Assembly (NCBI GenBank): GCA_964508225.1
Contig: CAZDRX010000002.1
Coordinates: 9,592-71,090, forward strand
Direction: 5' to 3'
Length of the DNA: 61,499 bases
Source of the DNA: an uncultured Candidatus Peribacteria bacterium
GTDB lineage: Bacteria; Patescibacteriota; Gracilibacteria; Peribacterales; Peribacteraceae
The first letter of the stretch is position 1. The number at the start of each line of letters is the position of its first letter. The position numbers were made by a program, and so were the translations under genes. Under the pieces are notes generated by a model. That model did no database searches, had not been told where the DNA came from, and worked only from the letters and a program-made list of their open reading frames with translations. Positions 1-61,499 of the stretch are shown in pieces.

Positions 1-1020
1 CGTCATGACGACGGGCACACCCGGCAGCGTGTCCGCAACGTTCTTCAGGAAGGTCGCGGCGAGTTCCTCGGCCTGCTTGCAGTACGCTTCCGCATCTTTC
101 ACGGTGGGACGGCTTGTCAGCGCGGGGCCGAGCGTTCCCTCCGTGACGATCATCGCGGGCTTGTCCTTGAGGGCGAACGCTTTCGTTGCATCCTGCTTCC
201 AGACGGTCGAATCGAGATCTTTCTTCGGGATCTTGAACGTTTTTCGTAGCCACTCGATATTCTTGTCCGTGCCGTTCACGGCCTTGAGTGCCATATCGGA
301 CGCGAGTGCGTTCATCCCCATGAGCAGTGCTTCCATCGGGACGACACCCGTGCCGCAGAACGGGTCGAGTACTGTCAGTGTGCCGGTCTTCGCGTCCTGC
401 GCGCCTGCGAGGAAGCGGCCGAAGTTGAGGAGAATCTGCGCGAGCTTCGGGGGAAGGAGCCCCACCGTTGTGTCACGGACAGGCTTCTCCATATCGCGGA
501 GCGTGTACGCCTTGATGTCCTGCGCGGCGACCGTGCGTCCGATCCAGAGCGTGTTCTTCTCCTGCAGGATGACGAGCTCGCAGCCGGATTTGGGATCGAG
601 AAGGCCTTCATCATGGAGCTGGATCGCCTTGGCGGGATCACGCTCGTTGCCGATGTAGCGGCTACTGACGCCGCGCGTCCTGAGGCCGTTCTTGCACACC
701 TTGTAGAGGTCGCGCACGCGTCCCGGAGACACCCCGACCGTTCGCAGCGCGAACGTGGCCTTGCCCTTCACGGTCGCAAGTTCCGTTGCAAGGATCGTCG
801 GCAGGTCGTCGAGCGTCACGACGGCATCCGTGATCTTCCTTGCGATGAGGACGGTGCCGCCGAGGCGCGAGAAGAGAGCCTGATTGATCTCGGCCTTCGT
901 GCCGAAGCTGATGAATTGTGAACCGAAGAGCTGCCCGCGATCGAAATCGGGGAAGACGGCGGCGAGTTCGGCGATGCTGATCGAGGGATTGTTTCCTACC
1001 AGTGCGGCGTAGCTGTGCAT
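1..1020 (-). CDS. SAM-dependent methyltransferase, UPF0020/Trm11-like putative RNA (or N6-DNA) methylase; 3' end runs off the window start
   Basis: Absent from the ORF track because no stop lies in the window. Manual reverse translation from the ATG at 1020 stays open to nt 1 (MHSYAALVGNNPSISIAELAAVF...TVLDPFCGTGVVPMEALLMG...). DPFCGTG matches SAM-binding motif I of this methylase class. Confidence 0.55.
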   Translation of the reverse strand, partial: MHSYAALVGNNPSISIAELAAVFPDFDRGQLFGSQFISFGTKAEINQALFSRLGGTVLIARKITDAVVTLDDLPTILATELATVKGKATFALRTVGVSPGRVRDLYKVCKNGLRTRGVSSRYIGNERDPAKAIQLHDEGLLDPKSGCELVILQEKNTLWIGRTVAAQDIKAYTLRDMEKPVRDTTVGLLPPKLAQILLNFGRFLAGAQDAKTGTLTVLDPFCGTGVVPMEALLMGMNALASDMALKAVNGTDKNIEWLRKTFKIPKKDLDSTVWKQDATKAFALKDKPAMIVTEGTLGPALTSRPTVKDAEAYCKQAEELAATFLKNVADTLPGVPVVMT

Positions 1021-1046
1021 GGCTGAGAGTATAGACGACTTGCCGC

Positions 1047-2792
1047 TTAGCTGGCGAGGATCGAATTCGTGTACGCATCTTCGCGCAGTCGCAGAGCGTT
1101 CGCGCTGAAGTTATCGTCATTCAGCGTTGCCGTGACGTTACAAGGATACGATTCTCTCACAGCGTCTTTTTCGGTAGTAGGATCACCTTTCAAGCGTACG
1201 GGGTAAAATTGTTTCTCGTGCAGATAGCAGTAGGACGTCAAAATCCTGCAATCATCGCCGAACGTCATGTGAGCGTTTCTGGTCATGCTTCGGAGTTTGC
1301 TGAGCACTTTCTGATTGTAATCCTCCCAGCTTTCCATCACTCCTGTCACCTGCACGTTGATGTGGATCAATGGAGGATGCTGCTGCTCCTTGCGGTTGTG
1401 CCTGTTTTTGAGAAGCACAGTCTTTGCCACTTTCAGCGCTTCCAGATCGTCACCTCTTCCCGGTTTCACCAGCACGACCGTGTTGCGCGGCTCGATCTCG
1501 AACCCTTCGCCGTAGGCGACCTTGTCTTCCGCATGCTCGATCTCCAGAGCAATCTTTTTGTCCTTGTTCGTCTCCAGTGACGTGTTCCGATTTCTCCGAT
1601 GGAGTGTGTACGCCACATTCCAGAGCGTTTGATACAGGAGTGCAGGCTTGAGCTGTTCAGGCAGGCCGTCGACCGTTTCAAGGATGCTCCGGATATGATC
1701 GAACAGGCGCTGATTGAAGACGACATTGTTCCGTGTTTTATTCACGGTGATGCGTGAGACCTCTTCAAGCAGATAGGATTCCATCGCCACGGTGCACTCC
1801 AGGTCTGTGAACATGGCTGCATCAGGCCCTTCCATGATTTCCCCCGGTTTCCGGTCGCTGACAAGCCGTTTTGTGACAACGTCATCAATAACCGATGTGA
1901 GGAAGCCGTCCTTGCCGCCCTTGAAGACGTCGGATGATTGCTTCAGAGGGAACTCTTGGGTGTCGAGGAGGCTGATAATTTTCTCGGTATTCAGTTCCTG
2001 TCCGCCCGGAAAAATGATGCGCTCCGCTCCATCGTACGTATTCGTCATGCCATGGAGCGCATACAGCTCAGATGGCTTGTAGATCTGTTGCACCGCTGTC
2101 GCCTGCTCAGAGACAGCTTTGAGAGCTAGTTCGTCGTTCTCATGGTGAGCGGCGCAGCCCGAACCCTTCGTTCCCTTCTCTGGGTTCTCCGGATCCATCG
2201 GTGGTGCGGAGTGCCCTAAGGCGATGAACAGCGCGGGACAGCCGGGGGTATGTTCTTCGGCATCGTTCACCACACTGTCCAATCGTTGCCAGTACGCCGC
2301 GTTGCCGCCACCATCAAGAGCGACCTTGTTCCCGTCGGTCCGTGAAAATGTGACCGTCGTGATGGGATAGCCCTTTCCGTCGCTGCCGTGGACTCTTCCA
2401 TCGATGCATTTGCTGACGAAGAGTCGCGGGGCTCTCTTCTTGAAACTTTTGATGCGGTCTGCCATCCGTCGGAGCGTTTCGCTTGCCTTCGCATTCCCAC
2501 GGAGATATTCCATCAGACGGAGGTTGGCTTCGAGACTTTCGGGTGGGAGCTCCTGTGCAAAGATCACATTTTGCCCGCTCTGGAATTCGTTTTTGCGGAA
2601 GCCGGCAGGCTTCTCCTGTGCATAGCCCGAAGCAGTGGCAGCAGCCCACAGAACGCCGCTTGCAAGAATCCCCATAAAGTCCCGCCGATGACAGTCTGTT
2701 GTTCCCTGGATAGATTGCAGACTTTCCTCAGGGTCATGATTCGGGCAGGAATGGCCAGAAGCCGGTGCATGTGTCGGGGCGTGAAGAGCCAT
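1047..2792 (-). CDS. CsoSCA-like (carboxysome-shell-type beta-class) carbonic anhydrase homologue with twin-arginine signal peptide
   Basis: 581-aa ORF. N-terminal HRRDFMGILASGVLWAAATASGYA looks like a Tat signal. CIDGR (CxDxR), GH...SGCAAHHEND and HAE..YGEGFE..RN resemble my recollection of the CsoSCA active-site segments (CADGR, SGCAAHGSND, HAERYISVGDGF). Confidence 0.45.
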   Translation of the reverse strand: MALHAPTHAPASGHSCPNHDPEESLQSIQGTTDCHRRDFMGILASGVLWAAATASGYAQEKPAGFRKNEFQSGQNVIFAQELPPESLEANLRLMEYLRGNAKASETLRRMADRIKSFKKRAPRLFVSKCIDGRVHGSDGKGYPITTVTFSRTDGNKVALDGGGNAAYWQRLDSVVNDAEEHTPGCPALFIALGHSAPPMDPENPEKGTKGSGCAAHHENDELALKAVSEQATAVQQIYKPSELYALHGMTNTYDGAERIIFPGGQELNTEKIISLLDTQEFPLKQSSDVFKGGKDGFLTSVIDDVVTKRLVSDRKPGEIMEGPDAAMFTDLECTVAMESYLLEEVSRITVNKTRNNVVFNQRLFDHIRSILETVDGLPEQLKPALLYQTLWNVAYTLHRRNRNTSLETNKDKKIALEIEHAEDKVAYGEGFEIEPRNTVVLVKPGRGDDLEALKVAKTVLLKNRHNRKEQQHPPLIHINVQVTGVMESWEDYNQKVLSKLRSMTRNAHMTFGDDCRILTSYCYLHEKQFYPVRLKGDPTTEKDAVRESYPCNVTATLNDDNFSANALRLREDAYTNSILAS

Positions 2793-2796
2793 GTGA

Positions 2797-4311
<1,515 letters not shown>

Positions 4312-4326
4312 TTTCTCTCTGCATGC

Positions 4327-4758
4327 ATGTTTCACGTTGATGTCATCACACCAGAGGCCAAGATCTTCAGCGCCGACGCCGACTCGGTCAGCCTGCCCAC
4401 GATCATGGGCGAAATCACGATTCTGCAGCACCACGTCCCGCTCGTGACGACGCTGGCCCCCGGCATGCTCACCGTCCGGCGCGGAAAAGAGGAGAACTAC
4501 TTCGCGCTCTCACGGGGCGTCGTGGAGATCGAGGGCAATACCATCCGCGTCCTGAGCGACATCGCCGACCGCGTCGACACCATCGACGAACAGGCCGTGG
4601 TGGAAGCCAAGAAGCGTGCCGAGAACCTCCTCAAAGAGAAGCGCACCGATACCGAAGCCTTCACCGAAGCCTCCGCTCTCCTCGACCGCGAAATCGCGCG
4701 TCTGCGCGCCGTGCGTCGTCGCAGGAGTGAAGGCAGGCGCATTCCCCGTTCCTCCTGA
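4327..4758 (+). CDS. atpC: F1 ATP synthase epsilon subunit
   Basis: 143-aa ORF immediately after atpD. It has an N-terminal beta-sandwich-like sequence (MFHVDVITPEAKIFSADADSVSLPT..GEITILQHHVPL) followed by a helical C-terminus. Confidence 0.85.
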   Translation: MFHVDVITPEAKIFSADADSVSLPTIMGEITILQHHVPLVTTLAPGMLTVRRGKEENYFALSRGVVEIEGNTIRVLSDIADRVDTIDEQAVVEAKKRAENLLKEKRTDTEAFTEASALLDREIARLRAVRRRRSEGRRIPRSS

Positions 4759-4760
4759 TC

Positions 4761-5048
4761 ATGAGCCCTCTCAATCTCATCGTCGGCCCTACGCAACAGA
4801 AGAAGAATCCGCAGGAAATGAAGGTAGTGCACTCGAACATCAACGTCGCTGTTTCCATGGCGTACATCATCGCCGTTCCGGCCATCATCTTCAGTCTGCT
4901 CGGCAGATACCTCGACCGGTACTTCGATACCCTCCTCTACTTCCCGCTCTGTATCGCCATCGGAATCCTCTTGTCCGGCATCGGGATCCTCTGGAAGACG
5001 AGGCAGGTGATCCGCGAACGGTGGCCATCCCACGTCTCCCGCCCATGA
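4761..5048 (+). CDS. AtpZ/AtpI-like small membrane protein (ATPase_gene1-like)
   Basis: 95 aa with two hydrophobic helices (LLGRYLDRYFDTLLYFPLCIAIGILLSGIGILWK). It sits directly upstream of atpB, and its stop overlaps the atpB start (ATGA). Confidence 0.55.
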   Translation: MSPLNLIVGPTQQKKNPQEMKVVHSNINVAVSMAYIIAVPAIIFSLLGRYLDRYFDTLLYFPLCIAIGILLSGIGILWKTRQVIRERWPSHVSRP

Positions 5049-5869
5049 TCGAGATTCACACGCCCCCGCTGGCTTCGGAAACGATCGCGCATCTCGGTGC
5101 ATTCGAGATCCGCAACTCCATGCTCATGGCGTGGTTCGCCGTCGTCGTGCTCATCGCGATTGCCCTCACGGGCAAAATCCGTGGATACCGTATGGTGCCT
5201 GACAAATTCCAGAGCGTGCTTGAGCTCGTCGTCGGGGGACTCTTCGATTTCTTCAACAGCGTTCTCAGTGATCCGCAGCGCACCCGGAAGGTGTTTCCGC
5301 TTGTCGGCACCCTCTTCCTCTTCATCGTGACCGCCAACTGGATGGGCATCCTCCCCGGCGTCGGCACCATCACGATCGACGGCGTGCATGAAGGGCAAGA
5401 GATGGCGCTGCCGGTCCTTCGTTCCATGAACGCGGACGTGAACATGACCCTTGCTCTCGCACTCACGGCGGTCGCCTGTGTGCAGCTCTACGGCATGGCC
5501 GAACTCGGATTCTTCCACTACGCCAACAAGTTCATCGTTGCCCCGTGGAAAGACTTCACAGGCTCGTTCGTCGGCGTGCTCGAGATCATCGGCGAATTCT
5601 CGCGCATGATCTCGTTCTCCTTCCGTCTCTTCGGCAACATCTTCGCCGGTGAGGTGCTCCTCGTCGTCGTCGCGCTGCTCGTGCCGTACATCGCACCCAT
5701 TCCGTTCCTCGGGCTCGAGATCTTCGTCGGCGTCGTGCAGGGACTGGTATTCTCCATGCTCACCCTCGTCTTCGTGAACATGGCCATGACGTCGCATCAC
5801 GACACGTCGCACGAGATGCCCGATATCACGAAGCTTGAGCTGTCACGCCGCGTGCTCAAGCAGTCCTGA
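5045..5869 (+). CDS. atpB: Fo ATP synthase subunit a
   Basis: Start chosen at MIEIHTPPLASE. Polytopic, with the conserved FSFRLFGNIFAGE motif carrying the essential Arg. The upstream part of ORF 4616-5869 overlaps atpC/atpZ and is not coding-like. Confidence 0.9.
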   Translation: MIEIHTPPLASETIAHLGAFEIRNSMLMAWFAVVVLIAIALTGKIRGYRMVPDKFQSVLELVVGGLFDFFNSVLSDPQRTRKVFPLVGTLFLFIVTANWMGILPGVGTITIDGVHEGQEMALPVLRSMNADVNMTLALALTAVACVQLYGMAELGFFHYANKFIVAPWKDFTGSFVGVLEIIGEFSRMISFSFRLFGNIFAGEVLLVVVALLVPYIAPIPFLGLEIFVGVVQGLVFSMLTLVFVNMAMTSHHDTSHEMPDITKLELSRRVLKQS

Positions 5870-5910
5870 CCCGCGTTTTACTTCCTTTATTCCTCTTTCC
5901 CCCTTATCCC

Positions 5911-6171
5911 ATGGCTGGAGAAAACGTAGAAACCGCCGCCTCTCTCAGTGCGCTCGCTGACCGCAACTTCAGCGCCGCACTCACGATGATGATCGGCCCG
6001 TCCATCGCCGCACTCGGCATTTCCTTCATCGGCAGCAAGTCCTGCGATGCGATCAGCCGCAATCCGGAGGCCGCTCCGAAGATCCAGACCGTCACGATCC
6101 TCACCGCTGCCTTCACGGAAGCGATCGCCATCTACTGTCTCGTCATCGCGCTCATCCTCAAATTCGTCTGA
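5911..6171 (+). CDS. atpE: Fo ATP synthase subunit c
   Basis: 86-aa two-helix hairpin with the RNPE loop and a carboxylate in AAFTEAIAIY. Confidence 0.9.
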   Translation: MAGENVETAASLSALADRNFSAALTMMIGPSIAALGISFIGSKSCDAISRNPEAAPKIQTVTILTAAFTEAIAIYCLVIALILKFV

Positions 6172-6197
6172 TCCTCTTTTCTTTCTCTTTCTGATTC

Positions 6198-6707
6198 ATG
6201 GACGAGCTTCTCGCCAAACTCGGCATTCACTGGACGCAACTGCTTGCGCAGATCGTCAACTTCGCCATCGTCGCCGGTGCTCTCACGTATTTCCTGTACC
6301 ACCCGCTCCTCGATGTCATCGAAGAGCGTCAGAAGCGCATCAGGAAGTCCCTCGAGGACGCCGAACGGATCGCGCGTCAGCGTGAAGAGCTGGACCGTAT
6401 CCGGACCGACGCGCTTGCCAAAGTGGACCGTGAAACCGGTGAAATCCTCACCCATGCGAGGGAAGATGCCGAAAAGCTCCGTCAGGAGCTTCTGGCCGCC
6501 GCTCACCGCGAGGCCGATGCTGTCATGATCCGTGCCCGCAAGCAGATCGAAGAAGAGCGTCAGAAAGTCTTCTCCGAAGCGCAGCAGAAGATCACGGGCA
6601 TGATCATCCGCATGACCGAATCGCTCATCGAACGTGAATTCTCTCCCGCGGACCAGAAGCGCATCATCGTGAAGCTTGAGCAGGATCTTCCCGCACTCGC
6701 ACGATGA
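6198..6707 (+). CDS. atpF: Fo ATP synthase subunit b
   Basis: 169 aa: an N-terminal TM helix followed by a long charged coiled coil, in the expected operon position. Confidence 0.85.
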   Translation: MDELLAKLGIHWTQLLAQIVNFAIVAGALTYFLYHPLLDVIEERQKRIRKSLEDAERIARQREELDRIRTDALAKVDRETGEILTHAREDAEKLRQELLAAAHREADAVMIRARKQIEEERQKVFSEAQQKITGMIIRMTESLIEREFSPADQKRIIVKLEQDLPALAR

Positions 6708-7102
6708 CGTACTCCGTCACACTCGCACGGGCTCTCCTCGATGTCGCGCATGACCTGCCGCCTGACCAGCAGGCACACGCTTGCGAGGCCGCACTCGTGC
6801 TGCTCCGTCAGCGTTCCCCGCGCAGTGTGGCCGGATTCGGCCGCGTCGTGCAGCAGGAACTCCGCCGTCGCAGCTCGCATGTGCAGGTCATCGTCACCAC
6901 CCCGACGGGAACCCTCGGTGACCGGAAGGATTCCTTCCGTAGGACCCTCGAGGATATGGCCAAGAAGCCGGTTCGTTTCCTGGAGGAATCCGGGGAAGAA
7001 CTCCTCGGTGGCGCCGTGGTCCGCATGGGCGACGAGCACTACGACGGCAGTCTCCAGTCCGCGCTCCAGCGACTCGAATCCTCACTCCTCCAGCCTCTGT
7101 AA
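6704..7102 (+). CDS. atpH: F1 ATP synthase delta (OSCP) subunit, short form
   Basis: 132 aa with an ATGA overlap to atpF. The C-terminal LLGGAVVRMGDEHYDGSLQSAL matches the OSCP C-terminal pattern. Confidence 0.7.
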   Translation: MTYSVTLARALLDVAHDLPPDQQAHACEAALVLLRQRSPRSVAGFGRVVQQELRRRSSHVQVIVTTPTGTLGDRKDSFRRTLEDMAKKPVRFLEESGEELLGGAVVRMGDEHYDGSLQSALQRLESSLLQPL

Positions 7103-7123
7103 TTTCAATTCCTCTCCTTACTC

Positions 7124-8641
7124 ATGAGTACCCCTAACCCGTTACTGACCGCCCTCGAAGAGCGCATCTCGTCCTACAAACGGGACGTGAAGCATGAACA
7201 CGTGGGCACCGTTCTCGATATCGGTGACGGCGTGGCGAAAGTGGACGGACTCTCCAATGTCGGATCCTCGGAAATGCTGGATTTCGGGCAGGGGGTCTAC
7301 GGTAGCGCACTCAACCTCGAAGCCGGATCCGTCGGCGCTGTGATCCTCGGCGATTACACGAAGATCAAAGAAGGGGACACGGTGAAAGCCATGGGCAAAG
7401 TTCTCTCGGTTCCGGTCGGGAAGGAGCTCATCGGACGCGTTGTGACACCGCTCGGGGAAGCCAAAGACGGCGGCCCTGCCATCGTCACCAAGACGTCGTA
7501 CCCCGTCGAGAAGATCGCTGCGAGTGTCATCGAACGCAAGTCGGTCACCCGCCCGCTCCAGACCGGTCTCATCGCGATCGACTCGATGATCCCCATCGGC
7601 CGCGGTCAGCGTGAGCTCATCATCGGCGACCGTCAGACGGGCAAGACCGCGGTAGCGATCGATACCATCATCAACCAGAAGAAGACCCAGAACACGGAGC
7701 GTCCGGTGATCTGCATCTACGTCGCCATCGGTCAGAAAGAATCCAAGGTAGCCAAAATCGTCGCCGAGCTCCGGAAGCAGGGTGCGATGGAGTACACCAT
7801 TGTGGTCGCGGCCGGTGCATCCGAATCCGCAGCCCTCTCGTACATCGCCCCCTTCGCGGGATGCGCGATGGGCGAGTACTTCGTCGATCAGGGCAAGGAT
7901 GTCCTCGTCATCTACGACGACCTCTCCAAGCACGCCTGGGCTTACCGGCAGATCTCACTCATCCTCCGTCGTCCTCCCGGACGCGAAGCGTATCCCGGAG
8001 ACGTGTTCTACCTCCACTCCCGCCTCCTCGAGCGTGCCGTGTGCATGGACGAGAAATTCGGCGGCGGTACGCTCACGGCGCTTCCCATCATCGAAACGCA
8101 GGCCGGTGACGTCTCGGCGTACATCCCCACGAACGTCATCTCCATCACGGACGGCCAGATTTTCCTTGAGGCGGATCTCTTCTACAAAGGTGTCCGTCCG
8201 GCGCTCAACGTCGGTATCTCCGTCTCGCGCGTCGGTTCCGCCGCGCAGACCAAGTCGATGAAGAAAGTGGCCGGCAAGCTCCGTCTCGACCTCGCCCAGT
8301 ACCGTGAGCTCGCGGTGTTCGCCCAGTTCGGCTCGGATCTCGACGCCGCGACGAAGCAGCAGCTCGACCGCGGTTCCAGGCTCTCCGAGCTTCTGAAGCA
8401 GAAGCAGTACGAACCCCTCGACGTGCCCGATCAGGTCGCAATTCTCTTCGCCGGTGTGAACGGATACCTCGACGACGTTCCCGTCGAACACGTGAAGCGT
8501 TTTCAGACAGAATTCGTCGCATTCCTCCAGTCCAAGCACTTCGATCTTCTGAAGTCGCTCGGCGGTGAAATCACGAAGGAAGCGGACGAGAAACTCCGGC
8601 GTCTTGCCGAGGCATTCAAGAAAGATCACTGGAAAGCATAA
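7124..8641 (+). CDS. atpA: F1 ATP synthase alpha subunit
   Basis: 505 aa with Walker A GDRQTGKT and conserved [20 protein letters not shown]. Confidence 0.95.
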
Positions 8642-8645
8642 TTCT

Positions 8646-9596
8646 ATGGCTCGAGGCATGCGCGAAATCCGGCGGAAAATGAAGGCGGTCAAATCGACCC
8701 GCCAGGTCACCAAAGCCATGGAGCTTGTGGCCGCATCCAAGATGCGCCGTGCCGTGCAGAACGCGCAGGCGCTCCGCGAATACGCCGCAGCCGCATGGAA
8801 GATTCTCAGGCGCATTGCCGATGTCCACCCCAATCTCCATCCGTTCCTGCAGGAGAAGCCGACGCGCAATGTTCTCGTCGTCGTCATGACGTCGGATCGC
8901 GGCCTCTGCGGAAGCCTGAATTCCCACGTGTTCCGCGCGACGGAACGCTACATGAAATCGATGCAGGAGAATGCTGCAAAACCGCTGAAGAAAGGCAGGA
9001 AACCCGAGCCTCCGGGCAGAACCGACTTCGTCGCTGTCGGACGCAAAGGCCAGCAGTTTCTCTCGCGCCTGCAGGTGAAGATCGTCGGCGCATTCCCCGC
9101 GTACTCGAACCATCCGAAGTTCCGCGACATCCTCGCGCTCTCCCGTCTCATCATCGACTCCTTCACGAAGGGCGAGTACGACCACGTCGTGCTCATCTAT
9201 CCCGGATTCGTCTCCGCGCTCGTGCAGGAAATCGATGTGAAAGTCCTTCTCCCGCTCTCGACCCATGAGCTGCAGCAAATGGCAGAATCGCTCGTCGAGC
9301 GGAAGCGCGGCAAGGCAGAAGAGGACAAGGGACGCGTGCGTGAGTTCATCTTCGAGCCCTCGGCGAAGAAAGTGCTCGATACGATCATTCCCCAGCTCAC
9401 GGAAGTCCAGATCTATCAGGCGGTGCTCGAAGCCGCCGCATCCGAGCACTCCGCGCGTATGGTGGCCATGCGCAACGCATCGGATAACGCATCGGACATC
9501 CTCGATGACCTCACATTGACGTACAACCAGACGCGACAGGCGGGTATCACGGCCGAGCTGGCCGAACTCTCTGCTGCGGCGGTCGCGCTCGCCTGA
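8646..9596 (+). CDS. atpG: F1 ATP synthase gamma subunit
   Basis: Start at MARGMREIRRKMKAVKSTRQVTKAMELVAASKMRRA; C-terminal LTYNQTRQAGITAELAEL. The ORF's upstream extension overlaps atpA. Confidence 0.9.
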   Translation: MARGMREIRRKMKAVKSTRQVTKAMELVAASKMRRAVQNAQALREYAAAAWKILRRIADVHPNLHPFLQEKPTRNVLVVVMTSDRGLCGSLNSHVFRATERYMKSMQENAAKPLKKGRKPEPPGRTDFVAVGRKGQQFLSRLQVKIVGAFPAYSNHPKFRDILALSRLIIDSFTKGEYDHVVLIYPGFVSALVQEIDVKVLLPLSTHELQQMAESLVERKRGKAEEDKGRVREFIFEPSAKKVLDTIIPQLTEVQIYQAVLEAAASEHSARMVAMRNASDNASDILDDLTLTYNQTRQAGITAELAELSAAAVALA

Positions 9597-9636
9597 TCCA
9601 TGGCACGACGGCCTTTTTCGCGCTAGGATTTCGCAG

Positions 9637-10293
9637 ATGTTCGATGCAGTGATCCAGTGGCTCGAAGCTTCGGCGCAATCTGTGCCGCTGCCCGTCTTCG
9701 TCATGGTCGGAGGCGTCGTGGAAGAGATCATCGCGCCTATTCCGTCGCCGCTCGTCGCCACACTCTCGGGCAGCATCGCCGCGTCGCAGCACATGGGCTG
9801 GGGGATGGTCTTCTGGATCTGCGCCATGGCTACGGTCGCCAAGACGTTCGGTGCGTGGATCTTCTACGTCCTCGGCATCTGGTTCAAGGATCTCGCGGTA
9901 CCCCGCTTCGGCAAGTACATCGGCGTCTCGCAGGATGATCTCGTCCGCTTCGGCTCCCACTTCGACGGTTCGAAGCGCGATGCCCTCCTCCTGCTCGTCA
10001 TCCGGTCCATCCCCGTCATGCCGAGCACGCCGATCTCGCTGCTCTGCGGCACGCTCAATATCGGTTTCAAGACGTTCCTCTTCGCGACGCTCGTCGGTTT
10101 CTACATCAGGAACATGACATTCATGCTCATCGGCTACACCGGCCTCTCCGCCATGGATTCGCTCATGTCCGGCATCGATACCGCAGAGACCGTCCTTAAA
10201 ATCGCCATCATCCTGCTCGTCCTCGGTGTCCTCGGCTGGCTCTACTGGAAGAGGCGCACGAGTCACCCCGCAGGCTGGTTCGGAAAGAAGTAG
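9637..10293 (+). CDS. DedA/VTT-domain (SNARE-associated) membrane protein
   Basis: 218 aa, polytopic. The sequence pattern (..EEIIAPIPSPLV.., RSIPVMPSTPISLLCG) is typical of the DedA family. Confidence 0.55.
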   Translation: MFDAVIQWLEASAQSVPLPVFVMVGGVVEEIIAPIPSPLVATLSGSIAASQHMGWGMVFWICAMATVAKTFGAWIFYVLGIWFKDLAVPRFGKYIGVSQDDLVRFGSHFDGSKRDALLLLVIRSIPVMPSTPISLLCGTLNIGFKTFLFATLVGFYIRNMTFMLIGYTGLSAMDSLMSGIDTAETVLKIAIILLVLGVLGWLYWKRRTSHPAGWFGKK

Positions 10294-10295
10294 CC

Positions 10296-11690
10296 TTACT
10301 CGGCGCGTCGCATGCGCTCGACGAGGAGGATCAGGAGGAGCAACGCGACGGGGGAGACCTGCACGAGTCCACGACTTAAGCCCGTCTGCATCACGGCTTC
10401 TGTTTCCAGTGCACCGACGAAGAGGAAGAGCAGGAGCTGCAGACCCACCGCGCCGATCACGAAGAGCGTCAGCACGGCTTCCGGCATGCGCAGTGCCTTT
10501 CTTCCTGATGCGAGGAGTGCGAGCGGGAGAGCGAGGGGCAGGAGCATTTCGTTCGGTTCGTGGCTGAGGTGGTGCCAGATGGCGAAGAGCGCCTTCCCGC
10601 TGAAGCCGAGGGCGACGCCTGAGACGGCCTTGGCATTGCCGAACGTGAGACCGTTCATCCACTTGAAGGCGATCCACGGCAGCGCGAGGAGGGCGAAGAG
10701 AGCGAGTGCCGCGATCGCGGTCTTCCTGACGTCGATGCCGCGCCTCCGGAGTGTCGTGAGCGTGAGCGCCGCGAGAGCGAGGAGAATCGGCGCGTAGAGG
10801 ACCGTCGCCTCATTCTTCGTGAAGAGCAGGAGCCCGAGCGAAAGTCCGGAGAGTCGCATCCATGCTCCGGCATGACCTTCTTCTTCCCCCTCGGCAGCAT
10901 GGAAGAGTGCGGTTACCGTGAGCAGCAGATGCGATGCCACGAAGATCTCCGCGTACGGATTCATGGACTGGATGAGCACGAGGGGCAGTGACACGAGGAG
11001 ACACGTTCCGAAGAGAGCTGTGAGTGCGTCGTAGCGCCTCCGTAGCGTGACATAGAACGTGAGGAGGAGCCCTGCAAGCCACACGAGGTGTACGCCGTTC
11101 ACGAGCGGTTCCTGCCATGAGCCTCGGATCACCGAGAGCCACGTCTTGAAGAGCGGGAGGCTCGGCGGATAGGAGCTCACACCCTGCGCGGTCTGCACGA
11201 CGCCGTTGCCCACCGGAATCTCAAGGACGGGCAACTGCATTTCATAGAAGATCTTCCCGCGCATGTTCCAGTTGTTGAAGGAGTCGTCCCAGTAGGTGGG
11301 GACGGACGCGAGATCGTACGCACCGGCGAGGAGCTTGAGAGCCGTCCAGAGCCCGAAGATGATCACAGCGTACCTCACCCAACCCGTCGGAAGCGTGAAA
11401 GGAGCCGGCACAGTGTAGGCAGGCAGAAGGCAACGACGCTTCCACGCGAGTCCCCCGAGGATGAGGAGGAGCAGAATCAGGGGCACGAGGAAGCCTGCGA
11501 GCGAGAAGTTCGTGAGACCCGCACCTGCAAGGAGGAAGACGACGAGCATGGAGAGTGTGGGCCCGAGGATCAGGCTCCAGCTCGCATGTTCCATCTTGGT
11601 CAAAACGGCTCGGTGCGCGATGAGGCCGACCGTCAGCCAGCCAATGGCCGCAGGCAGGAGAATGCCGGGGATTGCAGCGAGGAGATTCAT
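10296..11690 (-). CDS. GT-C fold (ArnT/PMT_2-like) membrane glycosyltransferase
   Basis: 464 aa with more than 10 predicted TM helices and a YPPSLPLF motif in a loop. Family call is tentative. Confidence 0.45.
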   Translation of the reverse strand: MNLLAAIPGILLPAAIGWLTVGLIAHRAVLTKMEHASWSLILGPTLSMLVVFLLAGAGLTNFSLAGFLVPLILLLLILGGLAWKRRCLLPAYTVPAPFTLPTGWVRYAVIIFGLWTALKLLAGAYDLASVPTYWDDSFNNWNMRGKIFYEMQLPVLEIPVGNGVVQTAQGVSSYPPSLPLFKTWLSVIRGSWQEPLVNGVHLVWLAGLLLTFYVTLRRRYDALTALFGTCLLVSLPLVLIQSMNPYAEIFVASHLLLTVTALFHAAEGEEEGHAGAWMRLSGLSLGLLLFTKNEATVLYAPILLALAALTLTTLRRRGIDVRKTAIAALALFALLALPWIAFKWMNGLTFGNAKAVSGVALGFSGKALFAIWHHLSHEPNEMLLPLALPLALLASGRKALRMPEAVLTLFVIGAVGLQLLLFLFVGALETEAVMQTGLSRGLVQVSPVALLLLILLVERMRRAE

Positions 11691-12847
11691 GGCTGGAGCG
11701 GGGGATCGAACGTGCGGAAGACGAAGGACGATGCATCGAAACGTCCGAGGATCCTGCCCGGCTCCGAAACTGCCACGCCATCGATCGTGATCTGCCCTGC
11801 GTCACTCACGTCCATGTCCGGACGGTCATAGATCACCCACGTGTCATCGGTCTCGATGCTGATGCCGGGGATCGACGGATACGTGAGGTAGCGCATGTTG
11901 CCGAGGTACGGCCACGCCTGCTGCGCGAAGAACGCGTACGAGCCGCGGTCGAAGAGATAGGGCTTCGCGAAGGCCGCGAAGTCATAGAACCGTCCACGGT
12001 CACGGAACTCGCGGGTCTCGGAGTGTCCCCGGATGTAGGCCGAGCGGTCGCTGCTCACCCAGGAGAGGAATTCCGCGCCCATGCGCAGATCCATGAGGAT
12101 CCATGTTCCCAGCATCACGCACACGAAACTCCGGAGAACGAAGCGGCGTGCGTTCCGTACTCTCCTGAGCCGTGCCCAGAGAATCAGAAGCACGAGGATG
12201 GAGACAAGAGCGATGTTCAGGGCGTAGGTGGCATAGATCTGCTGCGGAGGCAGATTCCGGTAGACCGCATGTTGTTCGATCGGATTGAGGGCGAGCACAG
12301 GACCCCACACGAAATTGATGCTGTAGGGACGGTAGGAGTCGAAGATGAAGAATGACCGTACCGCCTCACTCATCTTCTCGAAGATCGACCAACGCAGGAA
12401 ATCGATCCGGTTGAGGAGGACTGCGCTCTGCGGCGGGAGGACGAGTCCGATGGATTCGATTCCTCCTTTCCATGCGGGGTTCTGCCGGAGCGAGAAGGAG
12501 ATCGGCAGTGTGTTCCCCGCCGGCACATCGAAGCTGACGTACGACGAGTCGCCGCCGATGCGCTTCCAGATGAATGACACATGCGTGTCCCGCGCAGCCG
12601 CCAGCGTGATGGAGGCCGCTTCCGCCAGTTTCTCAGGGACTCCCGATGTGAGGAGTGTGCCCGTCGAGTCTCCGGTGGTGAGCAGGATGCCGTTCGCCTC
12701 CTGCTGCATCGTGATCGTGCCTTTCCCTTCCCAGCGTGCATTCACGAGCCCGGGGCGCAGGTCATACGTATCCGTCTGCATGGCGGCAACCCCGAGCGGC
12801 AGGAAAAGCCCGAGCGTGAGACCGATGGCTTGCAAAACTCGTTGCAC
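11687..12847 (-). CDS. Membrane protein of unknown function (signal peptide plus extracytoplasmic domain plus TM helices)
   Basis: 386-aa ORF with high-GC coding-like composition; ATGA overlap with the downstream GT-C gene implies co-translation. Confidence 0.6.
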   Translation of the reverse strand: MQRVLQAIGLTLGLFLPLGVAAMQTDTYDLRPGLVNARWEGKGTITMQQEANGILLTTGDSTGTLLTSGVPEKLAEAASITLAAARDTHVSFIWKRIGGDSSYVSFDVPAGNTLPISFSLRQNPAWKGGIESIGLVLPPQSAVLLNRIDFLRWSIFEKMSEAVRSFFIFDSYRPYSINFVWGPVLALNPIEQHAVYRNLPPQQIYATYALNIALVSILVLLILWARLRRVRNARRFVLRSFVCVMLGTWILMDLRMGAEFLSWVSSDRSAYIRGHSETREFRDRGRFYDFAAFAKPYLFDRGSYAFFAQQAWPYLGNMRYLTYPSIPGISIETDDTWVIYDRPDMDVSDAGQITIDGVAVSEPGRILGRFDASSFVFRTFDPPLQP

Positions 12848-12895
12848 GCCTGCAGTGTAGTGGGCTTGGATCAGCCACGGAAGCGTCTGTGTATC

Positions 12896-12923
12896 AAAAA
12901 AGACCCTCGCGGGTCTTTGTTTG
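12896..12923. terminator. Bidirectional intrinsic terminator-like hairpin
   Basis: AAAAAA-AGACCC-TCGC-GGGTCT-TTGTTTG: a GC stem flanked by an A-run and a T-run. Confidence 0.55.
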
Positions 12924-13508
12924 TGTTTTCTGCGGGTGTCGACACTGCCGTGAGGCGTTGCCGATACGCAGGAACGTTATTGAGGGAGATGCCCCTCATC
13001 TGCTGTGCTTTGGTCTCTTGTTTCTCCTCGTGACCGGACGAGGTCCCCGGACCGGTCAGTCACAAGTCTCTTACGAGCCAAGGATGACACTGGGGAGTTT
13101 TGGATGCATCTTCCGGTACCAATCTCGTATCCGGAAGACGACGTTGCAGAGCAGAGAGAAGGATGGCTACACCATTTCAAGACGTTACTATGCCCAAAGA
13201 TGTGCAAGATATGCAGATGAGTGCTCGGGAGGAACGAGTCGAAACCGACTGTAGACATCTTTCTCTCTACGCTTCGCGGTGGTGTGCAAGGAGCAGATCT
13301 TGTTGGTGGTGCCGGGCGTCCCCGGCGTGTGTGTGTTGGTATTGGACCCTGTCTTTTCCGTAGGGTTCATCGCATCGTAATCGATCACAGAAATTCCGCA
13401 ACTGTTAGGGCTCGCTTGGATTTCACTCCAATGGTTTGAATACAATTTGTGTACGAAAATGCACATGCAGAAAAATATGGCTTTTGTGGCTTTCTCTAGG
13501 CCTCCATC

Positions 13509-13542
13509 AAAAATGGACGGACTCTCTTTCGAGAATCCGTCC
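13509..13542 (-). terminator. Intrinsic terminator downstream of alaS and the small ORF
   Basis: On the minus strand: GGACGGA-loop-TCCGTCC followed by ATTTTTGAT. Confidence 0.55.
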
Positions 13543-13592
13543 GATGGAAGACGCGTGTCTTCCGGCGTGCTTCCTTTCGCACGCTTCAGGGG

Positions 13593-13871
13593 TCAGGCGA
13601 GGAGCATGTGGGTGGAGCACCAGTGGTGGAGCTCTTCCCCGTGATGCCATGCGTGACGCAGCATGCCGACGACCATGTGCACCCGTGCGGGTGTGGGATC
13701 CAGAAGCAGATGCGAGACCGTTGCGAGGGCAACGGCTTCCATCGGAACTTCTGCTCCGCGGAGTTCGAGGGCGTGAGCCCACGTCTCGGCGCATCCGAAG
13801 AGGTGCGGGTCAGCGGTGACCGCTTTTGCGGCGAGCCAGTCTTGCTTCGCCTGGGGGGACCGAAATTGCAT
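13593..13871 (-). CDS. Small hypothetical protein (92 aa)
   Basis: ORF with host-like GC and codon look, 78 nt downstream of alaS and followed by a terminator. No recognisable domain. Confidence 0.35.
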   Translation of the reverse strand: MQFRSPQAKQDWLAAKAVTADPHLFGCAETWAHALELRGAEVPMEAVALATVSHLLLDPTPARVHMVVGMLRHAWHHGEELHHWCSTHMLLA

Positions 13872-13949
13872 TCCGAACAGTCCTTTCTGAAAGGGTGGTG
13901 AAAAAGAAGCGCGCGGAGTTTTGCTCAGGAAGTCTCGTGAGTCCAGACA

Positions 13950-15755
13950 TCATGCTTCACCCGCCACCTCGATGTCCTTGGGCCCGCCAGCCACCACTGC
14001 CTTGATACGGCGCACACCGGAAGAGCTGCTCTCCTCCTTCTGGATCTTGAATTGGCCGAGCATGCCTGTGCGTGCCACGTGCGGCCCGCCGCAGATCTCT
14101 TTGCTGAACGCACCCATCGTGTACACCTTCACCTTGTCACCGTACTTGTCGCCGAAGACGCCGATCGCGCCCTGTGCCTTCGCTTCGTCCACGCTCATGA
14201 CGCTGAAGCTCACCGGAGCGTCGGCCTTGATCGCGTCATTCACGAGATCTTCCACCTTCTTGATCTGCTCCGGTGTCATCTTCTCTGTGTGGGAGAAGTC
14301 GAAGCGGAGTCGCTCGCCGGTGATATTGCTCCCTTTCTGCCAGACGCCGTCACCGAGTACGGTGCGCAGTGCCTGATTGAGCAGGTGCGTGGCGGTGTGC
14401 AGCTTCGTCGTCTCACCGCTGTGATCGGCCAGTCCGCCGGAAAACTTCTTCTCCGCACCGGCGCGCGAGAGCGCCTGATGATCCTCGAATGCCTTCTTGA
14501 ACCCCTCTTCATCGATCGTTTTACCGCTTTCTGCAGCCATTTCCTTCGTCATTTCGATCGGGAATCCGTACGTGTCGTAGAGGTGGAACGCGTCCAGTCC
14601 CGCAATCACAGCGCCGCTCTTCTCCGCGAGTTTCTGGAAGTGCTTCGTGCCTTCGTTCAACGTCTTCGTGAACGCCTCCTCTTCGCGTGCGAGTGTTTCC
14701 TCGATGAACTGTTTCTTCGTGGCAAGCTGCGAATAGAAGTCCCCGTACTGTGCGCACACGATTCCCGCCATGAAGACAGAGAAGCCGGAGGTCTGGATCT
14801 CCAGCTTGCGTGCCGACCGGATCGCACGGCGGATGAGGCGGCGGAGCACATAGCCCTGATCGACATTGCCCGGCTGGACGCCGTCGGCGATGATGAAGCT
14901 TGCGGCCTTGAAGTGATCGACGATGATGCGCGCGTCGCGCGTCGCGTCCGCTTCGGACTTCGTCGTCTTCGAGAAGACCGCTGCGAGCATCGGACGGAAC
15001 GCATCCGTGTCGTAGACGCTCTTCACTCCCTGCAGGACACAGGCAAGACGCTCGAGTCCGAGGCCTTCATCGAGGTTCTTCTGCTTCAGCTGCTCGAAGG
15101 CGCCTTCGGGCGTCTTGTTGTACTGGATGAGCACATCGTTGCCGATCTCGAGCCAGCTCGGGTCGTCGTTTGCAGGATTGCTGCCTGCAGGCGGCAGAGG
15201 TGTCTTTCCGACCCAGTAGAACATTTCCGTGTCTGGTCCGCAGGGGCCTGTCTGGCCCGCCGGTCCCCACCAGTTCTTCGCCTTCGGGAGGAAACCGATT
15301 CTGTCATCGGGTACGCCCACGTTCTTCCAGATGGCAGCAGACTCATCGTCACGCGGAGCGTCCTTGTCTCCTTCGAAACACGTCACCGCGAATTTTTCCT
15401 TCGGAATGCCGAGCACGCCCGTCATGAATTCATAGCTCATCGTGATCGCGCCTTCCTTGAAGTAGTCGCCCATGCTCCAGCGGCCGAGCATCTCGAACAT
15501 CGTGAGATGCGATGCATCACCCACTTCGTCGATGTCCTGCGTGCGGACGCACAGCTGCACGTCACACACGAGCTTGCCCATCGGGTGCGCCTGACCCATC
15601 AGGTAGGGGACGAGCGGGTGCATGCCGGCGGTGGTGAAGAGCACCGTCGGATCATTTTCGGGCACGAGCGAAGCTCCCGGGATCACGGCGTGGGACTTCG
15701 ACTTGTAGAAGTCGAGGTAGGCTTGCCGGATGTCTGCAGTGGTCATCGGTTTCAT
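13950..15755 (-). CDS. alaS: Alanyl-tRNA synthetase, short form lacking the C-Ala/DHHA1 region
   Basis: 601 aa. The N-terminus ADIRQAYLDFYKSKSHAVIPGASLVPENDPTVLFTTAGM is class II AlaRS. The editing-domain HxxxH...CGG motif is present (TATHLLNQALR...CGGPH). The protein ends shortly after the editing domain. Confidence 0.9.
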   Translation of the reverse strand: MKPMTTADIRQAYLDFYKSKSHAVIPGASLVPENDPTVLFTTAGMHPLVPYLMGQAHPMGKLVCDVQLCVRTQDIDEVGDASHLTMFEMLGRWSMGDYFKEGAITMSYEFMTGVLGIPKEKFAVTCFEGDKDAPRDDESAAIWKNVGVPDDRIGFLPKAKNWWGPAGQTGPCGPDTEMFYWVGKTPLPPAGSNPANDDPSWLEIGNDVLIQYNKTPEGAFEQLKQKNLDEGLGLERLACVLQGVKSVYDTDAFRPMLAAVFSKTTKSEADATRDARIIVDHFKAASFIIADGVQPGNVDQGYVLRRLIRRAIRSARKLEIQTSGFSVFMAGIVCAQYGDFYSQLATKKQFIEETLAREEEAFTKTLNEGTKHFQKLAEKSGAVIAGLDAFHLYDTYGFPIEMTKEMAAESGKTIDEEGFKKAFEDHQALSRAGAEKKFSGGLADHSGETTKLHTATHLLNQALRTVLGDGVWQKGSNITGERLRFDFSHTEKMTPEQIKKVEDLVNDAIKADAPVSFSVMSVDEAKAQGAIGVFGDKYGDKVKVYTMGAFSKEICGGPHVARTGMLGQFKIQKEESSSSGVRRIKAVVAGGPKDIEVAGEA

Positions 15756-15818
15756 GGCACGGGAAAAACGTGACGTGAGACTACTGGAAACGCTTCGGTT
15801 TCCGCAAGCTCCCGCGCT

Positions 15819-17141
15819 TTAGTCCTCGTTGTCCGGCATCATCTCCTTGAGCTCGCGTGTCGCAGTCTCCGCGTGCCTGAGCGCTGCATCCGAGGCATCG
15901 AGCGCTTCGTCCATGTTGCCTTCATCCATCTGGATCTTGGCCATGTCCATGAGCTGCTTCGATCCGTTCACGCGTGTTTCCACCGGTTGGGTTTTGCCTT
16001 CCGGCATCTCCCGTCCGCGGTGATCAAGCTTCTCGCGGAGTTTCTGGAGCTTCTTCTCCGTCATCCGCATACGGACAGCGGCGTCGAAGTGAGTGTCTTC
16101 CCTGTCGGAGTCCGTCTCATCTGTATCCTCCGTATTCACGGCAGCTCCGGTTGTGATCTCCGCCTTCATCATCATGACGGCAGGCGCCGGAGCGATCGTC
16201 ACGGCCTCATCTGCCGGCATGGAAGCGATGAGAGCCTCTTCTTTGGCTTTCCGGAGAGCTTTCCTCGCTTTCTTCTGGTCATCCTTCTTCCCGGCTTTCG
16301 TCGTCGGCTGCGGTGATCTGCCCGTGTCGGCTGCCAGTCCGGCTGCCGCGATGTGCACTGGCTGCTCGGTCTCCATCATGCTGACCACGACGTTCGATTC
16401 CTCGATGTCCATCCGTGCTTCGCGGAGTGTATCCATGAGCGCCGTCATGTCATTCCTTGCGTGATTTTCATTCAGTTTCGCGAGAAACTTCGCGTGTGCG
16501 TGGAGTGTCGCCTCCAGCCCCATGCTGATCGTTCCGGCGTTCTCCATGTCATTCTCGTCCATGAGCGCACTCACTTCCGTTTGCACCGTGCGCACGTTGC
16601 GCTCCACTTCTGACGCGAGCATCGCTTCCTTCTTCGGATCGAGTGCAGATTTCTGTGCCAGCATCTCGGCTTCCTTGAGCCGTTTCTCCGCGTGCTTCGT
16701 CGCCACTGCAGCGCGGGCTTTCGGTGTTCTTGCGATTCTCGCTTCCAGATTTTCATTCACGTGCATCTTCACGGGATAGAGGAGATCACCCGGCATCGCG
16801 GCCTCCGCCGCGTACGACACTCCCGCTCCCGCGATGGAGACAATGAGCACGGAGGCGGTGACAGTCGTGAAGCTCTTGAAGGGGCTCAGCCACCAGCTCT
16901 GCACGGCTGCAGTGCCCATCCTCGCGAGGAGGGATTCCCGAATCGTCACGCGCTCACGGGGCGTGAGGGCGATCGCTTTGGCCGTCTGAAGGAATGTGTG
17001 CTCATCCATCGTGAACTGGTGACGTGTGTCCGGTGCATTCCTTACTGCATTGCGGAGCTTTCCGAGTACGTCGGCTTTCTCCTCGGGGGTGAGACAGAGT
17101 TTTTTTGCCGCGCCGAAGAATGCATCCTCATTCTTCATCAT
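15819..17141 (-). CDS. Anti-sigma-factor-like single-pass membrane protein with a helical extracytoplasmic (DUF5667-like) domain
   Basis: 440 aa with one TM helix (FTTVTASVLIVSIAGAGVSYAA), then YPVKMHVNENLE and long charged helices. ATGA overlap with the upstream ECF sigma gene. Confidence 0.5.
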   Translation of the reverse strand: MMKNEDAFFGAAKKLCLTPEEKADVLGKLRNAVRNAPDTRHQFTMDEHTFLQTAKAIALTPRERVTIRESLLARMGTAAVQSWWLSPFKSFTTVTASVLIVSIAGAGVSYAAEAAMPGDLLYPVKMHVNENLEARIARTPKARAAVATKHAEKRLKEAEMLAQKSALDPKKEAMLASEVERNVRTVQTEVSALMDENDMENAGTISMGLEATLHAHAKFLAKLNENHARNDMTALMDTLREARMDIEESNVVVSMMETEQPVHIAAAGLAADTGRSPQPTTKAGKKDDQKKARKALRKAKEEALIASMPADEAVTIAPAPAVMMMKAEITTGAAVNTEDTDETDSDREDTHFDAAVRMRMTEKKLQKLREKLDHRGREMPEGKTQPVETRVNGSKQLMDMAKIQMDEGNMDEALDASDAALRHAETATRELKEMMPDNED

Positions 17142-17635
17142 GGTTTTTTGAGGAGGAGCTTGAGTTCCTTGAGCGCGCGGTGGATCCGTACGGAGACGAC
17201 GTTCGCACTGAGCCCGAGAACGGCTGCGATTTCCTGCGGCTTCAGTTCATCGATGAAACGCATCGTGATCATCTTCCGGTCATCGGGCGTCAGTTTCGCG
17301 AGTTCGCGGATGATGCGCTGCTCGTCGAGGCGCTGGATGAGTGTGTTGTCGTCGACGCCTGTGGGGTCGAATCCCGCTTCCTGCAGCGCGTCGAGCGATG
17401 TCTCCTTCGCCTTCCGCACGTAGTCGACGATGAGGTTATTCGCGATGCGGTAGAGCAGCGCACGGATGTTGTCGATCTTCTGCCCTTTGCCCGCATAGAC
17501 GAACGCCTTCACGAATGTCTCCTGCATGAGATCCTTACCGACTTCACGGTTCGACAGACGGAGGTAGCAGTGCCGGAAAATGGCATCGGCATACTGGTCG
17601 TATGCATCTTCAATGAGAGCGGCTGCGTCACTCAT
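17138..17635 (-). CDS. ECF-type RNA polymerase sigma-70 family factor
   Basis: 165 aa. Region 2 (DLMQETFVKAFV..LYRIANNLIVDYVRK) and region 4 (MITMRFIDELKPQEIAAVLGLSANVVSVRIHRAL) are recognisable. Confidence 0.8.
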   Translation of the reverse strand: MSDAAALIEDAYDQYADAIFRHCYLRLSNREVGKDLMQETFVKAFVYAGKGQKIDNIRALLYRIANNLIVDYVRKAKETSLDALQEAGFDPTGVDDNTLIQRLDEQRIIRELAKLTPDDRKMITMRFIDELKPQEIAAVLGLSANVVSVRIHRALKELKLLLKKP

Positions 17636-17674
17636 AGCTCGCGTATCGTAGGTGTGACTTGGCGACGGCGATAC

Positions 17675-17703
17675 TTGACAAAATATTATATTTATTCAAT
17701 ATT
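17675..17703 (+). promoter_or_regulatory. Sigma70-like promoter (TTGACA-N17-AATATT) for the DUF11 gene
   Basis: TTGACA 17675-17680, 17-nt AT-rich spacer, AATATT 17698-17703. The first ATG (17713) lies 9 nt after the -10 box. Confidence 0.45.
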
Positions 17704-17712
17704 ACCTTTCCA

Positions 17713-18777
17713 ATGTTACCCACGCCTCCCTGTATCGAAGGTTTCGTCGGCTGCAGTGAAACAGGCGGCTACGACAGCGGTGCCTCTTCCGGCACCGGAG
17801 GATCCGGATCCACGGGCGGTAGCTCCGGAGGCTCTACCGGTGGAGGCACTTCCGGTACATCCGGAGGCACCGGTGGCGGTTCGTTCTTCGGTACATCTTC
17901 TTCCAGCTCTTCCCCGAGCGGTTTCGGTGGGTTCTCTTCCTCCTCGTCTTCGTCGTCGCGTTCCTCGATTTTCCGCTTCGGTACCGGCTCGGGCAACGCG
18001 TCATCCTCGTCACGCTCCTCCATGTTCGGCGGCAGCTCGGGCACGTCCGGCACCAGCGGCGCGAAGAGTACAGCGGCACGTCTCGCCGAGTACACGCTCA
18101 CGGCGGTGAACCGTGGCAAGCAGGCACTCAAGAATGTGGTCCTCGAACACGGCCCGCTTCCGTCGGGTGCGGTCTTCGATCCTTCCCGCTCCACGCAGGG
18201 CTGTACGCAGGTCGGGAGTTCCGTTCAGTGCACCACGGATCTGCAGGCGGGGGAGTCCAAGGCATTCACTCTCGCGTACAAAGTGCAGAACTCCGTCAGC
18301 TGCGCGCTCGCCAAAGCCCTGCAGACAGCGAAAAGCAGCGTGAACGGGATCACGGGATCTGCGACGAGCGGAGTCTCCACGAGCATCACCTGCAGCATGA
18401 AGACGGAGGCCACCGCTGCGAGCGCATCTTCCGCCTCGGCCTCACTCGGGAATCCGGCCTACGCAAACGGTGCTTTCGGCGGATCGGGAACGTCTCTCGG
18501 AGCCGGTTACGGGAGCGGCGCAGTAACCCCGGGCATGTTTGTGGGCGCCTTGGGAGGCAAAGACATGAGGCAGACAGGGTACAAGCCGTACGGAAATGTT
18601 CGCATGCCCCGTACCGGAGCAGCCGATGTCTTCACGGCGAGTGCGAAGGAGTACATTCTCCTGCCCGCTCACGAGACGTCGTCCGAAGGTAGTTTTCCCG
18701 TTATGACGACTTCTCTGTCAATGATCCTCCTGAGTATCTTCGGAGCACTCATTCTGAAAAGGAGACTTTTTGGCTGA
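17713..18777 (+). CDS. Gly/Ser-rich cell-surface protein with one DUF11-type repeat domain and a PRTG-spacer-TM C-terminus
   Basis: The track ORF begins at TTG 17659; ATG 17713 is preferred. Contains a DUF11-like segment (YTLTAVNRGKQALKNVVLEHGPLPSGAVF...), PRTG at 18607-18618, and a C-terminal hydrophobic helix plus KRRLFG. Confidence 0.6.
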   Translation: MLPTPPCIEGFVGCSETGGYDSGASSGTGGSGSTGGSSGGSTGGGTSGTSGGTGGGSFFGTSSSSSSPSGFGGFSSSSSSSSRSSIFRFGTGSGNASSSSRSSMFGGSSGTSGTSGAKSTAARLAEYTLTAVNRGKQALKNVVLEHGPLPSGAVFDPSRSTQGCTQVGSSVQCTTDLQAGESKAFTLAYKVQNSVSCALAKALQTAKSSVNGITGSATSGVSTSITCSMKTEATAASASSASASLGNPAYANGAFGGSGTSLGAGYGSGAVTPGMFVGALGGKDMRQTGYKPYGNVRMPRTGAADVFTASAKEYILLPAHETSSEGSFPVMTTSLSMILLSIFGALILKRRLFG

Positions 18778-18831
18778 AATTAGGCCTGAATGCCTGTTTT
18801 TAGAGAGTACTCTTTGCCATATTTTTTGAGT

Positions 18832-18860
18832 TTGACAATCCCCAATATGTGACATAAACT
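18832..18860 (+). promoter_or_regulatory. Sigma70-like promoter (TTGACA-N17-TAAACT) for the giant gene
   Basis: TTGACA 18832-18837, 17-nt spacer, TAAACT 18855-18860, in an AT-rich gap. Confidence 0.45.
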
Positions 18861-18896
18861 TAACCCCTTTTTCGTTTTGACCCCATTTTTCCCCTC

Positions 18897-21800
18897 GTGT
18901 CTATGGAGTTCAAGAAGCACTTCTCCGCAGTCGCACTTGCGGCAGTTCTGATCACCCAGGTGAATCTCGGAACGATTCCCTCTTTCGAACCCCTCGTTCA
19001 GAAGACGGAAGCAGCGACGGAGTCCTTCACCTTCGGCTCGGACGGGGCGATCCGTGACTACGTGAACTCGCTTGGATCAGGCCTGACCCCCGTGCAGATT
19101 GTCGTGAACGGCGATGACGCCGGCGGTGTGGATAGTGATGGCGCTACGAAGCAGAAAATCTGTGAACTCAAGGGTTATCCGCAGGTCGTCAGTCACACCA
19201 CGAAGTCGTACGCCAGCTGTGGCGACAACGTCATTGCTTTCTGGAACGGCAGCCAGTTCGTCTGGTCGCATCACAATGCCTGTGCCCGCGGTAATGACCG
19301 CCTCAATTCGCTCACCTGCCGCCGCACAATCCCGAACTGTCAGGACGGTGTCGACAACGACAGCGACGGTGCCGTGGACGGTGCCGATTTCTCGTGTCAG
19401 CAGAACCCGAACGGTGACGAATCCGGTCCCAAGGCCCAGTGTCAGGACGGTGGCGACAACGACGGTGATACGTACATCGATGCGCTCATCGAGACCAACC
19501 TTGGTGGCAACGGCAACTCACAGGACTTCAATCAGAGTCAGCTCGTTTCGTTTCTGAACGGACTGCCGCCTTCGCTCATGCCGCAGCCGATCGTTGCCGG
19601 CGGTACGCCGAACGCGGATCAGTCTACGGCCAACAAGATCTGTGATCTCGCCGGATACACCACAGCCACGATTACGAACGTCGGGCACTGGGCCAGCTGT
19701 CACGATAACGAGAACGTCTATTGGAATGGTTCCCAGTTTGTGTGGGAGGTGGACAACGCCTGTCAGAAGGGCAACAACAACCTCGATGGTCTGCGTTGCA
19801 CAGGTTCACGCGCCCAGTGCCGCAACGGCATCGACGATGACGGCGACGGCAAGGTCGACATGGCCGATACCGGCTGTGCGAGCTCGAACGATACCAGCGA
19901 GAAGCAGCACGATCCTTCGTGCTCCAATCCGCAGGATAACGACGAATCTCCCAATGACCGCAAGCAGTGCAATGACGGTGTCGACAACGATGCTGACGGC
20001 AAGGTCGACATGGCCGACAACGGATGCACGAGTCCGACCGACAACACCGAGAGAAATACGGTCGATCTCTCGATTGCGTTCACGAGCGTTCCCCAGACTG
20101 TCCAGAAGGGCGGACCGGTGAACTACTCCATCTTCGTGGCGAACGGTGGTCCGGATATCGCGAACAACGTCGTATTCAAGATGCCGATTCCGGTAGGACT
20201 CACGTACGTTCCGGGCACGTCGTATGACCGCTGTGTCCAGCAGGGAACGCAGATCGTCTGTACGAATGTGGACATCAACCCCGGTCAGTCCGGCACGCAC
20301 CCGATCAACTTCACGGCGTCTCTGACGCTCGCATGCAATGCGCAGCTCCAGACCTCCTTCAATATCACGTCCGCCGATACGGACTCCAATCCCGCCAACA
20401 ACCAGACGCAGAACGTCACCTCCACGGTTGTGTGTGCACAGTGCAGCGACGGCACGGACAATGACAATGACGGCGCCACCGACGCCGCGGACGCAAGCTG
20501 TCACAGCGATCTCAATCCTGCCAATGCGGCTTCCTACCAGCCGACGAAGAATGACGAAACGAACCCGAAGACCGCGTGTCAGGACGGTCTCGACAACGAT
20601 GGTGACGGTCTCACGGATCTTCTCGATCCCGGATGCAGCGGCAAGCAGGACAATTCCGAGAAGAACCCCGGCGGCCCCCAGTGCGACAACGGCATCGACG
20701 ATGACAACGATGGCCGTGTCGACTTTCCGCAGGATCTCGGCTGCAGCGGTCCGACCGACACGAGCGAGCTCAACATGCAGTGCAGCGACGGTCAGGACAA
20801 TGACAACGACGGTGCCATCGACGCCGCCGATGCGTCCTGCCACACAGACCTGAACCCCGCCAATCAGGCTTCGTATCAGCCGAACGACAACGACGAAGCA
20901 AACCCGAAGACGCAGTGTCAGGACGGTGTCGACAATGACAATGACGGTCTCAAAGATCTCCAGGATCCGGGATGTACCGATCCGCAGGACAACACCGAGA
21001 ACAGTGAGCCCGCTCCGAACGTCGACATCATGATCAACGGCTCCAATGGCCCTATCACGGTGCTCGCCGGAACGACTCTCAACATCGCGTGGTCTTCCAC
21101 GGGTGTGCAACGCTGCAATACCGGTACGAGCAACATGCCGGGATGGACGAGCAACCAGACACTTCCGGTGAACGGCAATGCCCAGTTCACCGCGACGGTC
21201 AGCGGAACATACGGTATCCAGTGCAGCAAGACGCAGACCTCGAACTTCGTCGTGCAGGATGCAGTCGCGGTCGTCGTGACCCCCGCACAGTGTTCTGACG
21301 GTACGGACAACGACGCCGACGGTGCCGTGGACTCCGCGGACGCGAGCTGCCACAGCGATCTCAATCCCGCCAATGCAGCTTCCTACCAGCCCACCAAGAA
21401 CGATGAGACGAACCCGAAGACACAGTGTCAGGACGGTCTCGATAATGACGGTGACGGCCTCTCCGATCTGCAGGATCCGGGATGCAGCGGCAAGCAGGAC
21501 AACTCCGAGAAGAACCCGAACGGTGCGCAGTGCGACAACGGCATCGACGATGACAACGACGGCCGTGTCGACTTTCCGCAGGACACGGGCTGCACCAGTC
21601 CGACGGACACGAGCGAGCTCAACATGCAGTGCTCGGATGGTCAGGACAATGACAACGACGGTGCGATCGACGCTGCCGATGCGTCCTGCCACACGGACTT
21701 GAACCCCGCCAACGCCGCCAGCTACGACCCGAATGACAACGATGAGCTGAACCCGAAGACGCAGTGTCAGGACGGTCTCGACAACGACGGCGACGGTTAC

Positions 21801-24800
21801 ACCGACGCGCAGGATCCGGGTTGTGCAAACCCGCAGGATAATTCCGAGAAGAACCCGAGCGGCCCCCAGTGTGACAACGGCATCGACGACGACGGCGACA
21901 CGAAGGTCGACTTCCCGCAGGACACCGGTTGCAGCGGTCCGACCGACACGACCGAGAAAAATCCGCAGTGCTCCGACGGCATCGACAACGACGCCGACGG
22001 CGTGGATGACTCGGAAGACGCCAGCTGTCACACGGACCTCAATGTCTCCAATGGTGCGAGTTACGACCCGAACCACAACGACGAGCTGAACCCGAAGACA
22101 CAGTGTCAGGACGGCCTCGACAATGACGGTGACGGCCTTCTCGACCTTCAGGATCCGGGATGCAGCGGCAAGCAGGACAACGACGAGAGGAATCCGAACG
22201 GTCCCCAGTGTGACAACGGCATCGACGATGACAACGACGGCCGTGTCGACTTCCCGCAGGACACCGGCTGCACCAGTCCGACCGACACCAGCGAACTCAA
22301 CATGCAGTGCAACGACGGTCAGGACAATGACAACGACGGTGCGATCGACGCGGCCGATGCGTCCTGCCACACGGATTTGAACCCGGCCAATCAGGCTTCG
22401 TACCAGCCGACTGACAACGATGAGCTGAACCCGAAGACGCAATGTCAGGACGGTCTCGACAATGACGGCGACACCTTCATTGATGCCCAAGACCCCTCGT
22501 GCAGCGGTAATCAGGACAACACCGAGAGTCCCTTCGATCAGCCGAGCATCTCACTCTCGAGTGTCAGCATCAACGGCTGCAACGTCACGGTGAATTACGT
22601 GAAGCAGTTCCAGACGTGCGCACACCTCATCACCACGCAGGGCAGTCAGATCCTGCACACGCAGAATATCTTCTGCAACATGTCGGGTTCGGTCACGAGC
22701 CAGATCTCCGAATTCATCGTTCCGCCCTTTGCATCCGGTCTGAGCGTCAAGCTCTGTAACGGCAACAACTATAATGATTGCAGCGCACCGGTCACCGTGT
22801 CCGGCGGCGGTACGTGTAACCCGTCTGTGCAGTGCAGCGACGGCCTCGACAACGACGCCGACGGTGCCGTGGACTCCGCGGACGCCAGCTGTCACTCCGA
22901 TCTGAATCCCGCCAATGCGAACTCGTACCAGCCAAACGACAACGATGAGCTGAACCCCAAGACTCAGTGTCAGGACGGCCTCGACAATGACGGTGACGGC
23001 CTTTCCGACACACAGGATCCGGGTTGTGCAAACCCGCAGGATAACTCCGAGAAAAATCCGAGCGGCGCGCAGTGCGACAACGGCATCGACGATGACAATG
23101 ACGGCAAAACCGACTTCCCGCAGGATCCGGGCTGCAGCGGCCCCACGGACACATCCGAGACGGATCCGGTCGCGCAGGCTGACCTCTTCATTGTGAAGAG
23201 CGGCCCGAACCAGATCACGCGGGGCAGCGTCATCGCGTACACCGTGACCGCGTACAACCTCGGCCCGAATACAGCGCAGGGTGTCACGATCAACGATCCG
23301 ATCCCGGCAGGCCTCACGTTCAACGCCGGTCTCTCCGATCCTTCGTGTGTCCAGAACGGTAACAACATTCTCTGCAACAACACGACGCTCGCCATGAACC
23401 AGAACAAGACGGTCGCCATCGCGTTCAATGTGCCTACGATCCCGAACTGCACGCAGGGAAGCCTCCAGAACATTGCGACGGTTTCCGCTTCCACGACGGA
23501 TCCGAACTCCGCCAATAACCAGTCCCAGCCCGTTATCACGACGGTTCTGTGTCCCACGGTCTCCATCTGTTCCGACGGTCTCGACAACGACCACGACGGA
23601 CTCATCGACCTTCAGGATCCGGGCTGCGCCAACAATCCGAATGATCCGAACGAGGGTGACGGACCGGCCGATCTTCAGATCTCCATGACCGGTCCCGCCA
23701 CCGTCGACGGCAATCAGAACGCGACGTACACCGTGACCGTGAAGAACAACGGTCCGGACGCCGCCACAACTCCGTTCTCCTTCCGCGATCCGATCCCCGC
23801 CGGTGTCACGTTCGTTCCGGGCAGCTCATCTCCGAACTGCGCCGTGAGCGGTAGCGACGTCGTCTGCAGCGGCATCACGCTGAGCGTCGGTCAGCAGATC
23901 ACGTACACCGTCACGTTCAACGCGCCCGTTCCGGTCGCGTCCGAGCCTTCCTTCCTCCAGCGTCTCTTCGGTGTCGAATCGGCGCTTGCGGCAACGTGCG
24001 GCGGCTCCTTCCAGAATCAGGTCTTCCTGAACCCCGCACAGCCTGATCCGAACTCGGGCAACAACCAGAGCTCATCCATCACGACGACGGTGACGTGTCA
24101 GCCGCAGCCTCCGCAGTTCACACTCACGAAGCTCACGTCCAATGAGATCCAGGCCAACGAAGTGCTGACCTACATCATCACGGCCACGAATACCGGCAAC
24201 TCCGCGCAGAACAATATCCGCATCGCGGATCTGATTCCCGCCGGACTCACATTTACCACGAACGGCTCGACGGCCGGATGTGTCCAGCAGGGGACATCGG
24301 TCTTCTGTCCCGCACAGACGTTCCAGCCCGGACAGAGCGTGTCCTTCACGCTCAAGTTCACGGCGAACGCGAACAACCCCTGTGACATGGATATCGTGAA
24401 TACGGCGTCCATCCAGCAGAACACCGTCACCTTCGGTCAGAGCAACCAGACGCACACGCACTTCTACTGCACGACCCCGAAGCTGGACATCAACAAGTCC
24501 GCTCCGCCGGTCAGTACCGCGGGAGGCACGGTCACGTACACGTACACGCTCAAGAACACGAGTACGACGCAGACCGCGATCGACGTGCACGTCTTCGACT
24601 TCTACATCGATCCTCTCGCGAACCATATCCCTTCGCCGTTCACGTTCGTCTCGTCCTCCCTCGGAGGAGCCTGTTCCTACGATGCCCCGAACGACCGTGT
24701 GAACTGCGATCTCGGCAACCTTGCGCCGAACCAGCTGGTTACCTTCACGCTCACGTTCAGCATCCCGAACAACCCCGTCCTCTGTAACACGACCATCATC

Positions 24801-27800
24801 AATCAGGTCGACGCATGGCCCGGAACCGACATCGACAACGCCGACTGGGACAAAGCCCAGACGCTCGTGCAGTGTCCGGTGCAGAACACGGATGTCTCCG
24901 TGGTGAAGACGGGTCCGGCAACGCTCAGCAATGACGCCGCCGTCGCCGTCTCGTACAAGCTCGTGGTGAAGAACAACACGGCCAACCCTGCTGCCAACGT
25001 CATCGTCTCCGATACCGTTCCCGCCGGTCTCACGATCACATCGGCCACCGCTCCGTGCGTCATCGCCGGCAACACTGTGACGTGCAACCTCGGCACACTC
25101 GCCGGAAACGCCACGACGAATCTCTGGATCTACACCACCGCTCCGGTGCGTGCGTACTGCTCCCAGACTATCGCCAACACGGGCACCGTAACCACGACCA
25201 CGACGGACACGAACCCGCAGAACAACACGTCCACGATCCAGACGGCGTTCACCTGCACGCAGCAGCACGCCCAGCTCTACATCACGAAGGATGTCGCAGC
25301 CACGACGGTCGCCGGACAGAACGTCACCTACTACTACACGCTCCAGAACACGAGCAGCTTCACCGCGAACGGCGTCAACGTGTACGACTACTACGTCGAT
25401 ACGGGTCTGAACCAGATCCCGCTTCCGTTCACGTTCGTCTCGGCGAGCGGCATCACGTGTCACGTCGATACGCCGAACAACCGCGTCGCCTGTGACCCCG
25501 TGAACCTCACGGCCGGTCAGATGATCAACTTCACGATCACGTTTCAGACGCCCACAGGTGCTCAGGTCTGTAACCAGACCTACACGAACCGCGCCGAGTC
25601 CATCGTCGGTACCGACCAGCAGACTCTCGATACGGACACGGCCGCCACACTGCTCCAGTGTCCGGCTCCGCAGTTCACCGTCGTAAAGTACGCTGATCTC
25701 CAGGTCATCTACCCCGGTGACACCATCACGTACTCGATCGTCACCACGAATGCCGGCACGCAGTCGCAGACGAGCGTTCGCATCGCCGACAATATTCCGG
25801 CCAACATGACGTTCGTGCCGACCGGTTCCACCGCAGGCTGCAGTGTGCAGGGAACAGCAGTCTTCTGCCCCGCCCAGACCTACACGGCCGGTCAGACCAC
25901 GACTACGACGCTCAAGTTCCAGCTTGCCGGAAACGCTCCGTGCGGCGGCAACTACCTCGTCGACAACGTCGCCGATGTCCAGCAGAACTCGGTCTCGCTC
26001 GTCTCGAGCAACCATGTCACGACGCCGATCGCCTGTGTCAGCGCACCGCAGTTCACCCTGACCAAGATCGGCCCGACGGTCGTCTCGCCCGGTGAGCTCA
26101 TGACGTACATCATCACCGCCACGAACATCGGTTCCACTGCCCAGAGCGGTATCGCCGTCTACGATGACGTTCCCGCAGGCACGACGTTCGAACCGAACGG
26201 TTCCACCGCGGGCTGCACGCTCATCGGCGGCGATCACGTGTACTGCGCCCAGCAGACCTACCAGCCCGGTCAGGTCGCCACCTTCACTCTCAAGTTCCGC
26301 GCCAACCAGAATGTCGCCTGTAATGCCATCATCCTGAACGAGGCCGAGCTCGCGCAGAACGGTAACGACTTCCTCTATTCGAATGAGGTCCAGACGCCCG
26401 TGACCTGCGCTTCGCCCAAGCTTGATATCACGAAGTCCGCTCCGCCTGTGAGTCAGGCCGGCGGCACCGTGACGTACACCTTTACGCTGCGCAACACGAA
26501 TGCAACCGTGACCGCCATCGACGTGAACACGTACGACTTCTTCATCGACGCCCTCGCGAACCAGATCCCGTCGCCGTTCACGTTCCTCTCGAGCTCGCTC
26601 GGAGGCGGCGCCTGTGTCTACGATCCGCAGATGGACCGCACGGTCTGTTCCATCGGTGACATGGCACCGAATCAGGTGATCACATTCACGATGACCTACA
26701 GCATTCCGAACACGCAGCAGATCTGTAACCAGACGGTCATCAATCAGGTCGATGCCTGGCCGGGTGCCGATGATCTGAACGCCGACTGGGACAAAGCCCA
26801 GACGACCGTCCAGTGTGCTCCGCAGGGTGCTGACCTCTCGATCCTCAAGTCCGGACCTTCGTCCGTGACGAAGGGCGGCAATGTCGTCTACACCCTCACG
26901 GTGAATAACCTCGGTCCTGCCACCGCCACGAACGTCGTGACGCACGACCAGATCCCGCAGGGTATGACCTTCGTCTCCGCATCCGGTCCCGCCTCCTGCG
27001 TACTCGCCAATAACAGCACGGAAGTCGCCTGTACGATCGGCAGCGTGACGGCAGGAACACCCGTTGTTCTCCAGTTGACGTTTGCCACCCAGCCCGCCGC
27101 ACCGAGTTGTGTCCCGTCCAGCGTCACGAACGTCGCTACGGTCACGGCTTCCACGACGGATCCGGTGATGACGAACAACCAGAGTCAGGTGGTGACCCAG
27201 CTCACGTGTCCGCTCCCGACGACCGCTGATCTCGCGATCGTGAAGACCGGTCCGGCCTCCGTGATCCGCGGCAATACGATCAGCTACTCCATCGTTGTCA
27301 GTAACTCCGGTCCGGCCACCTCTACGGGTGTCACGGTCACGGATGTCCTCCCTGCAGGTCTCCAGAACATCCAGATCTCGGGTGGGAACTGTGCGGTCAC
27401 CGGCAACGGTTCACAGGCCAGCTGCAGCATCCCGTCCATTGCAGCAGGAGCCTCCGTGACGATCACGCTCACGGCTACGGTCCCGACGATCCAGAACTGT
27501 ACGCCGACGGCGATCACGAACACCGCGAACGTCACGTCGGTCACGACGGATCCGAATGCGGGCAACAACCAGAGCCTCGTCGTCACCACGCTCAGCTGTC
27601 CGGCTGACACGAGCGCCGATGTCGGTGTCCTCAAGTTCGGCCAGACCTCCGTCGTCCGCGGCAATACGGTGACGTACTCCATCCTCGCCACGAACTACGG
27701 TCCGGGTACCGCGCAGAACATTACGATCACCGATCCGCTACCGCAGGGCTTCACCTTCGTCTCGGCCTCCGGTGTCCCGTGTGTCTCCCAGAACGGCAAT

Positions 27801-29483
27801 CTCACCTGCACCATCGCCTCGCTCCCGTCGGGACAGTCGAGTCCGGTGATCACCGCCACGTACAGCGTGCCCACGATCCCGAACTGCACGCAGACGACCG
27901 TGACGAACACCGCGACGGTTACGACCACGAGCACCGATCCGAACGCCGGCAACAACCAGAGCCAGGTACAGACCGCGGTGACCTGCCAGGCTCCCGCTCA
28001 GGCTGATCTCTTCGTCAACAAGACCGGCCCCGCCTCCGTTCAGTACGGTGCCAACGTCGTCTACACCGTGACAGCCACGAATGCAGGCCCGTCCTCCGCG
28101 TCGGGTGTGACGGTCTCGGACACGATTCCGCTCGGACTGACCTACGTCTCCGTCTCGGGTGCGACGTGCACCCTCGCGCTCCCGTCCGGCAACAATCCCA
28201 CGAACAACGGTTTCCTCTCCTGTGATGTCGGCACGCTTGCGTCCGGCGGCTCCAAGAGCTTCACGCTCACGTTCTCCACCGTCGCCGCCCAGACCTGCAC
28301 GCCGACGACCGTCACGAATCTCGTGAACATCAGCGAGAATGATGCCAACGTCACGGATCCGAACGCCGCGAACAACCAGAGTCAGGCAGTGACCAACCTC
28401 ACGTGCGCCTCCGTGAACGCCGACGTGGCGATCGCGAAGACCGGCCCGACATCGGTTCAGCGCGGTTCCACGCTCACGTACACGCTCACGGCCACGAACA
28501 ACGGTCCGGCCTCGGCCAGCAACGTGATCATCAAGGATCCGTACAACACGACCGAGCTCACCTTCTCTTCCGCCACCGGCGCCACGTGCTCCGTCGTCGG
28601 ATCGGAAGTCCAGTGCACGCTCGGTACGCTCACCTCCGGCCAGACGGTCACGGTTTCTCTCGTCTTCAACGTGAAGACCGTCACAGGCACGTGCTCGCAG
28701 ACCTCGATCCAGAACACCGCCACGATCACGACGGGTTCCACGGACACGGTCACGAGCAACAACACGAGCCAGACCATCACGACCACGCTCACGTGTAGCG
28801 GCGGTACCGTGAACGACATCTCGGTCACGAAGACCGACAACCGCACCACGGCGAACGTCGGTGAGACGCTCCGTTACAGCATCATCCTCACGAACTCGAG
28901 TTCGCAGGTCGTGAACAGTCTCCTCGTGACCGATACGGTTCCGTACGGTCTCACGATCCTCACCGTCTCCGACGGCGGTACGATTAGCAGTCAGCAGGTC
29001 CGTTGGACGGACATCTCTGTTCCCGCCAATTCCAGCCGCACCCTGTACATCGATGTGCAGGTGAGCAGCAGCAACACGAACAACACGGTGCTCCGGAATA
29101 CGGTCGACGTGAACGGCAAGCAGGCGACCGACGAGACGACGGTGTACGTGAACAACACGAATCCGCCGCCGCCGTACTACCCGCCGTACACACCTCCTCC
29201 GTACTACCCGCCGAACCCGCCTCCTCCGTACTATCCTCCGGTTTACAATCCTCCGACCACGGTTCCGCCGGTCTACTACCCGACGCAGCCCGTATACCCG
29301 CAGACGGGTACGAAGGACGGACAGCTCTACGCGCCGGCCACCGACAATGCATCACTCACGAAGGTGAAGGCTCCGGCCACCGCGGATGACAACGGATTCT
29401 CCGCCGTCTTCTACGCCACGATGCTCGCGATGTTCGCTGCCGGATCGGCGATCGCCAGCAGGCTCCTCGCGGGAAGCCTCTAA
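18897..29483 (+). CDS. Giant (3528 aa) secreted cell-surface protein: signal peptide, two novel Cys domains, about 24 Cys/Asp-rich Ca-binding-type repeats, a long DUF11 array, a Pro/Tyr-rich stalk, PQTG and a C-terminal TM anchor
   Basis: Single uninterrupted ORF (start GTG 18897 or ATG 18903). N-terminal signal FSAVALAAVLITQVNLG. I counted 24 C-x-(D/N)-G-x-D-(N/D)-D-x-D-(G/T) motifs, plus many ADLxIxKTGP...TYTxTVxNxGP...DxxPxGLTFVS units (DUF11/TIGR01451 pattern). Confidence 0.9.
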   Translation: MSMEFKKHFSAVALAAVLITQVNLGTIPSFEPLVQKTEAATESFTFGSDGAIRDYVNSLGSGLTPVQIVVNGDDAGGVDSDGATKQKICELKGYPQVVSHTTKSYASCGDNVIAFWNGSQFVWSHHNACARGNDRLNSLTCRRTIPNCQDGVDNDSDGAVDGADFSCQQNPNGDESGPKAQCQDGGDNDGDTYIDALIETNLGGNGNSQDFNQSQLVSFLNGLPPSLMPQPIVAGGTPNADQSTANKICDLAGYTTATITNVGHWASCHDNENVYWNGSQFVWEVDNACQKGNNNLDGLRCTGSRAQCRNGIDDDGDGKVDMADTGCASSNDTSEKQHDPSCSNPQDNDESPNDRKQCNDGVDNDADGKVDMADNGCTSPTDNTERNTVDLSIAFTSVPQTVQKGGPVNYSIFVANGGPDIANNVVFKMPIPVGLTYVPGTSYDRCVQQGTQIVCTNVDINPGQSGTHPINFTASLTLACNAQLQTSFNITSADTDSNPANNQTQNVTSTVVCAQCSDGTDNDNDGATDAADASCHSDLNPANAASYQPTKNDETNPKTACQDGLDNDGDGLTDLLDPGCSGKQDNSEKNPGGPQCDNGIDDDNDGRVDFPQDLGCSGPTDTSELNMQCSDGQDNDNDGAIDAADASCHTDLNPANQASYQPNDNDEANPKTQCQDGVDNDNDGLKDLQDPGCTDPQDNTENSEPAPNVDIMINGSNGPITVLAGTTLNIAWSSTGVQRCNTGTSNMPGWTSNQTLPVNGNAQFTATVSGTYGIQCSKTQTSNFVVQDAVAVVVTPAQCSDGTDNDADGAVDSADASCHSDLNPANAASYQPTKNDETNPKTQCQDGLDNDGDGLSDLQDPGCSGKQDNSEKNPNGAQCDNGIDDDNDGRVDFPQDTGCTSPTDTSELNMQCSDGQDNDNDGAIDAADASCHTDLNPANAASYDPNDNDELNPKTQCQDGLDNDGDGYTDAQDPGCANPQDNSEKNPSGPQCDNGIDDDGDTKVDFPQDTGCSGPTDTTEKNPQCSDGIDNDADGVDDSEDASCHTDLNVSNGASYDPNHNDELNPKTQCQDGLDNDGDGLLDLQDPGCSGKQDNDERNPNGPQCDNGIDDDNDGRVDFPQDTGCTSPTDTSELNMQCNDGQDNDNDGAIDAADASCHTDLNPANQASYQPTDNDELNPKTQCQDGLDNDGDTFIDAQDPSCSGNQDNTESPFDQPSISLSSVSINGCNVTVNYVKQFQTCAHLITTQGSQILHTQNIFCNMSGSVTSQISEFIVPPFASGLSVKLCNGNNYNDCSAPVTVSGGGTCNPSVQCSDGLDNDADGAVDSADASCHSDLNPANANSYQPNDNDELNPKTQCQDGLDNDGDGLSDTQDPGCANPQDNSEKNPSGAQCDNGIDDDNDGKTDFPQDPGCSGPTDTSETDPVAQADLFIVKSGPNQITRGSVIAYTVTAYNLGPNTAQGVTINDPIPAGLTFNAGLSDPSCVQNGNNILCNNTTLAMNQNKTVAIAFNVPTIPNCTQGSLQNIATVSASTTDPNSANNQSQPVITTVLCPTVSICSDGLDNDHDGLIDLQDPGCANNPNDPNEGDGPADLQISMTGPATVDGNQNATYTVTVKNNGPDAATTPFSFRDPIPAGVTFVPGSSSPNCAVSGSDVVCSGITLSVGQQITYTVTFNAPVPVASEPSFLQRLFGVESALAATCGGSFQNQVFLNPAQPDPNSGNNQSSSITTTVTCQPQPPQFTLTKLTSNEIQANEVLTYIITATNTGNSAQNNIRIADLIPAGLTFTTNGSTAGCVQQGTSVFCPAQTFQPGQSVSFTLKFTANANNPCDMDIVNTASIQQNTVTFGQSNQTHTHFYCTTPKLDINKSAPPVSTAGGTVTYTYTLKNTSTTQTAIDVHVFDFYIDPLANHIPSPFTFVSSSLGGACSYDAPNDRVNCDLGNLAPNQLVTFTLTFSIPNNPVLCNTTIINQVDAWPGTDIDNADWDKAQTLVQCPVQNTDVSVVKTGPATLSNDAAVAVSYKLVVKNNTANPAANVIVSDTVPAGLTITSATAPCVIAGNTVTCNLGTLAGNATTNLWIYTTAPVRAYCSQTIANTGTVTTTTTDTNPQNNTSTIQTAFTCTQQHAQLYITKDVAATTVAGQNVTYYYTLQNTSSFTANGVNVYDYYVDTGLNQIPLPFTFVSASGITCHVDTPNNRVACDPVNLTAGQMINFTITFQTPTGAQVCNQTYTNRAESIVGTDQQTLDTDTAATLLQCPAPQFTVVKYADLQVIYPGDTITYSIVTTNAGTQSQTSVRIADNIPANMTFVPTGSTAGCSVQGTAVFCPAQTYTAGQTTTTTLKFQLAGNAPCGGNYLVDNVADVQQNSVSLVSSNHVTTPIACVSAPQFTLTKIGPTVVSPGELMTYIITATNIGSTAQSGIAVYDDVPAGTTFEPNGSTAGCTLIGGDHVYCAQQTYQPGQVATFTLKFRANQNVACNAIILNEAELAQNGNDFLYSNEVQTPVTCASPKLDITKSAPPVSQAGGTVTYTFTLRNTNATVTAIDVNTYDFFIDALANQIPSPFTFLSSSLGGGACVYDPQMDRTVCSIGDMAPNQVITFTMTYSIPNTQQICNQTVINQVDAWPGADDLNADWDKAQTTVQCAPQGADLSILKSGPSSVTKGGNVVYTLTVNNLGPATATNVVTHDQIPQGMTFVSASGPASCVLANNSTEVACTIGSVTAGTPVVLQLTFATQPAAPSCVPSSVTNVATVTASTTDPVMTNNQSQVVTQLTCPLPTTADLAIVKTGPASVIRGNTISYSIVVSNSGPATSTGVTVTDVLPAGLQNIQISGGNCAVTGNGSQASCSIPSIAAGASVTITLTATVPTIQNCTPTAITNTANVTSVTTDPNAGNNQSLVVTTLSCPADTSADVGVLKFGQTSVVRGNTVTYSILATNYGPGTAQNITITDPLPQGFTFVSASGVPCVSQNGNLTCTIASLPSGQSSPVITATYSVPTIPNCTQTTVTNTATVTTTSTDPNAGNNQSQVQTAVTCQAPAQADLFVNKTGPASVQYGANVVYTVTATNAGPSSASGVTVSDTIPLGLTYVSVSGATCTLALPSGNNPTNNGFLSCDVGTLASGGSKSFTLTFSTVAAQTCTPTTVTNLVNISENDANVTDPNAANNQSQAVTNLTCASVNADVAIAKTGPTSVQRGSTLTYTLTATNNGPASASNVIIKDPYNTTELTFSSATGATCSVVGSEVQCTLGTLTSGQTVTVSLVFNVKTVTGTCSQTSIQNTATITTGSTDTVTSNNTSQTITTTLTCSGGTVNDISVTKTDNRTTANVGETLRYSIILTNSSSQVVNSLLVTDTVPYGLTILTVSDGGTISSQQVRWTDISVPANSSRTLYIDVQVSSSNTNNTVLRNTVDVNGKQATDETTVYVNNTNPPPPYYPPYTPPPYYPPNPPPPYYPPVYNPPTTVPPVYYPTQPVYPQTGTKDGQLYAPATDNASLTKVKAPATADDNGFSAVFYATMLAMFAAGSAIASRLLAGSL
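19330..23650 (+). repeat. Intragenic array of Cys/Asp-rich (thrombospondin-type-3 / MopE-like) repeats, including roughly 0.85-kb near-identical DNA super-modules
   Basis: Super-modules start at about 20442, 21291 and 22833. Long near-identical stretches exist, for example gacggtgccgtggactccgcggacgc..agctg.cac at about 21318 and about 22860. Confidence 0.85.
23170..29150 (+). repeat. Intragenic DUF11-domain array with duplicated two-domain super-repeats
   Basis: 24111-24877 and 26046-26819 encode closely similar roughly 255-aa blocks (PQFTLTK...DKAQT.VQC). Related half-blocks lie at about 25270-26045. Confidence 0.8.
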
Positions 29484-29509
29484 TCCCACCGAAATCCAGA
29501 CGACAGATG

Positions 29510-29533
29510 GACCCCTCTCGGGGTCTATTTGTT
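29510..29533 (+). terminator. Intrinsic terminator after the giant gene
   Basis: GACCCC-TCTC-GGGGTC followed by TATTTGTT. Confidence 0.6.
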
Positions 29534-29547
29534 AAATATATAAAATA

Positions 29548-29556
29548 TGTTATAAT
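29548..29556 (+). promoter_or_regulatory. Extended -10 promoter (TGTTATAAT) for the VanW-like gene
   Basis: Perfect TATAAT 29551-29556 with a TG at -15/-14, in a very AT-rich gap about 22 nt upstream of ATG 29579. Confidence 0.5.
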
Positions 29557-29578
29557 ATACATTAAGATACACACCCAC

Positions 29579-30934
29579 ATGAGACTCTCCGGATCGCATC
29601 TTCGGCACACCCTCGCGGTCACGTTTCTCGGACTCACCGGAATGTTCATGTTCCAGCTTTCCGAACTCTCGCAGCCGCCCGCACGCGCGGAGGTACCGGT
29701 TCGTGCTGTGCCTGTGCACCAGAAGGTCGCCCTCATTCTTCCCGCGAAGAACGAACTCAAGCCGGCGGCCATCGCATCGGCTCTTCAGCGCAGGGACGAG
29801 CTCCTGACGAGGACAGTGACCGTGGACTTCACCGATGCTGCGGGTGCCAAGGTAGGGAATTGGAAGATCGTGATGGCGGATCATCCGCTCTGGATTCTCT
29901 TCCAGCGTGATGCCGGAGGCATCGTCTCCATCGACCGCGAACGCGTGAAGCAGGAGCTCATCAGCTATCCGCCCGAGGGCATTCCGGCGCCGCAGCAGTG
30001 CACGCTCACCTCGAGCGAGACCGATCCGCAGGGTGTCATCCGCGTGAAGACCGACTGCATCGCGAAGAGCGGATACACCTACGATGCGGAGAAAGCTGCC
30101 GCCGCCGCAGCGGACGCGGTCGAGAGCGGTCAGGAAACCGCAGTCATCGTACTGACGAGCGTGCCCGCCACCATCATCGATCCCGCCGCACCCGACAAGC
30201 CGATGCAACTGCTCTCCACCGGACGCTCCACGTTCACGGGTTCCGGCTACGGCCGCAAGCAGAACGTGCGTAAGGCGATCAACGAGCGCGAGCACAACGT
30301 CTACGTTCCTGCGGATGCCGTCTTCGCTTTCAATGACACACTTGGCAAGGTGACGGTGGGCAACGGCTGGCAGATGGCACTCACAATCTTCGAGGGCGTG
30401 AATCTGCGTCCGGCTCCCGGCGGCGGTATCTGTCAGGCCTCGACGACGGTGTACCGTGCCGCGCTCAATGCGGGGCTCCCGATCCTCGAGCAGAAGAGTC
30501 ACAGTCTCTACGTCACGTACTACGAGCCGCACGGAGTCGGACTGGACGCCACGATCTTCCCCGGCCTGCAGGATTTCAAGTACAAGAACGACACGGGCGC
30601 TCCACTGCTTGTGCAGGCATACACGGAAGGGGATGAGGTGACGGTGAATATCTTCGGCACGGATGATCAGCGCACGGTGACACTCGCTGGACCGTACTTC
30701 GCGGGAACCGGCCCCGAGGATCTCACGGTGAAGGGTAAGAAGATCGGCGCGAACCAGATCGTCTGGACGCGTACGGTGGAGAAGGAGGGAGCCGAGACTC
30801 TCCGTGAAGTCATTTCCGCCAAGTACACCGCCATTCCGCGTTCCCTCCCGAAGAAGTGGGCAGCCACGACGGTCGTGACACGTGGAGACACGATGAAGAC
30901 CGCGAAGCTCGAGGTTATCGCTGCGGACCGTTAG
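29579..30934 (+). CDS. VanW-family protein
   Basis: Start chosen at MRLSGSHLRH (an N-terminal TM/signal follows). The C-terminal GGGICQASTTVYRAALNAGLPILEQKSHS is a VanW-domain signature. Confidence 0.7.
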   Translation: MRLSGSHLRHTLAVTFLGLTGMFMFQLSELSQPPARAEVPVRAVPVHQKVALILPAKNELKPAAIASALQRRDELLTRTVTVDFTDAAGAKVGNWKIVMADHPLWILFQRDAGGIVSIDRERVKQELISYPPEGIPAPQQCTLTSSETDPQGVIRVKTDCIAKSGYTYDAEKAAAAAADAVESGQETAVIVLTSVPATIIDPAAPDKPMQLLSTGRSTFTGSGYGRKQNVRKAINEREHNVYVPADAVFAFNDTLGKVTVGNGWQMALTIFEGVNLRPAPGGGICQASTTVYRAALNAGLPILEQKSHSLYVTYYEPHGVGLDATIFPGLQDFKYKNDTGAPLLVQAYTEGDEVTVNIFGTDDQRTVTLAGPYFAGTGPEDLTVKGKKIGANQIVWTRTVEKEGAETLREVISAKYTAIPRSLPKKWAATTVVTRGDTMKTAKLEVIAADR

Positions 30935-31716
30935 GCGTGTCTGCGGGACGCGCGGTACCACGCGCGTGCGATGAGGCTGAGGTAGAGCAGGCCACCCGCC
31001 ATCTGGAGAGGGGACGGGATTTCGCTCGTGCCGAAGAGGACTTCCAGCACCTCTTCTCCGAATTCCTCTTCCTCGACGTGTGTTTCCGCCACGGTCTCCG
31101 GTGTGCCTGCGATGAGTCCGATGCCGCGCACCGAGAGCCCTGTTCCGAGCATGAGGAGGACGATCCCCGTGACGGCGAAGAAGTGCCGGAGCGAGATTCT
31201 CCGCATGCCCTTGAAGAACACCCATGCGAGGAGTGCTGCGCCCGAGATCCCGGTGATGACGCCCGAGATCGCATGGAGCATCTTCACGCCCGAGAGCATC
31301 GCGGCCTGCACCATGATGACCATCTCGGTGCCTTCGCGGGCTGTGGAGAGAAAACTCATGAGGAAGATGCCGAGTGCGCGCCCCGCCTGCATGTGCACCG
31401 ACATCTCGCGCTCCACTTCCTGTTTCATGCCGCGGCTCCTGCTCGCCATCCAGACCGTCATCCATCCGACGAGCACGGCGGCCACGATCATGACGATGCC
31501 TTCCGTCGTGGAGCGCCACGCTTCCGGCATGGTCCGGATCGACAGGTTGAGCACGACGGACAACGCGAGGCTGAATGCGGCGCCTGCGCCGAGGCCCGCC
31601 CAGACCCAGCGGTCGTACCGCGCGGTCTCCGTGCGCTTGAGGAATGCGAGCATCACGCACACGATGAGTGCGGTTTCGAAGCTCTCCCGGAGTGAAATGA
31701 TGAGTGCGGCGGTCAT
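30931..31716 (-). CDS. FTR1/EfeU-family high-affinity iron permease
   Basis: 261 aa, 7 TM helices, two REXXE motifs (LRESFE, AREGTE). Its stop overlaps the VanW stop convergently. Confidence 0.7.
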   Translation of the reverse strand: MTAALIISLRESFETALIVCVMLAFLKRTETARYDRWVWAGLGAGAAFSLALSVVLNLSIRTMPEAWRSTTEGIVMIVAAVLVGWMTVWMASRSRGMKQEVEREMSVHMQAGRALGIFLMSFLSTAREGTEMVIMVQAAMLSGVKMLHAISGVITGISGAALLAWVFFKGMRRISLRHFFAVTGIVLLMLGTGLSVRGIGLIAGTPETVAETHVEEEEFGEEVLEVLFGTSEIPSPLQMAGGLLYLSLIARAWYRASRRHA

Positions 31717-31810
31717 GAGAGGAGACGTGCGTGGATTGCGAAGCCATCCACCGCGGTCGAACCGAGCGTACGGAAAAAAAATCTCCAGCGCAAATGTTCC
31801 GAGGGATCTC

Positions 31811-33289
31811 CTACACCATCGGCAGCTTCACCGTCACGGTCGTGCCTTTACCTTCCTGACTTGCGACGCGCACGGAACCTCCCGCTTCCTCCACGACACC
31901 GCGGACGATGTAGAGCCCCAGACCGTTGCCGTCCGCCTTGTACTTGGTCGCGTTCGAGGCGCGGGCGAATTCGTCGAAGATGCGGCGCAGGTCGTTCTTG
32001 GGGATGCCGCAGCCGTGGTCAATGACGGCGAACTCCGCATACTTGCCGCTCCTCCGCGACTTCACGGTGATCGTGGCGCCGTCAGGCGAGAAGTCGATGG
32101 CGTTCGTGAGGAGCTCGCGCATCACACCCGCGATGAGTTTGGGGTCGAGCTTCATCGTGATGTTCTCCTCGAGGTCGAGAATGACGCGCTGCTTGCGGAT
32201 CGCGAGCTTGGATGCCGATTCGCGCGACATCTGTTCGAGCACCGAGGTGAGGGAGGCGAACTCCGGCTTGTATTCGATCTTTCCGGCGTGGACGAGGTCT
32301 GCACTCTTCAGTGTCTGGAGGATCTGCGAGAGCCGCTGCACGCCTTCGTGGATGTTCATGATCGTGCGCTGAATCGATGCGGGACCGTCCTCCTCCAGCT
32401 CTTCCAGCGACCAGTTGATGATCGTGAGCGGGCCGCCGAGCTGATGGAATGCGAGACGGAGGAGCCCCGTGCGCTCAATCTCGAGACGGCGGAGCTCGTC
32501 CAAGCGACGGCGCCAGAGGATGAGGGTGACTGCGGTGGCGATGCTGATGGATGCGAGCGAGAAGAGGAGCAGTGCGATCGGCGAGAAGATGCTCGTGGAG
32601 AGACTCACGTACTCGTCTGCGGCCATGTCGAAACCGAGAATAGCCACCGTCTGGCCGTTACGGTCCCTGATCGGGGCATAGCCCGAGATGGCAGGCCCCC
32701 ACTGATCGCTCGCGATATGATCATCGACGGACGGGTGGAGGAATGCGTCGTGCTCCAGCCTCGGAAACTCCGTTGCGTCGTACGGATCACCCGGAATCAT
32801 CGCTGCTTCATCGGGGTCGATGGTACTGTTTTTGTTGGTATCCAGCTCTTCGTCCGTGAGTGCGAGGTCGGCATCCGCCACCACTTCGAGCGTATGCGGC
32901 AGGTCGGTCTTGCGCATGATGTAGACGGACCGGAGGTTCGTACTCGAGTTCCGGATGGTTTGCAGCCTTTCGACGACGCTGCGGAGATCCGCCGAATTCG
33001 ACATCGTATCCTCCGCACGGATGCGATGGATCTGGGCGGCATCGAATTGCATGGATGCCATCGCAGCTGTGGAGCGGAGCTTGTCTTTCAGCTGACTCTC
33101 CATGATCGTCTGGCCGCGGTAGAAGAATGCGAATCCTGCCGCGGTGACGGCGAGCATCACGATCATCGTGATGAGGGTGGCCGGGAGGAACGGCACGATG
33201 CTCAGGAGCCAGTGGCGACGTTCGAGAGGACGGGAGGTCATGGGGTTTTGTTTTCTCTCAAGTATAGCAGAAAAACACGGCTTTCTCAA
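31811..33289 (-). CDS. Sensor histidine kinase (extracytoplasmic sensor domain plus HisKA plus HATPase_c), no adjacent response regulator
   Basis: H-box region LAFHQLGGPLT; N box NAIDFS; G1 DHGCGI; G2 GNGLGL. Two TM helices flank a roughly 180-aa sensor domain. An alternative start is ATG 33241. Confidence 0.8.
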   Translation of the reverse strand: MRKPCFSAILERKQNPMTSRPLERRHWLLSIVPFLPATLITMIVMLAVTAAGFAFFYRGQTIMESQLKDKLRSTAAMASMQFDAAQIHRIRAEDTMSNSADLRSVVERLQTIRNSSTNLRSVYIMRKTDLPHTLEVVADADLALTDEELDTNKNSTIDPDEAAMIPGDPYDATEFPRLEHDAFLHPSVDDHIASDQWGPAISGYAPIRDRNGQTVAILGFDMAADEYVSLSTSIFSPIALLLFSLASISIATAVTLILWRRRLDELRRLEIERTGLLRLAFHQLGGPLTIINWSLEELEEDGPASIQRTIMNIHEGVQRLSQILQTLKSADLVHAGKIEYKPEFASLTSVLEQMSRESASKLAIRKQRVILDLEENITMKLDPKLIAGVMRELLTNAIDFSPDGATITVKSRRSGKYAEFAVIDHGCGIPKNDLRRIFDEFARASNATKYKADGNGLGLYIVRGVVEEAGGSVRVASQEGKGTTVTVKLPMV

Positions 33290-33366
33290 TCAGGCATTGG
33301 GCTCTCTGTCGGGAAGAGTCGAACGCCTTGCGGTTATTACAAACGACTATAGAATAATTGTCCACT

Positions 33367-34491
33367 ATGACGGTTCCCCGCGGTCAGCCACCGGAAATTC
33401 TCGCCAAGGACTCGCTCCCGTATCGGCAGCACGAGCCCCAATTCCAGACGCTTCTCAGCGAAGCGCGCGACATCGGATGGATGCACAGGAGCATCCGCGA
33501 AGACGTGATGACGCAGGCGGGGATCGTCTGCGACCGCCCCGAAGGGGACGACCGCGCATCGGCATCCCGCATGTACTTCGGCCGTGCCAAGAACGTCCTC
33601 GATCAGGAATTCCATGTCGTAGGTCCCGAGATGCCCGAACTCCTCGCCGCCCAACGCTCTCTTGTCGAGCACATGCTCGCCGTCCGCTTCAGCATCGGAG
33701 AGATGGCGATGTCCGGTGTCGATCCGAAGAAGGCAGTCGACACCGCCGATATCTATCAGGAACTCATCCGGGATCTCGAGGAGCACTGCCGGGAGAACGG
33801 TCTTCCTTCGCTTCTGCCGAACCTCTACCTGCCGAGCTCGCTCTACGCGCAGCTCCGCAAGGTTCCTGCGTATGCGGAGAAGAGTCCTGCCGTCGTGGAG
33901 ATGTACAACAAGCTCACAGTGCTGTGTTCCAACCAGACCAAGCACCTTCACGGCGTGACGACGGCCATGGCGTTCCATGATATGGACAGCGAGTCGGTCG
34001 CAGCGCTCGATCTCGCTTCCGAGATCCGCAGCGTGCCGATTCTTGAGATGTGCCGCCAGAATCCTCCGTTCGCGGAAACACTCGTTGTTGCACTCTCCAA
34101 GAGCGGCAAGCATGAGCGTGTTGTCGAGATCGGCAAAGAATTCTTCCAGCAGACGGACCGTCCGTTCCTCATCGAGAAGTATCTCCGGTCCCTCATGATT
34201 CTCGGCCAGACCGACCGTGTCTTCGAGATCCTCACACAGCATGCCTCCGCGATTCCGCGTCATCACTCCGGCACCGAGAAGGCTGCCGTGGACGTGTGCA
34301 TCGAAACAGGATGGATTCTGTACGGAGAAGGCCGCTACGCGGACATCCTCACGATGATCGATGCGGCACTCTTCTACCATCTCGACCCCAAGGGAAATCC
34401 CGACATCGTCGCACTCTACCGTCAGGCGGTCGAGGAGCTGGGCGATGACGATAGGATCGCCGCCTTCAAACGAAAGATGGACGAAGCGTAG
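33367..34491 (+). CDS. Hypothetical protein (helical, possibly TPR-like)
   Basis: The track ORF starts at TTG 33358; ATG 33367 lies 11 nt after a TAGAAT box (33350-33355). No recognisable catalytic motif. Confidence 0.55.
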   Translation: MTVPRGQPPEILAKDSLPYRQHEPQFQTLLSEARDIGWMHRSIREDVMTQAGIVCDRPEGDDRASASRMYFGRAKNVLDQEFHVVGPEMPELLAAQRSLVEHMLAVRFSIGEMAMSGVDPKKAVDTADIYQELIRDLEEHCRENGLPSLLPNLYLPSSLYAQLRKVPAYAEKSPAVVEMYNKLTVLCSNQTKHLHGVTTAMAFHDMDSESVAALDLASEIRSVPILEMCRQNPPFAETLVVALSKSGKHERVVEIGKEFFQQTDRPFLIEKYLRSLMILGQTDRVFEILTQHASAIPRHHSGTEKAAVDVCIETGWILYGEGRYADILTMIDAALFYHLDPKGNPDIVALYRQAVEELGDDDRIAAFKRKMDEA

Positions 34492-34547
34492 ACACCTGTT
34501 CGTGCCTGAACATTCGTACCATTCCTGACAACATGAGGAGTATGGGG

Positions 34548-34578
34548 AGCCTTTGAAAATGCCGAAAAAAGGCTTTTG
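34548..34578 (+). terminator. Intrinsic terminator-like hairpin
   Basis: AGCCTTT, 13-nt loop, AAAGGCT followed by TTTTG. Confidence 0.4.
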
Positions 34579-34587
34579 AAACGGCTT

Positions 34588-34626
34588 TTGACATATATTG
34601 ACATATTACTAATTATATTTTAAAAT
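34588..34626 (+). promoter_or_regulatory. Promoter with tandem TTGACATAT direct repeat; TTGACA-N17-TAAAAT
   Basis: TTGACATAT at 34588-34596 and 34598-34606. The -10 box TAAAAT (34621-34626) sits exactly 17 nt after the second TTGACA. Confidence 0.5.
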
Positions 34627-34645
34627 GCTCTCCAAAGATTTTCCT

Positions 34646-35932
34646 ATGACCGAGAATCTCCCTCCAGAGCCGGCTGGTGAGCCCGTCCAGAAACCTGTGA
34701 CGGATGCCGCCATGAGCGTACACCGCTTCGAGATGCCGCTGAAGCCGACGGACGTCTACCGTGCCCTTGCCATCACGCGTGGAGACGTCGATCTGGCGAT
34801 GTTCAAGGATCAGGCAACGCAGCATGGTGACAAGCGTGCGAAGGAAGCCTCCAAGAGATACGCCGTTCCCGACGCGGGCACATCGACGGAAGTCGAGCGC
34901 GTGCACGCACTGGCAGAACGCATCCTTGGCCTTCTCAGCATGAGCCGCTACCGCCGCGGACCGATCCAGTTTGTTCAGGAAGGTAAGCCAGTTTTTCTTC
35001 AGAAAATCTCCGATGCCATTCTTCAGGAAAAGCCGGTTGAGCTCATTATGAGTTTCTACGGCCTGAAGGTTCAGAATCCGCTCAAGACGTACGGTACGGA
35101 CGGCAGCGAGGTCGACGTTTCGGAGATGGCATCACTCCTCCGTTTCTACGAAATCACGCAGGCCATCGGCAAGATGTACGGCCCCGGCGCCGAGTTTCAC
35201 ATCGCCTGTGACGGACGAAAGTACGCGGAGGCACTCGGATACACCAATGCGCAGGCCAGCGGTTACTACCGAAACTTGAATGCACTCTGTGCTGCGCTCG
35301 GAATCCAGCAGTCCGTCCACCTCCCCGACGAGGCGGATTTCTATCCTGAAGATCATCAGGAGAGAACCGCGACACATCTGCACCGTATCCGTACCGCCTA
35401 CGCGCAGAATGACCCTGCGGTCACCGGTTTCGTGACGAAGCTCCGTGCCAGTATGTGTCTCTCCATGCCTGTGAATACCGGAGAGATCGATGTTGAACAG
35501 CTGCGCTTCGCATTCTCGGCGATGACCGATACGGAGCTCTGTGCCCATTGCCCTGCCGCTCTCGAGGTCCGTCGTCACCTTCTCGATCGTTCGCTCGATT
35601 GCACCCTCAAGTACGTCGCGGTGTATGACGCCGTGAAGGAAGCGGGTGTCCTCGAGCAGATCGCACCTGCAGCGGTGCGTGCCACCGTGCATCCCAAGCC
35701 CGGACAGATCGGTTTGTATGCAGTCAATGAGCGCACCAACGACGTCTTCCCGCATCATGGACAAGGAGTCGTTCAGACGGGGGGAGCCGGTATGACCATC
35801 GATAATGTCCGCGTCCGTTTTCGCGCCGACCTCGAGCGTCAGGATCCGCAATTCTGCGCCATCTGTCTGCCGAAAGATCGTTACCCCTTCTCTGACGAAC
35901 AGCATCCTTTCCTCATTGCCCCCAACGTCTGA
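34646..35932 (+). CDS. PvcA/IsnA/Dit1-family protein (isonitrile-synthase-like, PF05141-type)
   Basis: KPVELIMSFYGLKVQNPLKTYG..VDVSE....YGPGAEFHIACDGRKYAEALGY......GYY aligns by eye with the PvcA/IsnA core (PIxFVLPAFPxKSPNPxKVLG..PDxxE...YxPGAxxxICSDGRVFSDLVGV...Y). The later VRATVHPKPGQIG...PHHG matches LRLSIHPQ...IG...PWHG. The first ATG (34625) overlaps the -10 box, so ATG 34646 is preferred. Confidence 0.5.
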   Translation: MTENLPPEPAGEPVQKPVTDAAMSVHRFEMPLKPTDVYRALAITRGDVDLAMFKDQATQHGDKRAKEASKRYAVPDAGTSTEVERVHALAERILGLLSMSRYRRGPIQFVQEGKPVFLQKISDAILQEKPVELIMSFYGLKVQNPLKTYGTDGSEVDVSEMASLLRFYEITQAIGKMYGPGAEFHIACDGRKYAEALGYTNAQASGYYRNLNALCAALGIQQSVHLPDEADFYPEDHQERTATHLHRIRTAYAQNDPAVTGFVTKLRASMCLSMPVNTGEIDVEQLRFAFSAMTDTELCAHCPAALEVRRHLLDRSLDCTLKYVAVYDAVKEAGVLEQIAPAAVRATVHPKPGQIGLYAVNERTNDVFPHHGQGVVQTGGAGMTIDNVRVRFRADLERQDPQFCAICLPKDRYPFSDEQHPFLIAPNV

Positions 35933-36954
35933 TGCTCCAGTCTCATCCCTCACAGGTCCGCTTCACGGACGAGATGACTCTCGACCGCATGCGCGATGCG
36001 ATCAGGCAGGGGCCTGATGGAATCGAGAAACAGCATCTGGTCACGGCGATGTTCGACAGGTCGAGGCTTCGCATCGGCGGCGTTCTTCATCAGTCTGCTC
36101 TCCTTCCGCCACTCGAGACGATGCAGCCGGCGGAGTGGGATGTCCTGCAGTCACAGGTCCAGTCCGCCATCACGGATGTGATTCGTCTTCTGCTGCAGAC
36201 GTTCGATCTCTCCTCCAAAGAATGGAAGAACGCACCCGCCATCTGGGAAATGCTCTCATTCGATCAGCAGGTTTTACGCAGTCCTGTCACACCGCTTCCG
36301 CAGGCTCTGCGCGGCGCAATCGATACCGTCAGGCCGATACTGGAAGTGGAAGGACTCACCGTGGATTTGGAGGAGCTTGCGAATGATCTCGATGAAGTCA
36401 TCCATCAGACTTCCGCACGTCGTAGTGTGATCGAAGGGACTCTTCGTGCCGCTACGGGAGCGGAAATCAGCGACACGCCGATTCTTCATACTGATGGTAT
36501 CCGCAATCAGGTCATCACCGGCCTCCGACAGAGGATCCATGTCGAATTGGAAGCAGCCGACCTCATTCTTGCTGAGCTTGCGAGCGAAGCAATCTGCAAA
36601 GCCTGCCATCCTCAGGAAGCAACACCGTCCTCTCCGTTCAGACTGAGCGCTGCGGATGTAACACGCGTCACAGGTGAAGAGGCGATGCACTCAAACATCG
36701 GCGATGTCTACCTCGTGCGGAGTGCCAACGTGCAGTCCCGTGGGGATCACTTCATCGTCATCACCGGAGGGCTCGTCCAGAAACCTCACGGCATGAGACC
36801 GCAGGACATGTCCTTCCCCGTCCCCGAAGGAATGATCTCACCTCTCAGCGCGTATCCGGAAAGCGAAACACTGGTCCTCCTCAAGCTCGACACCGCCTCC
36901 TCTCAGGCGTTCTACGCCGAGTTCGACGTCCCTGAACAGTTCCGCCATTCCTGA
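35932..36954 (+). CDS. Hypothetical protein (340 aa), translationally coupled to the PvcA-like gene
   Basis: TGATG stop/start overlap at 35930-35934. Coding-like composition with no recognisable domain. Confidence 0.6.
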   Translation: MLQSHPSQVRFTDEMTLDRMRDAIRQGPDGIEKQHLVTAMFDRSRLRIGGVLHQSALLPPLETMQPAEWDVLQSQVQSAITDVIRLLLQTFDLSSKEWKNAPAIWEMLSFDQQVLRSPVTPLPQALRGAIDTVRPILEVEGLTVDLEELANDLDEVIHQTSARRSVIEGTLRAATGAEISDTPILHTDGIRNQVITGLRQRIHVELEAADLILAELASEAICKACHPQEATPSSPFRLSAADVTRVTGEEAMHSNIGDVYLVRSANVQSRGDHFIVITGGLVQKPHGMRPQDMSFPVPEGMISPLSAYPESETLVLLKLDTASSQAFYAEFDVPEQFRHS

Positions 36955-36974
36955 GTTTTCTTCCCCTTCTCTTT

Positions 36975-37646
36975 ATGCCGATGCAATACATGGAACCGAG
37001 CAAGAGACCCGAAGAGCTCCTTGAGCTCATGTCGACGCCGGAGCAGCCGGCGCGCTCACGCCTCTACCGCCCAGGCTTCGATCACATGATGCGTATGCTC
37101 CCGAAGATCGACGCACGTGATCCGGATCCCGCCGAACAGGTGGAGCTCACCCGTCGCGTGATGGATTCCATCGCGCACGAAGTCACGGCACGCATCGATC
37201 AGCTCGATCTCCCGGAGATTCCGGACGGAGAATTCGGCCGCGTGATCCTCGCCATCGAAGAGCCGCAGGTGCTCGAAGGAGGAGAACTCCTCCCCGGCAC
37301 CGAAGTCGTGCTTGCGCTCTGGGGCAAGGGTTTCCAGAGCCCCGTCCATGGTCATGCTCCCGGCTACATTCACGAGGCGCTCATCAGCGGTGCATTCGAC
37401 GTTCACCTCTACAAGCAGCAGGGCAATCCTGAAGACCGTCTGGTTGTTCCGGATCGCACGATCGTACAGAGCACGCCTGAGACCTTCTACTCCCAGTTCG
37501 TGCAGGAAGTCGGACAGACCACCCGCTCCGCGCTCATCCACAATTTCACGGCCCGTGAGCCGAGCAGGAGCCTCCACTATTTGCCCGAGCACGTCCGCGA
37601 CGGCCGCAACAACCGCTTCACGGTCGTTTCCCCTTCCACGAAGTAA
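36975..37646 (+). CDS. Cupin-fold protein resembling the cysteine dioxygenase type I (CDO) family
   Basis: LALWGKGFQSPVHGHAPGYIHEALISGAF..HLY and later SALIHNF....SLHYLP resemble the CDO pattern (W.pGq.SpIHDH....G.l.E..Y ... iH.v.N....SLH.Y). Confidence 0.4.
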   Translation: MPMQYMEPSKRPEELLELMSTPEQPARSRLYRPGFDHMMRMLPKIDARDPDPAEQVELTRRVMDSIAHEVTARIDQLDLPEIPDGEFGRVILAIEEPQVLEGGELLPGTEVVLALWGKGFQSPVHGHAPGYIHEALISGAFDVHLYKQQGNPEDRLVVPDRTIVQSTPETFYSQFVQEVGQTTRSALIHNFTAREPSRSLHYLPEHVRDGRNNRFTVVSPSTK

Positions 37647-37648
37647 CG

Positions 37649-38431
37649 ATGTCTGCCACCCCTCTCATCCTCGTCTGTGACGATGCCGGCTTCGAGAGTG
37701 TCGACCGCGGGATCCGCACACTGGTCGAACACACCGGCCAGCCCGTCTCCGCCGAGTACATGATCGAGCAGGAGGGCGCGGCCGAGCGTGCGAGAGCCAT
37801 CGCCGAGATCGGCCTCGTCTCACGCGGGCTCCACTTCGAGCTCATGAACATCTCGGATGCCGACCGCTTCCGCCTCGGAAAGGAATTGCTCGCCGGTGGA
37901 CAGTTCCTCGGTGAACTTGCGCAGATTCAGCAGCGGGGAACGGCAGACGCCCGCAAGCAGCTCAGAATGTTTCAGGATACGCAGGGCATCAATCCCGCGC
38001 ACATCAGTACGCACGGCAACTTCAATACGGATGCACACGGCCGCGTGCTTCCGTGGTGGAAAGATCTCATGGAGGAGATGTTTGATGGGCAGGTGCCGCC
38101 GATGCAGCTCGATATTCCGCATGTCCGCCACAATCTCTACAGCTGGAACGTCCCTCCCACCGAGAGGCCGCCGAGAAACGAGGAGGAATTCAGCGATCAG
38201 CTCGCACTCGCGGATCTGAAGGGTCACGCCGCCGAATTCGTCATGCATCCGGCACTCGTGCGTCCGGGAGATGCGGATCTTCAGATGCTCTTCACCGCGG
38301 AGATGCGGCAGCGTGATCTCTGGTCGGCGATCAGGCTCATCAACTCCGGCGTCATCGAACGTGCAGGATTCGCGATTGTTCCGGTCGACACACTGCACAC
38401 GTCAGACGCTCAGCTGGAGAAAGCCGCCTAA
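37649..38431 (+). CDS. YdjC/ChbG-like (carbohydrate deacetylase family) protein
   Basis: N-terminal LILVCDDAGFESVDRGI, then GLHFEL, HISTHGNF and EFVMHPA, matching the YdjC family pattern (NADDFG...GI, GLHL, HxDSHxH, HPG). Confidence 0.5.
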   Translation: MSATPLILVCDDAGFESVDRGIRTLVEHTGQPVSAEYMIEQEGAAERARAIAEIGLVSRGLHFELMNISDADRFRLGKELLAGGQFLGELAQIQQRGTADARKQLRMFQDTQGINPAHISTHGNFNTDAHGRVLPWWKDLMEEMFDGQVPPMQLDIPHVRHNLYSWNVPPTERPPRNEEEFSDQLALADLKGHAAEFVMHPALVRPGDADLQMLFTAEMRQRDLWSAIRLINSGVIERAGFAIVPVDTLHTSDAQLEKAA

Positions 38432-38436
38432 GGCGC

Positions 38437-38820
38437 TTACTTGCCGCGGAGTCTGCTCAGCAGCTCCGGGTTTCTGAAGTAGCCGCTGACCGTGAGGAGA
38501 GCGAGGACGACAACGATCGGGGCGTACTCCGCAAGCGGGACGCCGTGCGTCATATTCGTGGCGAGAGCACCGCCGTAGTAACCGACCATGAGCACGAAGC
38601 CCACCGTGGAGGTCCGCGGGATGAGGAAGAGGACTCCGATGATGAGTTTGGCAGCGCCGAGCGGATACTCCATCCCCGTGATCCCCACCCTCGTGATGAA
38701 CTCGACGACCTTCGGGTCGTTCATGGGCATGATGAATTCCATCACGCCGCTGAAGAGCGTGAGCGCGGCCACGAGGATCGCGCAGGTCCAGCCGACGATG
38801 GAGGAGAGACGGAACGTCAT
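38437..38820 (-). CDS. DoxX-like small membrane protein
   Basis: 127 aa, 4 TM helices, with AAKLIIGVLFLIPRTS and GGALATN segments typical of DoxX-like proteins. Confidence 0.4.
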   Translation of the reverse strand: MTFRLSSIVGWTCAILVAALTLFSGVMEFIMPMNDPKVVEFITRVGITGMEYPLGAAKLIIGVLFLIPRTSTVGFVLMVGYYGGALATNMTHGVPLAEYAPIVVVLALLTVSGYFRNPELLSRLRGK

Positions 38821-38859
38821 AGAGAAGAGAGGAAGGGGATGGAAGAAGGATATCAGGTG

Positions 38860-39684
38860 TTACGCGGGTTTGCGGAGGAGGAATTCGTTGTTGAGGAGCC
38901 CGTTCGTGCACGTGAGGTTCTCGAGTGAGAAGCCCCGCTTCTTCGCGAAGTGGAAAATCTCGGCCACGGTGGCGTACTCGTACGGGTAGCCGCCGAGCCA
39001 GTCTTTGATATCGATCCTCCACGACATGCCGCGGCTCAAGTGATTCTTGTGTCCGCGGATCACGGTCACGGGGTTCCGGAGTGTGAGCACGTAGAGAATG
39101 CAGAGCACGCTCATGAGGAAGAAGTCGATCACGTTCTGGAGCAGCCACGGCAGCGACGAGTAAATCTTCTTCTCGATCACCCACATGGATGACGGGCCGA
39201 AGCGGCCGTCGCTGTAGAACGCGAAGCCGTCGGCTTTGTTGTAGATCGCGATGTAGGCGCAGCCCCCCGGTTTCACGAGCGAGAGCGCGTTCTCGATCGC
39301 TTTCCACATGTTGCCCGTGTGATGGAGCACACCCCACGAGTAGACGATATCGGCCTTCGGGAGTTTGCTCACGAACGCGTCATCGAGAATGGAGCCCTCG
39401 GACACAGACCAGTTCGCGGGGGAGCCCTCCTTCAGCTTCATCGCTTCATTGCAGGCTACACTCTCGGGATCGTAGTCGAAGCTGATCACCTCTTTCGCGT
39501 GCAGGCGGTGCGCGGCCACGGAGACGATGCCGCTGCCCGCGCCGATGTCGAGGAACGTCTTGCCGGTGAGATCCTGAGCCCCAAGGAAGCTCTGGAGAGA
39601 TTTCATGACGAGAGCCGTACGCTCGGGCGTGAGGTACTGCGCGTTGAACTTCTGCCAGTTGCGACCGAACGAGAACATCTTCAT
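38860..39684 (-). CDS. Class I SAM-dependent methyltransferase with a C-terminal membrane-associated extension
   Basis: Start at MKMFSFGRNW. Motif I is FLDIGAGSGIVS and post-I is ISFDYD. The upstream part of ORF 38860-39831 is Arg/Pro-rich and not coding-like. Confidence 0.7.
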   Translation of the reverse strand: MKMFSFGRNWQKFNAQYLTPERTALVMKSLQSFLGAQDLTGKTFLDIGAGSGIVSVAAHRLHAKEVISFDYDPESVACNEAMKLKEGSPANWSVSEGSILDDAFVSKLPKADIVYSWGVLHHTGNMWKAIENALSLVKPGGCAYIAIYNKADGFAFYSDGRFGPSSMWVIEKKIYSSLPWLLQNVIDFFLMSVLCILYVLTLRNPVTVIRGHKNHLSRGMSWRIDIKDWLGGYPYEYATVAEIFHFAKKRGFSLENLTCTNGLLNNEFLLRKPA

Positions 39685-39715
39685 GGCGGGCAGTGTAGCA
39701 GGGCTTTCCGGAGGC

Positions 39716-41626
39716 TTACAGCGCCTTGTAGATCCTCGGGAATGTCTCCTTCGTGGCTTCTCCACCGTCGAACACGAGCTTCCAGCTCTTGGGGTTGCAG
39801 GTACGGCTGAACCACGCGGCACGTTCGGCATTGATGACGACGAGATACGTGATCTCCAGTTCGCGGAAGGCGGCGGGAGAGCACGAGCGTTCGATGTCCG
39901 CGATGAATTTGAGTTTCTCGGGCGGGAAGCCGTCGCCGTAGAGCGGGCCGATGGCGAAGCGTCCGGTGTTCGTGGTGAAGGTCACCTGATCGAAGCCCGG
40001 CCGGACGTGGAAGTAATCCTTGAGCGTCGTATTCGCCTTCACCCACGGGACGAGCTTCTCGGAATCCGAGGGGATCATCTTCGCGAAGAGCGGGAGGATT
40101 TCGAAGTGGCGTGTCGGAAAGACCGAGCACATCGCGAAGTACGTGGCGGCGGGCAGGAGCATGGAGACAAGAACCGCGACCGCACCCCATCGTATCCACT
40201 TCTTCGTGGACACGAAGAGGGTCTCGCTGAACATCACGCCGATGAGCAGCGAGAAGAACGACGTCGCGCCCCAGAAGAGCCGGATCGCTTCGTGCGGTCT
40301 CGGGGAGAACTTGGTGAGGAGCGGAACCAGGAAGAAGGTGAGACCGATGCCGAGGAGCAAGGTCAGCTCCGGTGCGCGGCGGATGGACCGGACGCAGTAC
40401 CAGCCGAAGATGGGGAGCAGGAAGAGCGGCAGGCCGAAATCCCGGAAAAAGAGCCATTCGCCCACATAGATCCTGCGTGCGCCCCACGGTTCGAAGTACG
40501 TCGTGAGTTGGGGCATGAGGAAGCCGGCACTGTGCCCGCCGCCAAGCAGGCTGAGGATTCCTCCCTGCACAACCGTGATCACCGCCGACGGCACGAGGAT
40601 CCAGAGCGCGGTCGTGAGTGCGTCACGGAAGGGGAGCCGTGTGTTGCGTGCGATGAGGAGGACGAGGAGGAAACCGACCATACCCGTGCCGAACGCGAGC
40701 GTGCCGATTTCCATCGTGAGCGAGAGCGCGCCGCACAGGAGGATGCTTGAGAGGATCCAGAGTGTGCGCTCGCGCCGCTTCACGCATGCTTCCGTGAAGC
40801 AGTAGAGGAGTCCGTACAAAAGCGCATAGCCGATCGCGCTCGAACGGTGGTTGAAGAGGATCGAGATCGGATTCGTGATGGGGCTCCAGGTCATGTGTGC
40901 GAGCTCGCGGAAAGGCCCGTCAATCGGCACATGCAGGACGAACGCGCGGTAGAGATCGATGACGAGCGGCACGACGTTGATCCAGATGAGTCCCGTGCCG
41001 CCGATGGCGAGCACCGATCCCCAGCCGGCTGCCGTCCACGATCCTGTGATACCGAAGAGGAGCGCCGCGACGAAGAAGACGACCGCGATGGCACCCATGA
41101 ACGGTTGCGGGTTGTAGCCCGTGAGCATATCGACGCCCGTGACGGACTGGAGCGAGGCTACGAGGATCTCGGGTCCGTAGTGGTATCGAAGTCGGGACCA
41201 CGGCCCCGTCACTTCCATCGGCGGCAGGTTGCCCTCCGCCATGGTGGCCACAAGCGGGGATCGTCCCCAACTGAGGAAATCGCTCGGTACTACACGTGCT
41301 TGCGTGAAACCGACGAGTGTTGCGGTCACGAGGAGTGCGAGGAGAACGAACTTCGGCGTCTTCACGAGAGCAGTCTCCCGCTTCGGGAGACGGAGCATGA
41401 GCAGGCTTCCGAAGGCGAGGAGTGCGATAGGGGTGGCAAATGCGGCGCGGTGCGGGAGCAGGAAGCCGAGCGCGTTCGTGCTCTCCATGACGAATGCGGG
41501 TCCGAGTAGTGCACCGAAGCCCACAGCCGCGGCTTGTGTGCGTACCTTGAGGACGCGCACGGCGAAGAGATATCCCGCTGCCGCCTGCACGTAGACATAG
41601 AGCACGGCGAGGAACATCGGGAACAT
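39716..41626 (-). CDS. Large polytopic membrane protein, probable GT-C-type glycosyltransferase
   Basis: 636 aa with more than 12 TM helices plus a C-terminal soluble domain. It lies immediately downstream of a GtrB/DPM1-like GT2 gene (41627), the usual partner arrangement. Confidence 0.45.
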   Translation of the reverse strand: MFPMFLAVLYVYVQAAAGYLFAVRVLKVRTQAAAVGFGALLGPAFVMESTNALGFLLPHRAAFATPIALLAFGSLLMLRLPKRETALVKTPKFVLLALLVTATLVGFTQARVVPSDFLSWGRSPLVATMAEGNLPPMEVTGPWSRLRYHYGPEILVASLQSVTGVDMLTGYNPQPFMGAIAVVFFVAALLFGITGSWTAAGWGSVLAIGGTGLIWINVVPLVIDLYRAFVLHVPIDGPFRELAHMTWSPITNPISILFNHRSSAIGYALLYGLLYCFTEACVKRRERTLWILSSILLCGALSLTMEIGTLAFGTGMVGFLLVLLIARNTRLPFRDALTTALWILVPSAVITVVQGGILSLLGGGHSAGFLMPQLTTYFEPWGARRIYVGEWLFFRDFGLPLFLLPIFGWYCVRSIRRAPELTLLLGIGLTFFLVPLLTKFSPRPHEAIRLFWGATSFFSLLIGVMFSETLFVSTKKWIRWGAVAVLVSMLLPAATYFAMCSVFPTRHFEILPLFAKMIPSDSEKLVPWVKANTTLKDYFHVRPGFDQVTFTTNTGRFAIGPLYGDGFPPEKLKFIADIERSCSPAAFRELEITYLVVINAERAAWFSRTCNPKSWKLVFDGGEATKETFPRIYKAL

Positions 41627-42595
41627 TTACGCGTCGAGTGAAGGAGTGTTGATCATCGTATGGATATGATACGCCTGTCGCCCTTCCTGACTGAAGTAGA
41701 TCCGGATGAGCAGCTCCGCGAGCAGCCCCATGAGGATGAAGAGCGCGCCAACCGTAAGAAGGAAGACGCTGAGGAGCGGGAGTGGTGTTCCGACGAAGTC
41801 GCGGACAGCCATGAGCTTGAGCACGACGGCGACGACACCCGCGACGAATCCGCCGGACATGAACAGCACACCGAAGCCGCCGAAGAAGTGCATGGGGCGG
41901 CTGATGTAGGTGTGGAGGAATTTCACGGTGAAGAGATCGAGGATCACCCGCAGTGTCCGGTCGATGCCGTAGTGGGACTTCCCGTGCTGACGCGGGTTGT
42001 GGTGCACCGGAAGCTCCGCCACTTTCGCGCCGTGCCACGCCGCAAACACGGGCATGAAGCGGTGCATCTCGCCGTAGAGCGGCACACCCTCCAGATACTC
42101 GCGCTTGTAGACCTTGAGCGTGCAGCCGAAGTCCGAGATGCGCACGCCGGTGACATGGGAGATCAGACGGTTGGCGATGCGGGAGGGGATGGTCTTGAGC
42201 AGATTGTCCTGTCGCGACTTCCTCCAGCCCGAGACGACGTCGAATCCTTCCTCCATCTTCTTCAGCATCGCGGGGACATCGGCGGGATCATTCTGCAGAT
42301 CGGAGTCCAGCGTCACGATGTACGGCGCGCGGCTCGTGCGGATACCGATGCTCATTGCGGCCGTCTGGCCGAAGTTACGGCGGAACTGCACGGCACGCAC
42401 ATTGCTGTCGCCCTGCGCGATCTTCGTGATCTCGGCGAAGCTCCCGTCCGTCGATCCGTCATCGACGAAAATGACTTCATAGGTGTATCCCTGCTGCCTG
42501 CAGACCTCGCGGATCTTCGCGTAGAGCTCAGGAAGGTTCTTCTCCTCGTTATGGACGGGGAGCACGAAGGCCAGCGAGTAGGAGCCCGTATTCAC
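41627..42595 (-). CDS. GT2 polyprenol-phosphate glycosyltransferase (GtrB/ArnC/DPM1-like)
   Basis: LAFVLPVHNEEKNL...VIFVDDGSTDGS...TLDSDLQNDP...two C-terminal TM helices: the canonical family layout. Confidence 0.8.
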   Translation of the reverse strand: MNTGSYSLAFVLPVHNEEKNLPELYAKIREVCRQQGYTYEVIFVDDGSTDGSFAEITKIAQGDSNVRAVQFRRNFGQTAAMSIGIRTSRAPYIVTLDSDLQNDPADVPAMLKKMEEGFDVVSGWRKSRQDNLLKTIPSRIANRLISHVTGVRISDFGCTLKVYKREYLEGVPLYGEMHRFMPVFAAWHGAKVAELPVHHNPRQHGKSHYGIDRTLRVILDLFTVKFLHTYISRPMHFFGGFGVLFMSGGFVAGVVAVVLKLMAVRDFVGTPLPLLSVFLLTVGALFILMGLLAELLIRIYFSQEGRQAYHIHTMINTPSLDA

Positions 42596-42609
42596 CGCCT
42601 CATCCTAAG

Positions 42610-43089
42610 CTAATTTGCCGTTTCAAGCGAGACGGGCTTGATGAACGGGAGGACGGTTTCGCGCACGAACGGGTCGCGGAAACGCCAGATGAAGGAATCG
42701 ATGTAGAAGTGGATGATCATGAGCCCCATGACGATATTGGGGAGCACCCGGAACATGACGGTGCTCTGCTCGGTGACTCCCCACCGCAGCCCCGCCATCC
42801 CCACGGCGTAGGCCACGATGGCCCCGATGATGTAGAGGTAGTTGCTGGAGACCTGATGCAGGAGGCCGTTCTCCTTCGCGTACGGCGTGCTTCCCGCATA
42901 CTTGTTGATATTGATGAGCCACACGAGCCCGATGTACTGCATGTAGTGGGCGATGAGCGACGTGAGTGTCGCGATCTCCATCTGGTAGATATCGAGGAGG
43001 ATCGCGCTCGCGTACACGTATGGGGAGTACATGAGGATGGATGTGAGCAGGAACACGGTCTTCGGGAGCGAGTTCTTCGGGCGCTTCAT
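42610..43089 (-). CDS. Hypothetical membrane protein (159 aa), downstream half of a split/coupled pair
   Basis: Start MKRPKNSL overlaps the stop of the upstream gene as ATGA (43086-43089). Contains 4 TM helices and HFYIDSFIWRFRDP. Confidence 0.5.
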   Translation of the reverse strand: MKRPKNSLPKTVFLLTSILMYSPYVYASAILLDIYQMEIATLTSLIAHYMQYIGLVWLININKYAGSTPYAKENGLLHQVSSNYLYIIGAIVAYAVGMAGLRWGVTEQSTVMFRVLPNIVMGLMIIHFYIDSFIWRFRDPFVRETVLPFIKPVSLETAN

Positions 43090-43676
43090 GTACTGGAGCG
43101 CGACGCGCAGCGTTCCCGTGACGGCGACCACACGAAGAGCACACTCATGCCGATGTGCGCGTACGGCAGCACGGGGCCGACCAGATTCACGATGTAGGGG
43201 AGCTTGAGGGCGCCGAACGATCCGAAGAAGAGCGACCACGCGTACACGGTGAAGTTCTCGGTCTTCCTCACTTCCGGCTCACGCTCGCCGTTTCGGACGC
43301 GGTACAGCTGCAGGATCCCGGTGTTCTGCTTGGCCACGTGGTAGAGCGATGCGACGGCCACGACGATGACGATGACGGTCTGCGCGTAGTATCCGACGAC
43401 GAGTGAGACGAGCATGATGGCCACCGGCATCACGTAGTACACGAGCGCGTGCTTGGCGTAGTGCTCGCGGTTCTTGCGGTCGAAGTAGATGAACCATGTG
43501 GAACCGAAGTGCGTCTGCGCGAACACCACCCACACGATGGCGGTGATGAGGAACGCGTGCGCGGGGGCGATGGTGAGCGACAGGAAGTAGAGGACACCCA
43601 GGATGACGGGGCACAGGAAGAACACGAGATCGAAATTCCGGCTGATCACCCACTGGGTCGGCTGTACGTTGAACAT
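43086..43676 (-). CDS. Hypothetical membrane protein (197 aa), upstream half of a split/coupled pair
   Basis: Start MFNVQPTQW. TM helices with His-containing motifs (AQTHFGSTW, SLYHVAKQNTG). The last roughly 15 aa (WSPSRERCASRSST) look out of frame. Confidence 0.5.
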   Translation of the reverse strand: MFNVQPTQWVISRNFDLVFFLCPVILGVLYFLSLTIAPAHAFLITAIVWVVFAQTHFGSTWFIYFDRKNREHYAKHALVYYVMPVAIMLVSLVVGYYAQTVIVIVVAVASLYHVAKQNTGILQLYRVRNGEREPEVRKTENFTVYAWSLFFGSFGALKLPYIVNLVGPVLPYAHIGMSVLFVWSPSRERCASRSST

Positions 43677-43803
43677 GCGCCCTACGGTACCAGCGAGGCT
43701 CAGTGCGGTACAGAGTCCTCCAAGCCTCAAATTGAATCAGGGCGGGTCTTCTTGTACGCTCCGTCCCGTGAACCAGACTCCCACTACACAGTCACCCGCC
43801 GGC

Positions 43804-44478
43804 ATGAGTGCCGACGATTTCCGTTCGTGGAATGAATCGATGTCCCGCAAGTATCACCCCGACGACTACCATTCGTCCTCGAGTGCCATCGTCCGCTGGA
43901 TCGAGCGCAGCCGCGTGTGTGAGATCTTCCGTCAGCTCGGCTGCGAGAAGGATCACCGCGTGCTGGAAGTGGGTGTGGGAGTCGGCACCATCCTCGCGCA
44001 GATTCCGTCGAAGACCCGCGCAGGCATCGACTTGAGTTCCCACTACCTCAGTTTCGCGCGGCAGCGTCTGCCGTCCGATGTGCAGCTCATCGAAGGCAAC
44101 GCCGAGGAACTCACGAAGCACTTTCCGCCAGCGTCGTTCGACCGTATCTACTCGAGCGAAGTGATTGAGCACGTCCAGCATCCGGATCGTGTGATCGCAG
44201 GCATGAAGGCGCTCCTCGCCCCCGGCGGTCGCATCGTGATCTCGGTGCCGAATGAACGCCTCATCGATCAGTGCAAGGCGCTCGTCCGTCGTCTCGGACT
44301 CTTCCGTCTCTTCTTTCCCAAGCTTGAGAGCTGCAGCGAGGGCAACGAGTGGCACCTCCACATCTTCACGCCCAAGGATATTCAGAAGCTCTTCACCGAT
44401 GCCGGCCTCACGATGGAGAAGCTCAAGGGCGCTCCGTACAGTTTTCTGCCGCTCCGGTACATCGCGAGCGGTCGCTGA
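43804..44478 (+). CDS. Class I SAM-dependent methyltransferase (Methyltransf_11-like)
   Basis: Start MSADDFRSW. Motif I is VLEVGVGVGTIL; also FDRIYSSEVIEHV and LAPGGRIVISVPN. Confidence 0.7.
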   Translation: MSADDFRSWNESMSRKYHPDDYHSSSSAIVRWIERSRVCEIFRQLGCEKDHRVLEVGVGVGTILAQIPSKTRAGIDLSSHYLSFARQRLPSDVQLIEGNAEELTKHFPPASFDRIYSSEVIEHVQHPDRVIAGMKALLAPGGRIVISVPNERLIDQCKALVRRLGLFRLFFPKLESCSEGNEWHLHIFTPKDIQKLFTDAGLTMEKLKGAPYSFLPLRYIASGR

Positions 44479-44487
44479 GCATCATGC

Positions 44488-45129
44488 TCAGGACTTCCGG
44501 ATCGTCATGAAGTACCTCGCATAGTTCACCGTGTGCGGTGAGCCTTCTTCGTGCAGCCGCGCGCTCATCATCTTCATCACGTTCGGGTGGCTCATGGGGC
44601 CATTCGCGCGGATCTCGCCTGTGGGTTTCAGTCTCGCGAGTGCCTGCTTCACGATGCGGCCGAGCATCTCTGCTTCCGCTCTGTCTCGCTCGGGACGTGA
44701 TACGGAGCGACTCAGTTTGTCCGTGAGCGCGATGCAGAGGCTTTCAGGGAACAGGATCAGGTCGAACATCGGTGTCTCCGGCCACACTCCTGTCATATCG
44801 AACGCGAGCTTCTGCATGCCGCCTTCCACGTTCAGGATGTCCCGCAGCATGTCTGCGACGGTGATGTGGGATGCCGGTACGCCGAGGTGGATGAGCACGC
44901 GTTCGAGTGCGGCGGGGTAGGCGCCGACACTGAGGAGCTTCCCCGTCCTGAGCGTCGTGAGGTCCGCTTCCGTGATGAGCCCCGTCTCCGCGTGGTGGCT
45001 GGGGGCGTAGAGCCATGCGTACTCACCTTCATTCCGCATGCGCGATGTGTCGTCTGGATCGAGAAGGTCTCGGAAGAGCTTCGTTTCACATTCCCGGATG
45101 CGCGCGATGAAAGGGGAGTCCTTCTCCAT
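44488..45129 (-). CDS. Hypothetical protein (possible degenerate Rossmann/methyltransferase-like fold)
   Basis: 213-aa ORF. KLLSVGAYPAALE, FDLILFPESL and LKPTGEI are spaced like methyltransferase motifs I, II/III and post-III but lack the Gly-rich loop. Confidence 0.4.
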   Translation of the reverse strand: MEKDSPFIARIRECETKLFRDLLDPDDTSRMRNEGEYAWLYAPSHHAETGLITEADLTTLRTGKLLSVGAYPAALERVLIHLGVPASHITVADMLRDILNVEGGMQKLAFDMTGVWPETPMFDLILFPESLCIALTDKLSRSVSRPERDRAEAEMLGRIVKQALARLKPTGEIRANGPMSHPNVMKMMSARLHEEGSPHTVNYARYFMTIRKS

Positions 45130-45169
45130 GCCGTTATCCTGAAGCCCGCAGCGCAGGAGTCAAGATTCT

Positions 45170-46063
45170 TCATCTGAGCTTCATCTCGGTCACTCCCTTC
45201 GTGCTCACGATGAGGTGCGAGATGTTCTCGCCGTACTCCTCCTTTCCTCCTGCGATGTCATCGGTGAGGTCATGTGCAGCGCCCACGAGCAGATGCACGA
45301 TCCTGAGCTTGGCTTGCCGTACGAGCTTCACGAAGTGTGCGTCACGCGCCGTCATCACGTGCTGTTCGTACTCCTCTTTCGTGCCCCACTGCTCCGCCCA
45401 TTCGGCTTTGGCGTCCAGCTCGGGATCTTCGGCGGCAAGCAGCTCAATCTTCTTCTGGCTCGCGAGACTGTACCCCGCTCCGAGCCTCGCGAGTGTGGAG
45501 AGGCGTACCTGCCGCTGCTCCCGCCCGAAGCGCACAATCTGGTACACCGGAGACTGCATGTTCCGAAGCACATTCAGTTCCTCATCCACGCGCTCCCGCG
45601 AGGGTGCGATGTCCTGCCCCACTCCGAACGGAATGACCGTCGTGAATTTCCTCTCGATGAGTTCGCGGTGGATCGCGCGGTACCCTTCCATCTGATCCGC
45701 CACTCTGCCTTCCACGAGCCCCTCGTGCATCAGGTGATCGAGCCCGCTCTCGGGCAGCTCGTACACCGACTGCATGCCGGTGAGCAGCTCCTCATTGATC
45801 CTCTCGAGCTCAGGACATTGCTCCTTGGTGAGCCCGCGGCAGAAGTGCATCCATCTCCACTGCACGAGGCCGGTGTCCGGATTCTCCACGAACCGCTCCT
45901 CGATCTTGGCCCCTTCCGATACGCCACGGAGCTTCTCGGCAATCGCCTTCAGCGTGTCATTGATGCCCTTCTTCTCCGGTTCACCGCCAAGAGCGCCCGT
46001 GGCGGCCAGAGCCACACCACCGAACGCCGCTTGCAGGAATTCTCTCCGGTTCTGCATCAGCAC
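45170..46063 (-). CDS. Tat-signal hypothetical exported protein
   Basis: N-terminal MQNRREFLQAAFGGVALAATGALG is a classical twin-arginine signal. The C-terminal LLVGAAHDL is weakly reminiscent of the TraB/GumN/ChaN (Tiki) superfamily. Confidence 0.55.
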   Translation of the reverse strand: MLMQNRREFLQAAFGGVALAATGALGGEPEKKGINDTLKAIAEKLRGVSEGAKIEERFVENPDTGLVQWRWMHFCRGLTKEQCPELERINEELLTGMQSVYELPESGLDHLMHEGLVEGRVADQMEGYRAIHRELIERKFTTVIPFGVGQDIAPSRERVDEELNVLRNMQSPVYQIVRFGREQRQVRLSTLARLGAGYSLASQKKIELLAAEDPELDAKAEWAEQWGTKEEYEQHVMTARDAHFVKLVRQAKLRIVHLLVGAAHDLTDDIAGGKEEYGENISHLIVSTKGVTEMKLR

Positions 46064-46113
46064 CCGACTCTAGCGCCTTCGCACACGCCAAGGAAAGAAT
46101 CTTCCGAGTTACC

Positions 46114-46731
46114 CTATTTCCTTGGCTTCCACTCGACGATAGATCCGAGTCGCCGTTCCATCTTGTCCGCACGGCGCAGCATCTTCCTCTGTGCAGGCAT
46201 CGTGAGTTCATAGTGCCGCACGGAGTCGACGTACTGCGGGATCTGGAAGAGTTCTTCCTCCGAAGTCACCCATCCGTCCTTATCGAAGCGCGAGAGGTCG
46301 ACGGGATGTGAGTACCACCTGAGCACCTTGTAGCCTTTCGTATCCGTGTACTCGTGGAAGTACGACATCACGAGCTCACGGAGTGTCCTGTAGACCGGAT
46401 CGCGGTACCGCACCACACCGTGATTCGTCTTGCTGATCGCTCCCCAGTGGCCTTTCACTTTGAATGGCGTCACCACGTGATCGTCGTCTTTGCTCGCTAC
46501 CTTGAGGTCCATCACGAGCGGCGGATGGCCGATGAGCCGGAGCGCGAGTGCGGCGAACATCGCGCCTTCCATGCAGTGAGCGGTGCGGTGCTTGAGCACT
46601 CTGCGCGGAGACATGCACGTTTCGCCGTGTACTTCGAAATTGGTCGGCAGCGTATCGAGGAAGTCCTGAATCTTCACCGGAGTCGCGAGGGGCTTCAGGA
46701 TGCGGAGCTCGGAGGGGGAGAGGCCGTACAT
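46114..46731 (-). CDS. Conserved hypothetical protein, possible transglutaminase/papain-like Cys-His fold
   Basis: Start MYGLSPSELRIL. AHCMEGAMFAALAL and DDDHVVTPF...WGAISKTNH are suggestive of a Cys/His pair. Function not established. Confidence 0.45.
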   Translation of the reverse strand: MYGLSPSELRILKPLATPVKIQDFLDTLPTNFEVHGETCMSPRRVLKHRTAHCMEGAMFAALALRLIGHPPLVMDLKVASKDDDHVVTPFKVKGHWGAISKTNHGVVRYRDPVYRTLRELVMSYFHEYTDTKGYKVLRWYSHPVDLSRFDKDGWVTSEEELFQIPQYVDSVRHYELTMPAQRKMLRRADKMERRLGSIVEWKPRK

Positions 46732-46779
46732 GGGAGGGAGTGTAGCGGGTGGGCTAGAAATCGTCTCGCGACTGCTACA

Positions 46780-47031
46780 ATGTCCCTCATGTGGCCCTTC
46801 CAAAAAAAGAAGAAGGTGAAAAAACTAAAACGAGGAGCAATTCCTTACGTTTTTCTTCTAGTGGGATTTTTCGGCGCAACACTTACTGATGAGGTGATCA
46901 ATATTCTTCATGAGATCGCGATAGAAGGCGGCCCTCAAGTGTTTTTTTATCATTCAATGGGCATTCTCATTGCGTGGGTGCTCGTGGTTGTCGGAACAAT
47001 GAAAATGATCGAGGGACTTTATGAAGAATAA
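46780..47031 (+). CDS. Small membrane protein (83 aa), lower GC than flanks
   Basis: MSLMWPFQKKKKVKKLKRG followed by two hydrophobic helices; visibly AT-richer than neighbouring genes. Confidence 0.4.
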   Translation: MSLMWPFQKKKKVKKLKRGAIPYVFLLVGFFGATLTDEVINILHEIAIEGGPQVFFYHSMGILIAWVLVVVGTMKMIEGLYEE

Positions 47032-47115
47032 GGGTGGAGAGTTTGGAAAAGTTGGAACCAGTCGCAACAGATGATTATGGCTTGCTTGAGGCGCTCCGAA
47101 GCAGTGGCCGCTCTT

Positions 47116-47541
47116 CTACTTGCTTAGATCAAACTCAACCGTCCATTCAATCCCATATTTGTCCCTGAACATGGCAAAGTATGAACCCGGGGCACTGTCG
47201 TCGGGTGAGCATTCAACACTTCCACCCTTCGAAAGACCTTTGAAGATTTTTTCCGCCTCTTCGCGGCTGTCCGCGCTGACGGCGATCTTCGACCTGTTCT
47301 CGTTCTCATTCACACGTCCCAGTACTTCCGGCACGTCATTGGCCATCAGAACGTTTTTCCCGATGGGCAATGTGATGCTCATGATTTTCCGCTCATCATT
47401 CTTGGACACCGGAAACTCCGGGCTCGAGAGGTCTCCAAAACGGACAATTTTTCCAAATTCTCCGCCAAAGACGGATTTGTAAAACGTAAACGCCTCCTCG
47501 GCATTTCCATTGAAGTTGATGTACGGATTGATGGTGGGCAT
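47116..47541 (-). CDS. VOC/glyoxalase-superfamily protein, PhnB-like (3-demethylubiquinone-9 methyltransferase-domain type)
   Basis: Start MPTINPYINFNGNAEEAFTFYKSVFGGEF...; ends FAMFRDKYGIEWTV. Typical PhnB-like pattern. Confidence 0.6.
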   Translation of the reverse strand: MPTINPYINFNGNAEEAFTFYKSVFGGEFGKIVRFGDLSSPEFPVSKNDERKIMSITLPIGKNVLMANDVPEVLGRVNENENRSKIAVSADSREEAEKIFKGLSKGGSVECSPDDSAPGSYFAMFRDKYGIEWTVEFDLSK

Positions 47542-47707
47542 AGGCGCATCGTACACAGCGGGACTGAAAGAGGGAATGGCGCAGATGCCCCTCCTCGAAA
47601 AACACCTTGAGACACAATCTGAATCCGATCCGTAGCGATTGCTTGACATCACACAGCGCAGAAGGAAAGATCCCCAACATACTTTCTTTTCCCTCCTCTT
47701 TCATTTT

Positions 47708-48517
47708 ATGAACACAAAACTCCTGTCCGCAGTCGCTGGTGTGGCCATGTTCCTGAACGCAACCACTGCGCTTGCCAGCCCTCCACGTGCCGATCTCCAG
47801 GTGCAGTTGCAGGCACCCTCCAGCGTACAGATCTCCACAGCTACCACGTACACAGCCACGGTGAAGAACCTCGGCCCGGCCACGACGAATGTGAGCCTGG
47901 TGATCGAGTTCCCTCTGACGGACACCAGCCCGACAGTCGCCATCCTTGGCACGGTCACGGAATCAGACTCCCGCTGTTCCATCGTATCGAACAAGATCAC
48001 GTGTGCCTTCAGCGGCCTGAAGAAGAACAATTCAGTGACCGTCAATTACTTGTACACGGCTCCTGTATCGACCAAGTCGCTCGGGATGAAAGCAATCGCG
48101 AGTTCGTCCGTTACCGATCCGAACACGGGCAACAATATGGCGACGGTTGTGCCGAACCTCGTGTATCCGGTTCGCAACATCACCTCCGCAACAGTCCTGA
48201 ATTCTCACTGTACGGGCACGAATCTGACATCGTACTTCGAGTGCGCGCTCTTCCCGAGTTCTATCTCCACGCACATCGCTACGTTCAATGCGGATCAGAC
48301 CATCACGCTCACAGAGCCCGGTTACGCCGGTACGTGGTCCCAGAATGCGGCCAAGACGACGCTGTTCTTTGAGTACACGGAGGCGAGTGGCTCCGGCAGC
48401 TCTGCGATCGCTCAGTTCAATGGTTTCGCCATCAATGGCAGCAACTGCTTCGATGGTCTGACGACGTTCATCCCCGCCACGACGTACGTCAGTCCGTACC
48501 GCGTCTGTCTTCAGTAA
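47708..48517 (+). CDS. Secreted DUF11-domain protein
   Basis: Signal peptide MNTKLLSAVAGVAMFLNATTALA, then ADLQVQLQAPSSVQISTATTYTATVKNLGPATTNVSLVIEFP (DUF11 pattern). Confidence 0.65.
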   Translation: MNTKLLSAVAGVAMFLNATTALASPPRADLQVQLQAPSSVQISTATTYTATVKNLGPATTNVSLVIEFPLTDTSPTVAILGTVTESDSRCSIVSNKITCAFSGLKKNNSVTVNYLYTAPVSTKSLGMKAIASSSVTDPNTGNNMATVVPNLVYPVRNITSATVLNSHCTGTNLTSYFECALFPSSISTHIATFNADQTITLTEPGYAGTWSQNAAKTTLFFEYTEASGSGSSAIAQFNGFAINGSNCFDGLTTFIPATTYVSPYRVCLQ

Positions 48518-48533
48518 ATACGTCTATGTTCAA

Positions 48534-48565
48534 AAAGCCCTGCGAACGTCGTGGGGCTTTTTTTG
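48534..48565 (+). terminator. Intrinsic terminator
   Basis: AAAGCCC-loop-GGGCTTT followed by TTTTT. Confidence 0.65.
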
Positions 48566-48795
48566 TAACTACGGAGAAGTGGTGGAGCATTCAGGGTTAA
48601 TTCCGAACCATCTCCGTTTTTTACTCGGGATGTAACAGATATTCTAGAAATGCTCCTAAAGCTCGATTACTCGCTGCATACACTTATAGAACTGCTGGAG
48701 AAACCCCGAGATATAAAACGATTTGCGATCCTCTAACTCGGATGCGTCAAAGAGCTTTCGGAAGTAATTCCGAACTTTGTGGATAATAGAATATA

Positions 48796-51273
48796 ATGCT
48801 TTCAATGAGCTTATTTAAAAGAGGAAGACACAAAAGGCCTAAAAAGCAAAAGAAGGTGCAGCTAGATGAAATAGCTCAAATTGGAGATATGATTATTGCT
48901 AGAAAGGGGAAAGAAGTATTCATGCAAAGCGTAAGGCAAAAGGGGGAACATGAACGAATAAAGGCACAGTTCATTGCTGATTATCCATCAATATGTGCGG
49001 AAATTGATGCCTCTATCAGTCGAATAAAAGAGTTAGTGCATTCAATGGAGCCACTTCAGCTTCTACACTGTAGTTATTTTAGTTTTGCAGTTGCCATGAT
49101 GGATAAGCCATCTGAATTCCAAATGGGAACCAATGAAGTTATGCTTGCTCGAATGCTTGACTACATTCAGGCAGTAATCGTCAGCATTCCGCCTTTAGTA
49201 GAATACCCAAAGTTCGATCAGTCTCGTTGGGATGAATTATCCAAAGAAGTATCGAAGCTTTATGGCGAATTAATGTCTAAATTTTTCATTGCTCAAACAT
49301 TTAAACTGAGTACCGAAGATTCTAGATTTGATAATGAAGAATATTCAGAAGTATTTCATCAATCTCAATCACTAAGGCTCACGGTTAGAGGTGATCGCTA
49401 TGTTTACCACGAAGTTCAACACTTTAAGGATTTTTTAACTCCACATGACGCTGTTTTGCGAGAGCTATTCAATGTAACAGCTGAGGATTTGGTTCAGGGT
49501 TTTTCCCAAATTCTTTCATCATTAACTGTTGGGGTTCAAAAATCATTTGATGATTTGTTTGAGTTGCAACAGAGATCAGTTGATGCAACTGAGGAAAAGC
49601 TAAAGACCGAAAGGGATTTGCCAGAAGATGTTGGTGCATTGCTGAGATCTGCAGTGGATGCCGACCCTGAATTGAAAGCCCTGGCTGATTCTTTTAAAGG
49701 TAAGTTCTTTGAATTAGATCTTTTTGATTTGCAGAAAGTAACTTCTCTTCCATCCAATGTTCTAGATGCTCTTTCTCTGTCTGCTGGTGCAAACCCTGAA
49801 TTCAATCAGGGTGAATATGCTGGATGGCCACTCAAAGAATTACCTACAAGAGTTCATCCATTCTTGAAAATTAATAATAAATATTATTGTTTTGATATGT
49901 ATGGTCTTGCCGACAATCTTTATCGCGGAATCGAAAATGCAATAATGAAACTTAAGCCGGAGTACAGAGTGACTTGGAATAAACTACAGCAAGAGATTAC
50001 AGAAGAGACTGCCCTCACATTATTTAGAAGAGCTTTACCTGAGGCTTGGAGCCAAAAGAATCTTTATATTAAGATAAAGGAAGGAGTGTTCGAAGAAATT
50101 GCAGATGGATTGGTAATCTTTGATGGACATTTGATTGTGATTCAAGTTAAAGCAGGCAAATTTACTTGGACTGCACCAACAACGGATTTCGATGCTTATA
50201 TCACATCATTAAAAACATTAATTGAGGCTCCTGCGCGACAGGGTGAAAGACTAATAAAATTAGTAGAAGAAAATCCCGAAGTTCCTTTGTTTGATATCCA
50301 TGGAAACTTAGTACATACAATTCGTTCTTGTGAAATTAAGCACATGTCAGTGTGCTCACTCACAATGGAGAATATCAATGAATATGCAGCCCGATCAGAT
50401 AAGCTGAAAGGCTTGGGAATTAGCATTGAAGATATACCATTATGGGCACTCTCATTTGATGATTTAAGGGTTTATGTCGACATTATTGATAACCCTTTAA
50501 TCTTTATACATTTTTTAGAATTAAGAGTTCGTGCAGCAGTTGCTAAAGCCGTGAAGATGACCGATGAATTAGATCATCTAGGACTCTATTTATCGACAAA
50601 TAATTATATTCAAGTTGCTGAGGATATGGGTGGTGGGCAGCCGAATACTCACACCGCATTTTTTGGGTATAGAGAAAAAATTGATGAATATTTTGCCAAT
50701 CTGCAGTTTGACCCAGCGAGTGCAGTAAAGCCAAAACAGGACTTGCCTCAACGATTACAAGAAATTATTGACGTATTAGAAGCTAAAAAAATCAAAGACA
50801 GAACATTCTTAGCTTCTTTTCTCCTGAATGGAGGATCAGAATTAAGAAAGGATATCGATGATGGAATAAAGGTATGTCTTGAAAGAAGTAAATTCAGGGG
50901 TGTTGTTGTTCCAATGAGCTTATTCGGCTCCGATTGTCAGGTCACGTTTAACTGCATTAGACCCGATGTTGCTCAGCCATCAGAGCAGGAGTTAAAAGAA
51001 AAGTTGTATATCACTCTTATTAGTGCCGAAGAAAAAGAGAGATTAATGGTTAATCTGTATTTCGATATGGAGCTAAAAATTACCGATGTAAAGTTTGAAA
51101 CGCTAAAAATAAGTGATTTGAACGATGAACAGCTAGTTGCTATGAAAATTGAAACTGAGAAAGCAAAAGTCAAAAGAGTTTCGTTTCATAAACGAGAGTA
51201 TGGCAAGATCGGCAGAAATGATCTCTGTCCATGTGGTAGTGGGAAAAAGTACAAGAAATGCTGTGGGCGCTAA
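48796..51273 (+). CDS. Large hypothetical protein with a C-terminal SEC-C metal-binding motif and a possible NERD/PD-(D/E)xK-like core
   Basis: 825 aa, ending GRNDLCPCGSGKKYKKCCGR (SEC-C motif). The central IADGLVIFDGHLIVIQVKAGKF resembles the NERD nuclease-fold strand pattern with Q in place of E. A perfect TATAAT (48792-48797) overlaps the first ATG, so ATG 48805 may be the real, leaderless start. Confidence 0.7.
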   Translation: MLSMSLFKRGRHKRPKKQKKVQLDEIAQIGDMIIARKGKEVFMQSVRQKGEHERIKAQFIADYPSICAEIDASISRIKELVHSMEPLQLLHCSYFSFAVAMMDKPSEFQMGTNEVMLARMLDYIQAVIVSIPPLVEYPKFDQSRWDELSKEVSKLYGELMSKFFIAQTFKLSTEDSRFDNEEYSEVFHQSQSLRLTVRGDRYVYHEVQHFKDFLTPHDAVLRELFNVTAEDLVQGFSQILSSLTVGVQKSFDDLFELQQRSVDATEEKLKTERDLPEDVGALLRSAVDADPELKALADSFKGKFFELDLFDLQKVTSLPSNVLDALSLSAGANPEFNQGEYAGWPLKELPTRVHPFLKINNKYYCFDMYGLADNLYRGIENAIMKLKPEYRVTWNKLQQEITEETALTLFRRALPEAWSQKNLYIKIKEGVFEEIADGLVIFDGHLIVIQVKAGKFTWTAPTTDFDAYITSLKTLIEAPARQGERLIKLVEENPEVPLFDIHGNLVHTIRSCEIKHMSVCSLTMENINEYAARSDKLKGLGISIEDIPLWALSFDDLRVYVDIIDNPLIFIHFLELRVRAAVAKAVKMTDELDHLGLYLSTNNYIQVAEDMGGGQPNTHTAFFGYREKIDEYFANLQFDPASAVKPKQDLPQRLQEIIDVLEAKKIKDRTFLASFLLNGGSELRKDIDDGIKVCLERSKFRGVVVPMSLFGSDCQVTFNCIRPDVAQPSEQELKEKLYITLISAEEKERLMVNLYFDMELKITDVKFETLKISDLNDEQLVAMKIETEKAKVKRVSFHKREYGKIGRNDLCPCGSGKKYKKCCGR

Positions 51274-51383
51274 AACAAACCTAAACTTCCGAACTTGGAG
51301 TTAACCCCAACATAAAGCCATGAATGCCATTCGAAGCTAAAAATGCACCAATATGACAAAAACCCGCTTTCGAACTTTTTCAA

Positions 51384-51410
51384 AACGGCCTATAAGGCCG
51401 TTATTCTCTA
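51384..51410 (+). terminator. Intrinsic terminator after the SEC-C gene
   Basis: AACGGCC-TATAA-GGCCGTT followed by ATTCTCT. Confidence 0.5.
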
Positions 51411-51454
51411 TAAAATCGCAATTCTGTGCGTTTGAATTTCGGTGAATTCCCGAA

Positions 51455-51861
51455 TGGTGGAGATGCCGGGAGTTGAACCCGGGTCCAACGTGTACGCCGA
51501 AGGTCCATACGATCATGTTCCTTTCGTTTTCTCATCCCGTCAGGAAGGAACAAAGAGAGGGAGAGAGATGTGACGCAGTATTCGGGATCAACGTCGCGTC
51601 ACGCGATGATCCAACCTCGCTAGTGACGCCACTCCAATCCAGCGAGGATCAAGAGGGTAGCGTGGTCCGAATTGAATCAGACCTTAGGCATAGGCCGGAG
51701 CCAGCCTTGCCGAAAGATCGGCAAAGATGTTCTCGAGAGCCTTAGCCATTGTGCTGGTTTTGGCAGCTATAGTTGCTCAGCGTGGGTAACGGGTACAGAG
51801 AGCAAACCCGGATCGAGACACAAGCGACGCAGATTCACGCTGTCGAAAGCCTGTCATCCCC
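51455..51861 (-). ncRNA. ssrA: tmRNA (transfer-messenger RNA)
   Basis: Minus-strand 5' end is GGGGATGACAGGCTTTCGACAGCG. The 3' end is GGACCCGGGTTCAACTCCCGGCATCTCCACCA (T-arm plus acceptor plus CCA). The internal tag ORF ends ...LAPAYA-TAA. Confidence 0.9.
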
Positions 51862-51899
51862 AAAAGAGAAAAGCGGAGATGTGAGAGAGCAGAGTGATC

Positions 51900-51908
51900 A
51901 TTATAGCA
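51900..51908 (-). promoter_or_regulatory. Extended -10 promoter (TGCTATAAT) for ssrA
   Basis: The reverse complement of attatagca gives TGCTATAAT. It lies about 38 nt upstream of the mature tmRNA 5' end, consistent with a processed leader. Confidence 0.45.
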
Positions 51909-51920
51909 CGATCAGGCGCC

Positions 51921-52301
51921 CTAGAGGACGTGTTTCATCGCCCAGTTCACGAAGCCGAGCACGGTGCTCACGATCACCCAGCCCGTGATGCCGTCCGTGA
52001 CGGTCATGATGACGATGTTCGGATCCATGCGGATCACCACGATGTAGACGATGCCGAGGAAGACCGCGTTCACGCAGATCGTGGTGAGCAGGGAGAAGAG
52101 CAGGTGCAGCGGGAACGTCAGCAGCGAGAGGATCGGCCGGAGAAACAGGTTCAGAAGCGTCAGGAGCGAGCCGATGATCACGTACGCAGGCAGCCCGCCG
52201 AACACCGTGAAGGACGACGGGAAATAGACGTGCATGCCCCACACGGTCACGATGTTGAGGATCGCTTTCACCGCCAGACGGAGAGGTGCGGACTTGATCA
52301 T
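51921..52301 (-). CDS. Phage_holin_4_2 / DUF360 (YvlD-like) small membrane protein
   Basis: 126 aa, 4 TM helices. LLNLFLRPILSLLTFPLHLLFSLLTTICVNAVFL matches the family's RP.L..LT.P...LT.GLF..v.NA core. Confidence 0.5.
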   Translation of the reverse strand: MIKSAPLRLAVKAILNIVTVWGMHVYFPSSFTVFGGLPAYVIIGSLLTLLNLFLRPILSLLTFPLHLLFSLLTTICVNAVFLGIVYIVVIRMDPNIVIMTVTDGITGWVIVSTVLGFVNWAMKHVL

Positions 52302-52417
52302 GTTCCCTGCATCCTACCACCCCCGGTGTTAACCTTATTTGACATCCCCCTCCTTTCTGGGACAATCGCAAGGCCGTTGATCTTTTTTTGTTTCCGTTCT
52401 CCTGCGAGGAGGTTCCT

Positions 52418-52657
52418 ATGGTTCGACTGTTGTCGGCGTTCGCATGCGTGTGCGGACTCCCGACAGCCCTTCTCCTGATGTGGACGATCGTCTGCATCAT
52501 GCGTTACGTGGCTTGTCGGTGGATGAAGAGTCCAAGACTGCCTGCATGGAAGGAGCTTCTGGAGAGAGCGATCGTTCTCTCCGGGCTCATGCTGTTCGCC
52601 ACCCTCTTTTGGGCGGCGATTGCCTTCGGGGCATACAAAATAGGTCTGCCTTGGTAG
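52418..52657 (+). CDS. Small hypothetical membrane protein
   Basis: 79 aa counted from MVRLLSAFACVCGL, with two hydrophobic helices. Weak evidence only. Confidence 0.3.
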   Translation: MVRLLSAFACVCGLPTALLLMWTIVCIMRYVACRWMKSPRLPAWKELLERAIVLSGLMLFATLFWAAIAFGAYKIGLPW

Positions 52658-52703
52658 ACCAACCCAGCGGTACCACCCGAGCAGGATGCTCGGGTTCTTT
52701 TGG

Positions 52704-55700
52704 TTATGCCTTCTTCTCGAAGCGCACGCCCACGGTGGCGCCTCCCACATCGATGTCCGCAGATGCGCCCTTGTTCTCCTCCAGCACGCCGCGCGTTTCT
52801 TCCAGCACGAGCGCGCCGTGCGTTTCCATGATCTTCTCCGCGCCGTTGAGCGCGATCCTGATGGTGTCACCGAACTCGAGCCCCGCGTCTTTGCGCATCT
52901 GCTGGATGCCGTGCACGAGCTCTCTGGCCTGACCCTCCAGCGTGAGCGCATCCGTGAGCTTGGAGTCCAGACTGACGACGATGCCGCGGCTTGCGGCCAC
53001 GGCCTGACCTTCCTTGGACTGATAGATGATCTTGGCCTCGTCCGCTGTGAATTCCTCGCCCATGATGAGGATCTTCCCGTCTTTTTCCTCGAATTGCCCC
53101 GCTTTGCCCGCCTTGATCACTTCCTGCACTTTGCCGCCGAGACGCTTGCCGGTCTTGCGGGCGTCCACCATGACGATCGCCGATGCCATCGCGTTCGCAT
53201 CCGGAATCGCGATGACCTGCTTCACGTTCAGTTCTTCGGCGATGAGATCGCTCACCACACCTTCCGTATCGGAGGGCGGGAGCGCGTAGCTGACGGACTG
53301 CAGCGGCTGGCGGACTTTGGCCTTCGCGTCACTGCGCAGTGACAGACCGAGCGTCACCACCGTGCGGGTGTTGTCCATGAGCGTGAGGAGCTTCCTCTCG
53401 TCGGCCGTGAGCTCGCGCTGCGCCGGCCAGTCCGTGAAGTGCACGGAGTCGTGATCGGCGGCGACGAGATTCAGGTAGATGTCCTCCGCGATGAACGGAC
53501 AGAACGGCGCGAGGAGCTGCGTGAGCGTGAGGAGCACGCGGTAGAGCGTGTCGAAGGCTTCGGTCTGACCCTCCTCTTTGCCGGAGAGACGGCGGCGGCT
53601 CTGACGGACGTACCAGTTCGTGAGGTCGTCGATCGAGTCCGCGATCTCCGCGCACGTGGCCGAGAGGTCGTAGCCGTCGAGTTCCTTCGTCACGCGGTTC
53701 ACGAGATCCTGCGTCTTGGCCACGATCCAGAGATCGAGCTGATGACGGCTCTGTGCGTTCTTCAGCGACGAATCGATGCTCGGCTTCCAGTCCACCGTAT
53801 TCGCCGTGGTCACGAAGAGGCGGTAGGCATTCCAGAGGGGGAGCAGCACCGACCTCACCACTTCCGTCACGAGCTTCTCGGAGAAGCGCAGATCCTCGCC
53901 TCTGACCGCGGGTGAGCCCATGAGCGCGAAGCGCACCGCGTCGGCGCCGTGCTTCTTCACGATCTCGGTGGGTTCCGGATAGTTCTTGAGGCGCTTGCTC
54001 ATCTTCTTGCCGTCTTCGGCCAGCACGATGCCGTTCACGATGCAGTGCTTGAAGGCGGGGCAGTGGAAGAGCGCGGTACTGAGCACCATCAACGTATAGA
54101 ACCAGCCGCGCGTCTGATCGAGCCCTTCCGCGATGAAGTCGGCGGGGAAGCCCGGGGGCGCTTTGCCCTGGTGCTCGAACGGGAAGTGTTCCTGCGCGTA
54201 GGGCATGGAACCGCTCTCGAACCAGCAGTCGAGCACGTCGCCGATGCGGCGCATCTGGGGCTTCAGGCTGAAGGTGAAGGCGTGCGCGTTCTTCGGCTCG
54301 ATCCGGAGCGCCTCGTCGTACGACATCGTGCCTGTGATCACGCTGAGCGCGCGGAGGAAACCGGAGTGAGCCACGACGAGGACGCGCTTGCCCGCGTATT
54401 CTTTGAGCAGCCAGTCGTGCGCGCGGCGGACTCTCGTCATGAACGCGTCGAACGATTCGCCGCCCTCGGGCGTCTGCTTCAGGAGCGCCGCGCCGCGGAT
54501 ATCTTTGGCGAGCTTGAGCTGCGTGCTCACATCCGTCATCGTCTGGCCCGTCCATGCCCCGAAGTCGCGTTCGCGGAGCACGTCGTAGTGGCCGGCGACC
54601 GTACTGCCGAGTTCCTTTGCGATGATGTCCGCGGTTTCCCGCGCGCGCTTCAGATCCGATGTCAGAATGACGTCGAACGACTTCTCCGTTTTGAGCTTCT
54701 CCGCGGCTTTCTTCGCCTGCGCCTTGCCCGTCTTGTTCAGCGGCATGTCCACGTTGGATCCCTGAATGATCGATTCCTTGTTCATATCCGTCTCGCCGTG
54801 GCGTACGAGGGTGAGATCCACGGATCCCTTGGCGGCGTCCGTGCCCCACTGCAGATCGTCCACCGTTTCCTTGTGCAGATCCATCTGCTTCTGGGTGGCG
54901 TGGTCGTAGTAGAAGGAGCGGTCGCTCGCTACCTCGGGGTACGGCTGGTTTACGATCTTCTGCGGCTCCTGACCCGTGAAGAGGTGCGTGAAGTTCATGA
55001 CGAGATCGGCGTGCGTGACGACCACGATGGCCTGACCTTTGTGTTTCTTCAGGACGTCGTCGAGGAACGCGCCGACGCGGAGATCGATGTTGCTCCACGT
55101 CTCCATGCCCTGAAAGTGGTAGATGCTCTCCACTTTTCCGCTCTCGAGCTTGTGTGCTCGGCGCTCGCGGATGAACGTGAGGTCGTCGAAGTCGATGTGC
55201 TTGCCTTCGTACTCGCCGAAGTTCACTTCCCTGAGGCGCTCGTCGATGAAGAGCTCGGCGCCGGTGGCTGCCGCCACGGCTTCGGCGGTCATTTTCGTCC
55301 GCAGAAGCGGCGAGCAGTAGATGGCGGATACCTTCACTTTCTCGCTTGCGGAAGCCACCCGCTTGCCCAGCTCCTTCGCCTGTTTCTGGCCATTCTCGGT
55401 GAGCGGAGTGCCCGGTTCCTTGCCTTGGTAGATCTTGTCCACGTTGCCCTGACTCTCGGCGTGCCGCGCGACGATAACCTTCGTGAAGCGGTCGGTGGTG
55501 TGCGCCATGAGGTCATCGCGCGAGCCGATCACTTCCACTTCGCCCGTCACGGAATTCTTCCAGATCGGGAGCGGCGTTCCCCAGAAGCGGTTACGGGAGA
55601 TCGCCCAGTCGCGCGCGCCTTCGAGCCACTTGCCGAAGCGTCCGTCCTTGATGTGCTCGGGAACCCACGACGTCTTCGCGTTGCTCTCGAGCATCTTCGC

Positions 55701-56963
55701 TTTGATCTTCTCCACCGCGACGAACCATGAACTCGTGGCGTAGTTGAGGAGCGGAGAGTCGCACCTCCAGCAGTGCGGGTAGCTGTGCATGAAGCTCTGG
55801 CTCGTGAAGAGTTTCCTATGATCCTTGAGCCATTTGGCGATGGCCTTGTCGCCGCTCTGGTGGTCATCTTTCGGCTTGGCGGAGAGTCCCGCAAAGTCTG
55901 TCACCGCCTTCTTGAACGTGCCGTCGATATCCACGTGCTGGAGGATCGCCACCTTCTCGCGCTGGCCGACTTGGAAGTCGTCATCGCCGTACCCCGGAGC
56001 GATGTGCACGATGCCCGTGCCGTCCGTCACCGTCACGAAGTCGCCTTCCACGATGCGGAACGCGGTGTCTTTGTACTGCTCCGCGTAGTAGGGGAAGAGC
56101 GGCGCGTACCTCTTGCCTGCGAGCGACTTGCCCGTGACCTCCTCCTTGATCTCGAATTCTTTTCCTTTGAAGACGGACTCCGCGAGATCCTTGGCGACGA
56201 TGAAGGTTTTTTTCTCGCAGCTGACCTTCGCGTACGTCACCTCGGGATGCACGGCGAGGAAGAGGTTGCCCGGGAGCGTCCAGCCCGTCGTCGTCCATGC
56301 GAGCACGAAGGTGTCGGCTTCGCCCTCGAGCGCGAACATCGCGGTGATGGAGTAGTCCTGGATGTCCTTGTAGCCCTGTGTGACTTCGAAGTTAGAAAGC
56401 GGCGTCTGGCAGCGCGGACACACGTGCATCGGCTTGTGACCCTCGTAGATGAGCCCTTGGCTGTGCAGCTGCTTGAACACCCACCAGATGCTCTCCATGT
56501 AATCCGGATCCATCGTGCGGTAATCCCAGTCCATGTCCACGAAGCGTCCGAGACGCTCGACGGTCGTCCTCCATTCATGGGTGTAGCGCTGCACGGCGGT
56601 GCGGCAGAGTGCATTGAAGTTGGCGACGCCGAGAGCCTCGATGTCCTTCTTGGACTTGAGGCCCTGCTCCTTCTCGATCTCATTCTCCACGGGGAGTCCG
56701 TGGCAGTCCCAGCCGAAACGGCGCTTCACATATTTGCCGCGCATCGTCTGGTAGCGGGGGATCACGTCTTTGATCGTGCCGGCGAGGATGTGTCCGTAGT
56801 GGGGGAGTCCGGTCGCGAACGGCGGACCGTCGTAGAAGCTGAAGACTTCGCCGTCTTTCCTCCGCGCGATCGATCGCTTGAAGACATCCTCTTCACGCCA
56901 ATACTTGAGGATCCCGAGTTCTAAATCCGGGAAGGATTGGCCGGCGTCGACGGGGTCGAACAT
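52704..56963 (-). CDS. ileS: Isoleucyl-tRNA synthetase with two inserted histidine-phosphatase (PGAM-like) domains
   Basis: 1419 aa. HIGH motif PHYGHIL, editing-domain WTTTGWTLPGN, KMSKS motif KKMSKRL. Residues about 495-668 (IVARHAES...SPLLRT...VVVTHADL) and about 716-898 (LVRHGETD...SDLKRARET...LVVAHSGF) are histidine-phosphatase signatures. Confidence 0.9.
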   Translation of the reverse strand: MFDPVDAGQSFPDLELGILKYWREEDVFKRSIARRKDGEVFSFYDGPPFATGLPHYGHILAGTIKDVIPRYQTMRGKYVKRRFGWDCHGLPVENEIEKEQGLKSKKDIEALGVANFNALCRTAVQRYTHEWRTTVERLGRFVDMDWDYRTMDPDYMESIWWVFKQLHSQGLIYEGHKPMHVCPRCQTPLSNFEVTQGYKDIQDYSITAMFALEGEADTFVLAWTTTGWTLPGNLFLAVHPEVTYAKVSCEKKTFIVAKDLAESVFKGKEFEIKEEVTGKSLAGKRYAPLFPYYAEQYKDTAFRIVEGDFVTVTDGTGIVHIAPGYGDDDFQVGQREKVAILQHVDIDGTFKKAVTDFAGLSAKPKDDHQSGDKAIAKWLKDHRKLFTSQSFMHSYPHCWRCDSPLLNYATSSWFVAVEKIKAKMLESNAKTSWVPEHIKDGRFGKWLEGARDWAISRNRFWGTPLPIWKNSVTGEVEVIGSRDDLMAHTTDRFTKVIVARHAESQGNVDKIYQGKEPGTPLTENGQKQAKELGKRVASASEKVKVSAIYCSPLLRTKMTAEAVAAATGAELFIDERLREVNFGEYEGKHIDFDDLTFIRERRAHKLESGKVESIYHFQGMETWSNIDLRVGAFLDDVLKKHKGQAIVVVTHADLVMNFTHLFTGQEPQKIVNQPYPEVASDRSFYYDHATQKQMDLHKETVDDLQWGTDAAKGSVDLTLVRHGETDMNKESIIQGSNVDMPLNKTGKAQAKKAAEKLKTEKSFDVILTSDLKRARETADIIAKELGSTVAGHYDVLRERDFGAWTGQTMTDVSTQLKLAKDIRGAALLKQTPEGGESFDAFMTRVRRAHDWLLKEYAGKRVLVVAHSGFLRALSVITGTMSYDEALRIEPKNAHAFTFSLKPQMRRIGDVLDCWFESGSMPYAQEHFPFEHQGKAPPGFPADFIAEGLDQTRGWFYTLMVLSTALFHCPAFKHCIVNGIVLAEDGKKMSKRLKNYPEPTEIVKKHGADAVRFALMGSPAVRGEDLRFSEKLVTEVVRSVLLPLWNAYRLFVTTANTVDWKPSIDSSLKNAQSRHQLDLWIVAKTQDLVNRVTKELDGYDLSATCAEIADSIDDLTNWYVRQSRRRLSGKEEGQTEAFDTLYRVLLTLTQLLAPFCPFIAEDIYLNLVAADHDSVHFTDWPAQRELTADERKLLTLMDNTRTVVTLGLSLRSDAKAKVRQPLQSVSYALPPSDTEGVVSDLIAEELNVKQVIAIPDANAMASAIVMVDARKTGKRLGGKVQEVIKAGKAGQFEEKDGKILIMGEEFTADEAKIIYQSKEGQAVAASRGIVVSLDSKLTDALTLEGQARELVHGIQQMRKDAGLEFGDTIRIALNGAEKIMETHGALVLEETRGVLEENKGASADIDVGGATVGVRFEKKA

Positions 56964-57035
56964 GGCGCAGAGTATAGTGGAAGACGAAGCCCGACGGAAC
57001 GCAGACTGAAGCCAGCTTCAGGCTGTCATGTTTGA

Positions 57036-57064
57036 TTGACATTTCCGCGTCCGGATCGTACGAT
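57036..57064 (+). promoter_or_regulatory. Sigma70-like promoter (TTGACA-N17-TACGAT) giving a leaderless or near-leaderless M20 peptidase mRNA
   Basis: TTGACA 57036-57041, 17-nt spacer, TACGAT 57059-57064. The ATG at 57073 is only 8 nt after the -10 box. Confidence 0.45.
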
Positions 57065-57072
57065 TCCGCACC

Positions 57073-58464
57073 ATGCCCGAGATCTCCCCGTACCGGATCG
57101 GCAACGAAGATTTGCACGACTTCGAGCGTCTCACCGCGCAGGAATCACACTCGATCGAGGGGCAGATCGCGAAGATGGAGATGATCGAGTCCATGATCCG
57201 CGCGCGCGACCTCGCACAGCGTCGCGCCGCCGCCGTGGAGATCAGGGATGCACAGGGACTCACCGGCGGCGAACTCGCCGAAGCGGTGAATCAGCGCGTC
57301 CAGAATATCCGCGTCTCGCGCATGCTCCTCGGTGACGGACGGTTCAATCTCATCCTCGAGAAGGGCGATGATGACAGGGATAACGATGATCCGTCGGTGT
57401 ATCGCGTCATGATTCCGGCGCACGTCGATACGGTGAACAGCGGAGCGCCGACCCAGATCCTCCATGATCCGAAGCACCCCGATCGTGTCCATGGCCTCGG
57501 CGTGTACGACATGGGCGCTGCCGTGCTGAACAATATCGATCTCGCCATCACGACGAAGATCCCGAAGGGGATGAAGGCGTACTTCGTCTTCACGGTGGAT
57601 GAGGAGAAGAATTCCGTCGGTGCACGCGAACTCATCAAGCAATGGGACGTCTGGCCGCTCATCAACGCCGTCGTCTCCTCCGAGATCGGCCCCGTGCCTC
57701 CTCTGGAAGAGGGTGATCCGCGCGTGCGGCTCATCACGGCGCGTACGGGAAGGCTCAAGATCATCGGCAACATCAGTATCGATCCGCGGGCGCAGGGACA
57801 CGGTTCCGAGAAGGACATGCCCAATGCGAGCAGCGCGCTCCGGCACCTCCTCAATTCCCTCGATAAGCGCTTCTACAATGGGTACGACGACCCCGAGGGA
57901 GGCCCGCGTGAGCCGAAGCAGCAGCGCACGCACCCGCTCCTCGGCGAGGAGATGATCGAGGATGGCGACATCGACGCGTCGAAGACCCGCGAAGGATATT
58001 TCCCGCCTGATCGTGCACAGTTCGAATTCGCTCTCCGCATGTCGCCGCCGTCCACGCAGGACGAGTACCTCCGGAATATCGTGCGCTGGTCGAGGGGCAT
58101 CGCGAAGCGCGGTGAGTGGAGCCGCTGGGGTATCAACCACTCTGTCACCCGCAATCCCGGCCTCGCGTCGTACTCACCGTACGAACTTCCCCCCGACGAT
58201 CCGGTCGTGCGTGTCGCGTCGTCCATCATCCAGAAAATCACGGGTGTCGCCCCCGACATCGTGGGAGCACCGTCGGTATCCGACGAGTGTGACTACGCCG
58301 AAGCAGGCAAAGCGGTCATCACCATCCCTCCGAATGGGGACGAGGCACACCATCCCGACGAGTGGGTCTCGCTCTCGAGCACCCTGAAGATCCGTGCAAT
58401 TGTCCGGGCACTCCTCGAGGATCCGGATGGCTTCGCCTCTCTGCGCACGGAGGCAAAACCATGA
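57073..58464 (+). CDS. M20-family metallopeptidase / deacylase (ArgE/DapE/ACY1-like)
   Basis: IPAHVDTV, GVYDMGAAV, FTVDEEKNSVGA and ...EAHHPDEWVSL match the metal-ligand segments of the M20 family. Confidence 0.6.
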   Translation: MPEISPYRIGNEDLHDFERLTAQESHSIEGQIAKMEMIESMIRARDLAQRRAAAVEIRDAQGLTGGELAEAVNQRVQNIRVSRMLLGDGRFNLILEKGDDDRDNDDPSVYRVMIPAHVDTVNSGAPTQILHDPKHPDRVHGLGVYDMGAAVLNNIDLAITTKIPKGMKAYFVFTVDEEKNSVGARELIKQWDVWPLINAVVSSEIGPVPPLEEGDPRVRLITARTGRLKIIGNISIDPRAQGHGSEKDMPNASSALRHLLNSLDKRFYNGYDDPEGGPREPKQQRTHPLLGEEMIEDGDIDASKTREGYFPPDRAQFEFALRMSPPSTQDEYLRNIVRWSRGIAKRGEWSRWGINHSVTRNPGLASYSPYELPPDDPVVRVASSIIQKITGVAPDIVGAPSVSDECDYAEAGKAVITIPPNGDEAHHPDEWVSLSSTLKIRAIVRALLEDPDGFASLRTEAKP

Positions 58465-58473
58465 GCAATTTCT

Positions 58474-58502
58474 TTGACTTTTGGCCTCACAGAGCGAATA
58501 AT
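58474..58502 (+). promoter_or_regulatory. Sigma70-like promoter (TTGACT-N17-AATAAT)
   Basis: TTGACT 58474-58479, 17-nt spacer, AATAAT 58497-58502. The ATG at 58513 is 10 nt downstream. Confidence 0.4.
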
Positions 58503-58512
58503 ACGATTAATC

Positions 58513-59046
58513 ATGAAACTTGACGAAGCGTATGCATCGGGTTCTGGTAGCTCTCCGTCAAGCGGAGCGCGCATCAGCGATGGTTCGATGGAATCACCGA
58601 GGGGCGACACCACTCTCTCCGCAACGTCAGATCTGTCCTCTGGGAATTCCCGCGGAGAGAAAAATATGTTTTACTTGCCCCTCACACGGGCAGTCATCGC
58701 GACGATTCAGGCCATGACCGGTCTTTCGTACGATGCATATCTTTCCCGTGCGGACGCCCGGGAGAAAATTGCCGCGGATCTCCGGACCCGCGTTGCCGTC
58801 AGTTTTCCGGAGGGGCAGACGTTCTCTCTCGAAATCGCACTCTCTATTCTGCGGGAAGAAGTCACGGATCACATCGCCCGTCTCTTCGGTAAACGTATTG
58901 CAGACGAGGCAAACAATAGACGCGGCGTGCACGTGGATCAGGAGGAGGTAGATAAACTCATTGCTACCGCACTCCCCACGGTGATCGCAGAGCGCGGAGA
59001 ACGTCTCGCGGCTGCCTTCATCAAGCAAAGTGACGAGGCGGCTTAA
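58513..59046 (+). CDS. Hypothetical protein
   Basis: The track ORF starts at TTG 58474, which coincides with the -35 box, so ATG 58513 is preferred. Ser/Gly-rich N-terminus followed by a helical domain. No recognised family. Confidence 0.4.
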   Translation: MKLDEAYASGSGSSPSSGARISDGSMESPRGDTTLSATSDLSSGNSRGEKNMFYLPLTRAVIATIQAMTGLSYDAYLSRADAREKIAADLRTRVAVSFPEGQTFSLEIALSILREEVTDHIARLFGKRIADEANNRRGVHVDQEEVDKLIATALPTVIAERGERLAAAFIKQSDEAA

Positions 59047-59132
59047 GAGTTGCAAATATCAATAAATTCTGTTTAAATACATTTTAGTGATAGGTATAGT
59101 GCGCTTCACTTTTTGAGTACAGTACTACTTCC

Positions 59133-60182
59133 ATGCCTGAACACCCCGACGACTACCGGCCGATCGAGGAATTCGATGACCATTTCGAACGTCTCCTGAG
59201 CGAGATGGGGAATGGCGGGAAGCCCGCGCCTGCGGATATCGGCGAGAAGCTCGACCGTGAGAAGGTGCAGGGCGGACACAAGCTTGGCCGTCTCGAAGAC
59301 ATCGAAGTCGAATTCGTGAGGAATCCCGCCCGTGGTGCGGATTTCGACCGTCGTCACAATGACCTTCTCATCACCCGCGAAGTGATCGAAACGCTCCTCT
59401 CGCAGGAGAAGGCGAGGATCAGTGCAATGCGCACGCAAGTCGCGCGTTCGGGAGGCTTTCTCATGCGCTACGACAGAGTGGGGGAGCAGCGGCTGCACGA
59501 TGTCTATGACGGACAGAATCCCGTGAAGGGCGGATGGCTCATGGCCGAGACGAGCGGTATCCCGCTCGACAGATCAGGCCAGAGAATTGCCGGACGTGTT
59601 CTCGGTGCCGACGGTCAGTTCTACATCCCACCGGATGACGACACCGCCACACCGGATCCGTTTCCGCTCCTGCAGATCGGAAAGGACTCATTTCTCGACG
59701 CGCCAATGACCTCCGAGGAGGTCAGAACACATCCGCAGACCGCCATGCTCATCGCCGATATTTCCTCCGTGCGCGAATTCACAGGATACGGTTTCTCTGC
59801 GGCGACCGAAGACGCCGCGTTTCTCCGTGTCGTGCAGGAGATCAACGCGCAGCGCAGCGGCATCAATGCCATCAAGTACGCGCTGGCGGCGATCGCGAGC
59901 GTGAAGGGCGTCATGGACAAGAATAAGGTGCTGCTTGCCCCTGCGCTGGATCCCGAGGGCATGCGTAACTACCGCAGTATGTTCCTGCACACGCTGCGCG
60001 GAGACGCGAGCGGCGATCTGCTCGGTAAGCAGGTACGTCACTTGGTTCCGGTCGAACTGCCCGCGGGAGACGAGGGCTTCCTCTACGTCGACTGGTACGT
60101 CACGTCACAGCGTCTCGAAAACGCCACGATGCGTTCCGATCTCGCGCTGCGTGATGAGCTGTGGCGCCCCGATGCGGCCTGA
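59133..60182 (+). CDS. Hypothetical protein (349 aa)
   Basis: Long ORF with host-like composition and no recognisable motif. Confidence 0.55.
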   Translation: MPEHPDDYRPIEEFDDHFERLLSEMGNGGKPAPADIGEKLDREKVQGGHKLGRLEDIEVEFVRNPARGADFDRRHNDLLITREVIETLLSQEKARISAMRTQVARSGGFLMRYDRVGEQRLHDVYDGQNPVKGGWLMAETSGIPLDRSGQRIAGRVLGADGQFYIPPDDDTATPDPFPLLQIGKDSFLDAPMTSEEVRTHPQTAMLIADISSVREFTGYGFSAATEDAAFLRVVQEINAQRSGINAIKYALAAIASVKGVMDKNKVLLAPALDPEGMRNYRSMFLHTLRGDASGDLLGKQVRHLVPVELPAGDEGFLYVDWYVTSQRLENATMRSDLALRDELWRPDAA

Positions 60183-60186
60183 AGGC

Positions 60187-61499
60187 TCAGGTGTCGTGGT
60201 TCAGGATCCGGTCTGGCTTGTAGAGCCAGAGGAAGAGGAGGATGACGGGAAGTACCATCAAGGCGCCTCTCGTGTCCGAGATCGTCGCTTCACTGACGAT
60301 GGTCACGAGACACACGAACGGCAGGAGGCGGTCGAGGATCTCGGTGTCCGTCTGGAGCATGCATTCGAAGTAGAGCGCGTACGGGAGGAACGTGAAGACG
60401 AGTGCGAAGAGCACGGACAGTCCTGTGAGCCGCCAGTCGATGGTCGCGAGCGGATGCACGAGAGGCCAGAGCAGACTGGTGAGGAGGATCGTGATGACCG
60501 AGAGCCAGAAGACGAATGCGGGGTACCGCGCGTGGATACGTGCGTCGGTTTCGAGGTAGCGGCGGCTGAGCTGTGAGTACATGGAGAACCCGAGCGCACC
60601 GCCGACTCCGGCCAGCACACCGAAGAGAGAGAAGCCCTGTGCCACGATGAACGCAGTGATCGCGATGCCGATGACGGCGACGGAGAGCAGGAGGCGCATC
60701 GGCACCTGTCCTTCGAGAAGCTTGGTGAGCAGCGTCGTGAGCACGAGACCCGCGATGATGAAGAGGATGTACTGGCTCGCCGGAATTTCCCGCAGGGAGA
60801 GGTAGGAGAGGATACCCGTGAGGAAGAGCGCGATGCCCGCGGCGATGAAGGACGGCTTGAACGGCGAGATCGGCTTCGACTTCACACGCGAGAGTGCCAT
60901 GTAGAGGCCGTACGTCACGGTGGAGGCAATGAAGAACGTGATGAAGCGGATGAACGTGAGTTCCACGGGGGTGATCTCTGTCGAGGTGAGAATGACTCTG
61001 GCCACCATGGGGTCGAGTCCCCAGAGCAGGATGATGACGCCGATGAGGAGCGCAGTGCCGACACTCTGGCGCATCACCTGCAGGTGCCGTGCCCCCGCGA
61101 GCACCAGTTCCTGCTGGAACACCGCGAGCTCCTGCGGCGACATGCGGACTTGCAGCGAGACGACGGCTTTGTCGCCCGTGCGGTGGTAACGGATGTCCGA
61201 GAGTGACGTGCCGAACTTGCGGTGGACGAGGTTGATGCGGTCCATGCCGGTGATCGATTCCATCTCGGCCTCGTAGCGCAGGATGGTCTTTTCCGGCGTG
61301 ATGTAGTGGGTTTCTTTGTAGGTGCCTCTTGACTCGTCCAACAGCCGCATGACCGCCCCCAGATATTCGGGGCTGGTCAGGATTTCCAACTTCGCGTACG
61401 GTTCGCGGATTTCAAGCACGTTGGCGGGGTCTTTGATGTCCGACGGAGAATAGATAAGCTGTTCTTGCCCATTGCGCAGTTTTATCTGGTACGAAACCG
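60187..61499 (-). CDS. In-frame fusion: LepA/EF4-like domain IV-V fragment (N-terminal part runs off the window) joined to a 10-TM EamA/DMT-family transporter
   Basis: The frame is open from the window edge. ..VSYQIKLRNGQEQLIYSPSDIKDPANVLEIREPYAKLEILTSPEYLGAVMRLLDESRGTYKETHYITPEKTILRYE aligns closely with E. coli LepA (VVYEV..EVIYVDSPSKLP..N.YELREPIAE....P..YLGNV..LC.EKRG). From about nt 61062 downward the protein is EamA-like (LLWG...ITPVELTFIRF...). Confidence 0.6.
   Translation of the reverse strand, partial: VSYQIKLRNGQEQLIYSPSDIKDPANVLEIREPYAKLEILTSPEYLGAVMRLLDESRGTYKETHYITPEKTILRYEAEMESITGMDRINLVHRKFGTSLSDIRYHRTGDKAVVSLQVRMSPQELAVFQQELVLAGARHLQVMRQSVGTALLIGVIILLWGLDPMVARVILTSTEITPVELTFIRFITFFIASTVTYGLYMALSRVKSKPISPFKPSFIAAGIALFLTGILSYLSLREIPASQYILFIIAGLVLTTLLTKLLEGQVPMRLLLSVAVIGIAITAFIVAQGFSLFGVLAGVGGALGFSMYSQLSRRYLETDARIHARYPAFVFWLSVITILLTSLLWPLVHPLATIDWRLTGLSVLFALVFTFLPYALYFECMLQTDTEILDRLLPFVCLVTIVSEATISDTRGALMVLPVILLFLWLYKPDRILNHDT

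Follow-up and report, generated by a model that had tools for sequence, protein, structure and literature searches.

Isonitrile natural products are rare and bioactive, with activities in metal binding, antibiosis and virulence, and they come from very few enzyme types. The described systems closest to the locus reported here are the bacterial PvcA/PvcB, IsnA/IsnB and AmbI1-3, in which a PF05141-family enzyme works with an Fe(II)/2-oxoglutarate dioxygenase, and the yeast pair Dit1/Dit2, in which the partner is a P450. Here we analyse a four-gene operon in the window, a 61,499-nucleotide stretch of DNA from an uncultured Candidatus Peribacteria bacterium. Its PF05141 enzyme is accompanied by a CDO-like cupin and an undescribed domain of ~100 residues (the CTD), which, judged from sequence, is a new partner set for a known enzyme family.

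Operon layout and the PF05141 enzyme

Four open reading frames run in one direction on the + strand: gene 1 (34646-35932), gene 2 (35932-36954), gene 3 (36975-37646) and gene 4 (37649-38431). Genes 1 and 2 overlap by 1 nt (gtcTGATGctc), genes 2 and 3 are spaced by 20 nt, and genes 3 and 4 are separated by a 2-nt gap (TAAcgATG). Coordinates and junctions were re-read and all agree with the preliminary description of four co-directional genes with gaps of 0-20 nt and a TGATG overlap. A convergent DoxX-like gene begins 5 nt past the 3′ end and closes the operon; no intrinsic terminator was predicted in a scan of positions 33300-39900. Across the same 6.6 kb only two sigma-70-like sites were found, both in the AT-rich spacer just 5′ of the operon. 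These are a putative promoter, TTGACA-17-TAAAAT (34598-34626, + strand), called by its match to 11 of 12 consensus positions, and an alternative candidate that overlaps it, TTGACA-17-AATTAT (34588-34616, + strand). Because two sites are no more than shuffled sequence yields (mean 2.0), it is position and match quality that speak for a promoter. The earlier proposal of one strong promoter thus keeps its near-consensus site directly upstream, but there are two overlapping candidates and their number is no argument for either.

Gene 1 may start at 34646 (428 aa) or at 34625 (435 aa). Profile searches identify its product as a divergent but clear long-type member of PF05141, the isonitrile synthase/Dit1 family (E 2.9e-14; 53.7 bits against a gathering cutoff of 26.4; residues 122-385 on profile positions 2-260 of 273), and its PDB sequence matches include the isonitrile synthases 9dhm and 3e59 (E about 1e-7 to 1e-6). 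The first-pass assignment to the PvcA/IsnA/Dit1 family therefore stands. Residues invariant in an alignment of 13 divergent family sequences are kept in gene 1; K141, N144, G153, D157, E160, G181, D189, G190, Y207, H349 and P369 show no variation among long- and short-type members, R345 and H371 hardly any, and both family motifs (N/K...D..E...PGA...DG... and R..HP.P...P.HG) are present. Identity to the short-type enzymes is about 16-22%. Gene 1 is not a PvcA orthologue: the NCBIfam equivalog NF045653 scores 34.4 bits against a cutoff of 600 and aligns with residues 115-221 only. Given this score, a clade-specific N-terminal extension of ~110 aa and further insertions, the enzyme may run a different reaction. 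Pfam and NCBIfam scans of the operon and the genes that flank it turned up neither an Fe/2OG dioxygenase nor a P450, as had been noted from the letters of the operon, and neither adjoins the PF05141 gene in the related loci inspected.

The cupin, the two-domain protein and the YdjC-family protein

The product of gene 3 (36975-37646, + strand; 223 aa) is the best conserved among the operon products. The second ATG, at 36981, is possibly the real start, because homologues begin MQY or MKY. Structure prediction gives a cupin fold (pLDDT 94.1) whose top 20 Foldseek matches are all thiol dioxygenases of the CDO or MDO kind (E 4.7e-8 to 6e-6, TM 0.4-0.65); B. subtilis, rat and human CDO, MDO and PCO are among the leading matches (E 5e-8 to 1e-5). 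Profile searches of the PDB returned CDO1 in 20 of 20 matches, at a marginal best E of 0.006, and hhalign aligned gene 3 with CDO at E 7.6e-4 and a probability of only 25%. Neither Pfam, including the CDO_I model at E up to 0.1, nor NCBIfam gave a match, and kinship with CDO is remote. Structure prediction with Foldseek and the profile searches support the suggestion of the preliminary description that this is a CDO-type cupin.

The residue correspondences can be given in some detail. In hhalign, CDO H86 and H88 stand opposite H125 and H127, and CDO S153-L-H155 opposite S199-L-H201; H189 would correspond to CDO H140 by its spacing to the SLH motif, hhalign not pairing the two exactly. Ile132 occupies the position of CDO Cys93/Glu, so the canonical cupin Glu is absent. 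Tyr stands one residue after the motif His (Y202) and Leu two residues after it; the CDO Tyr is Y157, and the second-sphere Ser-His-Tyr triad is thus preserved in part. Among 106 representatives, conservation is 0.99 at H125, H127 and H189, 0.98 at R89, an upstream residue that stands where CDO has its carboxylate-binding Arg, and 0.97 at H201. The protein also carries an 85-residue helical N-terminal extension.

Gene 2 had been described as encoding a 340-aa orphan whose structure should be predicted. The protein has two domains: an N-domain, which AF2 models as long helices (residues 1 to about 232; 35932-36627, + strand), and the CTD, an alpha/beta domain of ~100 aa (residues about 233-340; 36628-36954, + strand). 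The orphan label survives insofar as searches of Pfam, PDB sequences and folds gave no match for the protein, and PDB and Pfam searches detected no relative of the CTD; it fails insofar as the CTD is a separate domain that in most relatives forms the C-terminal part of the cupin protein. Among representatives, the CTD occurs as cupin+CTD (99), alone (56), as N-domain+CTD (11), fused to PF05141 (5), at either end of the enzyme, and in tandem (2); no fusion to any partner beyond the cupin, PF05141 and the gene 2 N-domain was found in the architectures surveyed. H273 is conserved in 165 of 166 CTDs, G287 in 164, S264 in 163 and R289 in 162. These patterns mark the CTD as a mobile, previously undescribed domain that serves cupin and PF05141 enzyme alike as an obligate partner. 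The N-domain, with conserved motifs that include EWKNxPxIWEMLSF and DxVIHQTxxRR, is restricted to Peribacteria-type (clade A) loci and is a stand-alone gene in locus L001. The fusion pattern ties both domains to the module, and the roles of both are therefore now testable.

Gene 4 (37649-38431, + strand; 260 aa) was correctly placed in the YdjC family of metal-dependent deacetylase-type proteins: PF04794 matches at 44.3 bits (gathering cutoff 29.7) over profile positions 2-249 of 266, with no match in NCBIfam or among PDB sequences. A YdjC gene lies 3′ of the cupin gene in four of the five close sub-clade loci (the window, L005, L026 and L028) and is missing from the fifth, L011, and from every more distant locus examined. 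This distribution makes YdjC an accessory confined to one close sub-clade, outside the core. The idea that the product is perhaps glycosylated finds no support here, since no glycosyltransferase is present and YdjC is a hydrolase-type family.

A recurrent module and its possible chemistry

In 19 of 19 distinct loci that bear a gene 3-type cupin, a PF05141 gene is adjacent on the same strand; two loci, L010 and L029, have a long-type PF05141 gene but no cupin. Because the CTD is fused only within this set and all 19 cupin loci hold PF05141, we take the core to be PF05141, cupin and CTD. The preliminary description had asked whether its partner set recurs; these three are conserved together, and the four genes are not. 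Gene order varies and each bacterial locus has its own flanking genes, which makes the set a self-contained module. A gene of the IF-2B family (MtnA/ribose-1,5-bisphosphate isomerase family) was seen once, directly upstream of the module in L013.

The module is rare. It was found in Candidatus Peribacteria (CPR), the label of the loci closest to the window operon, in a code-25 (UGA=Gly) lineage, in one "Deltaproteobacteria" MAG and on phage-like contigs. The module is thus not peculiar to this genome, in which the preliminary description had called such a pathway unexpected. The contigs are low in GC and 7-180 kb long (L022 is cut at 2.6 kb), with dense, short, co-directional ORFs and PHROG matches to phage RNAP beta/beta′ fragments, a helicase, a sigma factor and a DNA ligase; one carries a T5orf172 gene, and we infer that they are of phage nature. 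Their cassette comprises a cupin-CTD fusion, a short PF05141 enzyme and a small protein, which in eight phage-like loci has ~108 aa and two invariant Cys and is encoded immediately 3′ of the PF05141 gene. No match to the module was found in 50,697 GenBank phages, IMG/VR, PHROGs or PADLOC, and no published description was found in the literature.

The conserved trio probably makes a small molecule. Our main reading, to which we assign a probability of about 0.5, is that the operon is a compact small-molecule pathway with three obligate components, PF05141, cupin and CTD. Gene 1 would turn the amine of an amino-acid-like substrate into an isonitrile, or into a Dit1-like N-formyl group, with a pentulose phosphate donating the carbon. 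The 3-His iron cupin, with the gene 2 CTD as an auxiliary subunit, would use O2 to oxidise either the substrate or the isonitrile intermediate, an oxidative tailoring that would fill the slot of the Fe/2OG dioxygenases (PvcB, IsnB) or the P450 (Dit2). The N-domain and the YdjC hydrolase, both lineage-specific accessories, may act as a scaffold or regulator and in deformylation or deacylation, for tailoring or recycling, respectively. Isonitriles are strong Fe(II) ligands that could inhibit a 3-His iron centre, and the order of steps is accordingly uncertain. Because the cupin keeps three His, an Arg and a second-sphere Ser/His, it is reasonable to guess that the substrate bears a thiol and/or a carboxylate, as a cysteine derivative would. 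Isonitrile synthases do accept amino acids beyond Tyr and Trp, CrmA and its valine-derived isocyanide being an example outlined in one report (PMC9381783).

It is unlikely that the module modifies a protein in place of making a free metabolite, with the CTD, or the small partners specific to each clade, as substrate or carrier, a protein amine as the target of PF05141 and protein cysteines as those of the cupin, in the manner of PCO/ADO. The CTD does look carrier-like in its fusion to either enzyme at either end and its stand-alone and tandem forms; the PCO match of the cupin, the position of the two-Cys protein right after PF05141 and the CxxC-like motif that most gene 2 homologues have ahead of the CTD point the same way. 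However, no Cys is invariant in the CTD, 18 of 166 domains have another residue in place of K284, its sole conserved Lys, and its S264, H273, G287 and R289 resemble a ligand-binding or catalytic site. Moreover, the two-Cys protein and the N-domain are unrelated, each is confined to its own clade, and L009, L013 and L015 have neither. We give similarly little credence to a route with no isonitrile at all, in which other sugar-phosphate/amine chemistry, for example salvage or detoxification of a pentulose phosphate derivative, would be combined with a non-thiol cupin (C-C cleaving, ARD- or Dke1-like) and a carbohydrate deacetylase. The divergence of gene 1 from PvcA and from the short-type enzymes would fit, as would the carbohydrate-deacetylase family of YdjC, the IF-2B-family gene of L013 and the many different reactions that 3-His cupins catalyse. 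Yet the family invariants are kept in gene 1, the sugar-related neighbours are not conserved, and to our knowledge the characterised activities of PF05141 enzymes are isonitrile or N-formyl formation and no others.

The phage-like contigs, with their PHROG matches and T5orf172 gene, and the different flanks of each bacterial locus would also suit a phage or mobile-element weapon or counter-defence, whose Peribacteria copy was domesticated or horizontally acquired and whose product, a toxic isonitrile that binds metal, would be directed against a host or competitor. We consider this improbable as a separate account: the phage and defence collections searched hold no match, the phage nature of the contigs is itself an interpretation, and such a weapon is compatible with the small-molecule explanation and does not exclude it. 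More plausible than these, though still doubtful, is a reading in which PF05141 enzyme, cupin and CTD form a three-component machine not recognised before, horizontally mobile and common to CPR bacteria (Peribacteria, the UGA=Gly lineage) and large phages. Its chemistry would fall outside the known pathways to vinyl isonitriles and dityrosine; a non-aromatic amino acid could, for instance, yield an isonitrile that is sulfur-oxidised or tailored by the cupin in some other way. In its boldest version, the isonitrile or formamide would be put on a protein-borne amine, with the CTD as carrier.

With its PF05141 enzyme tied to a CDO-like cupin and a new domain, the module predicts chemistry beyond all characterised isonitrile pathways. 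As far as we know, CPR bacteria are commonly viewed as having almost no specialised metabolism, and a conserved biosynthetic operon, led by a putative promoter, that Peribacteria have in common with phage-like elements would bear on the ways in which these episymbionts, and the viruses they carry, deal with hosts.

Comparison with known systems

The operon resembles PvcA/PvcB, IsnA/IsnB and AmbI1-3 in that a PF05141 enzyme, with the family motif residues kept, adjoins and is predicted to be co-transcribed with an O2-dependent, non-haem-iron-type enzyme. It differs in the nature of that enzyme, which is a TauD-type 2OG enzyme in the known pairs and here a 3-His cupin of the thiol-dioxygenase lineage, in the obligatory CTD, which has no counterpart in those systems, in the N-terminally extended, non-orthologous gene 1, and in its hosts, here CPR bacteria and phage-like elements. 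Dit1/Dit2, which leads through N-formyl-tyrosine to dityrosine, likewise combines a PF05141 enzyme with an oxidative tailoring enzyme in two steps from an amino acid, but its partner is a P450 and its host yeast, whereas the present system has a cupin and is prokaryotic or viral.

With CDO, 3-mercaptopropionate dioxygenase and PCO/ADO, gene 3 shares the cupin fold, the third invariant His, the invariant upstream Arg and the SLH motif, and its WGxGxxSxxHxH motif aligns with H86 and H88 of CDO. The missing Pfam CDO match, the Ile at the Cys93 position and the Tyr one position off set it apart from CDO, and the helical extension and the constant link to a PF05141 enzyme and the CTD set it apart from thiol dioxygenases in general. 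Finally, SbzM, a cysteine-oxidising cupin of altemicidin/SB-203208 biosynthesis (PMC6331615), offers a precedent, in role, for a cupin dioxygenase that performs an unusual cysteine oxidation within a small biosynthetic cluster; unlike the operon described here, the SbzM pathway as outlined in that report has no PF05141 enzyme.

Operon layout and the PF05141 enzyme

The four ORFs that the preliminary description had assigned to a single operon were recovered with unchanged boundaries, all on the forward strand: gene 1, encoding a PF05141 enzyme (34646–35932, with an alternative start at 34625); gene 2, encoding a two-domain protein (35932–36954); gene 3, encoding a cupin (36975–37646); and gene 4, encoding a YdjC-family protein (37649–38431). 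As read from the DNA, the operon shows signals of co-transcription. Genes 1 and 2 overlap by 1 nt (gtcTGATGctc), genes 2 and 3 are separated by 20 nt, and genes 3 and 4 meet at TAAcgATG. The only two sigma-70-like sites in 33300–39900 both fall inside the AT-rich, 150-nt spacer 5′ of gene 1; their placement and quality lend the support, the count of two being the level expected from shuffles. The better site, TTGACA-17-TAAAAT at 34598–34626, has 11/12 matches. No intrinsic terminator was predicted for the operon, and a convergent DoxX-like gene terminates 5 nt past gene 4. This DoxX-like gene encodes a membrane protein and shares 38437–39831 on the reverse strand with a class-I SAM methyltransferase gene (Methyltransf_23/12), an adjacency that is not kept at the other loci compared.

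Gene 1 scored 53.7 bits against PF05141 (cutoff 26.4) over almost the full profile length, and its only sequence relatives in the PDB were the isonitrile synthases 9dhm and 9dh4 and PvcA 3e59 (E 3e-7 to 1e-6). Against the PvcA equivalog it reached 34 bits (cutoff 600), and by sequence it is not a PvcA orthologue. Catalytic residues were assessed from conservation only: when gene 1 is aligned with very distant family members, K141, N144, D157, E160, D189-G190, Y207, H349 and P369 are among the invariant columns, so the catalytic core looks intact. An N-terminal extension of ~110 residues and a set of insertions mark the enzyme as a member of a ‘long-type’ clade.

Elsewhere in the window, a giant ORF of 3528 aa (18897–29483, forward strand) carries DUF11 repeats (15 stretches, 712 bits) and is probably a surface protein; a second, smaller DUF11 protein lies at 47639–48517. 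A low-GC island at ~48000–51900 (0.38–0.43 versus about 0.60) contains an 825-aa ORF with a C-terminal SEC-C motif (48796–51273), which is directly adjoined by the tmRNA gene (51455–51861, reverse strand); the island resembles an element that has inserted at the tmRNA gene. At 52704–56963 on the reverse strand, a 1419-aa class-I aminoacyl-tRNA synthetase (tRNA-synt_1, Anticodon_1, DUF5915) carries an unusual fusion: a histidine-phosphatase domain (His_Phos_1, 271 bits in two stretches, the best at residues 717–902) placed between the catalytic and anticodon-binding parts.

The partner proteins

Gene 3 is without a Pfam or NCBIfam match. Its AlphaFold2 model, built on 30 homologues, has a pLDDT of 94.1, and the best structural matches are the thiol dioxygenases B. 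subtilis CDO, 3-mercaptopropionate dioxygenase, mammalian CDO and plant PCO (E 5e-8 to 1e-5). Likewise, the family profile retrieved cysteine dioxygenase type 1 alone from all PDB sequences (best E 0.006). Alignment with human CDO1 by hhalign (E 7.6e-4) pairs WGKGFQSPVH125GH127 of gene 3 with WGEGHGSSIH86DH88, and SLH201 with SLH155; the middle part of the CDO1 sequence used here agrees with the alignment from the PDB profile search. The CDO Cys93 position, which is that of the canonical cupin Glu, is occupied by Ile132, which makes the metal site a 3-His one. Over 106 representatives, conservation is 0.99 for H125, H127 and H189, 0.98 for R89 and 0.97 for H201. The gene 3 product belongs to the thiol-dioxygenase lineage of cupins; it has a 3-His site, an invariant Arg and a second-sphere His. 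The ‘CDO-like His pattern’ of the preliminary description therefore holds at the superfamily level, while strict membership is not supported: the curated model gives no match, and the Ser-His-Tyr motif has its Tyr at a shifted position. Gene 4 is assigned to the YdjC family at 44.3 bits (cutoff 29.7).

Gene 2 returned nothing significant in Pfam, NCBIfam, PDB sequences or Foldseek searches of the PDB and BFVD. Its model (pLDDT 87.7) comprises an N-domain of long helices (about residues 1–232) followed by a small C-terminal domain of alpha/beta type, the CTD (about 233–340), in which S264, H273, G287 and R289 are near-invariant. A CTD profile searched against 1.84 billion representative proteins found just 154. 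Together with homologues found earlier, 187 proteins in all were sorted into architectures using our own HMMs: cupin plus CTD (99 proteins), CTD alone (56), gene 2 N-domain plus CTD (11), cupin alone (11), CTD fused N- or C-terminally to PF05141 (5) and cupin plus two CTDs (2). Among the proteins classified, the CTD was never fused to any other domain. The CTD is an obligate ~100-aa partner domain.

The conserved unit and its distribution

In all 19 distinct loci that have the gene 3-type cupin and usable flanks, a same-strand PF05141 gene adjoins the cupin, and the surrounding genes differ in each. The linkage is looser in the other direction: PF05141 genes of the long type occur without the cupin at two loci (L010, L029), and a third (L007) has a CTD-PF05141 fusion and no cupin. 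Three related loci (L005, L026, L028) keep all four genes in the window's order. Genes 1–3 are present without YdjC in L011. L027 also has genes 1–3, but its contig ends inside gene 3, short of any site where YdjC could be assessed. L003 has the order gene 3, gene 1, gene 2; L001 combines gene 1 with a gene 2 N-domain that stands by itself and a fused cupin-CTD; and L013, L015 and L009 have PF05141 and a cupin-CTD fusion only. At L013 alone, an IF-2B family gene (94–618) lies immediately upstream of the pair. This family includes MtnA and ribose-1,5-bisphosphate isomerase, and the neighbour may be worth noting, given that a pentulose phosphate is a substrate of PF05141 enzymes. The YdjC gene was found in 4/5 loci of the close sub-clade with sufficient downstream sequence and nowhere else. 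From the CTD architectures, the 19/19 co-occurrence and the limited spread of YdjC, the functional unit is PF05141 plus cupin plus CTD. The preliminary description, of a four-gene operon led by a PF05141-family enzyme, is not refuted: its PF05141 assignment stands, and these three components are conserved together, both the gene 2 N-domain and YdjC being extras restricted to particular lineages.

Gene 1 has few homologues, which come from groundwater-type metagenomes and Candidatus Peregrinibacteria/Peribacteria MAGs. Among GTDB species representatives, just three have the cupin, two of them Candidatus Peribacteria and the third a ‘Deltaproteobacteria’ MAG. On two further contigs of GC 0.39 (L017, 180 kb; L018, 55 kb), the cupin-CTD and PF05141 genes (6001–7991 in L017) contain four in-frame TGA codons. 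All four fall at conserved Gly positions, such as LALW*EGF against the invariant LALWGxGF, so the organism reads UGA as Gly, which is genetic code 25, the Gracilibacteria/Absconditabacteria type; the module is intact there, and these are not pseudogenes.

A second clade combines a short PF05141 enzyme (about 290–300 aa), a cupin-CTD fusion (absent from L007) and, immediately 3′ of the PF05141 gene, a conserved ~108-aa protein in which two Cys are invariant (C-x10-C). The latter lies at L007 5434–5754, L008 ~9282–9617, L019 7918–8241, L020 4197–4526, L021 9265–9600, L022 1899–2228, L023 7871–8194 and L030 8233–8571. This protein matched nothing in Pfam or PHROG and is absent from Peribacteria-type loci; homology between it and the gene 2 N-domain was rejected. 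The N-terminal extension of gene 1 was compared with this protein, the gene 2 N-domain, the cupin and, as a possible degenerate copy, the CTD, and every such relationship was rejected (hhalign E at least 0.045, probability at most 1.2%). Between the cupin-CTD and PF05141 genes, L008 has an extra 86-aa ORF with a weak PnuC/NMN-transporter-like match (8124–8384) and L030 one of 120 aa (7013–7375). The contigs of this clade span 7–220 kb (L022 is truncated to 2.6 kb), are low in GC save L008 (0.63), and are packed with short co-directional ORFs. Their PHROG matches are to phage RNA polymerase beta/beta′ genes in split form, a helicase, a sigma factor and a DNA ligase, and there is one T5orf172 gene. 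The contigs appear to be those of large phages. The module itself had no matches in GenBank phages, IMG/VR, PHROGs or PADLOC.

Proposed chemistry and known systems

By analogy with established PF05141 chemistry, gene 1 would convert an amine and a pentulose phosphate to an isonitrile or formamide. Substrates of such enzymes extend beyond Tyr and Trp: CrmA, for instance, gives an isocyanide derived from valine (PMC9381783). The cupin and CTD may then carry out the oxidative step held elsewhere by PvcB/IsnB or Dit2. The CDO-like ligand set suggests a cupin substrate with a carboxylate and perhaps a thiol. We give this general model, isonitrile or formamide formation followed by cupin-CTD oxidation, a probability of about 0.5. 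YdjC is a metal-hydrolase family, and gene 4 could contribute a deformylation or deacylation. The glycosylated product raised as a possibility in the preliminary description finds nothing in its favour, as the operon lacks a glycosyltransferase and YdjC is confined to one sub-clade.

Other readings appear improbable. The CTD or the small partners could be the substrate or carrier of a protein modification; this is unlikely, being weakened by a CTD that has no conserved Cys and whose lysine is not invariant (K284 is replaced in 18/166 domains, against near-invariant S264, H273 and R289), which also weakens the CTD as a lysine-bearing carrier domain. Sugar-phosphate chemistry without an isonitrile is held at similarly long odds. 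So too is a module that serves mainly as a phage or mobile-element weapon, a doubtful reading that overlaps with isonitrile or formamide formation and cupin-CTD oxidation.

The genomic association is solid and well replicated, bringing together an undescribed domain and unexpected hosts. In full-text literature, no description was found of PF05141/ICS enzymes paired with a cupin or CDO, and no report of ICS or isonitrile clusters in CPR bacteria. Of the known systems, the PvcA/PvcB-type and Dit1/Dit2 pairs come nearest; they too join a PF05141 enzyme to an oxidase. The module described here differs from them in the class of its partner, and its third obligatory component and its hosts are new.

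What the first reader, a model, noticed from the sequence alone, without database searches (positions are those of the whole stretch)
54270..55481. Isoleucyl-tRNA synthetase carrying two embedded, apparently intact histidine-phosphatase (PGAM-like) domains
The ileS ORF is 1419 aa, against roughly 900-1100 aa for known IleRS. The excess comes from two insertions inside the catalytic/anticodon-junction region.

The first module sits between the conserved WGTPLPIW...EVIGS segment and the DLH(R/K)..VD element. It spans aa about 495-668 and reads VARHAES...SPLLRTKMTA...EVNFGEYEG...VVVTHADL.

The second module sits between DLHKETVDD and MRRIGDVLDCWFESG, where many IleRS carry a Zn-binding knuckle. 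It spans aa about 716-898 and reads LVRHGETD...SDLKRARETA...ERDFGAWTG...LVVAHSGF.

Both modules keep the RH(G/A)E, R, E and H catalytic residues of the histidine phosphatase superfamily, and the reading frame is continuous on both sides. I do not know of any aaRS described with such modules. They could hydrolyse a phosphorylated nucleotide by-product (for example Ap4A-type or (p)ppGpp-type molecules) or a phosphorylated substrate coupled to charging; that is speculation.
Basis: partly seen in the sequence, partly recalled or inferred. Interest (0 to 1): 0.78.

Follow-up and report, generated by a model that had tools for sequence, protein, structure and literature searches.

The report
Isoleucyl-tRNA synthetase hosting two phosphatase domains
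An essential protein-synthesis enzyme (isoleucyl-tRNA synthetase) of an uncultivated Peribacteria (CPR) bacterium carries two complete, apparently active histidine-phosphatase enzymes inserted in one small surface subdomain; the arrangement is conserved across the lineage, recurs in related synthetases, and I found no paper describing it.

Summary
ORF 52704..56963 (minus strand, 1419 aa) is an intact type-2 IleRS (TIGR00392 866 bits, cut-off 621). It carries two Pfam His_Phos_1 domains (combined E 4.9e-81) at aa ~494-690 and ~714-902.

If both modules are deleted in silico, the protein aligns as one stretch to yeast and human IleRS. That places both insertions in two loops of the CP3 subdomain.

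Assembly error is excluded. More than 130 homologues from independent assemblies (Ca. Peribacteria/Peregrinibacteria, 55-78% identity) share the architecture. The phosphatase residues Arg-His-Arg-Glu-His are invariant in both modules.

AlphaFold2 models both modules confidently, and Foldseek matches them to PhoE, GpgP and PspA phosphatases.

Related CPR IleRS carry 0, 1, 2 or 3 modules at four or more sites. ValRS of Ca. Sungbacteria carries one inside its CP3 zinc knuckle, and one ValRS fragment has four.

Neither module reaches the cut-off of any characterised phosphatase subfamily, so the substrate is unknown. I found no paper describing this.

Verdict: a real, selection-maintained bifunctional synthetase-phosphatase, and a new variant of the "aaRS with an extra domain" theme. 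Whether phosphatase activity is coupled to tRNA charging is unresolved.

The parts
52704..56963 (-). ileS ORF, 1419 aa: type-2 (eukaryote-like) isoleucyl-tRNA synthetase with two nested histidine-phosphatase modules
   Evidence: ORF. (Pfam domains). (TIGR00392 866 bits, cut-off 621). (AF2 model of aa 1-1200 matches IleRS structures, TM-score normalised to target 0.78-0.90).
56790..56801 (-). HIGH signature (H55-Y-G-H58)
   Evidence: Invariant in 116/116 homologues.
55764..56375 (-). CP1 editing domain (aa ~197-400) with the WTTTGWTLPGN and GTGIVHIAPGYG motifs
   Evidence: matches isolated IleRS editing-domain structures 1wk8 and 1udz. (T224 T225 T226 W228 G315 G317 H320 invariant).
54231..55598 (-). 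Expanded CP3 subdomain (aa 456-911), equivalent to S. cerevisiae IleRS residues 459-526. The stretch from the WGxPxP motif to the DCWFESG motif inside it is 458 aa here, against 66-74 aa in module-free relatives.
   Evidence: colinear alignment after in-silico excision of the modules. (CP3 boundaries from PMC7955072). (segment lengths).
54894..55484 (-). Histidine-phosphatase module 1 (aa 494-690). Catalytic residues R500, H501 (nucleophile), R555, E579, H651. Strongly conserved basic cap segment F(V/I)(K/R)ARRAHK...ESIYHFxGMETW. Inserted at the equivalent of yeast IleRS R495/N496.
   Evidence: HMM hits. (conservation; mean 59% identity to the window protein, 24 invariant columns). (10-residue-block mean pLDDT 81-99, mostly >90; PhoE/PspA-like fold).
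54855..54881 (-). Native IleRS CP3 element DLHKETVDD (aa 695-703), separating the two modules
   Evidence: D695, L696, H697 and D702 are invariant. It aligns to DLHRESVD of human IleRS and DLHRDVID of yeast IleRS, and is present in module-free relatives.
54258..54824 (-). Histidine-phosphatase module 2 (aa 714-902). Catalytic residues R721, H722 (nucleophile), R773, E798, H866. Variable cap. Inserted at the equivalent of yeast IleRS G517/D518.
   Evidence: Pfam best stretch 717-902. (best subfamily hit CobC, 125.5 bits against cut-off 162.9). (conservation). (fold).
53991..54005 (-). KMSKS signature (K987-M-S-K-R991)
   Evidence: K-M-S-K invariant in 116/116 homologues.
53295..53735 (-). Anticodon-binding domain (aa 1077-1223)
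   Evidence: Anticodon_1, E 4.6e-26.
52719..53249 (-). C-terminal DUF5915 domain (aa 1239-1415)
   Evidence: DUF5915, E 3.3e-22. It is also present in the related module-free and module-bearing IleRS hits.

Best explanation
This is the working type-2 isoleucyl-tRNA synthetase of a Candidatus Peribacteria (Peregrinibacteria, CPR/Patescibacteria) bacterium. Two complete branch-1 histidine-phosphatase domains were inserted, at separate times, into two neighbouring loops of the small CP3 subdomain of the catalytic domain. The result is a single-chain synthetase-phosphatase.

Shown:
- The IleRS body is canonical. HIGH, KMSKS, the CP1 editing motifs, the anticodon-binding domain and the C-terminal domain are all intact.
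- Both modules have the full histidine-phosphatase fold and the full catalytic set (Arg-His nucleophile pair, second Arg, Glu proton donor, second His).
- These residues are invariant across a family that has diverged to about 55% identity.
- The same kind of module recurs in other CPR IleRS and ValRS, in 1-4 copies and at several sites.

Inferred:
- Each module hydrolyses, or possibly transfers, a phosphomonoester through a phospho-histidine intermediate (His501, His722), with Glu579/Glu798 as general acid. This is how PhoE, GpgP and PspA work.
- Module 1 has a highly conserved, basic cap, which suggests one specific anionic substrate. Module 2 has a variable cap, as broad-specificity phosphatases do.
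- The two modules and CP3 form a compact unit fixed on the synthetase body (high pTM).
- Insertions have been fixed repeatedly in IleRS and ValRS, and among the closest relatives of the modules only in those two enzymes. So I think physical linkage to a class Ia synthetase is itself selected. The substrate, and whether catalysis is mechanistically coupled to aminoacylation, are not known.
For: - Intact ORF and domains.
- Clean insertion into CP3.
- Catalytic residues invariant in 116 homologues, and R-H-R-E-H present in all 65 aaRS-embedded modules examined.
- Conservation level: module 1 (59% mean identity to the window protein) is as conserved as the editing domain (58%) and close to the anticodon-binding domain (64%).
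- Fold: AF2 of aa 445-955 gives mean pLDDT 86 and pTM 0.77, with both modules mostly above pLDDT 90. Foldseek top hits are PhoE 1h2e, GpgP 4qih/6s2q, PspA 4ij6, TIGAR 3dcy and Rv3214 2a6p, at E about 1e-14 and TM-score to target 0.64-0.80.
- Whole-body model: aa 1-1200 gives pTM 0.80 and matches IleRS structures at TM-score to target up to 0.90.
- Lineage-wide occurrence in independent assemblies. The flanking genes (Peptidase_M20, ileS, Phage_holin_4_2) match those in a relative, although the peptidase gene is on the opposite strand to ileS in the window.
- Recurrence in other architectures and in ValRS.
Against: - No activity was measured.
- Neither module reaches the curated cut-off of any characterised phosphatase subfamily, so the substrate class is open.
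- Catalytic-residue conservation is also compatible with a phospho-ligand sensor that binds but does not turn over.
- In some lineages modules sit after KMSKS, near the anticodon-binding domain (site 3). That is far from the tRNA acceptor end, which argues against a geometry-dependent coupling to the CCA end.
- I could not check whether these genomes also hold a second, module-free ileS, or free-standing His_Phos genes. Only the 61-kb window, which has none, and 10-kb flanks of relatives were available.
- The compact-unit inference rests on pTM alone. No PAE values or coordinates were available.
Confidence: 0.75

Rival explanations
1. Hosted metabolic enzymes. The modules are ordinary small-molecule phosphatases or mutases (for example phosphoglycerate mutase-like, phosphoserine phosphatase-like or CobC-like) that the reduced CPR genome parks inside a highly expressed essential protein. 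They act on their own substrates, with no mechanistic link to tRNA charging.
For: - The best weak subfamily similarities are to dPGM_arch, PspA and CobC.
- The closest free-standing relatives (40-49% identity to some embedded modules) are about 180-215-aa 'PhoE'-type proteins.
- Copy number and insertion site vary, as expected if only a tolerant surface loop is needed.
- Site 3 is remote from the acceptor-end pocket.
- JGI already annotates some members as 'isoleucyl-tRNA synthetase/bisphosphoglycerate-dependent phosphoglycerate mutase'.
Against: - All subfamily scores are far below the equivalog cut-offs: 98 vs 225, 125.5 vs 162.9, 87 vs 350.
- Among the 150 closest representatives of the modules, every long host protein examined is IleRS or ValRS. 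No other host was seen.
- The AlaRS in the same window has no module.
- Up to four copies in one ValRS is odd for a housekeeping metabolic step.
Confidence: 0.3
2. Coupled activity on a nucleic-acid or nucleotide substrate of the synthetase. The modules would remove a phosphate or pyrophosphate from the tRNA 3' end (for example after toxin action), or destroy a phosphorylated by-product or inhibitor of aminoacylation (PPi, Ap4A-type nucleotides, aminoacyl-adenylate mimics). They would then act as an in-cis repair or detoxifying function.
For: - CP3 directly follows the CP2-CP3 linker, which lines the tRNA CCA/reveromycin pocket in yeast IleRS (PMC7955072).
- Module 1 has an invariant basic cap (R602, K605) suited to a polyanionic ligand.
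- Insertion recurs specifically in two class Ia synthetases.
- A family member additionally carries a GNAT acetyltransferase in CP1 (P0013), and NCBIfam holds an 'ileS_w_GNAT' model.
- From my own knowledge: GNATs such as MccE detoxify aminoacyl-nucleotide antibiotics, and toxSAS toxins pyrophosphorylate the tRNA CCA end.
Against: - To my knowledge no histidine-phosphatase superfamily member is known to act on tRNA ends.
- Site-3 and CP2-side insertions are far from the acceptor end.
- A general by-product role would predict modules in many aaRS families, not mainly IleRS and ValRS.
- There is no PADLOC (defence) hit.
Confidence: 0.2
3. Non-catalytic use. The modules are ligand-binding or structural domains (a phospho-metabolite sensor regulating IleRS, or an intramolecular pseudo-dimer that merely stabilises CP3), and the active-site residues are kept for binding only.
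For: - High pTM (0.77 and 0.80) suggests rigid integration.
- Module 2 is only moderately conserved outside the catalytic residues (46% mean identity, 11 invariant columns).
- Free-standing tandem di-phosphatase proteins of about 405 aa are common among the closest relatives, so pairing in cis is a recurrent theme.
Against: The complete catalytic pentad, including the Glu proton donor that is not needed for binding, is invariant in both modules over 116 sequences and in all 65 embedded modules from other architectures. Single-module enzymes exist, so a pseudo-dimer is not required.
Confidence: 0.12
4. Artefact: a chimeric assembly, a pseudogene, or an intein-like mobile insertion that is removed from the mature protein.
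For: The gene is unusually long. A sharp GC change lies 1.4 kb downstream of it.
Against: - GC is uniform (about 58-67%) across the whole gene, and the frame is open.
- The 120 best-scoring protein clusters from NCBI, JGI, ENA and Logan assemblies all carry PF00133 plus PF00300, and 133 of 241 classified full-length relatives have the same two-site (s1+s2) architecture.
- 14 GTDB species representatives carry both modules.
- No Hint/intein or endonuclease domain is found.
- The junction residues are not intein-like (sequence).
- No flanking direct repeats.
Confidence: 0.01

Closest known systems
Type-2 (eukaryote-like) isoleucyl-tRNA synthetase, e.g. S. cerevisiae cytoplasmic IleRS (7D5C, 8WND), Priestia megaterium IleRS2 (8C8U), T. 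thermophilus IleRS (1ILE)
   Same: The full domain order is shared: Rossmann fold with HYGH and KMSKR, CP core, CP1 editing, CP2, CP3, anticodon-binding domain. phmmer E-values are 1e-210 to 1e-241. The predicted structure superposes with TM-score to target 0.78-0.90. After the modules are deleted in silico, the alignment is one stretch with gaps of only 5-6 residues at the two excision points.
   Different: The WGxPxP-to-DCWFESG stretch of CP3 is 458 aa instead of 66-74 aa, because two ~190-aa enzymes are nested in two of its loops. None of the solved IleRS chains matched aligned to the module regions.
Small branch-1 histidine phosphatases: PhoE/YhfR (1H2E, 1EBB), glucosyl-3-phosphoglycerate phosphatase Rv2419c (4QIH), phosphoserine phosphatase PspA (4IJ5/4IJ6), CobC, TIGAR
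   Same: Same fold (Foldseek E about 1e-14, TM-score to target 0.64-0.80). Same RHG...R...E...H catalytic residues. Similar size (about 180-200 aa), with a short cap rather than the long dPGM cap.
   Different: The modules are not free-standing but nested in another enzyme. Sequence scores are below every equivalog cut-off. Module 1 has its own conserved basic cap and a conserved C-terminal tail (HQPYP...TFFWDH) that leads back into CP3.
Rv2228c-type bifunctional RNase H / acid phosphatase (NCBIfam NF005567)
   Same: It is a precedent for a histidine-phosphatase domain fused to a nucleic-acid enzyme. Its phosphatase half is among the best NCBIfam hits of both modules (121 and 87 bits).
   Different: That protein is an end-to-end fusion, not a nested insertion. 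Scores are below its cut-off (326). The partner enzyme is different.
Other idiosyncratic insertions in class Ia synthetases: the NCBIfam 'ileS_w_GNAT' family (NF040702), and, from my own knowledge, the LeuRS leucine-specific domain and the appended domains of eukaryotic aaRS
   Same: It is the same general phenomenon: a class Ia synthetase acquires an extra folded domain in a connective-peptide loop. One member of this very family (P0013) also has a GNAT inserted in CP1.
   Different: Here the guest is a complete, catalytically equipped phosphatase. It is present in 1-4 copies and recurs in IleRS and ValRS of several CPR lineages. The window protein does not belong to ileS_w_GNAT (283 bits against cut-off 1999).

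Membership tests
Isoleucyl-tRNA synthetase (TIGR00392), type 2 | Equivalog HMM score above the curated cut-off | tested here: met
   866.2 bits against cut-off 621.4. ValRS, LeuRS and MetRS models score below their cut-offs.
Isoleucyl-tRNA synthetase (TIGR00392), type 2 | Class I signatures HIGH and KMSKS | tested here: met
   HYGH at aa 55-58 and KMSKR at aa 987-991, invariant in 116 homologues.
Isoleucyl-tRNA synthetase (TIGR00392), type 2 | CP1 editing domain with threonine-rich and GTG-VH motifs | tested here: met
   WTTTGWTLPGN and GTGIVHIAPGYG are present and conserved. The region matches isolated editing-domain structures.
Isoleucyl-tRNA synthetase (TIGR00392), type 2 | Anticodon-binding helical domain plus DUF5915 C-terminal domain | tested here: met
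   Anticodon_1 E 4.6e-26 and DUF5915 E 3.3e-22.
Isoleucyl-tRNA synthetase (TIGR00392), type 2 | Charges tRNA-Ile with isoleucine, and is the only IleRS of the cell | not testable with these tools
   This needs an enzyme assay and a whole-genome inventory. Only the 61-kb window and 10-kb flanks of relatives were available.
Histidine phosphatase superfamily, branch 1 (PF00300) | Pfam score above the gathering threshold, for each module | tested here: met
   271.5 bits for two stretches, against cut-off 21.7. Single-module relatives score 107-150 bits.
Histidine phosphatase superfamily, branch 1 (PF00300) | RHG motif with nucleophilic His, a second Arg, a second His and a Glu proton donor | tested here: met
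   Module 1: R500 H501 R555 E579 H651. Module 2: R721 H722 R773 E798 H866. All are invariant or 115/116.
Histidine phosphatase superfamily, branch 1 (PF00300) | Alpha/beta phosphoglycerate-mutase-like fold | tested here: met
   AF2 pLDDT is mostly above 90 over both modules. Foldseek PDB hits are PhoE, GpgP, PspA, TIGAR and dPGM at E 1e-12 to 1e-14.
Histidine phosphatase superfamily, branch 1 (PF00300) | Phosphatase or mutase activity through a phospho-histidine intermediate | not testable with these tools
   Requires biochemistry.
Cofactor-dependent phosphoglycerate mutase (TIGR01258, NF038349 dPGM_arch) | Score above the family cut-off | tested here: not met
   Module 1: dPGM_arch 97.9 against 225. 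Module 2: pgm_1 62.5 against 81.7 and dPGM_arch 75.5 against 225.
Alpha-ribazole phosphatase CobC (TIGR03162) | Score above the equivalog cut-off | tested here: not met
   Module 2 scores 125.5 and module 1 scores 87.3, against 162.9. The whole-protein score of 202 is the sum over the two modules.
Phosphoserine phosphatase PspA (NF045917) | Score above the equivalog cut-off | tested here: not met
   87.3 and 68.9 against 350.
Intein / Hint-type self-splicing insertion | Hint domain, and Cys/Ser/Thr plus Asn junction residues | tested here: not met
   No Hint, intein or LAGLIDADG hit. The junctions read ...DRFTK|VIVARH and ...FSLKPQ|MRRIG. The modules are ordinary His_Phos_1 folds.
IleRS with GNAT domain (NF040702 ileS_w_GNAT) | Score above the cut-off; GNAT domain present | tested here: not met
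   283 bits against 1999, and no GNAT Pfam hit in the window protein.

The most novel reading that the evidence does not exclude
Class Ia synthetases of CPR bacteria (IleRS, ValRS) have repeatedly recruited active histidine phosphatases that work in cis on a substrate of the charging reaction itself. Examples would be dephosphorylating a damaged or toxin-modified tRNA 3' end, or hydrolysing a phosphorylated inhibitor or by-product at the active site. That would add a previously unknown repair or detoxifying activity to aminoacyl-tRNA synthetases, alongside hydrolytic editing.
Probability: 0.15. Interest if true: 0.88.

Novelty: new variant of a known kind. Interest (0 to 1): 0.7.

Why it matters
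Aminoacyl-tRNA synthetases are among the most conserved enzymes known. Their extra domains have mostly been studied in eukaryotes, where they give non-translational functions.

Here a bacterial IleRS carries two complete enzymes of a different class inside its catalytic domain. Their active sites are kept under selection across a whole lineage. The same solution arose in related IleRS (0-3 modules, four or more sites) and in ValRS of another CPR lineage.

Three consequences follow:
- It offers a natural system for studying how domain insertion into an essential enzyme is tolerated and fixed.
- It points to an unknown phosphatase function that is physically tied to branched-chain-amino-acid tRNA charging in organisms with minimal genomes.
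- It affects annotation and metabolic reconstruction of CPR genomes. NCBI names these proteins only 'class I tRNA ligase family protein', while JGI calls some of them phosphoglycerate mutase fusions.

If the activity is coupled to tRNA or to adenylate chemistry, it would be a new kind of synthetase-associated quality control.

Tried and rejected
- Misassembly, frameshift or pseudogene. Rejected: the frame is open, GC is uniform over the gene, and the same architecture appears in more than 130 independent sequences and 14 GTDB species representatives.
- Intein or mobile-element insertion. Rejected: no Hint or endonuclease domain, non-intein junctions, and no flanking repeats. The only 40-nt direct repeat is the homologous PL(T/N)xxGxxQAK-coding stretch of the two modules.
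- Recent tandem duplication as the origin of the two modules. Rejected: they are only 28% identical and are separated by a native IleRS element. However, module 2 has duplicated in tandem in three relatives.
- Assignment to a characterised phosphatase subfamily (dPGM, CobC, PspA, GpmB, SixA). All scores are below cut-off.
- Anti-phage defence link. There is no PADLOC hit for either module.
- Literature. Six full-text searches found no description of a synthetase with histidine-phosphatase domains. A term search of the Peribacteria genome paper found no occurrence of 'isoleuc', 'phosphatase' or 'phosphoglycerate mutase', and only an unrelated use of 'synthetase'.
- Names of the closest free-standing phosphatases. 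The look-up returned almost no annotation, only one 'PhoE'.
- Gene neighbourhood. The flanking genes are a Peptidase_M20 gene (divergently oriented in the window, co-oriented in a relative), ileS, and a Phage_holin_4_2-family membrane protein. They give no functional hint.
- dN/dS was not attempted. Relatives are 49-78% identical at the protein level, so synonymous sites are saturated.
Full report
**1. The observation**

The ORF listing shows one uninterrupted ORF at 52704..56963 on the minus strand, 1419 aa. The finding's coordinates 54270..55481 are aa 495-898 of this ORF. GC content is uniform across the gene, about 58-67%.

Pfam finds:
- tRNA-synt_1, split into two stretches (E 1.6e-136)
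- two His_Phos_1 stretches (combined E 4.9e-81, best 717-902)
- Anticodon_1 (aa 1077-1223)
- DUF5915 (aa 1239-1415)

NCBIfam scores the ileS equivalog TIGR00392 at 866 bits against a cut-off of 621.

**2. Where the modules sit**

phmmer against PDB sequences gives eukaryote-like/type-2 IleRS as the best matches: human 9w01, yeast 8wnd/7d5c, C. albicans 6ldk, P. megaterium IleRS2 8c8u and T. thermophilus 1ile. The match always falls into two stretches, query 5-490 and 901-1370.

I then deleted both modules in silico. The remaining aa 430-1000 aligned to these IleRS as one stretch, with gaps of only 5-6 residues at the two excision points.

By the yeast numbering, module 1 lies at R495/N496 and module 2 at G517/D518. 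The native DLH(R/K)xxxD element lies between them. The yeast IleRS paper defines CP3 as residues 459-526, and the CP2-CP3 linker (453-465) as part of the tRNA-CCA/reveromycin pocket (PMC7955072). Both modules are therefore nested in two loops of CP3.

In module-free relatives of the same clade, the stretch from WGxPxP to DCWFESG is 66-74 aa and has no cysteine knuckle. In the window protein it is 458 aa.

**3. The modules are complete and look active**

Structure prediction:
- An AF2 model of aa 445-955 (46-sequence alignment) has mean pLDDT 86 and pTM 0.77. Both modules are mostly above pLDDT 90.
- Foldseek against the PDB returns PhoE/YhfR, mycobacterial GpgP (Rv2419c), PspA, TIGAR, Rv3214 and dPGMs at E 1e-12 to 1e-14. 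For the five small phosphatases the TM-score normalised to the target is 0.64-0.80.
- A model of aa 1-1200 has pTM 0.80 and superposes on IleRS structures with target-normalised TM-score 0.78-0.90. The synthetase body is predicted to be canonical, and the modules to have a defined position on it. That last point is an inference from pTM only.

Conservation in 116 full-length homologues at 55-78% identity:
- Module 1: R500, H501, R555, E579 and H651 are all 116/116.
- Module 2: R721, H722, R773 and E798 are 116/116; H866 is 115/116.
- The synthetase motifs HYGH, KMSK, WGTPLPIW and DCWFESG are equally conserved.

Mean identity to the window protein is 59% for module 1, against 58% for the editing domain and 64% for the anticodon-binding domain. 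Module 2 is 46%. Module 1 has a strongly conserved basic cap (D594 L595 R602 K605 ... E612 S613 H616 G619 M620 E621 W623); module 2 has a variable cap.

The two modules are only 28% identical to each other, so they are old and separate.

Scanned alone, neither module reaches any curated subfamily cut-off. Module 1's best is dPGM_arch at 98 against 225. Module 2's best is CobC at 125.5 against 162.9.

**4. Not an artefact, and a lineage-wide trait**

The 5.8-billion-protein search lists 120 clusters. All carry PF00133 plus PF00300, are mostly 1419-1654 aa long (four shorter, truncated entries of 1149-1372 aa), and come from NCBI, JGI, ENA and Logan assemblies. The named ones are Candidatus Peribacteraceae, Peribacteria or Peregrinibacteria.

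A scan of GTDB species representatives with module-specific peptides finds 14 Ca. Peribacteria/Peribacterales species with both modules at 49-64% identity.

A relative on a 430-kb contig has the same flanking genes as the window: Peptidase_M20, ileS, and a Phage_holin_4_2-family membrane protein. In the window the peptidase gene lies on the opposite strand to ileS.

**5. A wider phenomenon**

A search of 1.84 billion representatives with aa 470-910, followed by domain scans and two more homology searches, shows several other architectures.

(a) IleRS of related CPR lineages (Peregrinibacteria, Gracilibacteria, Altimarinota). I classified 241 full-length sequences:

| Architecture | Count |
|---|---|
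| No module | 44 |
| Site 1 only | 27 |
| Site 2 only | 12 |
| Sites 1 + 2 | 133 |
| Sites 1 + 2 + 2 (tandem duplicate of module 2) | 3 |
| Site 1 + site 3 (after KMSKS, just before the anticodon-binding domain) | 14 |
| Between DCWFESG and KMSKS | 2 |
| Site not resolved by my motif rules | 6 |

These architectures are clade-coherent on a rough NJ tree of the module-excised core. That implies several gains and some losses.

(b) ValRS of Ca. Sungbacteria. Twenty of the 119 retrieved ValRS sequences carry one module. It lies between the two Cys pairs of the CP3 zinc knuckle (CVAC...[module]...CKC). The neighbouring ~700-aa Parcubacteria ValRS lack it.

(c) One ValRS fragment carries four modules.

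(d) Free-standing ~405-aa tandem di-phosphatase proteins are common among the closest relatives of the modules.

All 65 aaRS-embedded modules examined keep R-H-R-E-H. The AlaRS encoded in the same window has no module, and no other His_Phos ORF occurs in the window.

**6. Mechanism**

Shown: an intact IleRS with two intact phosphatase active sites under purifying selection.

Inferred: each module hydrolyses, or transfers, a phosphomonoester through a phospho-His intermediate, as PhoE, GpgP and PspA do. Module 1 probably has one specific anionic substrate, judging from its invariant basic cap.

Among the closest relatives of the modules, insertions have been fixed repeatedly and only in IleRS and ValRS. 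I therefore think linkage to a class Ia synthetase is itself selected.

The data do not tell whether catalysis is coupled to charging. CP3 adjoins the CCA pocket, which favours coupling. The site-3 and CP2-side insertions are remote from it and favour a 'hosted enzyme' reading. I give the rivals with probabilities. The artefact and intein rivals are refuted.

**7. Comparison with what is known, and novelty**

The protein passes every testable membership criterion for IleRS type 2 and for His_Phos branch 1. It fails those for dPGM, CobC, PspA, inteins and ileS_w_GNAT.

Precedents exist for histidine phosphatases fused to nucleic-acid enzymes (Rv2228c-type RNase H/acid phosphatase). Precedents also exist for extra domains in class Ia synthetases: NCBIfam ileS_w_GNAT, and a GNAT in CP1 of family member P0013.

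Six full-text searches, and a term search of the Peribacteria genome paper, found no description of a synthetase with nested histidine phosphatases. Databases hold hundreds of such sequences. They are annotated generically by NCBI, and as 'isoleucyl-tRNA synthetase/bisphosphoglycerate-dependent phosphoglycerate mutase' by JGI.

I rate this a new variant of a known kind, a synthetase with an acquired domain, and of fairly high interest to specialists.

**8. Limits**

- No coordinates or PAE values were available.
- No whole genomes were available. I could not check for a second ileS, or do a census of free-standing phosphatases.
- The NJ tree is approximate.
- Absence of literature holds only for the searchable library.

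Noticed in passing
window 48796-51273 (+), next to 51455-51861 (-): A low-GC island (37-38% GC, against about 60% elsewhere) holds a single 825-aa ORF. Its only Pfam hit is a C-terminal SEC-C motif, and its PADLOC hits are weak (PDC-S12, E2-like tails). It lies directly beside the tmRNA gene and looks like horizontally acquired DNA at ssrA.
   Followed up: partly
window 51455-51861 (-): tmRNA gene with tag peptide AKTSTMAKALENIFADLSARLAPAYA (ARAGORN).
   Followed up: no
window 18897-29483 (+): Giant 3528-aa ORF made of 15 DUF11 repeats plus DUF7507, DUF7619, NPCBM_assoc and bMG10-like parts. It is probably a huge surface protein, as reported for Peribacteria (PMC4736985). A second DUF11 protein lies at 47639-48517.
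   Followed up: partly
window 13950-15755 (-): A short alanyl-tRNA synthetase of 601 aa (tRNA-synt_2c plus tRNA_SAD only; no further Pfam domain reached E 1e-5). It has no phosphatase module, so it serves as an internal control.
   Followed up: partly
proteins P0048, P0104, P0114 (relatives, 1636-1654 aa): IleRS with three histidine-phosphatase modules. Module 2 is duplicated in tandem (copies about 50% identical), and all copies keep R-H-R-E-H.
   Followed up: yes
protein P0013 (relative, 1618 aa): Besides the two phosphatase modules, this IleRS has a GNAT acetyltransferase domain of about 180 aa inserted in the CP1 editing domain, near window-protein position 214-218. NCBIfam holds a separate 'ileS_w_GNAT' model.
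   Followed up: partly
proteins P0273/P0233 and P0276-P0315 (Ca. Sungbacteria ValRS); P0130 (ValRS fragment): Valyl-tRNA synthetases with one His_Phos_1 module inserted between the two Cys pairs of the CP3 zinc knuckle. One ValRS fragment has four modules, the first of which lies upstream of the WWGHRIP motif.
   Followed up: partly
proteins P0129, P0395-P0407 (Ca. Altimarinota / Gracilibacteria IleRS, ~1420-1485 aa): An alternative two-module IleRS architecture. One module is in CP3 site 1. The other lies about 75 aa after KMSKS, just before the anticodon-binding domain.
   Followed up: partly
proteins P0133-P0258 (about 50 free-standing proteins of ~400-430 aa, e.g. P0139 from a Woesearchaeota MAG): Tandem di-histidine-phosphatase proteins are the commonest non-synthetase relatives of the modules. 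Their function is unknown.
   Followed up: no
window 34625-35932 (+): A 435-aa ORF with a DIT1_PvcA (pyoverdine/dityrosine biosynthesis, isonitrile-synthase-like) domain. This is unexpected in a reduced CPR genome.
   Followed up: no
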